62,480 nucleotides of DNA, filler included, from Hausera hauseri (GCA_046269625.1; 10 parts of 10 records of this genome joined end to end with filler, not necessarily neighbours in it), one strand, 5' to 3'. Counted from the first letter of the whole stretch, positions 1 to 62,480 are shown. Made by a program: numbers and translations. The notes: a model not told the origin generated them from the letters alone.

Positions 1-107
1 GATCGATAGTGTTCCGTGTGCACTATCGATCGACACATGTGCAATATCGATTTATCGACCTGGGGGGGGCAGAAAGAACATTTTCACACTACTTCTTCTA
101 AACCCTA
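1..107 (-). repeat. Probable polypurine tract plus start of the 3' LTR of the contig-1 Gypsy element
   Basis: On the minus strand, purine-rich AGGGTTTAGAAGAAGTAGTGTGAAAA is followed by TGTTC... at 80, downstream of the last ORF. There is a perfect 11-bp inverted repeat at 1-11/21-31. Confidence 0.45.
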
Positions 108-163
108 TTTTAGTCCGTTCGGTATTTTACTCTCTCGGTTGAATTCTAGATCATTCTGGCTTT

Positions 164-1700
164 TCAAGTTTTCTCCAATTTGTCGGTATAGGTTTTTGGA
201 TAATGGTTTGAGGACAGTGACGTACTGCTGCAAAAATTATCGATATCGAAACTGGGACTGACTGATGAATTATTCGCATTCTGGGCCATACTTACTCTGC
301 TAAAATAAAAATAAAGGTCAATCCTAAGACAGATAATCGTTTTGAAATAAAACATTTTCTCCGTCTGATGATAAGATAACCCGATCTGTAGTTGTCAGGT
401 TATTCTATCATAAAGTCCGTTTTGGTACCCTTTTACCCATTAATCTCCGTTTCGATTTTTACAGCGTTTGTTACAATTTCTAAAAACTAGAAAAGCCTTC
501 GCTGTTATTATGATAAGAACGAAAATTGACAAACTGAATATAGTTATTATCGGTAAGTTATTCGGTTTAGTAGAACTTTCCGCGGTGAACACATTTTGCA
601 TACTAAGATCTCTACACTGCATTACTTTAATTTTATTGCCAGGACTTCGTACTGTAAAAGTTTTAGGGTTCTTACCATCTGCGGTCATTCTGATTATATA
701 GTCATGTTGCGGTCGTAATAACCTGCATTTAGTTTCCTTACTATTCTTTCTTATGATCACAACTTGGTTGGTGTGCAGGGTGCGACATTCAATTTTGACG
801 TCTCAATTTAACTTCTCCTTAGCGTAAAATAGAATTCTATCGCCTTTTGCCAAAATCTTAACTGGCGTGCTTCCTGGCATTTCGTCTGAAGTGACGATCG
901 TAATAGTGGGAGTCGTTCTCGGAGCAATGGACGGTTTTCTCGTAGTGGTTTGAAATGGAAGTTTCCATATTCCGTTTTTCGGACGATATCCTCTTAAATA
1001 AGTACTTCGCTCTCCCGGGTGCGTATTATACAAATCGAACTGTAACTGATAATCCTGTCCTAGTTGTATTACACAGCACGCAGTAGATCGGCGTTTGGCC
1101 AGAAAACAATACTCCGAATTAGGAATAGAAGCATCCAATGGTATAAATCGAACAGAAATTTGCCTGTCTCCGGGCAGTTCTATTTTGTATTCAATCCGTA
1201 TACATTGATTCTTGAAGTCTTTGTAAATCACGTTAATGTGATAATCTAAGAGTCTTTTAACGGGTCAGTGCATCGGAGTATTTTGTCTGACTTGGCTTGA
1301 TTTGCGTCCTTTCGTTGGGGCATTCTTATCATAAGTTCTGAAAGTATATAAGCTTGAGCTCCAAACTGATTAGAATAAAACATTTGAAATCTTTATGCGT
1401 AGGCTTGTCCAAAATCTAAATCACAACATCTTTTGTGTTGTCCGTACGGAAAATCACAGGTTTTCATCGTGTTTCCGGTGACAAATATTATCTGAAATTT
1501 CATATAACTCGGAATGGGTTCGCTTGCTTTAAACCATGCACATGTCGTGTACTCTAAGTGATTGCATGTTCTGGATATCCCTGCGTTTCATCGCGTATCG
1601 TAGTTTTTCAGCTCTAGTTATTGATGTCACCTTTGGTACATAGGAAGCGATTAATGATAAGGCAAGAATTATTTGTACATGTGATATCGGTCTCGTAACG
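164..1700 (-). pseudogene. Disrupted type I membrane protein with FN3-like repeats in the env position, read on from integrase
   Basis: Signal-like HVQIILALSLIASYVP follows the integrase tail in ORF 1529..2047. Three repeats end in CCDLDFGQAY, CCVIQLGQDYQLQF and CRLLRPQHDYIIRMTA. There is a Thr-rich linker and a TM segment LPIITIFSLSIFVLIII followed by basic residues. Confidence 0.5.
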
Positions 1701-4039
1701 ATTGACGATGTTTTCTTTTCTTTATTTGCTTTGCTTGAACGCAATTTATAGCGCTTGTCTGCTTTCATTTCCGTTTTAACTACTATCTGAATTGATATAT
1801 CCTCTTCCTTGCCGTTTTTATTTATATAAACCGTGGTCGGCGTAATCTTAGTAACTTCATAAGGTCCTATGCCTGTTCTAGTAAGTTTGAGAGACGTGCC
1901 TTTCTTTGCCACTGGATAATGTACATAAACCCAATTTCCGGGTTCTAGATCGTGTGGTTTAGCCTTCGTATCATACTGTTTCTTGAATTTTTCCTGGTAT
2001 TCTTTAGATAATTCTTTGGCTATTTCCCAACAGTTGTGCAATCTCAATTGTAATGCTTCAACAAAATTCTGCTCTAAATCTTCAGTTCTTGTTGTGTATG
2101 GGATCAGTCATAAATCTGTAGGAAGCACCGCTTCTCTTCCATACATCATAAAAGTGGAGTGAATCCTGCCGTAGGATATGGAGTAGTATTAATGGCGAAC
2201 TCTGTACCTTATATGAACTCATCCCAATCCTTCTGGTCCTTTGCGATTACTGTCGATAAGATTCGTATAACGGTCGCGTTCATTCGTTCGACCATTCCAT
2301 TACATTGGGGATGATAAGCTGTGGTAGTTAGTCGTTCAATTTTGAAAATCTTAGTAATTTTATCGAAAAGTTCGCTCGTAAAGTTTTTTACTCGGTCTGT
2401 CAAGATTTGTTCGGGTGGCCCGTATCTACAAATGATTTTCCGGACTACTGCTTCTGCTAAGGTCTCGGCCTTTTGGTCTAATAACGCTATAAGTGCGACG
2501 AAATAAGTCAATCGGTCTATACAGGTCAAAATGTATTTGTTATTCCTGTGGGTTGTAGGCAAGGGTCCTACAATATCCATAAACATTGCGTGCATTGGTC
2601 TATCGGGCACGTCGATAGGCTTAAGCTCGGCGACGTAATTTTTTACTTTTCTTTGCTTGGTTGCGCATACATCGCAAGCATTCCCCCAATTTCTCACGTC
2701 GATATAGATGCTCGGCCAATAGTACTTATTTAAAATCCTTTCTAATATCTTTTTCCACGACATGTGTCCAGCTAAGTAGGAATCATGTTCGGCCATGAAT
2801 ACTTCCGTTCGTAATCCTTTCGGTATGATGACGAATTTCCGTCCTTTTCGTTTGTAGTATAACACATTTTCACAATTCAAATCTTCAGCAACGCAGTATT
2901 TGTGACCATGTCGTCGTAAGTGTTTCCGTAGTTGATGCGCTTTGGGTGTTACGTTAGTATCAACGAACTCGATAATCTGTTGTATAACCCTGTCTTTTCT
3001 CTGTTTGACAACAATTTTTAATGATTGTCCAGTGTGAGAGTCCGTTGTTTCTCTACTAAGTCTTCAAGGTGAGCTTTTCTCATTACCGTAACTGCGCTTG
3101 TTTTCGTTTTAAGTCCCGATAGTGCATCAGTATCGACATGTTTACTTCAGGGCTTGTATTGGAACTCGATATTATATCGCGATATCTCCTCAATCCATCT
3201 GTTGAGTATACAAGTTGGATTATTCGCTCTACCATTCAAAGTTGTAACTGCCTTATGATCCGTAACGATTACGATCTTTTGTCCGTAGACATATACATTA
3301 AAATTCCACAGTGCTTCTTTTACTGATAATGTTTCTAGTTCCGTAACGGAATAGTTCCTTTCTGCTTTCTTTAGAGAACGTCATCCGTATGCAATCGGGT
3401 GTTCTAATTCCTCGTCTTCTCGTTTTTGGGCCAGTTCATATCCGATACCTTCCTTACTTGTGTCTGTTTTGATTATGAATGGTATGTTGAAGTCGGGATA
3501 TCTTAAAACAGGTTCGCTAGTTAGAATTTTCTTCATTTCATCAATAGCCTTTTGTTCAACATGGGTTCATTTCCATTTGATCCCTTTCTTTAATAAACGA
3601 TACAGGGATGCATTTATCTCTGCGTTTCCTGGCACGTAGGTTGCGTAATATCCACATAGTCCTAGCCAGTGCCTTAATTAATTTTGATTTATGGGCTCCA
3701 TGAAGTCCGATATTTTACTTAACAGTGATTTATCCGGTTTTGACCCTCCTTCTCCTACTATATGTCCGAGGTAATATACAGCATTCTGAGCCCATTTGCA
3801 CTTCTTGGATTCAGTTTCAGTCCAGCTTGCTCTAATCTCATGAGTGTATCTTCAATATCCCTTAAATGATCTTCTTCCGTTTTTGATGCAATTATGACAT
3901 CGTCCAAATAGGCAAATGCGTGTTCCAGTCCCATTAGCATCTTCTTCATCATGCGGGTAAAAATGGCTGGTTCGGGAGTTATTCCAAATGGCATAACATT
4001 AAATTCGTATATACCGTCATGTGTCTTAAATTCTATTTT
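1700..4039 (-). mobile_element. pol: Ty3/Gypsy pol fragment (RT-RNaseH-integrase), degenerate
   Basis: RT MPFG and YLDD; RNase H YPDFNIPFIIKTDTS and YSVTELE; integrase HHCC (EHDSYLAGH...CDVC), DIVGPLP, TTAYHPQCNGMVERMN, GPY motif. Order is RT-RH-IN. Confidence 0.95.
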
Positions 4040-4139
4040 NNNNNNNNNNNNNNNNNNNNNNNNNNNNNNNNNNNNNNNNNNNNTTAATTAATTAANNNNN
4101 NNNNNNNNNNNNNNNNNNNNNNNNNNNNNNNNNNNNNNN
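4040..4139. other. Artificial contig linker (N-TTAATTAATTAA-N). Others at 10319-10418, 15765-15864, 21910-22009, 29721-29820, 34632-34731, 42647-42746, 47523-47622, 57635-57734
   Basis: Identical 100-nt spacer with stop codons in all six frames. Confidence 0.99.
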
Positions 4140-5270
4140 GGGGAAGTAGCCTAGAAAAACCGCGTTGAGGCAGCGTTAACTCATTTAATTTCTTATTTAT
4201 GTTGTTAATTGTCTTTTGTAACATTTTATTTTCTGTGCATTATTGCGCAATTTGTTGCTGCGGAATTGCATTTTGTTACTGTTGGTCTGTTGTTAATGCC
4301 GCAGAGATAGTTGGTTCTGTGTGTGAGTGCAGTACTTCATATGCTTTGTCCGCCAGTTCGGCTAGCTTTTCAAGAGCCGTGGAGTCTTCAACCACAGTTA
4401 GCAAAGCTCTTATTTGAAGGGGCAGTGCATTTAGAAAATAGCGACAAAGAAGTTCTGGACTATGCTGAGATGTTACGTCAAGGGTATTGAGATGAGACAA
4501 AGATGTGCTCAAGAATTCAGAGAGCTTCTGAAGGCCCAAGGCGTTGTCACTGAAGAATCTTTCAATAATAGAGTCGATTGACGGCTCAGTGAGCTTAAGA
4601 ATATCATTATAAAGTTGAGTATATGGGTCGGTGTGATGAAGGGTGTCAATGATATTGGTAATTTTAGTTTTGATAGAAGCTGGTAAATGAAAAAAGGCTG
4701 TTGGCTTTGGATAAAGAGTCGACGACGTTTTGTGATTTGAGCCAGAATTGATGAAGTTTTAACCAAGTTAGAGTACAGTTTTGGCTATCGAGGAAATATT
4801 CTGTACAGGGTGAATGAGTGAGGGGTGTGTTGTGTGAAAGTGTTTGAAGCATTTTGTTTGGGTAAGTAAGTGATAGAGACCTGTGGTTTGGTGGGTTTGT
4901 CCGTGGTATCACTTGTAGGTGGTGAATCCATGCCACCGCGGATGCGGAAGTGAATGTAAAGACAGACACAAATTGTAGAAGGTTGTAGGAGTCCAGCGAA
5001 AGGCACTATAGATACATTGTGTTAGATAGAAGTCAGAGGAGTGAAGTAAGGTAGAGGTGAAGTTGTGAATAGCTGCAGTGTGTAGGTGTGTTACCGTATA
5101 TGTATGAATGTGTTGGTTATTTAAAAAAAAAGAAAATGGAGTGCGAAGGGGTGATATGACCGGGGGCGTGTTGCTGGGCGGCAACAAAAGGTGCTGTATG
5201 ACCCAATGGTGCAGGATAAGCGGCCGGGGCCTCAACCTCGCCGCGGCGGGTCCCAAATTTCGGGGTAACC
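4140..5270 (-). mobile_element. gag: CsRN1-like Gypsy copy A: Ubl-gag 5' part (truncated by contig end)
   Basis: LYIHFRIRGGMDSPP (GG at 4932-4937) and RYFLNALPLQIRALL..LEKLAELADK. Clear nucleotide similarity to copies B-E. Confidence 0.9.
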
Positions 5271-5289
5271 GGGGTCCCTGGTTTTCTGC

Positions 5290-6000
5290 TGTCTTTTGGA
5301 GGACTTTAAGGGGTTCAAAACCGTTTTGGACTGGTATGCAGCAATAAGTCCGGGTTGAATAAATTTGGCATTAACACCACGGACATTATAACAATGAGTA
5401 AAATAATTGTTTCTCTTTAGTTCGACCTGCATATTATGATATTTGAATGGTTCAATGGAGGTCACTGCGAAATGATCAAGAACACGGATGTAGAAATGAC
5501 TTGGATTTGATGTACCACTTATTCGGAAGGACTGGTTTATCAACTTCCAGTTGAAGCATATGAGGTTGAGGAAATTCCCCATGCGCTTTTATTCGCAGAC
5601 ATATTTTATTTACACCCTTTGACTTTTCCTTTGCGAAAAAAAATTAACTGTTTTGTAACTTAACCAATCTGGTCTCTTACAGTCACACAGACTTGTAACC
5701 AAGCGTAAATAATAAGCATTCATTGAACTGAAGTCATTCGGATTCAGAAAAATGTAGGAATGATAGAGAGATGTCTCTTTAGTTTTGGATTTAGATGCCG
5801 GCGAGAATGGGAATTCAGAAGTTCTGTCTCTCAGGAGATTCAGTCGTCGACCGAATATTTCTTCTGTGACGTCGACGTGAAGCAGTGTACGTACATTATA
5901 CATCGATATCGCAGTTTGTTCAAAAGCCTCGTTCGAAATCAAAAAACGGGCATTTTAACGCAACCCTGCTATTGATTGCACTCCTTATCAACAACACCCA
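5290..6000 (-). pseudogene. TDRD12: TDRD12-like fragment (helicase C-terminus, Cys/His motif, Tudor start), intronless
   Basis: IFGRRLNLLRD...HSYIFLNPND...KICLRI..LEVDKPVLPNKWYIK..NPSHFYIRVLDH resembles recalled TDRD12 (VFGGRLYCMSD; LCPYLKAFGFC..CPDRH..LPSFGYIK). A second copy lies at 56420-57175. Confidence 0.65.
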
Positions 6001-6149
6001 ATTCAGGGGCAAAGAGCATTTTATCTCAGATCCAACGATCATTAATAAGTGATAAATTATTATTACTGGGCATTAATTCGATGTGATAATCAGTTATTAC
6101 AATATTGATGAGTATTACCTTTACAGGGATAGAGGAGTAATACGAACTT

Positions 6150-7750
6150 TCCTGGCACCAATTGACCGGATCCAGCGTGACACAACTCCTAAACGCTCCA
6201 GCGACCTTCCTGTACTTCTTGGCTTGCATGCAGCAAATTCCCATCGTGAAACGACGTGTTGATTTGTCGCGGATTGATCATTAGATACCGTTCAGAACAT
6301 TCAACGGCTCGAATGTGATCTCGATCGGTGCACCTGTAATGCTGCACCAGACATCTCGTTACACGAGCTGAACGCTGTCCAAAAGCTTCCTACGCCCGTT
6401 CGTAATGAACATGATTATACGTTAAGTCACTCAAATTACATAACAACTCTGCTGTTTTCCCCTTTCGTTCGATTTTCTTTCGTATTAAAGTTTACGCTCG
6501 TCCGCGATGACCCAGTCTGATATGCCGATCGATAATTATGTGCCATTGATCCCATGGCAAAACAGCGTTGAGTGCATTTTTTACACAGTTCACGTCGATA
6601 TAAACGTTGGTCAAACGCAATTGTAATTTCCAAATTGCTGGAATACGAGCCAACGAAAACCAAGAAAACCAATCGCCAGCTGATGGAATTACGTAACTGA
6701 ATTGATTACACATTTCTTCCAATTGCAATAAACATCGTTCATATCGTCGTGCTGTTTGGGTTTTTTCAAACAACGGCAGAGAAATGCGTCTGTTACAATT
6801 GTCCACGTTGATGTTCGTCCGGCTCCATCACTGAGTGCTGCGGATATGATCGAATCACATTGTTCACTAAGCAAATCATCTTTCCGATGGGCTTGGAAGT
6901 GTAATCGGCATTGGAAAACTAATACAGCTTGTTCGGCAAGTGACGGACGTTCGAATTCCGGCATGTTATTAAATTTGACTTTACCCTTTTGTACCTCGTC
7001 GTCCAAATAATGATCCTTTGGCAGAGTTTTTGATCCAGCTTCCGCCAGTGCATCATTGACAGACTTTCTCGAAGCCTTTTTATTTCGATTTACACTGAGA
7101 TAAAGTAAAAATTTATCGTCTTGTTGGAATTTTATCCGCCTACCCAGTGCTCCTTAAAGTTGCGTTTTTAAACCCAACAAAACTTGGCAATGATGAAATA
7201 ATCTCTCAGCTTCTTCGTATTGATAATTAAATAACTGCATGTAAGATGCCAATAAATGCATTTGAAATTCGCCCAGAACATCGATTGTATTGTGGCCATC
7301 GTTTCCTTTCACGAACTTAGCTATATCGAGACAATAATTATATTTCATCTAACAATTTCTGAGATCTTTTATCGCTCCAAGTACAATTATGGATATAAAC
7401 ACATTTCAGAAAGGTAAAGCAACTTTTGTAAATGTGTGAAATTCAATTCCGTTTCCATAAGATTTCTCGACAATTAATTTTCCAACCATAACAAAATCAA
7501 TCCTTGACACTTATTAAATGGAATTTCTCCTTCACATGTTAAATCCTCACGAATAAAAATTTGAAAATCAGAATTAATAAATAATTGATTAGATAAGGTT
7601 TCATCCTTGGGTCCAGTGAAATTCAAATGGATTGAAACATTAATACATATATCATAGAATTCCAATGCCGATAATGAATCATTTGGAAAATTTCATTAAC
7701 ATCCAAGAATGGTAACTGATTGATTTCTTTGAAAGTATCTAGAAGAATGG
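6150..7750 (-). pseudogene. TTC27: TTC27 (TPR protein) processed fragment
   Basis: Collinear motifs LNFTGP, GALGRRIKFQQ, RRYERCLLQLEEMCNQF, IPAIWKLQLRL and AFRSCVTLDP, with stops and frameshifts and no evident introns. Confidence 0.8.
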
Positions 7751-7979
7751 TCATTTTCTGACACTAATTATTAAGTGTAGTTTCGGAGAAATCATGTAAA
7801 ACCATTATCGAAGTTGCCATTTTTGTCGCCATACCAGCAAAAGAAAAATTCCAAAGTTGCTGCGAAAGACACGAATATTCCAAACTGAAATTCTTTAATA
7901 AAAATCGGCAAACACAAAATTCTGTGAAATGGTGTATACAGCTGAAATCGAAATTTAAAATTTAAAATTCTTTTTAAAT

Positions 7980-9230
7980 TCAAAAAGAGCACAAAACTGT
8001 GTATTGTTTTAAACAAAAATTCACATCAATGTATTTGTTTTTCAAATTGTCACCATGATAATCATTCAATGGACATTTGGTTTGCAATGAAGAAACGTCA
8101 TCGCCGAATTGCGGTTTCATCTGCACATTTTCATCGGACGTGGAAACATCGTTCTGTTGATTATCAGGAATAGTCAGAACCACTGTCATAAATTTGCTAG
8201 AAGAACGCGACATTGATTGGAGAATAAAGTTTTTAAGATTTTCCAAAGACGATTTGTTACGTGAATTCGTCTCGGTAAAATGACGCAATATCATTTCCCT
8301 GTTAAACGGTAATAAACCGATTTTTGAAACGATATCGCCAACAATTTGAAATTGATTTTCTTCCAAAACGATTGCAAAATAGCGGGGAATTTATCATTTT
8401 CTATGGATGGCAGTTGGATAGCGCCAAACCAACGAGAAAGAACGTTTTTACTTACAGAATGTCACTGGATTTCTGCGGCAAGCATACGAGAAGAATTTTA
8501 TTTTGTAAACAAATTGACGAAATGTTGTACGTGATATGACTGCCGTAACTATTTAGAAAAATCAAAATTGGACGGTCGTTGTGATGCTGTTTTTTGTGTG
8601 AGATAAGTTGTGATTTAATCCATACTTCGAAATGCGTCACTTCCATCCAGCCGCTGTCACTGATGGAATACTTCGTTGCTGTACGACTGTTTGTCACCCA
8701 TGACTGGTCAAAAATTGTCGCTTTGTAAACAACAAATGGCGGCAAAACAAGAGAAGAATTGGCATTGTTGCAAATTGAAACTGAATAAATTTTATCACCG
8801 TTAAGAGAAATGACATGTGCTGATCCATCACGAAATTCACAGCAGGATGAATTTAGTGTGGCATTGATTGGTAGCTCACGGAGACTATAGATCTGTGTGA
8901 CGGCATAATGCAGTGAATATTTACGGATCTGACTGAATTCGCGATATGCTGCACTGTAGCCGTTTTGGTAGGATCTTTGCCCATCGTTTTTCGAAATTTC
9001 GAATAAATATATTTGCATGATTTAATTGGTTGTCCAATGGAATACTTCGACTAGCAAAAATGCAAAACTGCATTAGCATGTTTTGTATATCACATTTCCC
9101 CAGTGGCCAACCGTAATCCCCAGCATAACGCAAACATTCGGCAATATGTTTTTCATCTGCTTATTGTAATGCAGATTGTTGTTTTTGTTTTGTACGGGAA
9201 GTAGTATACTTTTGAGTATTTCTCGTAAGT
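7980..9230 (-). mobile_element. pogo/Tigger-type DDE_1 transposase remnant
   Basis: CENP-B-like HTH (YAGDYGWPL), LPPFVVYKA, SDSGWMEVTHFEVW, RPILIFLNSYGSH, LLVCLPQKSSDIL and KIGLLPFN. Confidence 0.85.
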
Positions 9231-9389
9231 GGGCGTATCATTCAAAGAAATTCCATTAATTACAAAATTAATCTTTCAGAGTTTTAATTTTGTTATTGAA
9301 CGATTGCGTTTTAATTGTCGCCATTTAAAGGAATATTAGAGTTTTCCAGACGGTGTAAACAGCATCAATATTGAAATTATACAATTTTC

Positions 9390-9495
9390 AAAGCGGAAGA
9401 TCGGGACCCGCCTATGGACCCGACGCGGCGGCAACGGATGTCCGGCTGTGTCCAACCAAGTGGGCCAAAGGGCACCGGCCGCTGTGTGCACCACA
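9390..9495 (-). repeat. GC-rich ~105-nt terminal repeat starting TGTGGTGCACACA (putative LTR 5' end)
   Basis: Similar along its length to 12375-12487 and 35596-35697. The first 13 nt nearly match the sequence following the PPT of copy E (51065). Confidence 0.75.
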
Positions 9496-9866
9496 TGTAT
9501 TTTCATGGGATTTTGGTGCATTAGTTTCATACGATAGTTTGAAAAATAAGCATAAACCGAAAAATTTTCTCGCAAATAATTACGAAAAATATATCAGTTA
9601 TTATGTCGGATTGTCCACAAGCGACTTGAAATAAGGTTTGTTTCTTGTCGGGTAAAGTAAATACCACTGTTCTGACGTATTTTCATTGGTGAAAATGTAA
9701 ATGTGAATTCTGTCAAAGCCACTTCCCAGGCTCCGTGGTGTAAATCGAGCGGTTGGTCCAAGTGCACGGTAAACTGTTTAGCGGTATGGTTGTCATTGTC
9801 GTCATGTTGTAATAATGATCTGTTATTATCAGGTACCAAGTAAATGCTGCTGCTGCTGCTGCTCAT
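9496..9866 (-). pseudogene. Polinton/adintovirus minor capsid (penton)-like gene, interrupted at 9495
   Basis: NTxxxFTVHLDQPLDLHHGAWEVALTEFTF-type N-terminal motif typical of Polinton minor capsid proteins. It lies directly downstream of a Polinton-type integrase. Confidence 0.7.
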
Positions 9867-9899
9867 TGAATATGTGATGCAAAAATCAAACTCGGTGCT

Positions 9900-10318
9900 G
9901 TGTATCCGTGCAACATGACGAGATATTGTTTATTCGTACGTTTGCCACATGAACGTAGAATTACCTGAATGCGATATACATCGAGTTTCTCGGGAAGTAC
10001 TTACAGTTCATGTTCGTAGAATTTACCGCGTATTTCCTCACCGTTTGTTTTGTGTTGATTGCCGAAATGCGGGAAACCTCGTCGCTCCAGTTCTGATTGA
10101 AATTCTTAAAGAATGGCGTTGTACTTATTTTTGATATACGTACATAATCACCAATTTTATACTTGGGACGACGTTTAGTTGGTCGTCGTCGGTTTTAATA
10201 AAGCCACATATCCAAATCATCGATTACATCAACCGGCCGTAATCCATTGGTACCACGATGTGCCGAATGATTGTATGCATGAATAATATCCGGCAGTACA
10301 TCTACCCAGCATTTGTTG
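9900..10318 (-). pseudogene. Polinton-type retroviral-like integrase, C-terminal part
   Basis: WVDVLPDIIHAYNHSAHRG..RP..PKYKIGDYVRISK..FFKNFNQNWSDE. Confidence 0.85.
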
Positions 10319-11199
10319 NNNNNNNNNNNNNNNNNNNNNNNNNNNNNNNNNNNNNNNNNNNNTTAATTAATTAANNNNNNNNNNNNNNNNNNNNNNNNNN
10401 NNNNNNNNNNNNNNNNNNCTCGAAATTGGTTCAGCTTCAGTTTTAGTTTTAGATCAATGACAAAAAAGAAAAAATTAATTAATCAATTTCACTCAGGAAA
10501 TGAAATATGTTATTTCCTTTAAATTATTTGCTGAATTGCAAAAATTCATGACAAATTCAACCGTTTAAGTTTTTTTTAATTGTGCCCAAATCACGTTGTA
10601 TCGTAAGTTCGCAATTAACAAAAAGATAAAAAAATATAATTTCAGTAATTTCAGGCCCAGTGTACATAATAGACGAGTGCGGAGGTGCGTTGCACAACCG
10701 ATTTATCCGACCTATTTTTTTCTTTGAAAAAAAAACAAAAAAACAAAAGAAATATTTTGTTTGAATTCGCAAAAGATTTTCGCTTGGAGAATTTTAAACA
10801 TCCATTTTTTTTCTTTACTCTTTTGGGAAAATAAATTTTTGGAAATACTTTTCGGTTCGTTTTACCAGAGCTAATATTTTATACCATGGAATTTATTTGG
10901 AATGGTACAGGCGTTGAAAATCAAATCCCCCTCGATGATTTATGATAGCAATTTTGGGAGGAATGCGACCCTTTTTGGGGGTGTGTTGGCTCTCCCAATA
11001 AACCCTGGTATAGTGGTTTCACTCTTCAAAACTAAGTCAATTCGGGAACAATTCGGATACAACAACAAAGAAAACAACAATCAGTATCAGAAGCCCAACA
11101 CAGATAATCACACCGACAAAATTGGAATGACGGAAATGACGAAATCGACTCCTTTTATGTACACAAGCCTACTAAGTACAATTACAGTTATGAAATTTA

Positions 11200-12200
11200 T
11201 TGATGGGAAATAATTGGCCAGTGATTGTCAATGTCAAATAGATTTTGATAATTTGAGCTGCTTGACCGAAAATTGTGGGAATCGGAAAATGGGCAGGGCA
11301 CAACAACATAACTGATATCTTTGTTCTGTCCAATATCGTTATCATTAGCGATTTTATCCATGGATGATTTGTTGAAAAATTTGTTATGTGCCCAACAATT
11401 TATAATCTAATTTAAAGTCTGAACGGTTTTCAACTGACAGACCATTTTCGTGAGCATAATGAGTGAGCACCAAAAAAGAGTGTAACGAGCATCGAGTGCA
11501 GTCGACTGAATGGAAATCCGAGGACAATTACAAATATCAGAATCACGTCAAAAGCGTTTACGTCATTGATACAAGCGTACATGATAAGAAACAAAACAAC
11601 AATGTTCGTAAAATGCACTTCAAACAAAAATCGCCAAAATTTCCGGTGCATCAAATAAAAAAACTTCGTTAGATGTTCGACAACTGTATGAAACATGCTC
11701 TTGACGTCTTCAATGAAAGCAGATACATTGGAAGTCGATGAAGTAGCCGTTGATGTGTGAAGGTTGGCTGATTTCCTCCGACTTCTTTGCTATCACCAAA
11801 CTGAAATAGATTCATGGCTGACAATTTAAGAAATGGTCGATGGAAATATCTAACTTGAACTATAATCACAACTAGGAATACCACCGGAGTTAAGAGTTCT
11901 TCAAAAAGTGCTTTCGTTTCGTATCATTGTGGACCAATATCTTGTAATATTTCAACTGATAATCCAGTCTTATTCTGCCAGGTAACCGGTAAATTTTGAA
12001 ACTGGAAGGTGTAAATTGCAAACAGAACGATCACACTGTACCCAATGACAACCCACCAAAACACACATCAGTTTCCTCCAAAAAGGTATAAGATATCATA
12101 AATGTCAATTAAAAGTAAATCAACATGAGCATGTAAACAATTCTAAACACAACAACGGGGCCCTGAATAAAGACAAATAGCATTGGAAAACAACGGACTA
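11200..12200 (-). pseudogene. PIEZO: Piezo mechanosensitive channel fragment, intronless
   Basis: FRIVYMLM..FWRKL..WWVVIGYSVIVLFAIYTFQF, QVRYFHRPFLKL and FWRFLFEVHFTNIVVL match Piezo TM units. Confidence 0.85.
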
Positions 12201-12374
12201 GAATTCAGATTGGTTTTGGTTTTGATCGGAAGTTCGTTCAAATTGATCCCGTAAATATACTGGATAACGAGCAACACAGTGGCTTAGAACGCGATCAACG
12301 GACTTATGTATAAACAGGCTCGTCTGGAGTCTGGCATCATTTTTGTGTCTGAGGTCTATTTGAGCAAAAATCAG

Positions 12375-12487
12375 AAATTTTCGAAGCAAAAGATCGAGAC
12401 AGATTACGGGCCCAAAGCGGCGGCAACGAAAGCCCGGCCGTGACCGACCAAATGGGCCAAAGAGCACCGGACGCTGTGGGCACCACA
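12375..12487 (-). repeat. TGTGGTGCCCACA terminal repeat copy
   Basis: TGTGGTGCCCACAGCGTCCGGTGCTCTTTGGCCCATTTGGTCGG... aligns with 9390-9495. Confidence 0.75.
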
Positions 12488-12839
12488 TTCCTATATTCAG
12501 TTTCCGGAATGAATCTGATGCCCACATTGGCTAACTCAAAAAATAACTATAGTCATGTAAACACTTGAAAAATGTGTTGTTTAAATATTCGGAATTAGTA
12601 AATATGTTGAGATTTTACTTTGATTTTTGCTTTAATTCAACTTGGTGATATTTTGAACATTTTAATAAGACCAGAGGATTTTATTTTATACGAGAAAACC
12701 TCTCGAAATTATTTTGTGTCCCTACTTGGAAATCACATTCAGACTAAAATCTGATATGTAATTGAAAAGAAAACTGCTGGATTTATGTTTATGAAATATA
12801 CGTTAACAAAATCTACAGTTTCCAATATTCAACCAACAA

Positions 12840-15030
12840 TTCAAATGTCCAAAAATCTGCCTAACTTCAATGAAAATTCTCGTTCCAAAACCGAATCTTT
12901 CAGATCTTTAAGAGAAAAGCATGCATCAATCCATAATGATGACAACATGTGTTTCATGTATGCCAATCAGCAAAACATCAGCACAGCGACATACCAATAT
13001 CATGAACTCTCATCATACTATATGTATGCCAACCATATCTTCTCAGGGGTCCAGGCGCAGCAGCATATTTCATGAAACGACTTGAAGACATGGCTCATAG
13101 GATTGGAGATATGTTGCAGCAGCATAAGGCCAAATTGAGCATGTCGAAGAAGCAGGAAGAAGAATGACACAAGGCAAAAGCATGATACTTGTGCGACAAG
13201 TCGTTCACCATGGCGAATCATAAAGTCAGGGATCATTGCCTGCAACAGCTGCAATCTACGTTGCAAAACATGTACATATGTGTATGTAGTGTTGCACAAC
13301 CGCAGCGGATATGACTCCTACTTCATTGTTCGGGAATTAGGCAACATTTAGGGGAACATTGATGTGATTCGCAACAGTGAGAAATACGTGACATTTACGA
13401 AGTATGCGGGAAAAAAGCACGCTCAGCTTCGTAGACGGCTTCGCTTCATGTCGTCTTCATTTGACAGCTTAGTGAAGAACCTCCCTGCTGAAGAACTCAA
13501 GTAGACGAAGCGGTTCTTCCCCACCAAATTTGACCTTATTAAAAGGAAAGGAGTGTTTCCCTAGGACTATATAACCTCATGGAGATCACTGGATGAGACC
13601 TCATTGTTGGACAAAGATGGCTTTTACAATTACCTGTCGGACAGCCATATCACCGATGCAGACTACCAGCATGCGCAGAACGTCTCGCATGCATTCCAAT
13701 ACAGGACAATTGGGGAATACAGTGACTTATATCTCCCACGGATATACTGCAGCTGACGGATGTCTTTGAGAGCTTCATGGATGTTACAATGAAGAGCCCA
13801 ATATTAGATCCGGCTCATTTCTTTACAACTCCAGGGATGAGCTGGAAAGCAGCGTTGCAATATACCGGTATTAGGCTGCAGATCTTGAAGGATTACGACA
13901 TGATCATCATGATCGAGAGAGGCATTAGAGGCGGAATATGCCTGGCCATTCACCGGTATAGTCAGGCCAATAACAAGTATATGGCCGAATGCGACACAGC
14001 AAAGGCATCCTCGTATATTACCTACCTGGATGCCAACAACTTATATGGATGGGCAATGAGCGTCCCATTGCCGTATGATGACTTCAGGTAAGTCGAGCAT
14101 CCCGAAGACATCCCCATACTGGACCTAGATCCAAGTGGAGATACGAGCTACATACTGGAGTTGTATGTTGAATATCAACATAGCATCCACACAAGGTATG
14201 AGCAGCCGCCTTTCCTTCCAAAGAGCAAAAGGCCACTGAATGGGGAATTCGGTTACTATGCCTACTTGAAAATCGTGAAAGACTATTAGAAAGGCTATTA
14301 GAAGTGTGGTCCACATGACGAAGATCCATTAGGCCGTGCAGTTCAGCCAGTCCATGTTGTTGCAGCCATACATGGACCTTAACACAAAGTTGAGACCGAG
14401 GCTAAAACGACATTGAGAAGGACCAGTTCAAGCTGTACAACAATAGCGTTTTTGGCAAGACCATGGAGAATATCCGCAACCGGATTAAGATCGAGTTGGT
14501 GTTTGAGTGGAAGCGAGCAAAGAAGCTTATTGCCAAGCCCAACGTACATAGCAGCACCACATATATCGATAGTTTCATCTATCAGATCCATACGGAGGAC
14601 ATTTATGAGGACTTTGCTCAATTAGCTCAGCACATGGAAACGTCTGACTATCCGAAGGAGCATCCCAATTATTCAATCACCAACAAGGAGGTCTTTGGAA
14701 AATTCAAAGACGAAGTGAATTGGGCAATCATCTCGCAATTTGTGGCGCTGCGGAGCAAAATGTACGTCATCGATGTATGTGGTCAAATAAAGAAGCGGGC
14801 TAAATGGGTTCAAAGGGCGACCTTAGCCAAAATGATCACTTTTGCTGATTATGTGAGAGCTTTTAAGGAGCAGACTCACTTAATATCCGAAATGCGAAGA
14901 ATCCAGTCTAGAGATCACGAAATACAACAATAACGCTGCAAAAGAAGATCCTGGACTGGTAAGATGACAAGAGGCAGATCCTGGAAGATGGAATCCACAC
15001 AACCTCACGGGCATGCTGCATTGATGTGAA
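12840..15030 (+). pseudogene. polB: Protein-primed family B DNA polymerase (Polinton/adintovirus family 1), degenerate
   Basis: NDDNMCF, RDHC (EndoVII-like), HNRSGYDS, KRKGVFP, IERGIRGG, YLDANNLYGWAMS, NNSVFGKTMENIR, GKFKDE, DDKR. Confidence 0.92.
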
Positions 15031-15199
15031 TATGTAAATATCCTTGTTGTTATGTATTTTTACAATGTATTGTGTTGTTATACCAATAAATCTTAAAAAA
15101 TCGTTCTTGATCAAGTAATGTGGGATATAGGATAAGGCTGAGTAATTAAATACTATATAGGTCAAGTAAAACTATACAAGCATTTTCATAACACATTTA

Positions 15200-15700
15200 T
15201 TTCATAGCAACATAACTTTGACATAACGATCAACACTTTTTATATGCACAATGTGAACCATGTTCACGATAAGTACATATAATATTATTTAGTATATGTA
15301 CAAATTTGTCGCATTTGTACTTACATATTCGTAATTCTGGAAATGTACTGTTAAATATCTTCTTTCACACATCAGCATGATCTTTGACGTAGAACGTGGC
15401 CTCATGTATATCACATTGAGTCGCAATGTCTTGAATGAGGAAATCTCTGCAAAACTGGGTATTATATTCTTCCCACGTCAGTTTGTGATGATGTTGTGTC
15501 AAATAGGCATTTGTTGCTTGTGCCTTCTTTGTGCACCAATGTACTGCAGGTCTAATTAGCATACATTACACGTACCATACTGAAATTCACTTACGCAAAT
15601 ACATATTTTAGTGGATTTAACATATCCACTGGCATTATGCACAGCTCCTTTATGATGTATTCATTATTATTATCCACAAATCCCTCAAAGTCAATAAAGA
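15200..15700 (-). pseudogene. Cys-rich Polinton accessory ORF remnant convergent with polB
   Basis: Fragmented ORFs with CxxC pairs. Opposed AATAAA signals lie between this ORF and polB. Confidence 0.3.
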
Positions 15701-15939
15701 AGACAGACATTATTTCAACAAAACATTTATTAACACAACAACGTTTATAACAATTTTATGTACANNNNNNNNNNNNNNNNNNNNNNNNNNNNNNNNNNNN
15801 NNNNNNNNTTAATTAATTAANNNNNNNNNNNNNNNNNNNNNNNNNNNNNNNNNNNNNNNNNNNNATTTCATCAATCGAGTTTCCCCTTCACAGATATAAA
15901 TATGCATGCAATTTCATTTCACGTTTGTCTTATTTAAAA

Positions 15940-16374
15940 ATGTCTTTGGAAAATAACTCAGAATGTTACAGTTCCGAGTCTCTAAAAAAGCCATGGTACC
16001 GCGAATATTCGCTCAGAAATTCCCGGTTGTATAATGGATGCAACTTACATTGACGTAAGCGGTCAAAATCAAACGGATGAAATATGGTCTATTGGTGAAA
16101 AAGATGTGCCGATGAATTGGATACAATGGAAGAAACAATTAGAAAAGTTGACAGTGATTTGGTGTTGAGTAACGATATACGAGATACATCGTCGATTTTT
16201 CTTAAAGGAAATATATCAAAAATTATCAGTACACATGGCGGAGAAACAGCAGAAGCAGCAGTTTTGCCACCGGAAGGAGCTAAAGGCTACCTAACACTGA
16301 AGCTCAAAGGATTCAAGGAAAGGAGCGGCGTTACATCCTCAATATGGAAACTGGGGAAGTTTCCTATGATTTAA
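15940..16374 (+). pseudogene. Polinton accessory gene convergent with polB (possibly an OB-fold ssDNA-binding protein)
   Basis: Homologous to 58281-58774. C-terminal GYLTLKLKGFKERSGVTSSIWKL has an alternating beta-strand pattern. Confidence 0.4.
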
Positions 16375-16669
16375 CTGACTGTGTGTGTTGTGATTTTAGT
16401 TTTCCTCCGATCAATAAATAAATGTATTCGTGGTACATATTTTGTTATCGCGTGCAAAGTTATTGTTTCACTTTTATTTCTATCTTAATAATAATAGGTT
16501 AAGTAACGGAAAACAAAACACAAGACACTGAACAAAGTACATTACTAACATTAAAATAAAACAATGTACAAAAGATAATCATTGTCAATAATTGTCACAA
16601 TATCCAGACCAGATTGAATTGCCTGCATCTGATCTGATCTGATCTGACACCACCGAACTTGTTTTATTT

Positions 16670-19600
16670 CAATCTCCAATGTCCATACGTCCAACTCTTA
16701 TTTTGCCCCACCCAATTTCGCTTATCATCGTTATATGACAAAGCGACTTTCGAACTAGTTATTGTATACAGCTGGTGCTCAATTGATCGGATGATCGTTT
16801 GAGACACAACAACCACTGATTGTCCTCCTGCCGCCGCTCCTGCTTCATATATACGGCGATAATCACCGTGGTCGATTTCCGTCTATCTCAGCTGGACTCC
16901 TTTCCCCGTATTTTCAGTCCACAGTCCGTCAGAAGACTGTAACACTTTGGGCGTAGGAATATTCATTCCCAATACCGGACACGACCTTCGCTTTCATCCT
17001 TAAAGCAGGCGATTTCATTGGTGATCGCGCTGCTGTACAACAAATAATCCCGTGGGTAGTTGGACGTGTCCAGTAATCCATTTGACTGCATTTGCTGCAA
17101 TAACTATTTGCGATTGACGTTTTTCAGCCGCAGGAAAAAACTGTGTCACCGGCAATTATGACAATATTGCAGCCGCCAAACATTTACCGGTAACGTGCCA
17201 AATCGCGATACTGCAGCTCATACGTCCGCAACTTCCTCAGGTCCAATATCACTTGTCCGATATAACTTGGCCCGTCCAGAACGACTTCTTCCCTGTTTAA
17301 TAGCACCGCAACCAATCCATCGGCAATATGCATTGACCTCTGAAGTTTGACTTGTTGGTATACGTAACTATCCGCTTTTCTGAGTTACATAGGCGTACAT
17401 TGAGCCGCTTCTTCAGATTCTCCACTGCTTTTTCAAACAGGGAATTGTTTTTAAGCTTTTGATAGTCCTTTTCGAACTTTGTACAAGCTGCAGCTCGTAG
17501 CAGACGCCAATTGACCACGTAGTTCAGCTTCGGTTCATGCGTCATGAGGAGTTTCTTCACTATTGAGTCGCCGAGCGGACACTGGCTGATTGGTGCGACA
17601 GGAAATTGGTCCACAACGTCATGCAGCTCATCTGGTATCTCGAGATCGACCTCCATCAGGCATGCGACAGAGCCTGCCATGTCTGCTCGTGGTAGGTTGA
17701 CCATTAAGTCGTCTAGATCTTGTCTGTCAACTACCCATCCAAATGAACCGCACGGCAAGGGTTGCGAAAGCGCCCAGACATACTGGTTATTAATAACAAT
17801 ATACAGAAATGATGTGATATCGGTAGTACTGACCTGATGCTTGTCGACAAATGTCATGCCGCCGCGAATACCAGCATCAAAGATTCGGTACATTTCAGGG
17901 TCTTGCAGCAGCTCAATGTCTCGATCCAGTGACATTAGAGCTGATGCCCAACTAATTCCGAGTATGGAATAAAAGTTGAATGACTCCAACCTATTTTCCA
18001 CCAGCTCTGGTCCGAAATGCTTCGAATACGTCGTCTAATAAGTACACGTCCAGTTTAAGATACTGGAGCATGTAATCCAACATGTTTCTACAGCCCAGTT
18101 CTGTTCAAGATTCTTGTGCTCTCAGATATTCATCTTATGTGATACCTTCCTCTGCTTATCCGGAGTCGCTCATATGATGTTGCAAAGTCATAGAAATATG
18201 CCTTTGCTGCGTGCAATATGTACAAGGAACTGCGTCAGTGCTATCGGCACATCTGGTAAGGCATTTACCAGCTTTGCCGATGATTCATTGAGAAATTGCA
18301 ATAAATCAAGGAAGCGTAGCTAAAATCGGTTTACTCGTGCCGACAGAGATAGGTATTTCTCCATTGTCGTTGGGATTATGGACAGTTCCAAGTGTGGAAA
18401 GCCGTTAATGGCCCATTTGAGAATATGGTGACAGTCGTAACTTCGGAAATTATGAAAGATTACCGGCAGGAATGGTCGCACTCGTCTTGCTAAATTGCAT
18501 GAATTGCATGCTGCTACCAAGTATCGACCGGTGAAATGGTCGTGATCCGGTACGAGCCATTCCTGTGCATCAAACGGTATTATTTTGTGATACAGATAGC
18601 AACGGTTGATATTCGTCTATCCAAATCAATGGCTTTTTGCAATTCTGCGATACCACGGCGCGATTTCCGTTTCCACTATGGTTTCCAAATACTGCAGGAA
18701 ATCACGTAACCAGTTCCAACCCTGGAAAACGTAATACTGAGTTTGTTCGGCGGCTTTTAATGGTACTAGCAACATACCGACGGCAATTGGAACGTGCTTT
18801 TGATCGTATACATTGTGCCGTGGTAGAATTGCTTCGATATCGGCATACATCACATATGCCGGAGTGTCCATTTTAGATCAATTACTGAATCAGAGCTCCT
18901 TTTTGACTGGCATAACGTACATTGTTGTCCTTGATGCGTTTTGTCTGCATAGCGTGACATGTTTCTCCAACGTTGTTTCCGATCTGAATCCATGTAGACA
19001 TACAGAACATCATTTGCATCCTATTCGCTCTTTGATGAACTGGTCATGGTCCATATTCAGCAGTCTATCCTGATTTGTCACTGCCACGTAATGAAAATTT
19101 TTGGCCTGCTCCAACAGCAACAAATTTACCGAGCGTCCATTCGTGTTCCGACTACGATAAATTATGTCCACACGTAGGTTCTTATAAATATCTTCGTCTT
19201 CCCGTATTTCAACTATTGTGTTGTACCGAAAAACGTTGATTGACAATGTCGGATTACGCCGTTCAAAAGCCGGACTGGCTTTTAGTTTCATCGGCATTCA
19301 GCATTCATCAAATTTCAATTCGGAAAAATACTGCCGATACTGATTTGGGCGATTTGCATGATATCTGTTCACTTCTTTGTACTTCAATACAGCCAGAATA
19401 CTACAGAAAACAGTATTTGTCGTCGTCGTCAGTATTTTGTATATTCACTACCACCAGAGAATGCTTTAGGGATGCAGGTGTCAATATAAATGTCCACGTC
19501 ACTCGACTTTGTTATGATAAAGCCGAGTGTCACAATTCGCATAATTCGCCATCGACTACACTTTTAGGTATATTTGGAGATTTTCTCATCCAAATTTTCG

Positions 19601-19917
19601 CCTACATCAGCAATAAAATCTTCCGAATACGGTACGGATCGATGTGACAGGTACCATTGTTTCCTGTCACCTTCAACGTTTTCAAATTCTGCAAGTGCAG
19701 AATATTGCACTTTGCAGTAGTTGAGTTTGAATTTCTCTACCTCTAATTCCAACCGGCTGCGCACACTGGACGGAACATGTCTCAGCTGTAGTTTTGTTGT
19801 CCCCGACATATTTACTTTCATGTCCTCGTACGATTTGTTTGGATCGTACTTGACAGTAATAAAAGGTTCCGGGACAAACGTAGGCCCGTTTACTGTGCAG
19901 CGTTGTGGTGATGCCAT
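16670..19917 (-). pseudogene. polB: Protein-primed family B DNA polymerase (Polinton family 2), degenerate
   Basis: FERRNPTLSINVF, YVMYADIEA, DHDHFTGRYLVAACNSCNL, FHNFRSYDCH, AGIRGGM, KLKNNSLF, CFKDESEG, DDKR. Confidence 0.92.
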
Positions 19918-20680
19918 AGTACTGCTCCATTACACTGGCAACCATCAACGCCACGAACTCTACTACTACAGTATCGCAAGTATGTGGGGCAATGCACAAT
20001 TATCATCTTATTTGCGGGCGTAAACGGCTCAAGATGATGCTTGTGTATCGTATAAAAGTCTGGGTATGGACAAGGGGCCGAAATATTACTGCACGTTGGG
20101 CACAAATGAGTAATATTTAGCCATTTGCTGATGGCACTGCTCCTGCTCCGCATTTATGCGCGAGACGCAATACATGGGATAATTAATACACTTCTGATTG
20201 GAAAACAAAATAAAATGTTTTATATTAAGTTATAAGTACTATAAATTGAAATGACAACTTATTTGTCAGTCTTGAGAAAAAAGGTCTCATAAACAATTAT
20301 TCTAAAGGCTACAACAACAACTAAAATTATATAGAACAGTACACTAAAAGCAAGATTCAGAAACTGACCGATGACATTTTGACTGGGCATGTGTTTGGTG
20401 TTCAGTTTTTGTGAGGGCTCGCAGAAACCAGAATAATTAGCCGACGGGAATATATTGAATTAATTGTCAGATCTCTATTCATATAACGTATCAAAGATGA
20501 AATGAGACGAAAACGGTAACAATAACGGCGGATTAATTTCCTCATTAAACTTGTATTTTCTGCTTCGCTTTGTATTGTAATAAAAAAGTTTATTGACCGT
20601 ATTTAATCACATATATTATAATGCTATGTTTGTTCTCATGAATCAATATAATTTATTTGTTACATTTCAATATAAATACA

Positions 20681-21153
20681 TGGGCTTCGTTACGGTATGA
20701 CATTGCGACATGTTTCATTTAACTGAACTCATTCGTTTATATCACTTGTTCGATAGTCTCCGGAGTCACCTTTACAATCTTGATCGATCTTCACATGATG
20801 CGCGATACTGTTCGCCCGAAGATATACTTCTACTTGCTGAGCTGAATTGGAGGACACGAGAACCCTACTTACGCCATATAAAGGAGGTTGTTGGTGATAT
20901 AGAATTTTTATTATGTAAAATTTTTTGCACATTTGGAAAAATGACGAAGTTGGACGACAATAATCTTCGTAAAGTACGTCAATTTATGACCGATTTTGTC
21001 AAACGTGGTAGTAGTTAGACGGGTTACATTCCTACGTGGAAATCAGCAGATGAAATTTGATAAAAGCAATATTGCAATACGATTAATCCCGATGGTCTCG
21101 ATCATTTTCCTTCAGAATTGACTAATCCCTGTGGTTTGTGTTATCCAAATTGA
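20681..21153 (+). pseudogene. Unknown accessory ORF upstream of and divergent from polB
   Basis: The 102-aa ORF extends through stops to a terminal CGLC and is followed by AATAAA. No family recognised. Confidence 0.3.
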
Positions 21154-22851
21154 CTCGAAAGATTTAGTAGTAGTAGTAGTAATTGTACAATAAAAAAAGA
21201 ATAAAAGTTTGATGTGAACGTTTTGTTTTCTCATTACTCGGAAAGAGTTAGGTGGGAAAAGGTGTTGTTCAAAAACTAGGTCACACAAAAAAATTTTATA
21301 GGTAGGGAAATGGTACCGTCCGAAGTGGGTAAATTAAACAAAAAGAAATTTAATAATATGTTAAAATTAATACTAATGTCAAAATTATTAAAGGAAAATT
21401 AAAAATAAACTAACATTCATCTTCTGTTGTCGCAAATTTTCGAAATGACGATAAACTAAGTGCAGTGGTATTTTATATGTTATTGATGTATTTGTTAGTG
21501 TATGTCTTGGTACTACTTTACTGACAAGCACTGTTGACTTTAAAAACACTGACTCTAGAAAAAAACTACATCTAACCAAATGTCCATTATTTTGACACAC
21601 TACCCTTTACACCACTAGTAATAAAACGAATCATGAGGAAAAGTACGACATTTTCATTAGTATGAGTTTCTGCATGCACAAACACATGCTTTACGTCAAA
21701 ACTCACTATTTCGTTTTGATTACATGCATGCACATTTTTAGTCTGGCGCGTAATGCACACTTGTTTTACGTCACGCCTCACTATTGCACGTGTCAACTTG
21801 TCGTACCTGTGCTCAAGATGATAATGATGATGTAGTAGATTTTGAAAAATTTGCTGCGACTTTTAAAACATTTGCGACGACTCGCATTTTGTGATTTTGA
21901 TGACGATGANNNNNNNNNNNNNNNNNNNNNNNNNNNNNNNNNNNNNNNNNNNNTTAATTAATTAANNNNNNNNNNNNNNNNNNNNNNNNNNNNNNNNNNN
22001 NNNNNNNNNCATATTTGCAGTAGCAGAATTATACAAACATGGTAACATTTAACAAATCAATTATTATCTCACCTGAAGGATTATACCTTACTGCTTCTAT
22101 ACACGTGGAGACATCTCAAACATTGAGCAGAATTCACCGTAAGCGCACAAGTAGCTGATATACAAGAAGCGCCTTGATTTCGGATGGGAATATTTCCAAG
22201 ACAACGAAGACAGACAAGGAACATAATGTTTTAGGCCGTGGAACAGTTGAAGAGGAATAGAACCAACGCCAGTCAAACAGAGCCATCGATTAGCCACTGT
22301 ACAAAAAACGTGTGTTTCAACACACTACCGGCTCCGCATTCTCCTGAAAAAGTGCATCTGCTAGACCGGTCTACCCGACAGTGAAACATATGCCAAAGTA
22401 CATAAAAACATACTCCAATTCTTTGATGGCGGTTGGATTCTATCGAGTGCACAGCCCACTTATTTGTTTATCTCCATCCACTCAATTCGTTTTTGTGAAT
22501 TATCTCTGTGAGGAAGTACCAGATGTTGCCGGTATTTCTCGGAACAATTTCGTCATTGGATTTTTAAAATCCTCTTTATTTTGAATTAGATTTAAATTCA
22601 AATCCTTTAAAAAGAACCCAAGTACTGAAATGACTCTTAATGAACCGAGTATTCCTCCAAACAAATTAAGTTCTTCCAATACGTTAGTAAAAACTGATTG
22701 CATTAGTGTATCGAAATATGAAAACACAGTAACATCAAATATTTCCAACAGTCTAAAGATTACCCCACCTGTTACATTGTCAACTTTCTCAAATTCTTTT
22801 GTCAAGCAAGAACCAGCTAGAACAAATAGTGTTCAAAATGTTACAAAACCC

Positions 22852-23412
22852 CATGGATGTATTTATGTATTCCCTTATAATGATTGTACTGGACATTTTT
22901 CGGTTGTCAAAACATTCAAAACGGTCGGTACGCCATTTCCCATGCAGGAATTCGATGGGAAATTATTAGTAACGATCAATGCATCAGTACAACTCATCGA
23001 TTTGACGAAAGATGATTTGCATGTCATTTGTCGATACGATGAGAATATTATTGCATTGTTTCTTAAACGAAAGGATGATTTCATTCTGATCGGTGATTTG
23101 ATGAGATCTGTGACGTTATTGCGATATAAACCGAATGTTGTTCATTTTGAATTGATTGCACAACATCGGGCACCACATTGGACAACAGCCATTGAAATTA
23201 TTGATGATGACAAATTTCTTTTTGATGAAAATAAAATGAATATGTTCGTTGTCAATAGGGATTTTGATATTGCCTCTACGGCAGCTGGTGATGGGGCTAG
23301 ATCAGCTGATGTGCCGATGATGAAGGATGCGCGATTTAAAATGAGTGAATATGCATCAATGCATGTTGGACAGGTTCTCAATAAGTTTATGGCTGGAAAC
23401 ATACTCATGCAA
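22852..23412 (+). pseudogene. DDB1: DDB1 C-terminal beta-propeller fragment
   Basis: MQEFDGKLLVTINASV, NIIALFLKRKDDFILIGDLMRSVTLLRYKP, PHWTTAIEIIDDDKFL, MHVGQVLNKF. Confidence 0.9.
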
Positions 23413-25136
23413 TTTTTACTCGATGAATACTCCATCAAATTAAAAAATTCATCAAATCAAAAACAAAAACTTCAACGGAAAATTGAACAAAAACCAACCA
23501 ATTCTATTCAAGACAAAAAAGTCTTGTCGAGTAAACCGAAATTGATAAAATCCGACGTCTTTGGGAAACAGTCGAGTGTTGGCGTTTCAGAACGATTTTT
23601 CGAATTGGTTGAGCAAATTTGCGAATGGGTTGGTAGTTTGTCCGGAAAGGAATTGGTTGAACGATTGGGCGATAAATGTGGATTGATGACGGAATTATTG
23701 GTGGAAAAAAGTAAATTGTCCAAGTCCTGTAAGATTGATTCATTGAAATTTCATTCTCAAATCGAAAACCCTGTCAACGGACCAGTATTAACCAAACCGA
23801 AGTCAGTCGCAAGTGTTGACAAGTCGTCCGTATTGGATTCACCCGCGAAAATGAATGCAGCAATTCCACCGGAAGTTGACGAAAATGGAGACGTCGAATG
23901 GGAAAACGATGAATTTTTAAATTCATTCGATTTTGTCGAATTCGAAGAGACAGATCTTCATATGCTCAAAGGCAGTAACAATCCAACGAGTACTGTGAAT
24001 TTATTTAAAAATACAAAGCAGAGTGCTGATATGAATGGTGACACGTTTGTGCCAATAACTGAAAAGCAATCGAAATGTACTTCGTCAATAGAAGATTATG
24101 AGTACAATGAACATCCAAACGATGGTGAAACTGGTGAATTCTCTAAAGATTTTCCTCATACTCCGAAAATTATGCAAGCATTTCGAGATGTTTTCGGTTT
24201 AAAAGATTTCCGTCGAAATCAACGGGAAGCAATCAATTCGGCGTTGTTAAAGTTCGATACATTTGCGATAATGCCGACTGTTGGTTGGAGAAGTCTGTGT
24301 TATCAGCTACCGGGCATTGTAACCGATGGTCTCACTGTTGTTATATCAACTTTGAAATCGTTGATTCACGATTAAGTGACCAAACTTCAGAGTTTTGATA
24401 TTAATGCTCGATCAATGACGGTGAGATGTCATTTTCTGAAATAGACAATGTATTTTGTCTATTACAGTCCGTCAAAATGGATGTTAAGTTTTTCTACGTT
24501 ACTCCAGAAAACATTGCAGCATCTCAAAAGTTAATAATTACGTTCGTTTCATTATATAACCGAAATCTTCTCGATCGATTTGTAATAGATGAAACATATT
24601 GCGTCAGCCAATGGGGCCATGATTGTCGGCCAGATTATCGAAATTTAAAATGTCTACGGGAGGAATTCCCCAATGTTCCAATCATCGCATTGACTGCTAC
24701 CGCTACGAATAAAGTTCGTCAAGACATAATTGATTTGATCAATTCGAAATTCCGTGGAGAGAGTAGAATTGTTTACAGTTTGTCACGGAAGGAGTGTGAT
24801 CAAGTGGCACAGGAATCGAACAAAGCTGGTTTGAAAGCAAAATCATATCTCGCCGGTATGGTTGATGGTGCACGATTAAAAGTTCAGCAAATGTGGATAA
24901 ACGAGCAAGATTGCAAAATAGTCTGCACTACAATTACATCTGGCATGGGTACTGATAAAGCGTATGTGAGATTCGTTATCCATTATTCGATCCCGAAATC
25001 TGTCGAGGGATATAACCAGGAAACAGGTCGTGCGGGACGAGACAGACTTCCGGCTGTTTGTATGTTGTACTATTACTACCAGGATGTTACACGAATGCGG
25101 CGTACGATTGAGAGCGATCAAACCGGAAATTGCGAA
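23413..25136 (+). pseudogene. BLM: BLM-type RecQ helicase fragment, inactivated and intronless
   Basis: BDHCT-like FELVEQICEWV, FGLKDFRRNQREAIN, mutated Walker A MPTVGWRSLCYQLP, DETYCVSQWGHDCRPDY, QETGRAGRD. There is an internal deletion after motif III. Confidence 0.9.
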
Positions 25137-25227
25137 TTCCAAAAGTCAGATAGGAAGTATGTTGAAGCCATGAAATGTTATTTGAGAGCATTGAAAATGG
25201 ATAAAGACAACATTCCGATATTGCGCG
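25137..25227 (+). pseudogene. NAA15: NAA15 (NatA auxiliary subunit) TPR fragment
   Basis: QKSDRKYVEAMKCYLRALKMDKDNIPILR versus recalled [29 protein letters not shown]. Confidence 0.75.
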
Positions 25228-25229
25228 GT

Positions 25230-28200
25230 TGGAGGGGAAACTCGGCCACCATTCATTTTGGTTCCAGCCCCGCCGGGGCGGGGATCCCGACGGTCAACCC
25301 TGCGCCGGTCGGTCGGACGGCGCTTATGCGTCGGCTTACATCACGCCCCCAGGCGCACCACTCCTTCCCCTTCTGTTTTCTTTTCCCTCAATAATACCCA
25401 CATTTACACAATCACTACATCACATCCACACATTCTCACCCTTTGTAGCTCCATTTCCTTTTTACTCAATTTTTCCGATTTTTATTTCACCCATAACGGC
25501 GCTATCATACCTCTCACCGGAATCCTACCATCTTTCTCAAGCCACACTTGCCTCCACATACATCTCCGTATCCGTGGTGGCATGAACTCTTCGCCAACCA
25601 TTGACACCACGGATGAAACCACCACAAAACCAATACCTGTTATATTACTCCTAAAACCCACTCCTAACTCTGCTATCAACCTCACAGCCATTACCTCTTC
25701 CGCGCCTTTCCATAACTGCACCGAGTTTTTTAGTGACAAACAAGGCTCCAGCAAAACTTGGTTACAATTTCATCAAATATGGCTACAGGCAAGTAACATT
25801 ACCGACTCTAACTAAAGCACATAATCTTCTCTTCTTATTATCTAATAATATCAAAACGCGCATTCACAACATCGTCGAAATTTTCGAACTTCCAGACCCA
25901 TATTCCCAACTTTCTAACGCAGTTCCTAAGATCACAGAACCTTCCATGGACACGATCAAACAACGTTTCATCCACGACAACGTTATAGGCACCCAACGGA
26001 CATCAGAATTCTCATGCACATTCTTAGCACACCTACATACTCTCGGCGTCACTAAGGAACACAATACAGACCTACTGCGCCACTATTTCCTCAATGCACT
26101 ACCTATCCAAATCCGAGCAATACTTACCGTGGTGGTAGACTCCACACCGCATGAGAAATTAGACGAATTAGTCGATAGGACAGACGATGTCCTACACGTA
26201 AATTCTCCACCAGTTGTTTCAGCAGCAGTTGCCGCTAACGATAATATATCCATAGAACAACAGCTTAATCAGCTACGTGATGAAAATATTGCATTGCATA
26301 AAACAATCAACAATATAAATAATAACTTAAACGAATTGTCTCTGGCCCGCCGAGAGGGTTTTGCCGCTGACCGCACCCGCTCTGCGTCTAGAAACTGCCC
26401 ACCATCGCCTGCGCGTTCGTCGATTTGCTATTACCACAGCAGATTTAATACTAATGCTCAGAAGTGCTGCTAGGGTGCAAATTTTATAACAAGAGTTTTT
26501 CCTCAGACACATTTGTTTGCATTTACCATGCAAGGTTCAAAAATCAGGTTCGTAAATGTATTCCAGGTTGCACTTTCAAATCAAACATAAACGACAGACT
26601 TACTGCCTTTCCTTTTAATAGTCGTCCTAGTTCACCCTTTCAAAAAATCTAAGTTCCCCGCCAGAAGGCGCGGCAAACTCTGGTAATGGCACTACTTAAC
26701 TTTCTGAACGCCGACACGTCTCTTTTGCTGTCTTTACACTAAAGGCTGCAATCACTGCTCCTACAACACAATCTGTTGATTTCCTTATCAATACAGGTTT
26801 AGCAATTTCTTTATTACCACAAACCTTTCGTGCACAAAATTCTCCATTCAAAATCAAACCCTTATACACTGCTTCAGGCCAACCGCTGCACATTTTTGGC
26901 GTGGCTAAATTATCTTTCACATTACCAAATTTTCTTTTACCTTTCCACTGGACGTTCACAGTCGTTAACGTCCAGACTGCAATTCTAGGATCCGACTTTC
27001 TCTCACACTATAATTTATTGGTTGAATGCAGTCAGCGATGTTTGAAAAACGGCAGCACTGGCGATATTTCTGGACATGTCTATAGCATTTCGACTACCGC
27101 GCAGTCGACCAGAACGCGGAGGTCAATCTTAAAAAATTCAATGAATAATTCGATTTTTTATAACAATAATTCCATTTGTAAATTTTAAAATAATAATATT
27201 GATATACGATCGAGGTTCGATGTCGATAATTGTGGTACTGCCACCAACGTTAATTCATTCGACGAAAATACTTTATTTAACACCATTTTCACTTCTACCA
27301 TCTTACACCAAATACCACTTGACTGCACGTCACCCAACAACTCACAAATGGCATCCGCTACTACTCAAGTTGTCTCACTACTTCCACCGAATCTCTCACA
27401 GTTACATACAACTTTACAGCAATTCGTCAACACATCATGTCCACTCGTACTTAAAAAAGACCGTACGTTTACTCCCGCAAACAGTACCTTACACCATATA
27501 GTTACACAGCTTTAACGACCAATACACCAAAAGGTACGATCTCTGTCACCTCGTCGTAGACAGGCCGTAGAAGCCGAATTTCTTGAGCTAGAACTTTCCG
27601 GCATAGTACGACGTTCCAAATCTCCTTGGTCACCTTTACATGTTGTACAAAAAGGACGGTACTTTTAGAGCATGCGGTGACTACCGACAGCTAAACAACT
27701 TTAATATCATGGATGCATACCCTTTAGCACTCATCAAGGATATCTTGCATCGCCTTAATTCAACCACCATCTATTCGACCATTGATTTAGCTAAAGCATA
27801 CCATCAAATACCGGTGGCACCCCAAGACATAGAAAAAACTTCTGTAACTACTCCTTTTGGTCTCTATGAATACCTGTTTATGTCATTCTGTCTGCGAAAT
27901 GCAGCACAAACTTTTCAGCGGCACATTAATTCAATTCTTTCCGATTTCCCATTTGCACACCCTTATATCTATGATATGCTAGTCGTTTCATCTTAGCCCA
28001 AATAACACGAGGAACACCTTTGCGCAGTATTCCAACGTCTTAACCACCATAATCTCAAAATCAATTTCGACAAATGCCATTTTTTTAAAAAGCGCATTAA
28101 CTTTTTAGGCTACGTTATTACACCAGACGGTCATTCGCCCCAATCAGACCGAGTCGAAGCTCTTAAAAATATCCAGTTGCCACGTACAACCATCGAAATG

Positions 28201-29720
28201 CGCAGCTTCCTTGGCACACTACACTTTGTACATAAATATGTACCATATTGCTCCGATTTGACAGCATCATTCGCACACCTAAGCGGCGGCAAAAAACATT
28301 AGTCAATCCAGTGGATACCTCAATTGGTTGACAAATTTGAAAAGCTACGCGAAGGAATCAAAACCGTCAATATCCTAGCTTTCCCCAAGCCTGATGCAAA
28401 ACTTATCCTTACTACAGACCTGTCAACCTCTGCAGTAGGCGCTGTACTCCGAGAGATCTACAAAAGAGAAAATCAACCACTAGAATTTTTCGCTCGCAAG
28501 CTAACAGCACCTGAAACCAGATATTCCACGTTCGATCGTAAACTATTGGCCACCGTTCTCGCTTTAAAGCATTTCTCACATCTACTTGTCGCTCGTCATT
28601 TCACTCTACAAACCGATCACACGCCCTGACCTAACATCATGGCTATGAAACACCCTTCCACTTGCCAAGAACGACAAACATCATACTTATCGACATTTAA
28701 CTTCGATATTAAACATATTAACGGGGTTAACAATTTGGTTGCTGACTTTTTTATCTAGGTCGGTTAGTTCGATTAATTTTTCACCGATCTTTACGCAAGA
28801 CCAACTTCAACAGAACCAGCCGCCTCAGGACATGCTCAATTCTTTTAAATCTTGCACAATCGTTGACGGCGTGGCTTTAGACACCTCAAAACCAGGCCAT
28901 TCCGTAATAATTCTTGCACCATCATTGCAAAGGCAAGCTTTTCACAGCGTGCATTCACTACACCATCCTGGTGCTAAAGCCACTTTCCGTTTACTCCATC
29001 GACAAGTAATATGGCCGTCAATGCGTTCTGATGTGACAGGCATGGGTTAAGGAGTCTGTGGCTTGCCAAAAATACAAAACAACTAAGCATTTAAAGCCAC
29101 TACTATTCCACTTTCCTTGTACATCGCGTTTCGCGTCCGTGTATATCGACATCGTTAGCCTTTTCCTCCAGACAACGGTCATCAATTAATTCTCACCATG
29201 ATGGACCGTTCCTTGCGATGGCCATCCCTCTGCGGAGCACAAACACCGACACTATAGCTGATGTTTTCATTCGCACATGGATTAGCAGGTTTGGATCCCC
29301 TCGTTTCATCATCACCGACCAAGGCCCAAAATTTGAATCCAACCTGTTTAAATCCCTCGTCAATCGTTTGGGGATCCATCATATACATACTACACCTTAC
29401 CACCCACAATCGAACGGCTTACTGGAACGTTTCCACCGTACTTTGAAAACGTCCCTACGAATTCTCGCAGAGTCCAACAGTAGCTGGACCAATCTTCTCC
29501 CATTCGTTCTGCTCGGTTGGCGAAACACCCCATCGACCTCTACAGGATGTTCACCTACTGAGGCACTATTTGGAACTCCCGTTCGCTCTCTATTCGAACT
29601 AACTGCTTTGGACGACACTCCCACGGAAGAGACGATTCGGGCGGCGCAAAATCACTTTGTCGAGGTCAGTAAGGATTCGTTTTGCAGGTTACTGCACAAA
29701 GATAAAACATACTTACCCGA
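25230..29720 (+). mobile_element. CsRN1-like Gypsy copy B: Ubl-gag-PR-RT-RH-IN, degenerate
   Basis: HIHLRIRGGMN (GG at 25576-25581), two CxxHx9Cx3C knuckles, ILGSDFL, RACGDYRQLN, YSTFDRKLLA, TTPYHPQSNGLLERFHR. Confidence 0.95.
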
Positions 29721-29820
29721 NNNNNNNNNNNNNNNNNNNNNNNNNNNNNNNNNNNNNNNNNNNNTTAATTAATTAANNNNNNNNNNNNNNNNNNNNNNNN
29801 NNNNNNNNNNNNNNNNNNNN

Positions 29821-30850
29821 ATACAAAATCGATGTTTTGTGGTACCTTTCTTCTTAACCATGAGGACTGATAAATACCAAGATCTGTAGCTGGGCCTAAT
29901 TATATCCGCCTTAAGCATTCCTTCGACGTCTTTCGTTATTTCGGGTCTCAGTGAATGTGGTGCAGGATACCACTTTGGTATCTTCTGGTCTTCTAAATAT
30001 ATTTCCTCGTTTGACCCTGGCTTTTCCTTGAGTGGAATAGTTAGTTTTAATGCTTTCGCTCTTACTATATCTTCTTCATCTTTAGCAATAATTGATTTTT
30101 ATCGGCATAACAATTCGTAGAATCGACAATAAGATTCAGGAGAAAATTTAGTTTCGACATGAGGTGGAAATTCAGCATATTTATAAGGTTTCTCTTCAGT
30201 AGTTATCGACGATACCCTATACGTATCTCCTAAAGTAGTGTAGGCATGGATATTCACGGGGTCTGTGCATTATTCGCTATCCTGATCGGCACTCGACCGG
30301 AGTGTACCATTGTTAGTATGTTACTGAGTGTTATATTCGGATCTAACGTATATTTTGGTTCAAAATATACCGGCTGATCGTCATCTTGTTGTATTTGGGC
30401 ATAGATTATAACTTCTGTTCTTGGCGAAATATTCTCGTATACGGATATCCAGACCTCTCCAAATTTTCTATCCTTGGCGTTTTTTACGCCTTCATTTGGT
30501 CTAATTTCGAATAGCTTTCCTGTTTGCAGGTCAATTGCTATATTTGGTAGTCTTTTCAATGGATCGCATCCTAGTACTACGTCATCAGTTAATTGCTCCA
30601 TAACTGCAAATTCGTGATGGAAAACTGTCCAACTATTTGAACTTCTGGCTTCCATTTAAACATTGGTTTTGACATTTGACCAAATGCTCCTTTACTTCCT
30701 GGATCTTTCGTAGATGGTGGGTGTAACTGTTCTCTCAGCGTTTGGAGTATTGAATCATTTTTAACGTAAGACATCTCAGATACTGTATCTATTAATGCGT
30801 AAACTTCCCTATTTTCGATAGTGATCTTGGCAAAAGGTCTTCCTGCTATT
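29821..30850 (-). mobile_element. pol: Ty3/Gypsy protease, dUTPase-like spacer and RT N-terminus
   Basis: RPFAKITIENREVYALIDTVSEMS, VVLGCDPL, ISPRTEVII..VPIRIANN, YPAPHSLRPEI..MLKADIIRPS..VKKKG..RFC. Confidence 0.88.
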
Positions 30851-31282
30851 ACTGTTCCGGAACAGTTCGGCTTATCCTTTGAGCATTTCAGCGCTGATAT
30901 TTTGTGTCAATTAATTCGGATTTCCGGAGAGGATATTATATTCTCTGATAAATGTCATAATTCTTCGTTTGTGTATAATTCGTTGATTTCTATGTGTACT
31001 TCTTCTGCTTCATGTGTACTGATTAATGGCTCTCGATTATTAGTATGTAATTTAGTATTCTTGAAAGTTTTTAACCTTGGGTTGTCCCAAACCATTGATC
31101 TAGTTTCTATATTTCGAGGTTCTCTCAGCGAACACAACATCTTTTGACCGTCTGCGAATTGTCGATAACACATTTTCCGTAGGATTCCGTAACGTTTTGT
31201 TCCTTCATAAGGATCTTCTACATTAATTGTTCTTTTATAGATTTCCGTCTGATATGAACTCATAGATCGTTTGTCAAAATCT

Positions 31283-33184
31283 TCATAGAATGGTGCGGTA
31301 GGAGGTATGTCTATTTATTCCTGAAGGCACTTGTCCTCCCTTAGGCTCGTAATCATATAAATTATTTCTTCGTAACTTCGGTTTTGTAAGTTTTCGCTTT
31401 CGCAAGAATATAGGCCTTCCTTTTCGTTTACGATTATAGTAGCCAACATGGCGTTCTACGTCCCATTTCCATCTATTTTCTTCGTATGATTTCAAGAATT
31501 TTCCAAAAGGCGTTATGATCGCAGTCAGTATTTTACATGAAAATCCGGTTAATATAAATATTTCGTACCCATTTATTACCGCTTGGATGACTGCCTTAAT
31601 CATTTGTATCAGAAAATATATCGCTAAGAATCAGGATGCTGCTTGTCCGGAAATCAAAAATCTTCCCAAAATTTTGTAGAGTATTTCTGTTGTTACTCTC
31701 TGATAATGGTTTACGCCAAGTAATGATTCCCATTTAGCCTGATATCTGGTGTCGTCCACTACAGACGCCATAGCTCGATTCAGCTCATGGGTTCGTTGTC
31801 GTGGAAAAGCAAGGAATTGTCTAAAGGCCTCGATTTCCTTCGGCCTGTATATACCTTTTGACGAGGTGTCTTGAAATTTATCGTCTGTAATTCCTTTTGC
31901 TAGATTTGTTCCTGTCAGCTTGTTAGGAGCGGCGGTAATACCTCCATTAGGTAAACTAACCCAGTCGGTTTCGCTCCGTCTAAACATCGGTTCTCCTAGG
32001 CTTGCTTTACAATCCTTAAGAATGGTTGGTTGTGTCGCATTATCTAACAACACTCTTGTCAACGGCGTAGCTAGTCTCGGAGTATTCTGATAAATAACAG
32101 GAAGTTCTTGGATGCAACGTTTTTCTTCTACGTTGATGGGTACTTCTCTCTTTTCACATTCATAGGTTAGCAACACTTCGCCTGAAACTCGACCGAAAAT
32201 TCCTTCTCTCATGGGAATTATTGGAGAAGCTAATTCTGGGTTTGCATATATAAGAGACATTTTAGTTCTCATAATTTCGGTATCCAATTTACAGTCATTC
32301 ATTATCATTTTATGGTACAATTCTGTTATTTCGACTTGTCCTTTATAGTAGAAATAATCGTCCCTATTTTTCAGGTAGTCCTCAATCCGAACGTCTTGAG
32401 TTTCCAGTTTGTAAGTTTTCGTGTTTATTTCTGTTTTGGCTACAAAGAACGCTTTGTAGTTCGCAGCGAACATTACTACATCGCAGTGCGTGTCATAATC
32501 TCTTTCTTAATAAATTTTAGTCCGTGCGGGTCGGAAATTAGTATAGTCGGTGTCGGCTGTTCCGATACATCTTCGCGTGTTCTCGAATTAGTCTCCGATT
32601 TACCTACGTATCGTTTTAAGGTAGTTTCGTGACACTATAGAACATTACTTTTTGTGATCGCATGTCTGATTCATAGAAATCCACAACCACGACGTTTGAC
32701 TCTAATCCTTTCCCGGTATGGTATTCTGCTCCAATACAATGTCTGCTATGCATATCCAACCTTCCAGCTACTACTTTGTATGCTCTGATTATTTCCCTGG
32801 GTTGCATTTCCAGTTGCATGCTGTCCCATTGTATCCTTCCGGTTTCCTTAGCTTGTTTGCTTTGTTGACGCTCTAAATTCATCGGAATTAAAGGAGTGGT
32901 GGGCTTAATTATGGAAAGTGTCCGTGTATTAGTCCACAGTGAAAAATACTGCGTGACCGTTTTAGCATGCACTCCATTCCATTTAACGATATCAATTCTT
33001 GTTGCTGATACAGGAAGTAACTTTTCTCTCGTGTTTCTAGTTTGTGCAGTCTAGCATCCTCGTAGGCTTCTAAGTCCATTAAGGAATATCTCTGCCCTAA
33101 TTTAAACTTGCCACAATCATAGACGGTTACCGCACTTATATGCTTTATTAACATCATCAATGTAAGCAAGACAATTAGCCAATT
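31283..33184 (-). pseudogene. env: Chuvirus/herpes gB-like class III envelope glycoprotein
   Basis: Signal peptide then VYDC..YSL, ECMLKRSRSIFHCGLIH, GEVLLTYEC, CIQELPV, ATPLTRVL, KGIYRPKEIEAFRQFLAFP, and a C-terminal TM with INGY. Confidence 0.85.
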
Positions 33185-34631
33185 TGATTCATTTTTCTGA
33201 CCTCCAACGTCTGACATTGTCAGGCTACGTAACATATCGTCGAGTTTATTGTTGCTTCGTTTGTCTTCTTCCGTGTCAAATAGTCTCGCCCAATTTACTT
33301 CGCAAGGCATTCTTCTTGCTGCTTTCCGTGCTAAGTTTATTGCCCGATTGATTTCATTTTCTCGGTTTGGATTTATTTTGATGGCTAAGTACAGCAAAAC
33401 TTTTCTCAATTCTTCATTCGTGTTTTCTACCATGATCTTTTCTATTACTGACTCATCGGTTAAGTTACTTTTTGATAGTTTGAAACGTGAACTTTTCATC
33501 ATTTTGGCTGCATCAAATATTATCTTTTCTTTATCGTCTAACACATCTCCTCGAAAACTAGAATAATTTACAATTCGTATTAAATTTTTCATTAGCTCGC
33601 TTAATTCTTCGTTATCTGGGCTAAGGGTTGGAATCGACATCTGCTTCAGTTCCTTAATTAACTCTCCATTGTAATCCACTTCTTCTCGCACCTTCCTAGG
33701 TCTGCCTACTGGACGTTTTGGTCTTAGGCCTTTAGGGTTTGCTTCGCTTAGTGGTACTAAATTTATGTCGTATTGTTCTTTATCTTCATCCGTTTGTAAA
33801 TACTCGAAATACAATGCAGCGTCTCGGACTCCCATCATTTGTCCTACGCATTGTTCTGTTTTGGCTTTACGTGAAGCTTCTTCTTTTGTTTGTTCATTAG
33901 CAATTACTACCACTATCCGATTTGTTTCGTCAGGAATAATCCCAACGTCTATTAATTGTTACAAGTCGTCTAATATTCTACCTCTAAAATAAAATCTGTA
34001 GTTTAACTCGTCTGTTCCACCATTATTTACCAACCATTCTCTTACGTCCTTTACGTGGGAATGTGTAGTCAACTCGCACTCCTTTTCGTCCATCCATTGG
34101 GCTGACACCATTACTTTCATCGTCACTTCGGGTCTAGCCCTTAAGATCTTGGCGTACTTCCTTATCAAAAGTTTCGGCACCGTACTATAAATCGTGTTTT
34201 CGCTGGATAGTTTAGTTCAAGTTAGAACGAGTTGTCGCAGTTTATTTTCGGTAATATTTACGTTAATTAATTCAATCAAATCCTTTTCAGTAGCATTTCC
34301 ACATTGAATCTCCTATCCTTGGGGCATGTTTCTATTTCGTTAAGCTATACTGCAGTCATGGGTTTTCCAGCGAGTATTTCGTCAAAGTATGCATCCCATT
34401 CGGGTTCGTTTCCGACGTCCGGAAGTCGGTAATCTACAAAAGCCGTATTGGCTTTTTGAATGTTTTCTCGAATTTCCTTTAATTTAGGTTGTATTTCCTT
34501 CATTTTCGTAGTTCGAAAACCTACTCCATTTCTATGGGCATTTGAAATCATATTCAACAATTCACCGAATTTATTAGAGCCGATCAGTCCTTTCTGGTGA
34601 TAATCCGTTAATTCCAGAATCGTATTCGTCT
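33185..34631 (-). pseudogene. Polyprotein segment upstream of env with a ubiquitin-like domain (33899-34120) and AT-hook (33692-33721)
   Basis: MKVMV..HVKDVREWL..GTDELNYRFYFRGRILDDL*QLIDVGI and PKRPVGRPRK, in the same frame as the env N-terminus. Confidence 0.65.
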
Positions 34632-34731
34632 NNNNNNNNNNNNNNNNNNNNNNNNNNNNNNNNNNNNNNNNNNNNTTAATTAATTAANNNNNNNNNNNNN
34701 NNNNNNNNNNNNNNNNNNNNNNNNNNNNNNN

Positions 34732-35595
34732 TTTCTTTACAGCTTTAGGGATCAATTGGGCAGCAATGCTGCGCTATACTGGTATTAGGCTGCAGATCAT
34801 TAAGGATTATGATGATTTTTATAATCGAGAGAGGCATTAGAGGTAGAATATGCCAGGCCATTCATCGGTATAGCGAGGCCAACAACAAGTATATGACCCA
34901 GTATGATCTATTTAAGGAATCCTCATATATATCATACATGGATGTTAACAACTTGTATGGATATGCAATGAGCGCCCCATTGCCATACGATAACTTCAAA
35001 TGGTCGAGAATACTGAAAACATCCCTATAATGGACTGGATCCCATTGGAGATACGGTCTGTATACTGGAGTAAATATGGAATATCCGGCTTCTATCCACA
35101 CACGGCATCAACAGCTGCCTTTCCCCCCTAAGAGCAGGCCTCCGTCCCATGGAAGGCATAGAAAGCTGCTCTAGAAAGCTGCATAGAAAGCTATACAACA
35201 ACCGTGTTTTTGGCAAGACAATGGAAAATATCCGCAATAGGATCAACATTGAGCTAGTATGAGACTGGAGGCAGGCAAAGAAACTCATTGTCAAGCCCAA
35301 CTACCACAGCAGCACTATATATGCGAAGAACTTGGTAAGCATCCATATGCTGAAAACAGCAGTTGTATTCATTGGCAATATTAAATCTATCAAAATCTCT
35401 AATGCATCAATTCCATTATGACATTATGGTCCCCAAGTTCAAATCCATGCAGACGATGTATATGGATATTGATAGTTTCATCTATCAGATCAATACAGGG
35501 GATATTTATGATGACTTTGCCAAATTGACTCAACATGTGGATACCACGGAGTATCCGAAGGAACATCCCAACTATTCAATAACAAAGTCCTAGGG
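34732..35595 (+). pseudogene. polB: pPolB family 1 fragment, cut at 35595 by a TGTGG repeat
   Basis: IERGIRGRI, YMDVNNLYGYAMS, YMDIDSFIY, YPKEHPNYSI. Similar to 13800-14700. Confidence 0.92.
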
Positions 35596-35697
35596 TGTGG
35601 TGTCCACATCGGCTAATGCCCTTTGGCTCATTTGGTCTGGCACAGCCGGGCATCCGCTGTCGCAACGTCGGGCCTATAGGTGGACCATGATCTTCCA
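35596..35697 (+). repeat. TGTGGTGTCCACA terminal repeat copy
   Basis: Aligns with 9390-9495 and 12375-12487 (GCCCTTTGGC.CA.TTGGT...CACAGCCGG.CATCCG). Confidence 0.75.
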
Positions 35698-36501
35698 AGT
35701 ATAGGATTCAAGCAAAGAAAACGAAACAGACAAAATCAACACGAATTGGTGACTTTGATTGCTCTGCCGCGTATTACACCATTGCTAACCTATTAACTAC
35801 TATTGTCAGTCGTTGTAAAATTATCATCCATTCCATTCTTCAATTTCAGTTATCGGTTTCGACTGCTACGGCATATAATTACATATTGATGCCGAAATGC
35901 ATGTCCCGATTATTGCTGAGTCATCACCCTACTTGCATCATTGACAATTCATCTAGCAAGTCCATTTATAATTCGTCGGATTTTGTGACACAAAAATCGG
36001 CGTGTCGAGACAAGACAAATATGGATGTGAGTAATCATACCAACAACAACAATAATAATCATAATGGCAACGATCGTTCTGTTGTTCCATCATCGTTACC
36101 CACCGATTTCCTGGTGAATTGTGATCTGTGCATCGGTTTGGAAATTTTACAATCGATTACTTAAATCAACCTTTTCGTGCATTAAAATCGTATTTACATG
36201 TCTAATGAGCGCAAGTCTTTTTTAAGTCTAAGTTCGCTAATGATAATGATGCTTCATGTCATGGTTACCAGTCATGCTCTTCGAGACTTCCAATATCGAT
36301 TTGGCATGACTCCGATAGTACTATCAATTTTACTGGTTTTGTTGACTCAGGAAGTAATTGGTCAGCATCCGTGGCAATATATTGGTATTATAATCGGCTG
36401 GGTATGTCAACAATGCCGGATCATGTCGTTCCTGCTAAGTATTTCGCCCTACTTCCAATTCCACAGGGATCACAGAGCAGTATAATAACGATATTTGCAA
36501 T

Positions 36502-36830
36502 TTGGAAGACGATGGTGGGCACATCGTTACTCAGCGTTCCGTGGTACTAAAGTCGGCTGATAATATTCCAGTGGAACGAGGGATGACAAAAATGACCTTA
36601 GATTGTACAGATGCATGCCGATGTCATTTGGGCAAGTGGGCTAAATTAGTGGCAAAATTTTTTTCGTTTTTAGCACTTTTCGGTGCTTTAATTGTATTTT
36701 ATGTGCTACTTTGCGACTTCTTGCATTCTGTTTTTGGTTATATTTACGATTTTAGCATGAACAATATTCATACGGGTAATTTTGGATCATTGTTTAATAG
36801 ATCGTTTGATTATGTAATTTGTACAAGCAT
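36502..36830 (+). pseudogene. SLC38A9: SLC38A9-like amino acid transporter fragment
   Basis: VLKS..DCTDACRCHLGKWAKLVAKFFSFLALFGALIVFYVLLCDFLHSVFGYIYDF. Confidence 0.7.
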
Positions 36831-37135
36831 GCCGTCCTTTCCAACACACAACGCTTTCTATGAATTTTTTTTGAAGAATTGATTCCGTCAGACTATGATA
36901 TTAATTCTGTGATAGTTGTTTTAATAAGTCAATTAAATGTTTACACTTTGAAATTCTCAACCATATTACTTCAAAGATTATTGAAATTGTTTTTAATTCG
37001 TTATTTTGATCTCACGATTTGGATTTTGCTAAACAATTTACAGTTAACGTTGAGGTTTTAAGAGTGATCGCCTCCATTTTCGAAATTGAATTTTGATTAT
37101 CCGATTAGAACTTCAGGCTGTTTTAGATTTTCTGA

Positions 37136-37540
37136 ATGAACTACAAATTTTATTTGATGATACCGCTTAATTATTCGAAAGATGGAAGTTGTATCGATGG
37201 TATTTACGACGAATTTGCTGACTACGTTGAAGAGCGAGCAGACAACGAATACCATTTTCAGTGTAAATATGGAAAACTGCCAGGTATAGCATTTGCTCAC
37301 CGGTTTGAGAAATTCGAAGAACGATTTTTAATTCATTTGGAATACGCAGTAATTGTCGTGACTCCTAAGTCGGAAAGGGCCATGTTCAGATTTCTGCCGC
37401 AATTATTGATGTTTTTATCCACGCGGGGTATTTGGAAAAATCGGTTCATTTTTATTGTTCTTGGAAATGAAAGAATCGGCGAAAGTCTCGTTTACCGTCT
37501 GCCGATTCGGTTTTCGTTGGATAATTGGAACTTAAAATAG
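37136..37540 (+). CDS. Open 134-aa ORF, divergent TIR-like domain
   Basis: Alternating beta/alpha pattern: FYLMI..YSKD, LPGIAF (BB-loop-like PG), AVIVVTP, NRFIFIVL. Confidence 0.4.
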   Translation: MNYKFYLMIPLNYSKDGSCIDGIYDEFADYVEERADNEYHFQCKYGKLPGIAFAHRFEKFEERFLIHLEYAVIVVTPKSERAMFRFLPQLLMFLSTRGIWKNRFIFIVLGNERIGESLVYRLPIRFSLDNWNLK

Positions 37541-37619
37541 TGTCAGAAATGCACAAATTTTGTCACGAAGGTAACATTTTTTTCTAACATTGGTAATATT
37601 GTGAATTTTAAAACTGCTA

Positions 37620-38330
37620 CAAAATACGACAATATTGTGCGACTCCAACAAACTGTACATATCATTATCGCTACCCCAGGAAGGGTTCATGACCTAATTA
37701 GGAGACATTATTTCTACGATTTATAATTTTCAAAGCGTTCTACATTTCATAATAAGCAAATTCCCAAATCATCGTCAAATTATCCTCCACTCTGCTACGT
37801 TTCCACACACTGTACTGTCATTTCTAAGAAAGCACATGAAGAATCCTCATGAAATCAATTGAATGGACGAATTGGCATTGAAAGGCATTACACAATAGTA
37901 CGCCTATGTGCAAGAAAGACCAAGGCTTTACTGCTTAAATACGCTCTTTTCTAGATTGCAGATTAATCAGTCAATTATTTTTTGTAATACAGCCCAAAGA
38001 GTTGAATTATTGGCAAAGAAAATAACAGATCTCGGTTACTTGTGTTATTATATTCATGCAAAATGAATCAAGTTTACCGAAACCGAGTTTTCCACGAATT
38101 TCTTAATGGAAACTGCAGAAATTTGGTTTGTACTGATTTATTTACTCGAGGTATTGACATACTGTCAGTTAACATTGCGATAAATTTTGATTTTTCCAAA
38201 TATGCTAAAATATCTACAGAATTGGTCAATCTGGTTGTTTTCGGCACCTCGGTATTGCGATAAATTTAATAATGTACGATAATAGATGTTCATCAAAGAG
38301 CATTAAAACCCAACTCAATACGCAATTTGA
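37620..38330 (+). pseudogene. DDX6: DDX6/Me31B/Dhh1 DEAD-box helicase fragment
   Basis: [77 protein letters not shown]. Confidence 0.93.
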
Positions 38331-38339
38331 ATCCAACCA

Positions 38340-38703
38340 AAATCTTATCCCTTCAATCAACGCATTAGCCAATGTTTCAAAATGGCGTGTCCGATTAGCA
38401 TTTATACAAACCCCTCTTTTTTTAACTGGTTTGTTAAGCCTTCAAGTTTTTTCTGAAGATAAATTAACGACGTTATGTCTAAGTTGGCTTGCCGATCCAG
38501 TTTACGCTCTTAGAGAGGCTGCCACCAATAACTATGTTTTAACAAAGATAGTCAATATGTCACGCGGTCACAACCACCTGCACAGGATGATTTGTCTTCA
38601 CACTACACAAAATCTATCTGAAATTTTGACGCAAAAAATGATTCAGATACATTCTCTCTCAATGTTGAAGACATTGGTCCCTGGTAATGTTCTCAATATT
38701 CGG
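38340..38703 (+). pseudogene. PPP2R1A: PP2A scaffold A subunit HEAT-repeat fragment
   Basis: KWRVRLA, DKLTTLCLSWLADPVYALREAATNN, NHLHRM. Confidence 0.88.
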
Positions 38704-38794
38704 CTTAAGAGCGAATTATCGAGAAAGCACATCATCTACCTTGATGATGTTGACAATTCTCAGTCACACTTCATCACACCTTGGGTGAGAAATT

Positions 38795-41700
38795 CAGTTA
38801 CTCAGAAATTTGAAACTCGCCGAGGTGAGACTGAGGTCCCGGCCGTCCACCCTTCACCATAGGGTCAGACGGCGCCGTTCTTTGCCGCGCCACGACACGC
38901 CCACAGCCACACGACCAATCCTTATCTCCTTTTCTTTTTTCTCAACAACAGACACATTTGCACACATACAGTAGTACATGTAAACGCAGCTGTCATCCAT
39001 AACATCATTTCCACTTCTCTTCACTCCTCTGATTTCTATCTCACACAATGGATTCGTAGTGCCTTTCGCTGGACTCCTCCAACCTTTCACAACTTGTGTC
39101 TGCCTTCACATTTACTTCCGTATCCGTGATGGCATGGATTCACCACACACAACTGATACCACGGACAAACCCACCAAACCAGAGATCTCCATCACTTACT
39201 TACCCAAACAAAGTGCTTCAAACATTTTGACACAACACACTCCTCATTCATTCACCCTGCACAGAATACTTCCTCTACAGCCAAAACTCTACTCAGACGT
39301 GGCTAAAACTGCATCAATTCTGGCTCCAATCATAAAACGTCGTCGACTTTTTATTCAAAGCCAACAACATTTTTTTTGTTTACCAGCTTCCATCAAAACT
39401 AAAATTACCAACATCATCGACATCCTTCATCACACCGAACCATATACTCAACTTTGTAATGCTGCTGTTAAGCTCACTGAGCCGCCAATCGACTCAGTCA
39501 TTCAAAGACTCTTCAACGACTACGCTATGGGCCTACAGAAACCTTCTGAATTCTTGCGTACACCTTTGTCTTACCTCAAAACCCTTAGCGTAACATCTGA
39601 GCATAGTCCAGAAGTTCTTTGTCGCTATTTTTTAAATGCACTGCCCCTTCAAATAAGAGCTTTGCTTACTGTGGTGGAAGACTTCACGGCAATGTAAAAG
39701 CTAGCTAAACTGGCGGACAAGGCCTATGAAGTACTGCACCCACATACAGCACCAACTACCTCTGCGGCACTAACAACAGAACAACAACAACAAAATACAA
39801 TGCTTCAGCAACAAATTGCGCAATTACGCTCGAAAAATGAAATGTTACAAAAGACAATTAACTACATAAATGAGAAATTAAATGAGTTAACGCTGCCTCG
39901 ATGCGGTTTTTCTAGGGCTGCTTCCCCCAATGTATTTCATCAACGGTTGCCTTCGCCGGCGCGTTCATCTATCTGCTACTACCATAACAAATTTGATAAT
40001 AATGCTCAGAAATGCTGCATCGGTTGTAAATTTTACTCCCCCGGTTTTAACACAAATAACATTGTTTGCATCTATCATTCGAAATTTGGCACAAAAGCAC
40101 AAAAATGCCTACCTGGCTGTAACTACAACACACAATAAAACCAACACTACTATGCTCACACAAAACAGTAGGTCAGACTCACCAGCTACAAAAAACTGAT
40201 TTCGCCGCTAGGACACACGGCAAGTCCTAGCAAAGACAACAACCTGCAAAAAGATAGCCGATACATTTCTTTTGCTATATTCACGTTGGAAGCAGCAGTC
40301 GTCACTCCAATAAAGCAAAACATTAACTTTCTTATAGACACCGGCGCAGCAATCTCTTTACTGCCACCAACACAACATATCCAAAACAATTTCACTTCAA
40401 AATGCAACTGTTCACTGCGTCCGGTGAACCTTTACAAATTTTTGGTGTTACCAAATTAACGTTCATTCTTCCACATTTCCCAAATAAATTCACTTGGAAA
40501 TTTACAATAGCCAATGTACGCACACCTATATTGGGTTCAGATTTTCTGTCCCACTACAATTTACTTGTAGATTGCAAACGATGTTTTTAAAGAGCGGAAA
40601 TAATCTTAATCAAATTGGCGGCATTTCGGTGACCACCCGAGCGATAGCTTCCAACAAGTCAATACTGAAGCAAACGACTTCCGATTTAAATTATTTTTAT
40701 AATAATACATTATAGAAAAATTTTTACTACGGTAACAAATACGATATTGCAACTGCGTGGCACATATTACTGATAGCACAGCTGCCAACACCATCTTTAA
40801 CACGAACATCCTGCACCAAATACCACCTAGTCACAACACCTTGTCTACAACTCATACCTCAACTGCATCCAGTCACGATGCATCGACACCATCGGATAAC
40901 TTTTCATCGTTGCCTTCTGATCTACAGCAATATATTTCGTCTTCCTACACGCGTCTGTTGCAGAAGGACAAATCATTCGTACAACCTCAATCCACCTTCC
41001 ATCACATCGTAACAGCATATCAAAGACCAATGCGGTAAAAGGTCCGCCCGCTATCGCTTCACCACAGACAGGCACTGGAGGCTGAGTTCCTCGACCTTGA
41101 AAAATCAGGCATAATCAGAAGATCCAAATCCCCCTGCTTTTCACTGCTGCATGTGGTTCCAAAAAAGATGGCACCTTTCGCCCATGCGGTGATTACCGCC
41201 AACTCAACATCATAACAACAATAGATGCCTACCTTCTACTATTAATCAACGATATGCTTCACAGGCTCTATGGTGCGACCATTTTCTCCTGCATTGATTT
41301 ACACAAAGTATACCACAAAATTCCGAGGACCCCATCAGACATTCGGAAAATGGCTGTCATTACACCTTTTGGCCTTTTGGAGTACATTTTCATGCCTTTT
41401 GGACTCTGTAGAGCTTTCCAGATCTTCCAAAGCCATAGTAATACAGTTCTCTCAGGTTTAGACTTTGCTTATTCCTATATTGCTAGTATCCTAATTGCAT
41501 CATCTTCCTCGAAACAACACTCCGAACACTTACGTCTAATCTTCCAACGCTTGCACCAAAACAATTTGCAAATTAATTGCGCCAAATTCTCTTTTTTCAA
41601 CATAAGGTCAACTTTCAAGGACATGTTATTACCTCCTCCGGACATTCACCTCAGCCAGAGCGCATCACACAGCTGAAAAAAATACAACTACCACGTACAT

Positions 41701-42646
41701 CCACAGAGATGCGTTCTTTCCTCGGAACGTTGCACTTTATTCATAAGTTTATTCCACACTGCTCCACTCTAACCGCTCCATTCGCATTACTAAGCTCTGG
41801 AAAGAAAAAACAGCCTATTCAATGGACCGCCAAACTAGTCAACGCTTTCGATACCCTCAAAGACAATTTAAAAATCGTAGAAATCCTGGCCTATCCAGAC
41901 TCCCATGCAGAACTCTTCCTAATTACGGACGCATCCACAACAGCTGCAGGTGCTGTCCTCCATCAGGTTAAAAATGGATCCCATGAGCCATTAGAATTCT
42001 TCTCTCGAAAATTCACAGCACAAGAGCAAAGATATTCCAGCTTTGACCGAGAGTTGCTTGCAATGGTCCTTGCCGTAAAACACTTTAAACATCTACTAAC
42101 TGCACGAACGTTTACAATAAAAATGGACCACAAGCCCTTGCTTCAAATTCTCACCATGAAATCGCCTTCTCCACGTCAGGAGAGGCAAATATCGTATATA
42201 TCCACATTTAATTTTGTAATTAAGCACCTAAACGGAGTCGAAAATTTAGTAGCTGACTTTTTGTCCCGATCTGTCAGCTCGATTGATTTTACACGAATTT
42301 TTCCTCAATCCAAAATACAGCAAAACCAGCCACGTTCAGACATTTTTAAGTCTTTTAAATCGTGCAAAACTATCGACAGTGTGGCCTTTAACACCTCCAA
42401 ACCTAATAATTCTAAAGTCATCCTTTCTGAATCGCTTCAAAAAGAAGCATTCAACAACATTCATTCATTGCATCATTCCGGTGCCAAGGCCACTTTTCGA
42501 CTCTTACAACGCCAAGTAGTATGGCCGTCGATGCACTCTGACATGCAGGCATGGGTTAGGCAGTGTGTAGCATGCCAAAAATACAAAGTTACTAAGCATT
42601 TAAAGCCACCACTATATCATTTTCCCTGCACGTCTCGTTTTGAATC
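38795..42646 (+). mobile_element. CsRN1-like Gypsy copy C: Ubl-gag-PR-RT-RH-IN(start)
   Basis: FRIRDGMDSP (GG mutated to DG), double CHCC knuckle, FLIDTGAAIS, MPFGL, TDAS, YSSFDRELLA, HSLHH..CVAC. Confidence 0.95.
40190..40231 (+). promoter_or_regulatory. -1 ribosomal frameshift signal (A AAA AAC plus hairpin) at the gag/pol junction
   Basis: The heptamer directly precedes the gag stop and a -1 slip opens the protease frame. An 8-bp stem GCTAGGAC/GTCCTAGC follows. Equivalent sites are present in copies B, D and E. Confidence 0.8.
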
Positions 42647-43175
42647 NNNNNNNNNNNNNNNNNNNNNNNNNNNNNNNNNNNNNNNNNNNNTTAATTAATT
42701 AANNNNNNNNNNNNNNNNNNNNNNNNNNNNNNNNNNNNNNNNNNNNTCTATTAACGAGACACTTGGCTTGCCATATTTGTCAAGGGCTTTCTAGTGGCTG
42801 CAAATGTTCAATATTTTCTATGTCAGAATGAACGAAATTGTCAGATGTCAGTCAAAAATTGGGTTATAAATATGGGGAAAAAACATAAATATGTCGCTTC
42901 GCTGTATTAAGTTGCAGCCATGCAAATTTATGCAAAAAAAACTGTGACTTGTACAGCGAAAAATATGGTAACTACATCAGAAAATGCTTTTACTGCAAAA
43001 TACAACATTCTTTATGTAATTTATCGCATTGTAAAGGCAGAATGGTATCACTACATTAATTTTCTTTTGATTAGACACACTGGTATAGTTCTTAAAGCTA
43101 TTCTATCACGAGATACGGACCTTTCATCTTCAATCTTTGTCACGTAAGTCCATTTTTCAGAGATATCGGAATCAA

Positions 43176-44744
43176 TTATTTGACAAAAACCATTTCCTTA
43201 TGTCTTATACATAATTGTGATGTTTCGGCTTTGTTTAATATTTCATTAAGAATTTTCGAATAGTTAATTCCTCGTTTTGTAGCATCTGGAGAAAATTCAC
43301 GTTTGAATCGGCAGTTTTCATTATATTTACAATTCCCATTTTGGAAATATATGCAAGTTTTTTGATTCATATTTTTATAATCATATTAATTTCCTTCTTG
43401 TGTCGAAATGCACAAGACTCACCAAAACGACATTTTCCTACTTGGAAATATTTACAAGGTCTCTGTTGATTTTTCATATCTTCTCGACAATTATTATGTA
43501 ATTCATTTACATTTTCTTTAGTGTTAAACTTAATTTTATTTGCTAACTTAGATTTTTTCTCTTTCCTATTAGTAAAAAAGGAAATTTTCGCTAATTTTTC
43601 AGAATGTCTTATTATGTTTGGCATTAAGGCGTTTATTCCGTGAACTCCTTCTGCAGCAACGAGTTTCAGTTCCGCTTCTTTTTCTTCCCAATGAATTTAA
43701 ATCCTGCACATTTCGCTTTTTGACTTTGTTCTTACGACAACGTTCCCACGCCAACACCATAACTTCGGGTAACTTTTGGATCAAATTTTTGTGCAGCAGA
43801 ATGCCTTCCAAATCTGTTTTACAGTCTAGATATTTCAGTCTAACAATGACCGAATACAGTAACGTGACGAAAGAATATAATTCTTTTATATTATGAACAT
43901 ATTTTTTGAAACTCCATGATCTCTGACGTGAGAGAGGCGTAATTTCTCTGACTCCCTCCATAATAAAGTTCCAACTTTTCAATGCTGCTTTGTAGGAACC
44001 TTCGGAGAGGTCTTAATTCTGAAGCAAACGTTTTGCCTCGCCATACTAACAGTTTTCTAATTGAATCTGTTTATCTATGGACGAAAGTGACACGAGTCTT
44101 GAAAATTTTTTGCCATTTTTCGAATTCCGCGACATTTCCCCAAAATTTTGGAAGATCGATGCATTTTAACTTTGGGGCTAAATATTTTTTACGCATTTTT
44201 CCATCTGCTTTATCATGTAACGTTACAAGACTTCTCATTTGAATCATTTTCACTATGTCTTCATTTTGTGCTTCGATGGTTCTTGATTCGTCAATCAATT
44301 CTGCCAACTCATCTTTTTCTTTTACTTTCGAGCAAACAATTTCAATGCACTGATTTCCATTGACAGTTTTTTTAATTTTTCAACATATCGATCATTTTGA
44401 TATTGGAATTCGTTCTCTGCCAACCTTCCATTCATTAGTGACTTTCTCTGTACCATCAGTTAACATTTTAATTCATCCTTAGCAAATAATCGGTTCTCAA
44501 AATCTTCACTTTCGCTTGCGCTTCCTCCTTGCAATTTACCACTGAGGTTTATAGTTGCTCCGTGTGAAATCTTCTGTAACATCTCGTTCTCATCCCACTT
44601 CTTATTCTTGTACATAACCGCGAAATCCTTCGTTTTGATCTTGTATTTCTGGGTTATCTTGTCTTTTAGCGCCTTAATCGTCTTTATTTCCCCTATATCC
44701 ATAACGACTGGTGGGTTCTGGTTTATCTTTACAATTATCTGCTT
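43176..44744 (-). mobile_element. gag: BEL/Pao-type gag with N-terminal ubiquitin-like domain (44523-44744) and CCCH fingers; no pol seen
   Basis: KQIIVKIN..TIKALKDKI..GATINLSGKLQGG; DUF1759-like PKLKCIDLPKFWGNVAEFEKW; LIQKLPEVMVLAW; CKYFQVGKCRFGESCAFRH and CIYFQNGNCKYNENCRFKR. Confidence 0.8.
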
Positions 44745-45719
44745 TGACTTTGATCATCCGAACTCTATTTTTTCCCTTTCTTATTTCGTTTCTGTTCCCT
44801 CTGTTTTCTCCCCTAACTGTTCCAATTTCTCTTTGAAAATTGGTATCCTTTTACTCGATAAAGTATATCTGAATTCGAAACTTTTATTTACACAACTTTT
44901 ATTTAATAGGTAGTGCCCTTCAACAGATAATTGATTACTTTATTTATTTATAATTCTTTCAGTTGTGTTGTGATATTACTATGGGCCTGGCGTAATATAC
45001 AAATATCGGAGGACTTATGAAAGCAGTGGATTTTTACTCAAATATGGATAAAATAAAACAAAATACTTATTTAACAAGGAAACGATTCTACCAAGTAGTT
45101 CAGCAAATTTAATTATTGGTATAAATGTTAAACCTTTGTGTTTATATGCAGATATTTTATAAACTCTGTGAGGAAAAGACAGAACTGGGAGCATCAAAGG
45201 CAGCCGACAACAGTATAAAACAATGACATCGATTCTAACCTTTAAAATGAAGAAATATTCCACACGTTTGGTTGGTTTGGATCGGATATCGTAGGCCGGA
45301 GCAAATACGAATTCTACTGTGTATGCTTCACCATTAACTGCCTTCAAGTACGGCAATATATAGTTTCTTGTGGTAACATCAATAACCGTCAGGTGTTGGT
45401 ATGATTCTAGATCGCTGTTTCTGAACGAATTCTCGACTAGCCATAGTTTCTGGAGGCGATTTAGGTGAGTATTCGAATCGATGTCTATGTTCTTTCATTT
45501 GGGCATTTCTTATTATATCAAAGGTCGATAGAAGAACCTTAATAAAAGAGAACATCAATAGAGGATTCATAAAACTTGAATTTCCACTTTTGGATTTTAA
45601 AAAATCGCCCGCACTCGACAGACCAGTAAATATCACGAATTTTTTAAGAGAATCTGGAATCTCATTTAAATCAACAATTGGAGCTCCGAAGAAAGCCGCT
45701 GACGTTCCCATCGAACAAA

Positions 45720-46330
45720 CATTGCCGAACTTTTGATAAGACTGGCAATTTTAAGATTTTATTTCTTAAAAGCCTTCACCAGATCGGCTTGATGTCCTCG
45801 TTTAATTAAAGTTTGTATCAATTCTTTGACTTCAAAATTTCGCATAATGATTGATTTGCTAATAATTTTGAGAATAAAATGAACTTGATTTTTGAGCTTC
45901 AAAGTTTCAACCTCAACTTCACCAACTAGGTACTGTTTTCAAATGAAATACATATCTAATCGAACCTTGAAAGGGGATAATGATGTCTTGGGCGCTGTTA
46001 TACTTCTTAATAACACCCATGTCAATAACACCCATAACACATATCAATGAAGTTTGACACTTGAAAATTTTGTAGAAACCAACGGACTCATCCTCGTCAT
46101 ATTGTTATTTCATCAATTCGACAACAATTCTGACTACCTCGATAATCAGTGATCAATTGTACAGCCTTTTTTGTCGGATTGAGGTACAATTCCATAACGG
46201 ACTTTCTGTATTTGTCCGTCCACACTCTAACGGGCAACTCAGTAATCGCAATTGTGATTTCAGATAACTTCGAGATTTCTCCCGATACTATATATTTATT
46301 GGGAGATATTTCCAATTTAGTTAACATATT
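45720..46330 (-). pseudogene. TOP2: DNA topoisomerase II fragment
   Basis: NKYIVSGEI..ITELPVRVWTDKY..LITDYR, GVIKKYN, LKNQVHFILK, DLVKAFK. Confidence 0.88.
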
Positions 46331-47030
46331 TAAATTTTCTTCGATTCTCTGCTTTTTCTTGTAAACTATTTCTCAATTTTCCCATCGTTACTCCCAAGGT
46401 ATTCGTTTTACGCGTTAGTATGGTTATAATTGATTGTGAATTTTCACGTTCTCTATGAACAGCAGTTTCAATGAATATTTGACTTTCACTTCGATGGTCC
46501 TCAAGAGTTTGGGCAACTTTCATTTCAGATTTCGTCTCATATTTTGTTTTGAGCTGTTGTATTTCTGCTTTATGAGCTTCAACTAAAAAAACCATTAGAT
46601 TTTCGACTCGAACAATAGAATCTGCAGCTTCAACTGACTTTTCAACGGCCTGTTTGAAACCTGCTGGTATACTGAGGTTTGAAAATTCAGGGCCAGCATC
46701 AAAAATCGTGCTTCCCAAGCACATTTGTGCTGTTTTTTCGTGTTCAAAATTGTCAGTTATTACATCTCTCAAAGCCGATACTGGACTTGACACATTTAAC
46801 GTATTCAAAGCCGTTATTACCGATTCGATTTTATTTGGAGATCTATCTGACTGTTTCAACATTTCTAAATATTCATCCATCGTTTTTGTGAACGCTTTAA
46901 TTTCCTTCAACAAATTATCATGAAACAGAACAATTTCGTCATAATGTCGCTGTTTCTCTTCAAGATTTTTCCATAGTTCACTTTGTATTTTGCAAAATCT
47001 TTCAGATTACTAATAATGTCTTCATCATTC
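46317..47030 (-). pseudogene. Unidentified coiled-coil protein fragment
   Basis: 198-aa helical, E/K-rich ORF abutting the TOP2 fragment on the same strand. Confidence 0.35.
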
Positions 47031-47335
47031 ATACTGTGGTGCTCACATTCACCCAATGGGTGATTAAAAACAAACGTTTTTTAAATATGTAATGTATTTA
47101 AGTTTGTCAACATGCTGCCATGTAAATTATACAATATGTGTCAATATCATTAAAGATTATTACATAGACTCAGCATTTAGTGTTTATCAGTATTTTGATT
47201 TTATTACTGGATGTTTCATGACATTTTCATTTTGGATATATTGTTGAATTGCAGATTGGTGTCAGCATAATTCCTGCAATTCGTTTTTTTAACGTAATAC
47301 TTTCTCAATATAATTTAAACATTTTTCTGTGACAA

Positions 47336-47522
47336 ATGACTGATCAAAGTATTTTATCGGCTGAGTTTCTACGATTTCATGATCAACTGATGACTTTAAA
47401 AGAGACTAAATACAGAAGCGAAGAAAAATGTTATCAACTTGAAAGAGAATTATTTAAAGCTAATGAATTAAAGCAAAGATTTCGATCTGTCAGAGACAGA
47501 GGCATTAATGATCGAAAATGAA
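47336..47522 (+). CDS. N-terminus of a GRIPAP1-like coiled-coil protein
   Basis: ILSAEFLRFHDQLMTLKETKY resembles recalled GRIPAP1 LSEEEFQRMQAQLLELRTNNY. It is at the contig end. Confidence 0.4.
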
Positions 47523-47622
47523 NNNNNNNNNNNNNNNNNNNNNNNNNNNNNNNNNNNNNNNNNNNNTTAATTAATTAANNNNNNNNNNNNNNNNNNNNNN
47601 NNNNNNNNNNNNNNNNNNNNNN

Positions 47623-49110
47623 TTTAGATTGTTGCCTATGCTAGAACTTGCCGTATCCTAGCGGTGAAATCAATTTTTTGTAGTTGGTGAGTTAGGCCTA
47701 CTATTTTGTGTGAGCTTAATAGTGTTGGCTTTATTATGTGTGTTGTAGTTGCAAGCAGGTAGGCATTTTTGTGCCTTTGTTCCAAATTTTGCGTGATAGA
47801 TGCAAACGATGTTACTTGTGTTAAAATCGGGGGTATAAAATTTACAACCGATGCAACATTTCTGAGAATTGTTGCCAAATTTGCTGTGATAGTAACATAT
47901 AGACGACCGCGCGGGCGAAAGCGACCGTCTTTGTCGTTGACGAAATATATCAGGGGAAGCAGCCCTAGAAAAACTTTGTCGAGGCAAAGTTAATTCATTT
48001 AATTTCTCATTTATATTATTAATTGTTTTTTGCAACATTTTGTTTTCTGTGCGTAATTGCGAAATTTTTGCTGTAGCATTGCATTTTGTTGTTGGTAGTT
48101 TGTTGTTAATTCCACAGAGACAGTTGGTGCTGTGTGTGATTGCAGCACTTCATAGGTTTTGTCCGCCAGTTCGGCTAACTTTTCCAGTGCCGTGTAGTCC
48201 TCGATCACAGTGAGCAAAGGTCTTATTTGAAGGGGCAATGCATTTAAAAAGTAACGACGAATTTCTGGACTATGCTCAGATGTTATGCCAAGGGTATTAA
48301 AGTGAGACAAAGATGTGCGAAAGAACTCAGACAGTTTCTGAAGGCCCATGGCGTTGTCATTGAAGAACTTTTGAATGATAGAATCGATTGACGGCTCAGT
48401 AAGCTTAAGAACGGCATTATAAAGTTGAGCATATGGATCGATGTGGTGAAGGATGTCAATGATATTCGTAATTTTGGTTTTGGTAGAAGTAGGTAAATGG
48501 AAAAACAGGTTGTTGGCTTTGTATAAGGGGTCCACGACGTTTTGTGATTGGAGCTAGAATTGGTGCAGTTTTAACCATGTTTGGGTAGAATTTTGGCTGT
48601 CGAGAAAGTATTCTGTGCAGGATGAATGAGTGGGGAGTGCGTGATGTACTTTGAAGCACTTTGTTTTGGTAGGTAAGTGATGGAGATCGGTGGTTTGGTG
48701 GCTTTTTCCGTGGTGTCTATGATGGGAGAGGAATTCATGCCACCACGGACACGGGGGTGAACATGAATAATGAAGGAAGACTGTGTTGAAGAAAAGAAAT
48801 CGGCAAGACTGTAGAGTATGAAGCCGTGATGACTGAGGAAAAATTCGTTTGTTTGTCGTAGTGCAGACATGATTGTACAATTGGATTATTTTGGTGTGTT
48901 GTGTTATTTCGTATGTTGTGGCATGTTCATTATTTAGAAGGAAAACGGAGAAAGTGGGTGTCTGATAGTCGGGAGTGTAATGCGGGACGAGTACATGGCC
49001 AATCGCCTCTCTCCCCTGCATGGGAACATAGACCGGGTGCACGGTATCCCGGGGACGGGGCCGCAATTTGCGGGAAGGGCCGCACTCGTCGCCGAATTTG
49101 GTCGGGCGGC
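47623..49110 (-). mobile_element. gag: CsRN1-like Gypsy copy D: Ubl-gag (truncated by contig end)
   Basis: IHVHPRVRGGMNSSP (GG at 48739-48744), double CHCC knuckle, AAAAAAT slippery site. Confidence 0.92.
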
Positions 49111-49779
49111 TGTTGACCGGCTCTACAGGTTTCGTTTTGGATGGTACAATTGAAGCGTTAACGTCTTTAGGGAAAATGAAACATCGATATTGCGGCCTGT
49201 ATATTCGATACCACCTTCCACTACCGATTGTATTGTCAAAATTATCTGGGTGATGTAACAAATTTCGATGATTCTTGTTGCTATTACACTGACTAAAATC
49301 GTTTGTTTGTAGTTTAAACTGCTGCGTGTTATCGTCGTTACAGTTAAGTGTCTCCAAGCGACTCTGAAGATCGTAAGATTCAATGTCAGGTAAATCTGAT
49401 ATAGGCTTAGCAGGGTTGATGTGATTTCTTCTATTGTGTATCATATGGGAATAGTGTGACAAGTCGTCCAAGATGTGATACTCAGTCAATGAACAAAAAT
49501 CAAGCGGATGTGCAAAACGCAAATGAAGTGTCGGCCTATCCAAAGTTTTATCAACGAAAAATGGTCAGTGGTTGACACACGTTTGATAACAGACCGGTAG
49601 CAAAAATAAAATATCATTAGTAGAAAAAATAGATAATAATGCGAAATCATCAAAACTTACAACAACCACACTGTCACAAAAAAAATATTGTGATGGTTTG
49701 TACTGTCAGGAAAAGAAACGTCTGATGATGCTGAGCTTGGCGTGCAAAGTATTTTCTGACACCAATGTTGTTCCGATTT

Positions 49780-50330
49780 GTATTCGAGATGCGTCGATTC
49801 AAAGCAAGCATATGCAAGACTGGCGTCGACATTTTCAACTTTCATCGGACACCACTCGGAATTGTATTCAACTTTGATGATCTAGCCGACTTTCAATCGC
49901 AATACTGGTCGTTCGGGATAACTGTCCAGATATCCTTTGGCAAACTCCTGGGATTCGGCATTCATGCTTTCCCAATTGTCGAGATTTTGCTGAAACACGA
50001 GGTAGACTTTGTCTTGGAAAGAGTACTGCACATAACCGTCAACGAAGAACACCAGGTACCGATAACTATCACGACTGTTTGGTGGTTCAGCAACGTTACC
50101 GTGAAAGTAAACAACGTTGCCGCTATCATCAGCATATATTGACACAACTCGAGTTCTGACTGGATAGCTTTTGCCAAAGGTCAACGCACTTTTACCAGCA
50201 GCCACTTGATATCGAGTCATGTTTGTCAAAATATGACAAACTAGGGAGTCAAATTTTTTAATATTCATTTCCAAAGCATTTAACTCAATGTGGAATTGAT
50301 AGAATCCACTGTTATTAATATCCTGCATAA
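49780..50330 (-). pseudogene. SETDB1: SETDB1/eggless tandem-Tudor fragment
   Basis: TRVVSIY..YFHGNVAEPPN..RYLVFFVDGYVQY..YLDSYPERPVLRLKVG..KVENVDASL. Confidence 0.85.
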
Positions 50331-50929
50331 TTCATTCGTCAATATCATACTTTTGAATAATTACATCGCATATATCATTTTGTTTACTTTCAAAATCCTG
50401 ACTGCGAAGTCCTTTCAAACTATCTCCATAGTTGATGGAAATAAATTTATCCAAATTACTTGAAAATTCGGAATTAGCAAAAGCTTGCTTTGCCCATTCA
50501 GAAAGTTATTCCTATCAAACAAACTCTTCGGATCAAACAATTCCGTGTTTGAAGACATATTAATCGTCTTAACGTTAGATAAAAAGAATCTGCAAATAGT
50601 ATAACAAAAAGAAAAGTCCATTTTGGATTTCGGCACTAAAGATTTATTATTGTCCAACAAAATTTCAAAACTCTTCGTACAATAAAACAAAAATTGAGTT
50701 TCAAGAAAGAAAAAAAACGAACAAAAAATAGTACATTTATATATGCACATGTACAACAAGCGTCCACAATGCATGCACACCGACTGCCACGTGTGTTGCC
50801 CTGCCACTTTATCGTGCAAAATGCAAAAGCATAGACATGAAGTGTCGGTTTTACACGTGATTAGAACAAGTTCTGCCCGAGGAACCACTGCTGTTCAGAA
50901 ATCCGAGATCCGTCTAGTTCTTCATATAG

Positions 50930-51076
50930 CACTTTTCAGCACCCCACGACCACCAAACAAAACCCGGGGAAAAGGGAGGCGTTCGGTCCCGGACATGCGC
51001 GCCGCCCGGGGAACAACAAGCCCCCGATCAGGTCTGGCCAGGTGGCAAACCATGTGGGCACCACATCATCCCCGAG
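50930..51076 (-). repeat. PPT-like CTCGGGGATGA followed by LTR start TGTGGTGCCCACA (51065)
   Basis: It lies downstream of copy E integrase in the canonical PPT/TG arrangement. The LTR end was not located. Confidence 0.65.
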
Positions 51077-54000
51077 GCTGAGTTGAAGTACTGTAAAGCA
51101 CGACAAAAGGAGAAGCAGAAGCGCGAAAGGGTGAAGGTATATTTAAAAGTGGACTGTTTCAAGGCATTCAGTTCCTTGTTAGTATTTTACTCTGCAATAT
51201 ATGTTGAATCCTACTGTTTTGCTTGCTCGTATACGTAGTTTGTTTGTTGGCAGCTGATTTTGTGTAAAACCGATGTTGGTTCTTGGATTGTGTTGGGTGA
51301 AGGTAGAAGTGAAGAAGTAAAATGTGTCAAAGGATGATGGGACGATGGATTAGAGGTATTAGAGTTTGAGAGCGGCGAAAGTTGCGAAGTGGAATTGAGA
51401 GGAGTAGAAGATGGTGTGTTACGAAGAAGGAAGAAAGAGGGCGCCGGAGATGACGAAGGTGTGGAAGGAGAAAGAGGTAGAGAGAGGGGACGCTGGAGAG
51501 GGGCAAGACGGAAGAGAGTAAGAAGATGAAGAAGGTAAAGGAGAGGAGTTGGAAGGTGACATGCAAGAGGTTGGAATGATGAAAGGCGTAAATGGAGAGA
51601 TTGGTGAAGTAGAAGTGGTGATTGGCGGAGAAAGTCTCGTAGGTTAGGAATGCAGGTTGTCACCAGTGGATGAAGAAGGTGTTAAGAGGCTTGAAAGTGC
51701 AGAATCGGATAGGGAAAAAGGGGATGAACTGTCAGAAAAATATGAAGTAGAAGGATTGAGAGAAAACGTAGGGGTAAGTGGATTAAATGAGTGAACAGAA
51801 ATAGGGGGTGAATTTTTGGATTGCTGCGCGTCGTGTAAAGATGTTGGTGGAGAAATGGTCTCGATGGGGGACGTATCGTCAACGAAGAAGGCCAGCTTAG
51901 CGTTGTTGATGTGGACTGGCACTTTGTCGTCCTTGAAGATGATGATGTTGTGGGAGTGTGATTCTTTAGCCATACAAACTTAGCAGTATACAAATCGTCG
52001 GGTATGGTGGGCTTATTTCCGTGTAACAGTCTACAAAATTAGTCTTTGCTGATCGCAACAAAGTGTCTCTGGACCGCTTGTATGATTTCGTATGCAGGAA
52101 TATTACCCAGCTCAGCCAGCTCGAATAATGGTCTGATAGAAGTACCAAATAATGCTTCTGCAAGTGAACAGCCTGTAGAAATATATGGTATGTTCCGCCA
52201 GCCAAGCAGAACGTTCGGAAGGAGTGTGGTCCAACTGCGATTGGACTCAGCAAGGATTTTAAGAGACGTTTTCATCGTTTGTTGGGAGCGTTCGAGAAGG
52301 CCATTCGATAGAGGATGATAGGGTGAGGTGTGTCTATGGTTAATTCCGAATAGATTGACAAGAGCTTTAAACAAGTTGGATTCAAACTGTGGGCTTTGGT
52401 CCGAGATGATGTGGCGAGGTGATCCAAACCTGCTGATCCAAGTGTGGATGAAAACGTCTGCGATTGTTTGTGTTGGGGCTCCGAAGCCGGACAGCCTCTG
52501 GCCATCGCGGGGCACGGTCCATCATAGTGAGGATGAACTGATGGCAGTTGTCCATGGGTAGTGGGCCTACAAGTCAATGTGAACCGATTCAAAGTGAGAC
52601 GTGCAGGGAAAATGATATAATGGTGGCTTTAAATGCTTAGTAACTTTGTATGTTAGCATGACACACACTGCCTAATCCATGCCTGCACGTCAGAGCGCAT
52701 CGACGGCCATACTACTTGGTGTTGTAAGAGTCGAAAGGTGTCCTTTGACCGGGATGATGCAACGAATGGATGTTGTTGAATTCTTCTTTCTGAAGCGATT
52801 CGTAAAAGTTTGGAGGTCTCAAAGGCCACACCGTCGATGGTTTTGCACGATTTAAAAGATTTAAGGATGTCAGGAGGTGGCTAGTTTTGTTGAAGTTTGG
52901 ATAGAGGAAAAATTGGTGTGAAATCAATCGACCTGACCGATCGGGACAAAAAGTCAGCTACCAAATTGTCGACTCCGTTTAAGTGCTTAATTTCAAAATT
53001 ATGTGGACAAATACGATATTTGCCTCTCCTGACGTGGAGAAGGCTATTCCATGGTAAGAATTTGAAGCAAAGGCTTGTGGTCCGTTTGTATTGTAAAGGT
53101 TCGTGCGGTTAGCAGATGCTTAAAGTGTTTTACGGCAAGGACCATTGCAAGAAACTCTCGGTCAAAGGTGGAATATCTTTGCTCTTGTGCCGTAAATTTT
53201 CGATAAAAGAATTCTAATGGCTCATGGGATCCATTTTTGACTTGATAGAGAACAGCACCTGCAGCTGTTATGGATGCATCCGTAGTTAAGAAGAGTTCTG
53301 CATGGGAGTCGGAATAGGCCAGGATTTCCACGGTTTGTAGGTTATCTTTGAGGTGATCGAAAGCGTTGACTAGTTTGGCGGTCCACTGAATAGGCTGTTT
53401 TTTCCTGCCAGAGCTTAGTGATGCAAATGGAGCGGTTAGAGTGGAGCAGTGTGGAACATACTTATGAATAAAGTGCAAGGTTCCGAGGAAAGAACGCATC
53501 TCTGTGGATGTGCGTGGTTGTTGTATGGTTTTGACCTGTGTGATGCGGTCTGGCTGAAGTGAATGTCCTGAGGAGCTAATAACGTGTCCTAGGAAGTTGA
53601 CCTTATGTTGAAAAAGGAGCATTTGGCGAAATTAATTAGCAAATTGTTTTGGTGCAAGCGCTGGAAGATTAGACGTAAGTGTTCGGAGTGCTGTTTCGAG
53701 GAAGATGATGCAATTAGTATATCATCAATATAGAGATAAGCAAAGTCTAAACCTGAGAGAATTGTATCAATATACCTATGGAAGGTCTGAGAAGCGCTAC
53801 GGAGTCCAAAAGGCATGCAAAAGTATTCGAAAGGGCCGAAAGGTGAAATGACAGCCATTTTCGGAATGTCTGCTGGGGCCAACGGAATTTGGTGGTATGC
53901 TTTGTGTAAATCAATGCAGGAAAAATGGTCGAGCCATAAAGCCTGTGAAGGATATCGTTGATTAATGGTAGAGGGTAGGCATCCATTGTTGTTATGATGT

Positions 54001-56410
54001 TGAGTTGGCGGTAATTACCGCATGGGCGAAAGGTACTATCTTTTTTGGAACCTCATGCAGTGGTAAAGACCACGGAGATTTGGATCTTCTGATTATTCCT
54101 GATCTTTCCAGTTTGAGAAACTCAGCTTCTACTGCCTGTCTGCGACGAGGCGATAGCGGGCGGACCTTTTGACATATTGGTCTTTGATGTGCTGTTACTA
54201 TGTGATGGAAGGTGGATTGAGGTGTTACGAATAATTTGTCCTTTTGCAATTGATGCGTGCAGAAAGATGAGATATATTGCTGTAAGTCAGAGGGCAACGA
54301 TGAAAAAATTATCAGGCGGTGTCGATGCATCGTAACTGGATGCAGTTGACGTATGAGTTGTAGACAAGGTGTTGTGACAAGGTGGTATTTGGTGCAGGAT
54401 GTTTGTGTTGAACATGGTGTTGGCAGCTGTAGTATCAGTAATAGGTACTACGCAGTTGGCAATATTGTATTTGTTGCCGTAATAAAAATTTCTGTATAAT
54501 GAATGATTTTAAAAATAATTTAAATCAGAAGTCGTTTTCTTTAGTATTGACTTGCTGGAAACGATCACCCGAGTGGTTACCGAAATGCTGCTAATTTGAT
54601 TAAAATTATTTCCGCTCTTAAAGGAACATCGTTTGCAGTCTACAAGTAAATTATAGTGTGACAAAAAGTCTGAACCCAATATAGGTGTGCGTACATTGGC
54701 TACTGTAAATTTCCAGGTGAATGTGTTTGGAAAATTTGGAAGAGTAAAGGTTAATTTAGTAACACCAAAAGTTTGTAAAGGTTCACCGGACGCAGTGAAC
54801 AGTTGCTTTTTTGAAGTGAAATCGTTTTGAGTGTGCTGTGTTGGTGGTAGCAAAGATATTGCTGCGCCGGTGTCTATGACAAAGTTAATGTTTTGCTTTG
54901 TAGGAGTGACGACTGCCGCTTCCAACGTGAATGCAGCAAAAGAAATGTGTCGGCTATCGTTTTGTAGGTTGTTGCCTTTGCTAGAACTTACCGTGTGTCC
55001 TAGCTGCAAAATCAGTTTTTTGTAGCTAATGAGTTTGGCCTACCATTTTGTGTGGGTTTAAGTGTTGATTTTATTGTGCATGTTGTAGTTACAGTCAGGT
55101 AAGCATTTTTGTGCTTTTGTTCCAAATTTTGAGTAATAGATGCAAACGATGTTGCTTGTATTAAAATCGGGGAAGTAAAATTTACAACCAATGCAGCATT
55201 TCTGAGCATTATTGTCGAATTTGTTATGGTAGTAGCAAATAGACGATCGCGCGGGCGAAGGCGACCGTCTTTATCGTTGACTAAATACATTAGGGGAAGA
55301 AGCCCTAGAAAAATCCCCTCGAGGCAGCGTTAATTCATTTAATTTCTCGTTTATGTTATTAATTGTTTTATGCAACATTTCGCAATTTGTTGATGCAGCA
55401 CTGCATTTTGTTGTTGTTGGTTTGTTGTTAATGTCGCAGAGACAGTGGGTATTGTGTATGAGTGCAATACTTCATAGGCTTTGTCCGCCAGCTTGGCTAG
55501 CTTTTCCAGCGCCGTGGAGTCCTCAACCACAGTTAGCAAAGCTATTATTTGAAGGGGCAATGCATTTAAAAAGTAACGACGCAGAAGTTCTGGACTAAGC
55601 TCAGATGTTACGCAAAGGGTATTGATGTAAGACAAAGATGTGCGCAAGAATTCAGAAGGCTTCTGAAGGCCCATGGCGTTGTCGCTGAAGAACCCTTTGA
55701 ATGATAGAGTCGATTGATGGCTCAGTGAGCTTAAAAACAGCATTAAAAGTTGAGCATATGGATTGGCGTGCTGAAGGATGTCAATGATGTTTGATTTTTG
55801 CTTTGATGGAAGCAGGTAAATGAAAAAATAGGCTGTTGGCTTTAGATAAGGGGTTGACAAAGTTTTGTGATTGGAGCCAGAATTGATAAAGTTTCAACCA
55901 TGTTTGAGTGGAGTTTTGGCTATCCACGAAATATTCTGTGCAGGGTGAATGAGTGGAGAGTGTGTCCTGTGTCGGGGTGTTTGAAGCACTTTGTTTGGGT
56001 AAGTGATAGAAATCGGTGGTTTGGTGGGTTTGTTCGTGGTATCAATAGTGGGTGATAAATTCATGCCACCACGGACGCGGAAGTGTATGTAAAGACAGAT
56101 GTTAGATGACGAAGATTGCAGAGTTCCAACGAGAGGTACCGTGAAGCCGTCATGTGCGAGATAAAAGTCAGGTGAGCGAAGGAAAGTGGAGATGAAGTTA
56201 TAGATTGCCGTAGTGTTCAAATGTGTTACTGCATTTGTGCCAATATGTCTATTGTTTAGGAAAAGGAATGAGATAAAAAGAGGTCGTGTGGCCGGGGGCG
56301 TGTCGTGGGGCGGTAACGAACGGTGCCGTCTGACCCAATGGTACAGGATGTGCGGCCGAGGCTTCAGTCTCGCCGTGACGAGCCTCAAACTGCGGGGTAG
56401 CCGAGGTCCC
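51066..56410 (-). mobile_element. CsRN1-like Gypsy copy E, complete internal region (Ubl-gag, frameshift, PR, RT YIDD, RH, IN, Ser/Pro tail)
   Basis: YIHFRVRGGMN (GG at 56065-56070), FVIDTGAAIS, AYLYIDDILIAS, TDAS, TSPYHPLSNGLLER. Many frameshifts. Confidence 0.95.
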
Positions 56411-56419
56411 CGCTTTTTT

Positions 56420-57175
56420 CGCTGTTTTTTGGAGGACTTTAACACGTTCAAAACCATCTTTTGATAGGTATGCAGCTATGAATTTGGGTAGAATAAACTT
56501 GGCATTAACATATTGGACATTATGACGATGGCTGAAATAACTGTCTCCCTTTAATTCGACCTGCAGATAGCCGCATTAGAATATTTCAGTGGGCCCTCTG
56601 CAGAATGATTAAAGACACTGATGTAGAAATGACTCGGATTGTCAAAAATATAACATGCTAAATTTGCTGTACCCCTTATTCGGAAGGACAGGTTTGTCAA
56701 CTTCCAGTTGAAAAATGTGACGTCGAGGACATGGTGGTAAAATACATTCATTATGACCTCTTATTCGCAGACATATTTTATTTACACCCTTTGACTTTTC
56801 TTTTGCAAGTAAAGTCGACTGCTTTGTCATTTAACCAATCTGGTCTCTTACAGTCACATCGAGTTAGAACCAAACTTAAATAATAAGTATTCTTAGAACT
56901 TAAGTCATTCGGATTCAGATAGATGTAGGAATGACAAAGATATGTCTCTTTAGTTTTGGGTTTAAAATGCTGGTAAGAATGGGAATTTGGAAAATCTGTC
57001 TCTCAGGAAATTTAATGGTCGATAGAATGTTTCTTCTGTAACATCGACGTGAAGCAATGTATGCGCATTATACATCGATATCGCAATTTGTCCAAGAGCT
57101 TCATCCGAAATTAAAAGACCGGGCAATTTAGCGCATCCCTCATATTGATTTCAGTCCTTCTCAACACCTACTTCA
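56420..57175 (-). pseudogene. TDRD12: TDRD12-like fragment, second copy
   Basis: KEKSKGVNKICLRIRGHNECILPPCPRRHIFQLEVDKPVLPNKGYSKF..DNPSHFYISV. Collinear nucleotide similarity to 5290-6000. Confidence 0.65.
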
Positions 57176-57183
57176 GGAGCGCT

Positions 57184-57412
57184 GTGGGCCTCGAGCATTA
57201 TCTTTAACTCATACAATACATTATGACTGAAATATCTTCGCATGTTCGTGATTTGTTGTAATTAGTAGGAAGGAGCACATTGGGCCAACCAACTCCCCCT
57301 TCCAGGGAAGGAGAAAACATGTAGTTCGGGATGAGTCATGAGGTAGAAAAATGATACACACATACACGGGTAAGAGGGAGGAGATGGGAGACAGTCACAG
57401 TGGGCACACACA
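57184..57412 (-). repeat. Putative 5' terminal segment of copy E (TGTGTGTGCCCAC...GGCCCACA)
   Basis: It starts with a variant of the terminal motif and ends in CCACA. The interior does not match the 3' LTR at 51065. Confidence 0.4.
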
Positions 57413-57806
57413 AGCAGGCGTACTGTATGGTTTTTAGGTAGGCATAAACATTTGAATTCCGCGCGAAAATTTTATTTTTGCTTTAATTTTGGTGATCGGT
57501 TAAAAATATAGATCTTGAAAATCAGATGAATGTAAAATGTCTCAGGCAATTGACTCAAAAACATTGTCTACTTTCAAAATGCGAATGACTGCTGCTTCAG
57601 TATTGATACAGTTGAAAGAAGAAGAAATTCACAGNNNNNNNNNNNNNNNNNNNNNNNNNNNNNNNNNNNNNNNNNNNNTTAATTAATTAANNNNNNNNNN
57701 NNNNNNNNNNNNNNNNNNNNNNNNNNNNNNNNNNCATACAATATTGATTATCGATCCTGGGGGGGGGGGTTGACGCAGTGCGCTCCTTTCCCCCTACTAG
57801 TATGAA

Positions 57807-58148
57807 ATGCATTTTTTGCAAAGATCAGTACTGATTTCATTAAATGATCCAGTGTCTCTATGCGCACCCAAGTACAGCTACGGTGTAAAACGGCTTTCGG
57901 GCGAAAATTTGGATAAACTTTCTAATGCTCTACATCAATTAAATGTGGATTTAAAGTTGAACAAAACGATCGTGCAACAGCAATCTGTCGTTTTACCGGC
58001 TCAGAAAACGAAATTATTTGATTTTATCGGTTGTGAAATGTCTCATGTACCCGATGATGATGGTTTAAAGCCGATATATATAGAATATAGAATTGCAAGG
58101 ATACAAGGAAAAAGCCGGTATCAAAAGCCCGATTTGGTGTGTAGTTAA
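57807..58148 (+). CDS. Unknown 113-aa Polinton-associated ORF
   Basis: Open ATG-to-stop ORF in tandem with the next accessory gene. Confidence 0.4.
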   Translation: MHFLQRSVLISLNDPVSLCAPKYSYGVKRLSGENLDKLSNALHQLNVDLKLNKTIVQQQSVVLPAQKTKLFDFIGCEMSHVPDDDGLKPIYIEYRIARIQGKSRYQKPDLVCS

Positions 58149-58280
58149 AGCACATTTTAATTATCAATAAATTTTGTTTTACCGTTCTTCTTCTTTTATC
58201 AACCCAATTAAGGAGTATAGATAGATATCTTTGACATAAATAGAGATGCAATTTTATTTAACATTTGTCTTTTTTAAAAT

Positions 58281-58774
58281 ATGTCTTTGGAAAACAATTC
58301 AGCAGGTGGCAGTCTCTCAAAAAAGCCATGGTACACGGAATATTCTCTCAGAAATACCCGATTGTATAATGATACAATTTACATTACCTGCGCAACGCTA
58401 TTCAATTGCCATTGACGCAAACGGTCAAAATCAAACCGAGGAAATATGGTCAATTTGTGAAAAAGATCAGCGACGATGATTTGGATACGATGGAAGACAC
58501 AAGTAGAAAAGTTAACAGTGATTTGGCATTGAGTAACGATATCCGAGATACATCGTCGATTTTTCTCAAAGAAAATATGGCAAAAATTGTCAGTTCACAT
58601 GGCGGAGAAACAGCAGCAGCAGCAGCAGTTTTGTATCAGTTTTTGTCAGGAGCTAAAGGCTACCTGACACTGAAGCTCAAAGGATTCAAGGAAATGAGCG
58701 GCGTCAAATCCCAAATTATGGAAAATGGAGAAGTTTACTATGATTTAACTGACTTAGTTTGTGTGTTTTTGTGA
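58281..58774 (+). pseudogene. Accessory gene (SSB-like candidate), homolog of 15940-16374
   Basis: DTME....KV.SDL.LSNDIRDTSSIFLK...AKGYLTLKLKGFKE is shared between the two copies. Confidence 0.45.
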
Positions 58775-59019
58775 TTTTAGTTTTCCCCCAATCAATAAAT
58801 AAATGTATTTGTGTTACATATTTTGTTTTCTCGTACAAATATGTTGTTTTACTTAATAATAATAAATTAAGTAAGTAACTGAAAGCAAAACACAAAAGAT
58901 ACTGATCAAAGTACATTATTAACATTGAAATAAAACAATGCACAAAAGATAATTGTCATAATATCGAGACCAGATTGAATTGCCTATATCTGATCTGATC
59001 TGACATCAATGAACAGGAT

Positions 59020-62000
59020 TTATTTCAACATCAAATATCCATACGCCCAACTCTCATTTCCCTCCACCCGCTTTCGCTTATCATCGTTACACGACAAAGA
59101 GACTTTCGCACTAGTTATTGTATGCAGCTGGTGCTCAATTGATTGGATGATCGTTTGAGACGAAACTGTCACTGATTGTCCTCCTCCTTCTGCTGCTGCT
59201 TCATATATACAGCGATAGTCACCGTGGCCGATTTCCGTCTGTCTCAGATGGCCTCCTTTTGCTCGCATTTTCGGTCCCCAGTCCGTCAGAAAACTGCAGC
59301 ACTTTGGGTGTAGGAATATCCATTCCCGGTATTGGACACGACTTTCACTTTCATCCTTGAAGCAGTCGATTTTATTGGTGATCGCGCTGCTGTACAACGG
59401 ATAATCCGGTGAGTAGTTAGACGTGTTCAGTAATCCATTTGAGTGCATTTGCTGAAGTAGCTGTTCGCGATTGGCATTTTTCAGCCGCAGAAAAAAAAAC
59501 GGTCTGTGTCACCGGCAATTATGTCAATATTGTAGCCGTCAAACATTTTCCGGTGACGTGCCAAGTCGCGATACTTCAGCTCATACATACTCAACTTGCT
59601 CAGGTCGAATACCACTTGCACGATGTAACTTAGCCGATACAGAACGACTTCTTTCCTGTTTAACAGCACCGCAACCAATCCATCAGCAATGTGCATTGAC
59701 CGCCGAAACTGTGCCTTGCAGGGATATGTAACCAGCCGCTTTTCCGAGTTTCATAAACGCGCACTGAGCCACTTTTTCAGATTCTCCACTGTCTTTTCGT
59801 GCAGGGAATTGTTTTTTAGCTTGTAATAGTCCTTTTTGAACTTTGTACAAGCTGCGGCTCGTTTCTCCAAATTTCCATCTATGTACGCCTTGAATATGGG
59901 ACCTGAGCAAATCGGATTGCACGACGTAGCTGTGTGACGCGTACACCGAGCTACATGTAGAACTGTAACAGACGCCAATGACCACGTAATTCAGCTTCGG
60001 TTAATGCGTCATGAGCAGTTTCTTCACTTTTGAGTCTGGTGGACATTGGTTAAATGGTGTGACCGTTAAATCGTCAAAAACGTCATACAGTTCATTTGGT
60101 ATCTCGAGGTCGACCTCCATCAGGTATCCTACTGAGCCTGTCATGTCTGCTTGTGATAGGTTGACCATTATATCGTCCAGATCTTGTATGTCGACTACCC
60201 ATTTAAATGAACTGTACGGCAAGGGTTGTCAAAGCGCCCTACCGTACAGGTCATTAATATTACTATACAGCAGTGATGTGGTATCGGTAGCACGGATTTG
60301 ATGCTTGTTGACAAATTTCATGTCGCCGCGAATACCAACATTAAACAACCGGTACATTTTCGGGTTTTGCAGCAGCTCAATGTCTCGATCCAGTGATATT
60401 AGAGCTGACGCCAAACTCATTCCCGGTATGGAATAAAATTTGAGTGGCTCCAACCTATCTTCTGCCAGCGCTTTGGTCCAAAATGCTTCGAATACGTCGG
60501 CTAATAAGTACACGCCCAGTTTAAGATACTGCAGCATGTAATCCAACATGTTTCTACAGCCCAGTTCCGTCCTAGATTCTTGTGCTCTCTGACATTCATC
60601 TTCTGCGATATTTGTCCGTCGCGGCGATAATTCCTCTGCTGTCAAGAGGCACTAATATGATAATGCAAAGTCATATGGAAATATGATTTTTCTGCGTGAA
60701 ATATGTGCAGGGAACTGCGTCAGTGCTATCGGCACATCTGGCAAGGCATTTCCAGCTTTTCCAATGATTTAATGAGAAATTTTAATGAATCAAGGAAGCG
60801 TACCTGGAATCGGTTTACGCGTGCTGACAACGATAAGTATTTCTCCATTGTCGTTGGGATTATGAACAATTTCCAGTGCGGAAAGCCGTTAGTGTCCAAT
60901 TTGAGAATATTGTAACAGTCATAACCTCGGAAATTATAAAAGATCACCGGCAGGAATTGTCGCACTCGCCTTGCCAAATTTCATGAATTGCATACTGCTC
61001 CCAAGTATCGGCCGGTGAAATGATTGTGACCCAGTACGAGCCGTTCCTGTGCATCAAACTGTATTATTTTGTGGTACAGATAGCATTCATCGGTGACAGC
61101 GAAAAGCAACGGTTGATATTCGTCGGCCCAAATCAGTGGCTTATTGCAATTGTTGCGACACCACGTCGTGATTTCCGTTTCCACTATGGTCTCCAACTGC
61201 TGCAGGAAATCACCTACACAGTTTTAACCATGGAAAACGTAATACTGTACTTGTCCGGCGGATTTCATTGGTACTAGCAACATACCGACGGCAACTGGAA
61301 CGTGCTTTTGATCGCATACATTGTGCCGTAGTAGAGTTTCTTCGATACAGGCATACACCACATATGTCGGACTGTCCGTTTTAGATCAATCACTGAATCT
61401 GAGCTACTTTTTGACGGGCACAACGTACATTGTTGTCCCTGATGCGTTTTGCCTGCATAGCCTGACATGCTTTTTCCACGTTGTTTCCGATCTGAATTCA
61501 TGCAGGCTTAGGACACCATTTGCATTGTATTCGCTTTTTGATGAACTGGTCATGCTCCATGTTCAACAGTCTATCCAGATTTGTCACTGCCACGTAATGA
61601 AATTTTTCGGCCTGCTTTAACAGCAACAAATTTACCCAGCCTCCATTCGGGTTCCGACTGAGATAAATTATCTTTACATGGAGGTTCTTATAAATTTCTT
61701 CGTCTTTTGGTATTTCAGCTATTGTGTTGTACCGGAAAACGTTAATTGACAGCGTCGAATTACGCCGTTCAAAAGCCGGAATGGATTTCAGTTTTATTGG
61801 CATCCAGCATTCATCAAATTACAATTCGGAAAAATACTGCCGATACTGATTTTGACGATTTGCATGATATCTGTTCACTTCGCTGTACTTCAATACAACC
61901 AGAATACTTTACAGAAAACAGTATTATTCGTCATCGTCAGTATTTTGTACATTCATTACCTCCAGATACTGCTTTAGATGAATGACCGTCCAGACAAATA

Positions 62001-62480
62001 TACCCTGTCACTCGACTTTTTTATGATAAAGCTGAGTGTGACAATTCGTATAATTCGCCATACGCTACTCTTTTCGGTATAGTTGGCGATTTTCTCATCC
62101 AACTTTCCTCCTACGTCGGCAATAAAATCTTCGGAATACGATACGGCTCGATGTGACAGATACTATTGTTTCCTGCCACCTTCAACGTTTTCAAATTCTG
62201 TAAGTGCATAATATTGCACTTTGCAATTGTTGCGTTTGAATTTCTCCACCTCTAGTTCCAACCAGCTGCGCACACTGGACGGAACATGCCTTAGCTGTAG
62301 TGTTGTTGTCCCCAATATATTTACTTTCACGTCCACGCACCATTTGTTTAGATCGTACTTGACAGTAATGGAAGGTTTCTGCTTTTGCATCTGCTCCTGC
62401 TGCTGTTCGGTACTCTTTTGGATTAAGTCGTCAAGAATTGTTGAAGCCTGACGTTTCCTGCTTGTTGAGGGGATACTGGT
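59020..62480 (-). pseudogene. polB: pPolB family 2, second copy, degenerate
   Basis: Collinear with 16670-19870: FYNFRGYD, RFLDSLKF, DVFEAF, NINDLYGRAL, KLKNNSL, AGDTD, CFKDESE, DDKR. Confidence 0.92.

What the first reader, a model, noticed from the sequence alone, without database searches (positions are those of the whole stretch)
25372..25584. Retrotransposon Gag begins with a ubiquitin-like domain ending in RxRGG|Met, in all five CsRN1-like copies
Seen: a ~70-aa segment precedes the Gag Met, e.g. copy B SVFFSLNNTHIYTITTSHPHILTLCSSISFLLNFSDFYFTHNGAIIPLTGILPSFSSHTCLHIHLRIRGG|MN. Equivalents: A 4932-5137 (FRIRGG|M), C 38924-39133 (FRIRDG|M), D 48739-48955 (PRVRGG|M), E 56065-56277 (FRVRGG|M). 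The motif is kept although the copies have diverged. Known: ubiquitin ends in LHLVLRLRGG, and ubiquitin/SDE2-type fusions are cut after GG by deubiquitinases. The FYFTHNG segment resembles the SDE2-type Ubl. Inference: Gag is made as a Ubl fusion and released by a host DUB. This would give a defined N-terminus whatever is translated upstream, and would free a possibly conjugatable or decoy Ubl. I do not know of this in Ty3/Gypsy Gag.
Basis: partly seen in the sequence, partly recalled or inferred. Interest (0 to 1): 0.92.

Follow-up and report, generated by a model that had tools for sequence, protein, structure and literature searches.

The report
Ubiquitin-like domain fused before retrotransposon Gag
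A CsRn1-like LTR retrotransposon encodes a small ubiquitin-like domain, ending in the Gly-Gly that cells cut after, directly in front of its capsid protein Gag. The element seems to borrow the cell's ubiquitin-precursor processing, and I found no description of this for such elements.

Summary
An open frame alone means little here: the DNA is G-poor, so about 1 shuffle in 10 stays open, and two of three forward frames are open. Homology does show it is coding. Fifteen diverged Gag relatives carry an aligned 70-80 residue segment that ends in an invariant GG, 15-49 residues before the Gag core. A profile of those segments, built without the window, picks out only this frame of the piece (E 1.6e-9; 5e-5 from the distant members alone). 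A profile of the family finds only ubiquitin and ubiquitin fusions in the PDB, with GG aligned on G75-G76. AlphaFold models of the window segment (pLDDT 80) and of an intact relative (P0004) give a beta-grasp fold. Against ubiquitin the window model scores Z 10-11 at rmsd about 2 A. All Ubl-bearing Gags fall in one clade of the Gag tree. Cleavage after GG by host deubiquitinases is the likeliest mechanism, but it is inferred, not shown. This particular copy is a dead relic: it has no in-frame ATG upstream, a frame change in gag and a fragmented pol. The SDE2 resemblance is not supported. My first idea, an LTR plus primer-binding site, was rejected.

The parts
22630..25200 (+). Context, not part of the element. 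Intronless, broken ORFs with a CPSF_A/DDB1-like region and RecQ-type helicase pieces, on the same strand and abutting the element.
   Evidence: Pfam CPSF_A E 4e-31, Helicase_C E 5e-12. Composition switches at about 25220.
25226..25255 (+). Possible last ~30 nt of a 5' LTR (R-U5), ending in CA. The rest of the LTR is not in the piece.
   Evidence: Other contigs keep related but more diverged sequence here and re-join at 25256 (loose ends). A CA at 25254-25255 is followed by TTT and then TGG. Weak evidence.
25256..25335 (+). GC-rich conserved leader with a candidate primer-binding site that starts at TGG 25259.
   Evidence: GC 0.6-0.68. Summed contig depth rises to 1674-4168. There is no protein-level similarity to relatives upstream of 25336. 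All five listed 1-nt length differences between copies fall at 25327-25337. The ATG at 25326 is in another frame.
25336..25371 (+). Short N-terminal extension where protein-level homology to relatives begins.
   Evidence: tblastn alignments of P0001, P0002 and P0151 start at 25336-25342.
25372..25581 (+). Ubiquitin-like (beta-grasp) domain of 70 codons with the tail L-R-I-R-G-G. The Gly-Gly codons are 25576-25581.
   Evidence: HMM E 1.6e-9 and 5e-5. AF2 pLDDT 79.7 with strand-strand-helix-strand-strand-strand order. Foldseek top hits are ubiquitin, SUMO and ISG15, TM 0.72-0.83. VIA Z 10-11.2, rmsd 1.7-2.3 A over 67-70 residues against ubiquitin 2-76.
25569..25615 (+). Predicted RNA hairpin: an 11-bp stem (25569-25579 with 25605-25615) and a 25-nt loop that holds the ATG at 25582.
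   Evidence: MFE -19.1, z -1.99, 4 of 200 shuffles fold as well. It is one of the three longest local inverted repeats in the 7.7-kb piece. The shared block ends at 25613-25614. At 25615 most other contigs read A, which makes the closing pair Watson-Crick.
25582..25812 (+). Linker and Gag N-terminus with the conserved FF-x-D...W-L motif at 25726-25773. This frame ends at the stop 25813-25815.
   Evidence: Same frame as the domain. The motif aligns with nearly invariant columns of A1 and A2. Depth peaks at 25738-25778.
25811..26652 (+). Gag core (DUF7041-type region, coiled coil, CHCC zinc knuckles). It continues in another frame after a frame change near 25810, and the second knuckle is in a third ORF piece.
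   Evidence: 476 Gag relatives at E up to 1e-3. ORF list. Invariant C/H columns.
27640..29718 (+). pol remnants in separate ORF pieces: RT 27640-27993, RNase H 28324-28626, integrase zinc domain 28739-29047, integrase core 29218-29718. The last is cut by the edge of the piece.
   Evidence: Pfam RVT_1 3.6e-11, RT_RNaseH_2 5.4e-24, Integrase_H2C2 6.6e-9, rve and rve_3.

Best explanation
One clade of CsRn1-like Ty3/gypsy retrotransposons has a gag ORF that begins with a diverged ubiquitin-family domain. The domain probably derives from a captured ubiquitin gene. It ends in a ubiquitin-type tail (basic or Gln, then Leu/Ile, x, Gly, Gly) and is joined to Gag by a 15-49 residue flexible linker. The likeliest mechanism is that translation starts upstream of the domain. 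Host deubiquitinases, the enzymes that mature polyubiquitin and ubiquitin-ribosomal-protein fusions, then cut after Gly-Gly. That frees Gag with a defined N-terminus and releases a free Ubl that ends in GG. Shown here: the fold, the homology to ubiquitin, the invariant GG, the single reading frame with Gag, and inheritance with the element. Inferred: the cleavage, the start codon, and any later role of the freed Ubl. The copy in this window is a decayed relic and is not expected to express anything.
For: Fifteen relatives carry the segment with invariant GG, and the residue after GG is M, S, N, G, A, D or T, never P. Pfam ubiquitin PF00240 matches that same segment in three relatives (E 4e-5, 1.9e-4, 1.1e-3), just under the curated cut-off. 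A profile of A1 against PDB sequences returns 190 hits; all 60 rows shown are ubiquitin, ubiquitin fusions or ISG15. Profile positions 78-146 align with ubiquitin 9-76, with GG on G75-G76. The window segment is recognised by profiles built without it. AF2 plus Foldseek and VIA give a ubiquitin fold for the window segment and for the intact relative P0004. P0004 starts with Met 15 residues before the first strand, and its residues 94-106, GG included, are disordered. On a Gag-core tree all Ubl-bearing rows sit in one 16-row clade. The other five rows are four N-terminally truncated proteins plus P0042, which on inspection also ends in GG. Pairwise identity of the Ubl (mean 18%) tracks that of the Gag core (36%), r 0.57, as expected if the two are inherited together. 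The strong negative GC skew (about -0.7) sets in by about 25350, whereas the leader just upstream is GC-rich with little skew.
Against: No biochemical evidence exists for cleavage. This copy has no in-frame ATG between the last upstream stop and the domain. The window's version has no Lys and only one acidic residue, an odd make-up for a soluble Ubl. No single sequence reaches Pfam's ubiquitin threshold, and mono-ubiquitin scores only E about 0.03 against the profile. A Met directly after GG in the window and in P0001, inside the loop of a predicted hairpin, would also fit separate initiation of Gag. I could not get DNA of any other copy, so LTR ends, the primer-binding site, start codons and dN/dS are untested. 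No RNA run holds the locus.
Confidence: 0.68

Rival explanations
1. The domain is a permanent, uncleaved N-terminal UBL of Gag, like the UBLs of Rad23, Ddi1 or ubiquilins. It would dock Gag or particles onto proteasomes, ubiquitin receptors or ESCRT components.
For: The fold and the hydrophobic residue at the ubiquitin Ile44-equivalent position are kept. From my own knowledge, engineered ubiquitin-Gag fusions can replace retroviral late domains. Some predicted proteins have long extensions in front of the domain, so it is not always at the very N-terminus.
Against: Integral UBLs as a rule do not keep a C-terminal diglycine (established knowledge). Here GG is invariant in 15 of 15 while its neighbours vary, proline never follows it, and a disordered linker does.
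Confidence: 0.17
2. In the window's own subfamily the domain is a vestige. Gag would be translated from the ATG right after GG, perhaps helped by the hairpin that holds that ATG, and the upstream frame would stay open only because the DNA is G-poor.
For: Met follows GG in the window and in P0001. There is no in-frame upstream ATG here, and shuffles stay open 10% of the time. A hairpin at 25569-25615 coincides with the block most shared between copies. The domain's composition is odd.
Against: The window's domain is 33-34% identical to those of P0001 and P0002, whose Gag cores are only 43-45% identical to the window's. It aligns with them in one frame. It still models as a confident beta-grasp. 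P0002 and P0163 have no Met after GG.
Confidence: 0.1
3. The segment is non-coding LTR (U5) and leader, and the conserved CGTGGTGGCATG is the LTR end plus a primer-binding site that starts with TGG. This was my own first reading.
For: TGG occurs at 25575-25577 within the only G-rich cluster of a G-poor stretch (GTGGTGGC, 25574-25581). The distance from the composition switch at about 25225 (about 350 bp) matches LTR sizes in this clade, 146-383 bp. The clade's primer-binding site begins TGGTG (tRNA-Trp). In yeast Ty1 the gag ORF starts in the LTR and the primer-binding site is coding (my own knowledge).
Against: Protein-level homology and fold, as above. The bases before this TGG are not CA, and 25226 and 25572 show no matching inverted termini. 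A canonical CA-TTT-TGG junction lies upstream at 25254-25261, where between-copy conservation starts. Complementarity to a tRNA-like 3' end does not extend past about 8 nt on inspection.
Confidence: 0.04

Closest known systems
Ubiquitin and Ubl precursor fusions of cells: polyubiquitin, Ub-eS31 (RPS27A), Ub-eL40 (UBA52), FUBI-eS30 (FAU)
   Same: A ubiquitin-fold domain sits N-terminal to an unrelated protein, a diglycine lies exactly at the junction, and the next residue is not proline. These proteins are the top PDB sequence hits of the family profile.
   Different: The partner here is a retrotransposon capsid/nucleocapsid protein. Identity to ubiquitin is only about 13-17%. Several predicted proteins have extra residues in front of the domain. 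Processing is not demonstrated.
Cytopathic pestiviruses (BVDV) with captured ubiquitin or Ubl inserts in the polyprotein (own knowledge)
   Same: A genetic parasite carries a host-derived ubiquitin-type sequence directly upstream of one of its proteins, and host ubiquitin C-terminal hydrolases create that protein's N-terminus.
   Different: In pestiviruses these are sporadic, recent, near-identical captures in individual strains of an RNA virus. Here the domain is old, diverged, fixed in a whole clade of LTR retrotransposons, and placed before Gag.
CsRn1 / PwRn1 / AgCR clade of Ty3/gypsy elements (PMC2582038)
   Same: Gag has CHCC zinc knuckles and high Gag conservation, and the order is gag then RT, RNase H, integrase.
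   Different: The published description mentions no ubiquitin-like domain. Most of the 150 best Gag relatives lack it. ORF1 of the mosquito members is 756-984 bp, little room for an extra ~75-residue domain plus linker.
SDE2
   Same: An N-terminal Ubl is removed after a diglycine by deubiquitinases (established knowledge).
   Different: No SDE2 Ubl model matched any member at E up to 1. No GGKGG-type junction is conserved. Ubiquitin itself is the nearest relative.
DDI1 / Ddi1 (UBL plus retropepsin-like protease)
   Same: A ubiquitin-like domain is combined with a retroelement-type protein module.
   Different: It is a host gene. Its UBL is integral and not followed by a processing diglycine, and its partner is the protease, not Gag (own knowledge).

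Membership tests
Ubiquitin-like (beta-grasp) fold | Strand-strand-helix-strand-strand-strand topology that superposes on ubiquitin | tested here: met
   The window segment has strands 2-6, 10-14, 37-41, 44-46 and 61-67 and helix 21-32, pLDDT 79.7. Foldseek TM 0.72-0.83. VIA Z 10-11.2, rmsd 1.7-2.3 A over 67-70 of 70 residues. P0004 residues 16-90 give the same fold.
Ubiquitin family (Pfam PF00240) | Sequence match above the curated threshold | tested here: inconclusive
   The best single sequences score 23.7, 21.6 and 19.2 bits against a cut-off of 25.4, all on the right segment. The window segment alone gives no hit. At profile level all 60 PDB rows shown (of 190 hits) are ubiquitin-type, but mono-ubiquitin is only E about 0.03.
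Processed ubiquitin-type modifiers and fusions | Diglycine at the end of the tail after the last strand, with a non-proline residue next | tested here: met
   GG is invariant in A1 and A2 and in 15 of 15 members. The next residue is M, S, N, G, A, D or T.
Processed ubiquitin-type modifiers and fusions | Actual cleavage after GG by a deubiquitinase; activation by an E1 | not testable with these tools
   This needs biochemistry. Complex prediction offers no eukaryotic deubiquitinase reference.
SDE2-type Ubl | Match to the SDE2 N-terminal Ubl model and a GGKGG-type junction | tested here: not met
   No such family appears at E up to 1 for the window segment or for 10 relatives. Junction residues vary.
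CsRn1 clade of Ty3/gypsy | Gag with CHCC (C-x2-H-x9-C-x3-C) knuckles | tested here: met
   The pattern is present in ORFs 25733-26473 and 26464-26652. The C/H columns are invariant in A2. The definition is from PMC2582038.
CsRn1 clade of Ty3/gypsy | tRNA-Trp primer-binding site next to the 5' LTR, and a 4-bp target duplication | tested here: inconclusive
   There is only a candidate TGG at 25259, after CA-TTT. Most other contigs read TGGTG there. The LTR body and the 3' end are absent from the piece, and no DNA of other copies was obtainable.
LTR / primer-binding site (rival reading of 25372-25590) | LTR ending in CA with inverted termini, followed at once by TGG and tRNA complementarity | tested here: not met
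   The bases before the TGG at 25575 are CCG. No terminal inverted repeat was found. The stretch is protein-coding by homology.

The most novel reading that the evidence does not exclude
The freed retrotransposon Ubl, which ends in a ubiquitin-like R-x-x-G-G tail, is itself active. Either the host's E1-E2-E3 machinery charges and conjugates it, or it acts as a decoy that ties up ubiquitin enzymes or deubiquitinases. The element would then make its own ubiquitin-like modifier in step with Gag. In the window's family the Ubl has no lysine, so it could cap chains but not extend them.
Probability: 0.1. Interest if true: 0.92.

Novelty: new variant of a known kind. Interest (0 to 1): 0.78.

Why it matters
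LTR retrotransposons and retroviruses are thought to mature Gag with their own aspartic protease. Here a whole clade seems to hand the first cut to the host's ubiquitin-precursor machinery, a trick known so far from sporadic pestivirus recombinants. If confirmed, this would be a natural ubiquitin-fusion expression system inside a transposon. It would link transposon dosage to deubiquitinase activity, and it would give a simple sequence marker for the clade. It also corrects annotation: what looks like a 5' leader in these elements is coding, and the many genomic copies add ubiquitin-like ORFs that can contaminate host gene sets. The predicted proteins that fuse host domains to Ubl-Gag show this already happens.

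Tried and rejected
(1) My first reading was LTR plus primer-binding site, based on the G-poor composition, the open-frame statistics and the TGGTGG motif. I dropped it after the homologues appeared.

(2) Searches that led nowhere:
- Pfam on the window segment alone found nothing.
- The ESM Atlas gave no usable hit.
- Rfam on 25100-25900 gave only a chance-level snoRNA match.
- The search for homologous proteins with the Gag piece found nothing within its length window. With alignment A2 it found 3 proteins, none with a name or a precomputed Pfam domain.
- The listing of cluster members gave no names or taxa.

(3) DNA of other copies or relatives:
- The metagenome scan gave one 1.3-kb Gag C-terminal fragment (L001).
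- The viral scan gave nothing.
- So LTR mapping, Gly-codon comparison and dN/dS could not be done.

(4) The search of earlier findings was not open.

I then aligned whole proteins by id and cut columns in scripts.

(6) Expression: the only run that holds the locus is kept as contigs and is not on record as RNA, so there is no evidence either way.

(7) The differences listed are this copy's private changes and say nothing about selection, so I made no codon-position test from them.

(8) No complex prediction was run, because no eukaryotic deubiquitinase can be supplied.

Full report
What is in the piece. Up to about 25200 the + strand carries intronless, broken ORFs with a CPSF_A/DDB1-like region and RecQ-type helicase pieces. 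At about 25220 the composition switches to a GC-rich block. From about 25350 it turns strongly G-poor (GC skew about -0.7) and stays so through gag. Downstream lie a CsRn1-type Gag with CHCC knuckles, RT, RNase H and integrase. All are split over several ORF pieces, and gag changes frame near 25810. So this is a decayed copy of a CsRn1-like Ty3/gypsy element, cut by the edge of the piece inside integrase.

The observation. I first took this for LTR or leader plus a primer-binding site. The stretch has few G, so two of the three stop codons are rare. Two of three forward frames are open, and shuffles stay open 10% of the time per frame. No ATG lies in frame upstream. The clade's primer-binding site is said to be tRNA-Trp-like, starting TGGTG (PMC2582038).

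What changed my reading. A full HMMER search with the Gag piece found 476 relatives. The closest ones carry, in front of Gag, an extension that ends in GG. In all I found 15 such proteins, counting P0042 and P0163. GG is invariant, and the position five residues before the cut is R, K or Q in 14 of the 15. The next position is L, I or A, and the residue after GG is never proline. GG lies 15-49 residues from the conserved FF-x-D...W-L motif of Gag. Pfam's ubiquitin model matches this segment in three of them, just below threshold. A profile of alignment A1 returns 190 PDB hits; all 60 rows shown are ubiquitin, ubiquitin fusions or ISG15. The register is end to end, with GG on G75-G76.

Is the window's own segment part of this? 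A profile of the relatives' segments, built without the window, hits one piece among 141 six-frame pieces, namely this frame (E 1.6e-9). Built from the eight distant members only, it still hits (E 5e-5), ending on GG. tblastn of P0001, P0002 and P0151 aligns in one frame from 25336 to 25809, across the domain, the GG, the linker and the Gag N-terminus. The domain and Gag are therefore one reading frame. Protein-level similarity begins about 12 codons before the first strand.

Fold. AlphaFold2 of the 70 window residues with A1 gives pLDDT 79.7 and the ubiquitin order of strands and helix. Foldseek returns ubiquitin, SUMO, ISG15 and FAT10 (TM 0.72-0.83). The VIA second look gives Z 10-11.2 at rmsd 1.7-2.3 A over 67-70 residues against ubiquitin 2-76. 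P0004 is an intact 401-residue relative that starts with Met 15 residues before the first strand. Its model shows a beta-grasp at 16-90 and a disordered stretch at 94-106 that includes the GG. A helical Gag, a coiled coil and two knuckles follow.

Distribution. On a FastTree of 135 Gag cores, every Ubl-bearing row falls in one 16-row clade. The remaining five rows are four N-terminally truncated proteins plus P0042, which has a diverged Ubl ending in GG. Pairwise identity averages 18% in the Ubl and 36% in the Gag core, and the two correlate (r 0.57). This fits one old acquisition inherited with the element and evolving about twice as fast as Gag. Sources are ENA, JGI and Logan assemblies without names or taxa.

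Where the non-coding parts probably are. Contigs of the single run that holds this DNA were laid at 80% identity or more. They show a conserved GC-rich block at 25256-25327. It is preceded by CA-TTT-TGG at 25254-25261, and most other contigs read TGGTG there. This is the canonical look of an LTR end plus primer-binding site. All five listed 1-nt length differences fall at 25327-25337, just before coding homology starts. On this reading only about 30 nt of the LTR survive upstream. That layout is tentative.

A second layer at the junction. The block most shared among contigs is 25533-25614. RNA folding puts an 11-bp stem at 25569-25579 with 25605-25615, and the ATG at 25582 sits in its loop (z -1.99). 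At 25615 most other contigs have the base that makes the closing pair Watson-Crick. Within this family, nucleotide conservation of the motif may therefore also reflect an RNA element, perhaps for separate initiation of Gag. I could not test covariation.

Mechanism. The invariant diglycine, the ubiquitin-type tail, the absence of proline after it and the flexible linker together are the signature of fusions matured by deubiquitinases. These include polyubiquitin, the ubiquitin-ribosomal fusions and FUBI-eS30. From my own knowledge, the same holds for ubiquitin inserts in cytopathic pestivirus polyproteins. I judge that the likeliest mechanism. A permanent UBL, or a vestige bypassed by internal initiation in this subfamily, remain possible. 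Nothing here demonstrates cleavage.

Literature. Six of the ten permitted full-text searches and reads of the PwRn1 and Saci2 papers found no mention of a ubiquitin-like domain in CsRn1-clade or other LTR-retrotransposon Gag. The original CsRn1 paper is not held.

I had no DNA of other copies, no RNA data and no taxon names. I built no consensus of copies.

Noticed in passing
window 22630-25200 (+): Intronless, frame-broken fragments of two unrelated host-type genes lie head to tail on the same strand: a CPSF_A/DDB1-like region fused in frame to a RecQ-helicase N-terminus, then the rest of the helicase. They directly abut the element's leader, where the LTR body should be. Contigs of run X1 cover this stretch several-fold (7 contigs at one site). 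It could be a chimeric retrocopy made by template switching from the element's RNA onto host mRNAs. That is speculation.
   Followed up: partly
P0002/P0151, P0015/P0154, P0079, P0123, P0163 (proteins): Several database proteins join host domains upstream of Ubl-Gag in one predicted protein: Rrp44 cold-shock plus CNOT1 CAF1-binding in one, histone H2A in another. These are either gene-model artefacts or the same kind of chimera as in the window.
   Followed up: partly
window 25569-25615 (+): An 11-bp RNA hairpin has the post-GG ATG in its loop. It coincides with the end of the block most shared among the family's contigs, and most other contigs carry a base at 25615 that improves the stem.
   Followed up: partly
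window 25372-25581 (+): The window's Ubl has no lysine and a single acidic residue, and is rich in His, Ser, Thr, Ile, Leu and Phe. P0002, P0008 and P0163 also have no Lys in the domain, while other members have 4-8.
   Followed up: partly
window 25328-25450 (+): The first half of the Ubl (strands 1-2 and the helix) is the part of the element least shared between contigs of run X1 (summed depth about 360, against 9000-10000 at the tail). The domain's N-terminal half evolves fastest.
   Followed up: no
P0004, P0009: In two families the residue exposed by a cut after GG would be Asn followed by Asp. Asn is a tertiary destabilising N-terminal residue in the N-degron pathway. Other families would expose Met, Ser, Gly, Ala, Thr or Asp.
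   Followed up: no

Follow-up and report, generated by a model that had tools for sequence, protein, structure and literature searches.

The feature analysed here is a run of retroelement domains on the minus strand of a single 4.8-kb contig (29821-34631), within a 62,480-nt stretch of DNA (the window) made up of 10 short contigs joined by 100-base N-linkers. Along the minus strand, the contig carries a ubiquitin-like (Ubl) domain, a degenerate domain that is possibly Bcl-2-like, a signal-like segment internal to the frame, a gB-type envelope (env) ectodomain with its anchor and tail, a protease (PR), a post-PR domain, and the start of a Gypsy-type reverse transcriptase (RT) (Table 1). Because the feature is confined to this contig, the element is bounded on either side by the assembly, and the truncation of the RT is a contig end rather than a biological junction. 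The minus-strand translation is a succession of frame pieces; the seven pieces counted hold about 11 in-frame stops, their order implies 7 changes of frame, and env has lost about 60 codons, so that the copy is dead and unable to make protein. The original prediction held that only stops or single shifts part these pieces; such stops and shifts do part them, but env profile positions about 167-229 also lack a counterpart in the focal copy. The coding strand is evenly A-rich (0.36-0.41 across six segments), and blastn revealed no internal repeat in the contig. Gag-capsid and CCHC profiles had no match anywhere in the contig, and no MATH, BIR, or ankyrin domains were seen in it. Since gag lies upstream of env in the relatives, it is presumably located beyond the contig end at 34631.

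Table 1. Features of the focal contig, listed in minus-strand order.
Feature	Coordinates	Strand	Evidence
Upstream coding-like fragment, mostly open frame, reaching the contig end	34289..34631	-	no credible Pfam match; no gag/CCHC profile match
Small helical domain, then ubiquitin/SUMO-like beta-grasp (Ubl about 34123-33896), two in-frame stops	33896..34288	-	relatives-only profile E 1.4e-8; AF2; Foldseek
Basic GRP motif, presumably AT-hook-like	33692..33718	-	sequence; similar motifs in P0003, P0004, P0007
Helical domain where relatives carry a Bcl-2-like domain; degenerate, without GGW motif	33250..33520	-	leave-one-out profile E 0.14
Internal signal-peptide-like segment, in frame with upstream domains	33131..33184	-	hydropathy 2.23
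Fusion ectodomain of class III (gB-like, Monjiviricetes/chuvirus-type) in four frame pieces, with a gap of about 60 codons near 32615	31660..33130	-	PF24664; ordered profile matches; L002 fold
Membrane anchor with one in-frame stop (about 31663-31574), then a weaker second hydrophobic segment (31561-31505)	31505..31663	-	hydropathy 2.06 and 1.79
Basic tail, then linker leading into the protease; the frame changes once, near 31300	30841..31504	-	anchor-to-protease distance; even composition; overlapping records
Retropepsin-type protease, degenerate, motif LIDTV, two frames	30527..30840	-	relatives-only profile E 0.0025 and 1.2e-4
Post-protease domain, at the place of the dUTPase-like domain in the available description of Burro	30260..30433	-	relatives-only profile E 4e-8
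Ty3/Gypsy-type RT N-terminus, cut by contig end	29821..30122	-	profile E 1e-14 at 30122-29823; tblastn to P0009, P0018, P0151, P0154

The env pieces were placed in order by relatives-only profiles (33121-32930, 32915-32628, 32601-32488, and from 32500 on), and Pfam PF24664 (Monjiviricetes fusion glycoprotein) matched the N-terminal part with E = 2.7e-5 and the C-terminal part with E = 2e-42. These ordered matches and PF24664 uphold the minus-strand order first proposed for the locus, namely signal peptide, ectodomain, TM, basic tail, linker, PR (LIDTV), and RT start. The proposed class III identity of the env was borne out on the ectodomain of L002, one of two related loci described below, which is 29% identical to the C-terminal half of the window env (E = 9e-50). 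Its fold, predicted from 78 sequences with a pLDDT of 90.5, matches post-fusion herpesvirus HSV-1 gB (best E = 6e-14, TM about 0.44), so the gB-type post-fusion fold of class III fusion proteins (gB/G/GP64) is predicted for this relative rather than for the broken window copy. Searches of viral and genome contigs, and word-based protein and PDB sequence searches with env, gave no match. A hydrophobic run precedes the (Y/F/W)DC start of env in all 15 relatives printed (16 scanned). Hydropathy across the 16 relatives is 1.79-2.43 for the anchor and -0.28 to 1.58 for the next segment, versus 2.06 and 1.79 in the window.

Coding does not start at the signal peptide, as had been supposed; the frame of the signal-like segment runs about 1.1 kb further upstream, through the Ubl domain. 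This pre-env region aligns with the same region of L002 (E = 3e-10), and the relatives-only profile that matches it was built from six segments. The AlphaFold (AF2) model of the whole pre-env region has a mean pLDDT of 51, reaching about 70-90 over the Ubl, and Foldseek matched the Ubl model to SUMO1/ubiquitin (probability 1.0, E = 5.5e-4); profile, AF2, and Foldseek together place a ubiquitin/SUMO-like domain upstream of env, as in the Burro elements discussed below. The basic GRP motif had no Pfam match. At the Bcl-2 position, the leave-one-out match of the window is weak, and it is the best of 60 frames and at the expected place. A seven-member profile of this position is led by Bcl-xL PDB entries (E = 0.03), and one relative, P0006, matches Pfam Bcl-2 with E = 9.6e-4, under the cut-off. 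The Bcl-2-like assignment is weak, as a five-member profile had put the unrelated bacterial regulator CsvR first (E = 1.7e-4), with Bcl-2 only at E = 3. The AF2 model of the window has low confidence over this helical domain, and ESM Atlas searches returned no usable match for the pre-env region and only uninformative phage clusters for the helical domain of L001.

Downstream of env, Pfam alone left the PR and RT pieces of the window undetected, and neither the dUTPase profile PF00692 nor any other Pfam entry matched the post-PR domain. A PR followed by the start of a Gypsy-type RT in the window, with the complete PR-RT-RH-IN order in the relatives, fits Ty3/Gypsy (Metaviridae). Between env anchor and protease, no gag, LTR, or repeat was found by profiles and blastn. 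The anchor-to-protease distance is 288 codons, and in 16 relatives 124-457 codons separate the anchor from the first protease motif; the linker shows an even base composition, and tblastn of the linker against the relatives gave no significant match. The claim that no gag zinc knuckle lies between env and PR is thus supported by the lack of a gag/CCHC profile match, the lack of a repeat, and the even composition, and an LTR or gag junction sought between 30850 and 31283 left no trace as a gag match, repeat, or composition step.

Relatives were collected using phmmer with the C-terminal half of env, resulting in 391 proteins at E <= 0.001, the best 150 of which were examined; the closest env relative among the long matches listed has 35% identity. 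Eighteen proteins, picked as top-ranked or long, were put through a domain scan. Env is followed by PR and/or RT in one chain in 11 of the 18, stands without pol domains in four, and follows pol domains in three; P0151 and P0154 are two additional env-first chains. Gag or zinc-knuckle matches lie ahead of env on the same chain in P0007, P0013, and P0022, a CCHC-bearing N-terminal Gag being seen in these three and in L002, and in P0022, as in L002, a single uninterrupted ORF covers gag, env, and everything up to integrase. Such protein-level counts favour single ORFs, because a frameshifted relative would show as env alone. The loci L001 and L002, fetched at the DNA level by a scan with one env protein, are free of this bias, and both (2/2) run from env to integrase in one open frame. 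The single ORF of L002 (3,703 aa) starts gag-like and then has a pair of CCHC knuckles, copies of the Ubl, env, two protease motifs, RT, RNase H, and integrase, beyond which it still continues. The 3,425-aa open frame of L001 is cut at its 5' end and is one frame from upstream of env. No LTR pair was found within L001 or L002. The predicted placement of env before pol in one polyprotein is supported by both loci and by the 11 of 18 selected proteins.

An env tree (FastTree, midpoint root) was computed from 141 of 156 rows, with 15 dropped for matches shorter than 170 residues. The window env falls in a 24-tip clade (support 0.95) together with 13 env-first proteins, nested in a 28-tip clade (0.86) that contains all 15 env-before-pol proteins and neither of the two env-after-pol proteins; 11 of its 28 tips are env alone, mostly short pieces.

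The relatives also show features of their own. Several carry more than one retropepsin copy per chain (up to 7 motifs in P0151 and 4 in P0007; also P0002), and P0151 (4,844 aa) has ankyrin and C2H2 matches, ankyrins being described for Burro1 too in the available literature. Accessory ORFs lie downstream of the polyprotein in L001 (10617-12107 and 12229-12666) and L002 (11375-12043 and 12085-13473); one of the two in each locus encodes a DEDDh exonuclease (RNase_T, E = 1.4e-5 and 1.1e-3) and the other probably a coiled-coil protein, and their order is reversed between L001 and L002. P0001 (HBK71150.1), an env-PR-RT-IN polyprotein, is filed as a protein of a Flavobacteriaceae MAG, which suggests animal DNA in that bin.

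The contig is very probably a decayed Ty3/Gypsy piece, likely from a flatworm Burro-like element, with Ubl, gB-type env, and then PR and RT in one run, whose intact relatives have Gag, the domains just named, and the whole of Pol in a single polyprotein, for which threading through the ER membrane is predicted. With the gene order unchanged, it is improbable that ribosomes in this sub-family pass from the env tail into Pol through a programmed frameshift near 31300. In favour of it, a frame change is present between tail and protease, other copies differ from the focal copy around 31301-31314, and the protein counts lean towards single ORFs. Against it, plain decay is evident from the six further frame changes and the roughly 11 stops, L001 and L002 are single-frame from env to integrase, and Burro is described as one ORF in the available text of PMC6431247.

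The sources cited here by PMC number were available in part. Burro1-4 and GYPSM1 are giant Gypsy LTR retrotransposons of planarians (PMC6431247; Grohme et al. 2018 cited therein), recognised by LTRs, a size above 30 kb, and 2-3 CCHC knuckles in Gag (PMC6431247). Their one ORF of 4,873-5,140 aa encodes Gag with CCHC knuckles, Ubi/SUMO-like, BCL2, env, PR, dUTPase-like, and RT domains, and was called the first case of an in-frame env between gag and pol; the env has matches to mononegavirus fusion proteins, and the 2019 review also likens it to gypsy Env (PMC6431247). Decaying Burro fragments occur in Dugesia japonica (PMC6431247), Burro1 transcripts are under PIWI control (PMC8532177), and the IAP region of Burro1 is said to protect stem cells (Lee 2026, via PMC13465017). 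GAG-ENV-POL errantiviruses with an HSV/gB-type env have been described from Nematoda, Bryozoa, and Platyhelminthes, with nine flatworm elements listed, and are not monophyletic (PMC13524379). The words 'polyprotein', 'ubiquitin', and 'Burro' have no occurrence in the main text of PMC13524379 as available. The original prediction had implied that env before pol was new; the order, including an in-frame env, is already published for Burro (PMC6431247) and for the GAG-ENV-POL errantiviruses (PMC13524379).

Going by the published description, Burro and the focal element agree in the order of a Ubi/SUMO-like domain, env, PR, and RT, with a possible, degenerate counterpart at the BCL2 position and a post-PR domain where Burro has its dUTPase-like one; the in-frame env and the one ORF are shared by the intact relatives. 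As in Burro, env lies between the gag-side domains and the protease in the window (ordered profile matches), and the same arrangement is seen in L001 and L002. The window copy differs in being broken and partial with a degenerate Bcl-2-like domain, and it is likened to Burro by published description, not by sequence. The flatworm, nematode, and bryozoan errantiviruses agree with the window clade in gene order, gB-type fold, and an ectodomain set between a signal or TM and a TM; those of PMC13524379 are intact elements, while the window copy is decayed. In the supplement to PMC13524379, the env rows of Smed_errantivirus_1-6 (S. mediterranea) have motifs in common with the window clade by eye. 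These rows are, we infer, Burro elements, a name absent from the available text of the paper.

The nematode non-canonical ERVs (Sacco et al. 2022, J Gen Virol) have a metavirus pol and an env before pol that was captured from an RNA virus (via PMC13524379), and Anakin-type BEL/Pao elements carry a chuvirus glycoprotein (PMC7642597). The nematode env rows are distant from the window clade by eye, and the host is a nematode. The nematode elements reportedly hold a continuous gag-env-pro-pol ORF. Anakin-type elements share the glycoprotein family PF24664 but, in their description as available, have a BEL/Pao pol, and the two env-after-pol proteins fall outside the env clade of the window. In Anakin-type BEL/Pao elements, env follows integrase.

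The window element is a decayed, divergent member of the Burro-like, or flatworm GAG-ENV-POL, kind as published in the sources available. That it belongs to Burro in the strict sense is likely, as judged from features other than gag, LTRs, element size, and sequence identity to Burro. An origin in a different env-first lineage or host (nematode NERV-type or bryozoan), with a likeness to Burro in gene order alone, would fit with the non-monophyly of GAG-ENV-POL elements in the available text of PMC13524379 and with a best env identity of 35% among the long matches listed. Such an origin is very unlikely, given that the Ubl insert and Bcl-2-like position match the published Burro specifically, that by eye the nematode and bryozoan env rows of the supplement are unlike the window clade and those of S. 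mediterranea alike, and that a flatworm-type BLM lies elsewhere in the window. This BLM helicase piece, on a different and unlinked contig, groups with Fasciola, schistosomes, Macrostomum, and two further proteins (support 0.94, 33 rows). The grouping likely points to a flatworm host, without singling out planarians or any other order, though long-branch effects may contribute and the contig has no link to the element.

The focal stretch was matched by 15,867 records of sequencing run X1, which is possibly not independent of the window's source, 834 of them at >=99% and 6,849 at <90% identity, and by 1,070 records of run X2; the records of each run cover all 30 bins of the stretch. The focal element is a diverged, high-copy family. 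Summed depth is about 10-fold lower over 30787-31108 in both runs, a contig depth that cannot rank parts. In a set of 16 out of more than 17,000 pieces, the linker is covered by records that overlap, at 30655-31060 (1 difference), 30974-31297 (54 differences, and hence another copy), and 31007-31307, and no single record among these bridges anchor to protease. That the env end of one element was joined to the protease of another, in tandem or as a chimera, by deletion or mis-assembly is hardly credible: a short-contig assembly of a repeat this abundant and divergent and a linker without significant tblastn match to the relatives would allow it, but the nearest env relatives all share the order, the linker length is inside their range with no repeat or composition step, and the overlapping records span parts of the linker, one of them from another copy.

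Other contigs of the window hold further elements. Contig 1 (1-4039) encodes, at 440-4039 on the minus strand, the C-terminal half of an RT, RNase H, integrase, a signal-like segment, a probable ectodomain, and a terminal TM. Its composition is the same as that of the focal contig, and it groups on a long branch with the env-first proteins, not with the window's three other Gypsy fragments. It probably represents the 3' half of an element of this kind, although it cannot be tied to the focal copy; a profile of the relatives' post-integrase membrane protein left its counterpart in contig 1 undetected. The three other fragments are decayed members of another Gypsy family (contigs 22010-29720, 34732-42646, and 47623-57634), distant from the env-first clade, two of them up to about 90% alike in DNA. 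Directly upstream of one Gypsy fragment, an intronless DDB1 C-terminal piece (CPSF_A, E = 4e-31) shares its frame with the first part of a BLM/RecQ helicase, after which further BLM sequence comes (22585-25394, plus strand), a stretch that resembles fused, decayed retrocopies. A DDE_1 transposase piece is located at 8452-9021, and a long repeat is common to about 16100-19800 and 58470-62300.

Domain order, single frames in the relatives, and predicted folds are results of the analyses above; topology, cleavages, particles, and infectivity are inferred and are put conditionally below. Topology was read from Kyte-Doolittle windows only, a scan with background, since hydrophobic strands inside enzyme domains reach 1.8-2.1, and the positive-inside charge bias around the anchor was uninformative. 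In the 10 relatives whose sequence reaches from env to RT, an additional signal-like and anchor pair lies between the two in L001; P0151 has an extra signal-like segment there with a weak partner anchor (1.44). A further signal-plus-anchor pair follows integrase in at least five relatives (L002, P0001, P0003, P0151, and P0154). It delimits a second predicted type I membrane protein in the same ORF (signal-like segment, 240-350 residues, TM), at about 10010-10950 in L002 and at the C-termini of the other four; that of L002 had no Pfam match.

On the simplest reading, the hydrophobic segments are mostly paired as signal and anchor, so that Gag and Pol would stay cytosolic and Env would be luminal. 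In intact family members, Gag and the Ubl/Bcl-2-like insert would remain cytosolic, and the internal hydrophobic segment would open translocation, with signal peptidase likely cutting just before the (Y/F)DC start. The ectodomain would pass into the lumen until the anchor halts transfer, leaving the tail, protease, RT, RNase H, and integrase in the cytosol, to be freed by the element's own protease or proteases (1 to 5 protease motifs precede RT in the relatives), and particles carrying the gB-type fusogen would bud. The original prediction of Pol on the cytosolic side of the Env anchor is consistent with the hydropathy and stays a prediction. The second post-anchor segment (1.79 in the window), if membrane-crossing, would flip this parity. 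The model concerns the intact relatives, not the focal locus.

Pairwise threading and a second membrane protein after integrase were not found in the published accounts searched, which included the available text of PMC13524379 and PMC6431247; the figures of PMC13524379, Sacco 2022, Grohme 2018, and Lee 2026 may well contain them. It is possible, though doubtful, that Burro-like elements are enveloped retroviruses on a flavivirus-like plan, with one polyprotein crossing the ER in signal-plus-anchor pairs. A cut signal would then give Gag, with its Ubl/Bcl-2-like insert, a tail anchor that stands in for a matrix protein, Pol would be packaged 1:1 via the Env cytosolic tail without a frameshift, and the second type I membrane protein after integrase may be the attachment partner needed by a gB-type fusogen.

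The focal locus itself is of little weight, since the kind of element is already described and this is a single dead fragment of a family with many diverged copies. With it, the env-first order and the Ubl insert extend to families whose env shares only about 35% identity with any other sequence found, and this type of env is gB-like by predicted fold, as against the likeness to gypsy Env and mononegavirus fusion proteins given in the 2019 review. The locus raises the question of how a Gag-Env-Pol polyprotein is threaded, cleaved, and packaged, and whether planarian Burro makes infectious particles, for which the intact published elements are better suited.

Follow-up and report, generated by a model that had tools for sequence, protein, structure and literature searches.

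The element family described here resembles several known systems in part. With the CsRn1 clade (CsRn1, PwRn1, AgCR; PMC2582038), whose Gag signature is CX2HX9CX3C (CHCC), it shares that signature, the gypsy domain order and separate gag and pol frames, and it differs from the clade, as the available text describes it, by two CHCC motifs, a tRNA-Leu instead of a tRNA-Trp primer site, an N-terminal ubiquitin-like domain (Ubl), a first frame that probably starts in the LTR, and host cargo. According to PMC8905726, the Steamer elements of bivalves have the 12-mer TGGTGTCAGAAG as their tRNA-Leu primer site, and the same 12-nt site is seen in our family; Steamer LTRs are short (153-219 nt), start with TGTAACA and are directly followed by the primer site, and the available text mentions no cargo. 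LTR-mediated retrocopies (Tan et al. 2016, PMC5131818) and maize Bs1 (PMC5131818, PMC13317346) contain partial mRNAs of several host genes as a chimera inside an LTR element, with template switching as the proposed route and, for the retrocopies, template switching onto co-packaged mRNA as the published mechanism. According to the excerpts available, their cargo replaces part of the internal ORF and the product is non-autonomous, whereas in our family gag-pol is retained, and the cargo, different in each copy, sits at constant positions before and after the primer site, in one frame with Ubl-Gag. Cytopathic pestivirus BVDV (PMC13517609) has mosaic host RNA inserts in its polyprotein and ubiquitin or ubiquitin-like sequence directly before a viral protein, but it is an RNA virus with sporadic events in which ubiquitin itself is the insert, whereas here the Ubl is a fixed, ancient element part and other cargo changes before it. 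The telomeric elements of Drosophila with nxf2, piwi and aub (PMC13534243) are autonomous retroelements that carry host pieces including silencing genes; they are non-LTR elements with few target genes, and the available text reports no in-frame Ubl-Gag fusion. The cargo-Ubl-Gag layout was not found in the literature searched, where LTR-mediated capture itself was already known.

Pack-MULEs, like the present family, have variable multi-gene cargo between conserved ends, but they are DNA transposons that have inverted termini and are in most cases non-autonomous; their cargo may keep introns, and we know of no frame constraint on them. Membership in this class, which has terminal inverted repeats and no reverse transcriptase (RT), is ruled out for our element because it codes for RT and opens with an LTR start. 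The ubiquitin insert of BVDV is a processing signal cleaved by the host.

We analyzed a window of 62,480 nt from Hausera hauseri, which is ten contigs joined by N linkers. Contig 7 (34732-42646) contains a decayed CsRn1-like Ty3/gypsy element with host pieces 5' of Ubl-Gag-Pol. The account we favor, and hold to be probable, is that it belongs to a Ty3/gypsy family whose first frame starts in the LTR, crosses first a tRNA-Leu site and then a linker, and has Ubl(RGG)-Gag at its end, with captured mRNAs in that frame and host cleavage after the Ubl.

Order of parts in contig 7 and the other copies

From the sequence alone, contig 7 had been read as a TGTGG start followed by SLC38A9, TIR-like, DDX6 and PP2A-A pieces and then Ubl, Gag and Pol on one strand, and this layout was borne out (Table 1). 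A contig of run X1 matches exactly from 35710, near the end of the LTR-start motif, and a second copy of 35773-36306, ~88% identical, is present in the same run (record 2). The repeat that flanks the element on its 5' side has no Pfam or PHROG match; it may be a protein-primed polB of Polinton type. In the DDX6 piece 108 residues align gap-free, and a protease motif was read from the sequence near 40340.

Table 1. Features of the element family in the window (positions counted from its first letter)
Feature	Position	Strand	Basis
Copy C: 5' flank, very high-copy repeat, interrupted at TG	34732-35595	+	homology to 13818-14683 ends at 35586
Copy C: 5' LTR start (conserved TGTGG motif, ~113 nt)	35596-35708	+	homologous motif after polypurine tract at 51065, L001, L002
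Copy C: 157-codon open frame, Asn-rich tract; cargo or 5' part of SLC38A9 piece	35691-36161	+	no family in Pfam
Copy C: SLC38A9 fragment, two frames, internal deletion	36410-36825	+	two pieces, E 8.5e-6 and 4.6e-6
Copy C: TIR-like open frame, ending at 12-mer	37136-37537	+	language-model features 0.92, a lead
Copy C: primer-binding-site-like 12-mer	37538-37549	+	10/12 vs tRNA-Leu site
Copy C: DDX6 fragment, several frameshifts, one deletion, no long insertion	37580-38331	+	E 5e-45; Pfam DEAD/Helicase_C
Copy C: PP2A-A fragment, in frame with DDX6 end and linker	38332-38742	+	E 1e-20
Copy C: conserved GC-rich linker (previously called leader), in phase with Ubl	38780-38920	+	sequence comparison
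Copy C: Ubl directly 5' of Gag, ending RDG	38920-39133	+	sequence/profile
Copy C: Gag, broken, two CHCC motifs (39974, 40067)	39134-40140	+	motif match
Copy C: pol, broken, cut by contig end (RT, RNase H, integrase zinc finger)	40200-42646	+	Pfam
Copy A: LTR start motif	9383-9495	-	BLASTN, motif alignment
Copy A: pogo-type DDE_1 fragment, upstream of 12-mer	8455-8784	-	Pfam
Copy A: primer-site-like 12-mer, 10/12, identical to that of copy C	7755-7766	-	sequence match
Copy A: cargo common to copy E (56430-57180)	5290-6010	-	BLASTN
Copy A: Ubl (RGG at 4932-4946) and Gag	4140-5140	-	motif/sequence
Contig 3: LTR start motif	12376-12487	-	BLASTN, motif alignment
Contig 3: Piezo fragment (Piezo TM1-24) behind motif	11825-12064	-	Pfam
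Copy B: 596-codon open frame with DDB1 (residues 89-278) and BLM (520-596)	22585-24372	+	Pfam CPSF_A, homology
Copy B: 329-codon open frame with BLM, NAA15 and linker	24405-25391	+	homology
Copy B: Ubl (RGG at 25567-25581), Gag, pol	25342-29720	+	motif, Pfam
Copy E: polypurine tract, then LTR start at 51065	50955-51080	-	sequence, motif alignment
SETDB1-type Tudor pair (Tudor_5/Tudor_4) between LTR start and primer site	49792-50166	-	Pfam
Copy D: primer site, 11/12, after CAACA and one base, in phase with SETDB1 frame	49753-49764	-	sequence match
Copy D: long frame into Ubl (RGG at 48739-48753) and Gag	47623-49564	-	frame/motif
Copy E: shared cargo, linker, Ubl (RGG at 56065-56079), Gag, pol to integrase tail	51200-57180	-	BLASTN, motif, Pfam

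The Pfam domains RVT_1, RT_RNaseH, Integrase_H2C2 and rve follow each other in that order in copies B, C and E and in L001, which like L002 is a circularly assembled relative, and gag stands before PR-RT-RNaseH-integrase as in Ty3/gypsy elements. CHCC matches number six in the window (copies B, C, D and E) and one or two in each of the related proteins P0003-P0009, and weak DUF7041 similarity (E 0.012-0.029) is a further point in common with the CsRn1 clade. Because the primer site matches the tRNA-Leu 12-mer and is not of the tRNA-Trp type that marks the CsRn1 clade, we file the element as CsRn1-like and not as a member of that clade.

Neither of the two window Ubls tested matches Pfam directly (the structure model by which a beta-grasp fold would be judged has a pLDDT of 46.8), and the window Ubl family aligns with the corresponding domain of the relatives (HHalign probability 88.8, E 2.5e-6, 47 columns), which is Pfam ubiquitin (L002, E 4e-20; L001, E 7e-5). 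The C-terminal GG is found at the fusion point in four of five window copies (as RGG), in L001 and L002, and in 6/7 of P0003-P0009, the exceptions being copy C with RDG and P0007, which is without the Ubl region. In P0007 a bacterial DUF5777 domain runs into Gag at its middle, most likely through misassembly.

LTR start, primer site and the place of the cargo

The TGTGG motif at 35596 matches 9495 and 12487, both on the minus strand, over ~100-114 nt at 76-81% identity (BLASTN) and, more loosely, 51065 (minus strand). At all four sites the similarity begins exactly at TG, and 0 of 16 flanking columns is invariant. The sequence-only reading had placed the repeat at 57412 as well, where neither BLASTN nor a one-mismatch pattern gave a match, and had assigned 51065 to copy D; the motif is present there, but it also directly follows the pol end and polypurine tract of copy E, and it represents either the 3' LTR of E together with that at the 5' end of D or a collapse in the assembly. 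Because the polypurine tract precedes the motif at 51065, we take the motif as the LTR start; TG directly follows the tract at 51065 and in L001 and L002, both of which begin TGTG. In contig 3 neither primer site nor gag was found inside the contig, and a check for a solo LTR found no target-site duplication.

The 12-mer TGGTGTCAGAAG lies inside the Ubl-Gag frame of L001 and L002, where its distances from the start of the LTR are 363 and 685 nt. With up to two mismatches, it occurs on the sense strand once per array in all three window copies in which an LTR start and gag are both present (rates in shuffled sequence 0.08, 0.11 and 0.08; joint p ~7e-4), while the eight matches window-wide (4.8 expected) are not significant alone; copies B and E and contig 3 gave no match. 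Since it stands mid-array in the three copies, the upstream part of the cargo appears to lie inside the LTR. No window copy shows both LTRs, and this placement rests on the LTR start and the primer site; the presumed 3' LTR of copy E (with SETDB1) differs from the LTR of its sister copy A, and its own 5' LTR is not comparable.

The earlier proposal of a single internal 5' cargo region stands as to the variable 5' host pieces, but the mid-array 12-mers would put their upstream part in the LTR. In its full form, that proposal has RNA-level capture with a short LTR (the ~113-nt motif) and all cargo internal, the 12-mers being chance or remnants and the frame irrelevant. It agrees with the similarity between copies, which stops ~113 nt after TG, with published LTR-mediated retrocopies, which are internal in the available text (PMC5131818), and with the 12-mers of copies A and C, which match at 10/12 with one mismatch among the first three bases and have no CA directly before them, as is also the case for the primer sites of L001 and L002. 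However, in contigs 2, 3 and 7 the motif is followed neither by a conserved CA end nor by a match to the primer site, the 12-mer recurs once per array, and copy D alone among A, C and D has the canonical context of an LTR ending in CA before a tRNA primer site, which there directly ends the SETDB1 piece. The primer-site distances within the Gag frame of the relatives and the in-frame joins described below are likewise not expected from a short LTR, and we consider it unlikely.

Host pieces, strand and reading frame

Among the cargo names, SLC38A9, DDX6, PP2A-A, pogo, Piezo, DDB1, BLM (by homology in copy B), NAA15 (31 residues in copy B, E 2e-7) and SETDB1 were upheld. The TIR-like label has no Pfam match and comes from language-model features only; the TDRD12 label of the cargo shared by A and E found no match in PDB, Atlas or Pfam, and the TTC27 label in contig 2 none in Pfam, although we presume both to be plausible. 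Pieces of several host genes thus lie within one LTR element, as in retrocopies of the Bs1/Tan type, but gag and pol stand behind the cargo in B, C and E and the cargo does not replace internal ORFs. The cargo shared by A and E is 81.6% identical, below gag (86%) and pol (89%), and shows no codon-position bias (p 0.96); in gag and pol a weak bias is present (C/E, p 0.008 and 0.03), the test being of low power (A/E gag, p 0.24).

The cargo is co-oriented with the element, as had been claimed: counting ORFs of at least 38 aa in six 5' regions, 122 sense ORFs name six distinct genes in Pfam (DDX6, DDE_1, Piezo, DDB1, RecQ/BLM, SETDB1) and 111 antisense ORFs name none at the curated cut-off (two matches at E 0.007-0.009). 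That all six named genes are sense, and that the aligned stretches of DDX6, PP2A-A and BLM show deletions and no long insertions against orthologues, argues against uptake at the DNA level, by repair of breaks within or next to the element with ectopic genomic or already existing retrocopy DNA as proposed for Pack-type elements, followed by selection for frame. The strand bias could equally arise from frame selection alone, the captured pieces include one from a DNA transposase (DDE_1), and a candidate intron with compatible phase lies in copy D (49660-49536, outside the named cargo), because of which some sequence near it may be unspliced. We judge DNA-level uptake to be quite unlikely.

All five firmly readable joins in the window are in frame (chance 1/243), namely DDX6/PP2A-A, DDB1/BLM, BLM/NAA15, PP2A-A/linker and NAA15/linker. 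Three softer joins are also in frame (TIR/DDX6 across the primer site, SETDB1/primer site, and shared cargo/linker in E), and at least five junctions that could not be read for frame were excluded (motif/first piece, 157-codon frame/SLC38A9, SLC38A9/TIR, and both ends of the unnamed pieces in A). In copy C, the first codon of the 12-mer is a stop in the frame common to TIR and DDX6. Relatives carry the frame unbroken: in DNA of 70% AT, it is open for 270 codons before the Ubl in L002 (P ~4e-9) and for 102 in L001 (P ~2e-4), and in both its first AUG precedes the primer site. P0004 and P0005 (ENA; 996 and 1051 aa) join DIS3-family CSD1, CNOT1, Ubl and Gag in a single frame, P0006 (ENA; 900 aa) joins CARM1 (136-398, E 4e-80), Ubl and Gag, and P0011 is an unbroken 617-aa version of the Ubl-Gag frame; no recognizable host piece was found in P0003, P0008/9 and P0011, and protein searches of this kind detect in-frame fusions only. 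The residues G-V-R-S/K, present once just after the first host piece of P0004, P0005 and P0006, may be the primer site read in another frame. The in-frame fusion to Ubl-Gag, overlooked in the sequence-only reading, points to a translational constraint that Pack-MULEs are not known to have.

Short, repeat-rich contigs, the P0007 join and the possibly collapsed E-LTR-D junction in contig 9 could suggest that the arrays arose during assembly by the false joining of transcripts or repeats. The cargo is, however, as decayed as the element; an exact X1 contig, which may be from the window's own sample, bridges the PP2A-A cargo and the linker (38596-38938), an X2 contig from another study bridges the DDX6/PP2A-A junction at 87.5% identity (38294-38501), P0004 and P0005 come from two separate contigs, and the joins fall at the same structural places across unrelated assemblies. 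We regard this explanation as highly improbable.

A possible route of capture and its meaning

Capture of mRNA by RT template switching, the route proposed earlier, is the best-supported one, given that variable, co-oriented pieces occur in copies independent of each other and also in relatives known from other assemblies. In the account we favor, host mRNAs would be packaged in the particle and RT would switch onto them, a switch during minus strong-stop synthesis placing pieces upstream of the primer site, where they become part of the LTR, and a later switch in minus-strand synthesis placing them between the primer site and the Ubl. Repeated rounds would give mosaics that vary by copy with gag-pol retained. 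The ribosome would start at an AUG of the LTR, now often supplied by a captured mRNA, and therefore only open-frame captures would still make Gag and spread. A host deubiquitinase would cut after GG and free Gag with a fixed N-terminus, and the amino-acid content of the cargo would therefore be irrelevant and any in-frame cargo tolerated.

By the same route, the cargo might instead be kept as RNA, a source of piRNAs or siRNAs directed at host genes for silencing and RNA decay, a role shown or proposed for Drosophila telomeric elements. SLC38A9, PP2A-A, Piezo, NAA15, DDB1, BLM, CARM1 and the transposase look like a sample of abundant transcripts, every copy differs, and small-RNA action needs no in-frame joins, which makes this role very unlikely; it is not exclusive of frame-constrained capture.

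The favored account suggests that stolen sequence is tolerated since the Ubl tag lets the cell cut it off. A further reading, which we hold tentatively, is that the LTR is a replaceable protein-coding cassette: 5' parts of host mRNAs would regularly be copied into LTR and leader and supply the start codon of cargo-Ubl-Gag, the element being an autonomous, frame-selecting exon shuffler. In some copies the tRNA-Leu primer perhaps starts on primer-site-like sequence within a host mRNA, which would account for the imperfect 12-mers without adjacent CA in A and C. If so, a fixed, host-cut Ubl would make the element indifferent to the sequence that it captures, and two other retroelements in this genome with a Ubl-Gag fusion would be cases of convergence.

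Cargo array and LTR start

Self-comparison of the window (ten contigs of 4-10 kb each, with N linkers) revealed five related gag(-pol) copies, A to E, all of them broken by stops and frameshifts; A, C, D and E are mutually 78-85% identical and B is about 65% identical. In copy C (contig 7), the sequence-only reading had described a one-strand array of SLC38A9, TIR-like, DDX6 and PP2A-A pieces, and all of these lie on the plus strand, the TIR-like assignment standing as a lead only, followed by a conserved linker, a ubiquitin-like domain (Ubl), a Gag with two CHCC motifs and pol. In other contigs we confirmed DDE_1, Piezo, DDB1, BLM, NAA15 and SETDB1-type Tudor pieces, and the labels TDRD12 and TTC27 found no support from Pfam, nor did TDRD12 from PDB or Atlas searches. 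The genes named here, together with a pogo-type transposase (DDE_1), suggest that the host is an invertebrate animal. The proposed co-orientation of cargo and element was borne out: Pfam, run on all ORFs of at least 38 aa on both strands, recovered six genes from 122 sense ORFs and none above the cut-off from 111 antisense ORFs (the PDB searches covered sense ORFs only). The array is real and largely as first described, and it is stranger than was proposed.

Contigs from two sequencing runs matched contig 7. X1, in which roughly half of contig 7's words are present and which may come from the same sample as the window, provided an exact contig bridging the PP2A-A/linker join, and X2, a run from another study, provided one bridging the DDX6/PP2A-A join with 26 differences in 208 letters; no single run contig bridges the whole array. 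The summed contig depth (25-180 for cargo, 3,000-70,000 for gag-pol) is no copy number and was left unused. Among the matches listed, the one joint within DDX6, from 37714 to 38104, does not allow a reading as an intron.

The TGTGG motif of copy C recurs in contigs 2 and 3, as claimed earlier, with 76-81% identity over 80-114 nt, and when these three were aligned with the contig 9 motif the similarity of all four began exactly at TG, and their flanks were unrelated; a further motif claimed at 57412 was not found by window self-comparison or pattern search. Copy C is flanked by a repeat of very high copy number (summed depth 233,260 in X1), and since the match of this repeat to contig 3 ends at 35586, TG marks a clean end of the insertion. 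The contig 9 motif lies directly 3' of the copy E integrase tail and a purine tract. In L001 and L002, more distant relatives found as circular assemblies in JGI metagenomes, the order is pol end, purine tract, TGTG and, after 363 or 685 nt, TGGTGTCAGAAG. This position after pol end and purine tract in copy E, L001 and L002 identifies the motif as the LTR start. The idea that the conserved stretch is coding was dropped because codon bias is absent, and a solo-LTR and target-site duplication test on contig 3 was negative.

The very high-copy repeat, which presumably resembles a Polinton (polB, integrase), contains or is close to the three 5' LTR starts, and target preference or shared heterochromatin is a possible reason for this location; the polB label of the flank had no Pfam or PHROG match. 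Contigs 4 and 10, noted together with this repeat, have 4 kb in common with each other at 82-85%. In the E-D LTR, TATAAA and AATAAA both stand upstream of the SETDB1 piece, so that the SETDB1 cargo would fall in U5; the copy C 5' region has neither signal.

Positions of the features, along the window except in the last row
Feature	Location	Position	Strand	Detail
LTR start	copy C, contig 7	35596	+	TGTGG motif
LTR start	contig 2	9495	-	
LTR start	contig 3	12487	-	
LTR start	contig 9	51065	-	
High-copy repeat	contigs 7, 2 and 3	34732-35595; 9500-10318; 12900-15000		
TATAAA, AATAAA	E-D LTR	50630-50750	-	323 and 418 nt after TG
Primer-site-like 12-mer	copy C	37538	+	10/12 match
Primer-site-like 12-mer	copy A	7766	-	10/12 match
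Primer-site-like 12-mer	copy D	49764	-	11/12 match; weaker second match at 49854
Candidate intron	copy D	49660-49536	-	GTAAGT donor, then 125 nt without AG
AG-free run	contig 7	from 36027	+	183 nt
X2 contig	contig 7	38294-38501		
X1 contig	contig 7	38596-38938		
Retroelement with Ubl	contig 8	43370-44753	-	
Coding-looking stretch	contig 8	46320-47006	-	229 codons
TGTGG-type start	contig 8	47035	+	
Primer-site match	contig 8	47257	+	10/12 match
Third element	contig 6	29821-34631	-	
Gypsy pol	contig 1	800-4039	-	Integrase_H2C2, rve
Direct repeat	L002	1306-1473		about 90 nt, 80% identity

Primer site and reading frame across the joins

The 12-mer TGGTGTCAGAAG has been described in Steamer elements as their primer site for tRNA-Leu, and our tRNA-Leu assignment follows that description (PMC8905726). 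None of 54 viral loci, nor the window, contained a tRNA gene that ends in this sequence. With the relatives' sequence as query, two mismatches allowed and the sense strand of the 5' regions scanned, the 12-mer was present in C, A and D, the three window copies in which an LTR start and gag occur together, at shuffle rates of 0.08, 0.11 and 0.08 (joint, about 7e-4), and in neither copy B, copy E nor contig 3; its window-wide count is unremarkable (8 vs 4.8 expected). The site lies 1942 nt past TG, between the TIR-like frame and DDX6, in copy C; between the transposase piece and the remaining cargo in copy A; and directly after the SETDB1 piece, preceded by CAACA and one base, in copy D. The sites of A and C are imperfect and have no adjacent CA, which is also absent in L001 and L002. 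No copy shows both LTRs; the simplest reading would assign to the LTR the SLC38A9 and TIR-like pieces of C, the transposase piece of A and the SETDB1 piece of D, with DDX6, PP2A-A and the other downstream pieces falling in the leader. The GC-rich linker had been considered as the primer site and was dropped after the relatives revealed the real one. Contig 8 also carries a TGTGG-type start and a primer-site match, 222 nt apart on the strand opposite to its own element, and the pair either arose by chance or is the 5' end of a further LTR, AT-rich as in L001 and L002.

Long open frames run across the joins: 217 codons cover the DDX6 end, PP2A-A and the linker, with the next linker-Ubl frame in the same phase, 596 codons cover DDB1 and BLM, and 329 codons cover BLM, NAA15 and the linker. 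All five joins firmly read on both sides are in frame (chance, 1 in 243), a count that leaves out at least five further joins unreadable for frame. Three softer joins point the same way: the TIR-like piece is in the phase of DDX6, interrupted by a single stop at the primer site; the SETDB1 frame matches that of the primer-site codons; and the copy E cargo continues into the linker. The cargo common to A and E (81.6% identity) has no codon-position bias (p 0.96), and C/E gag and pol (86-89% identity) have a weak one (p 0.008 and 0.03), in a test whose power is low, as A/E gag was not significant either (p 0.24). These values fit a cargo whose amino acids were immaterial and whose frame mattered.

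Aligned to orthologues, the cargo shows deletions and no long insertions, and its loss of introns is putative. Copy D has a candidate intron between primer site and Ubl; its donor lies about 100 nt past the primer site, and its phase suits the frames to either side. It may belong to the leader of the element itself or be a host intron that was retained, and contig 7 has a comparable run without AG.

Unbroken relatives and the ubiquitin-like domain

A frameshifted window ORF, used as query for homologues, gave no match. A full HMMER search with the copy B Ubl region gave three proteins: a repetitive newt protein (P0002), dropped as a low-complexity match; P0003, with a short leader, Ubl and Gag; and P0004 (996 aa), with a DIS3-family cold-shock domain, CNOT1, Ubl and Gag. 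P0005, from a different contig, is a second member of the P0004 type, and in P0006 (900 aa) CARM1 residues 136-398 precede Ubl and Gag. Later searches also gave P0008/P0009 and P0007, an ENA protein in which a bacterial DUF5777 beta-barrel is joined mid-Gag; the latter is most likely a misassembly and was dropped as a relative, and since chimeric assemblies of the family thus occur, single records need care. P0004/5 and P0006 carry G-V-R-S or G-V-R-K once each, just behind the first host piece, which, as judged from the protein alone, corresponds to the primer site translated in a different frame. Because protein searches detect in-frame fusions only, these host-fusion proteins show that the intact layout exists, not its frequency.

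The Ubl-Gag frame of L002 begins in the LTR, crosses the primer site and, in DNA of 70% AT, has 270 open codons ahead of the Ubl; that of L001 is likewise LTR-initiated across the primer site (102 codons), and P0011 (617 aa) is an unbroken form. Since a recognisable host piece is absent from all three, the LTR-initiated frame looks like an older state, with capture built on top of it. The LTR-encoded N-terminal part of L002 contains an in-frame internal direct repeat. Scans of P0003 against metagenome contigs, of the Gag alignment against viral and prokaryote contigs and of window pol against viral contigs yielded no locus.

The domain of L002 matches Pfam ubiquitin at E 4e-20 and that of L001 more weakly (E 7e-5); two window Ubls had no Pfam match, and the window-family profile, which also included the contig 8 Ubl, matched the relatives' profile at 88.8% probability (E 2.5e-6). 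Structure models (pLDDT 35.3 and 46.8) were of insufficient quality to reveal the fold. RGG stands directly ahead of Gag in four of the five window copies, and the same is found in the relatives. Deubiquitinases cut ubiquitin fusions after GG, and we infer that Ubl-Gag would be cut likewise.

Contig 8 holds a different retroelement, in which a Ubl that matches Pfam ubiquitin (E 3.5e-4) and ends in LQGG stands ahead of a Gag-like frame and CCCH zinc fingers; this Gag, which we take to be BEL/Pao-like, had no Pfam match, and upstream of it the same strand carries stretches that look coding. In the Hausera hauseri genome, Ubl-Gag may have originated on more than one occasion. A third element (contig 6), broken in several places, has a weak ubiquitin-like stretch (E 0.048), followed by a Monjiviricetes-type fusion glycoprotein (E 1e-28) upstream of protease/RT-like frames, and contig 1 carries an unrelated gypsy pol.

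Proposed capture route and significance

Starting from the observed order of parts, host origin, strand, in-frame joins and intact relatives, we propose that template switching would copy packaged host mRNAs, with the LTR receiving them during strong-stop synthesis and the leader at a later stage, that ribosomes would start in the LTR, that Gag would still be made from in-frame captures only, and that it would be released by cutting after the Ubl. We regard RNA-level capture by itself as quite probable, and the full combination of template-switch capture, LTR start, frame selection and post-Ubl cutting as somewhat favored.

Ubiquitin inserts in BVDV serve as a cleavage signal. Cytopathic BVDV, where they stand ahead of NS3, is the nearest functional parallel (PMC13517609). 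LTR-mediated retroposition (PMC5131818; Bs1, PMC13317346) works in the same way, but there the cargo replaces internal ORFs. The CsRn1 clade (PMC2582038) shares the CHCC signature, whereas its tRNA-Trp site is absent here, and we therefore term the element CsRn1-like. Telomeric elements captured silencing genes (PMC13534243), and by analogy such capture might be a side function here. In the literature as partly covered, we found neither a natural ubiquitin-Gag retrotransposon nor any LTR whose host coding sequence is in frame with Gag; Repbase-type descriptions and subscription papers may contain such elements. It is plausible that Ubl-Gag is an enabling device for LTR-mediated gene capture.

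Gene capture by LTR elements is usually a rare accident that cripples the element, whereas here it looks routine and compatible with retained gag-pol. The resulting chimeras of conserved genes are long and joined in frame; they reach 596 codons in the window and about 620 residues in a relative, and if the cargo lies in the LTR they would be doubled at the insertion ends and also present in solo LTRs. In practice, such copies are prone to mis-annotation as host genes. In the sources as far as covered, a naturally occurring fusion of ubiquitin to Gag that would act as an inbuilt processing signal also seems undescribed. The cargo would directly test the needs of strand transfer and integration for R homology and LTR-end sequence, would record which mRNAs enter the particle, and would supply chimeric genes and small RNAs against host genes.
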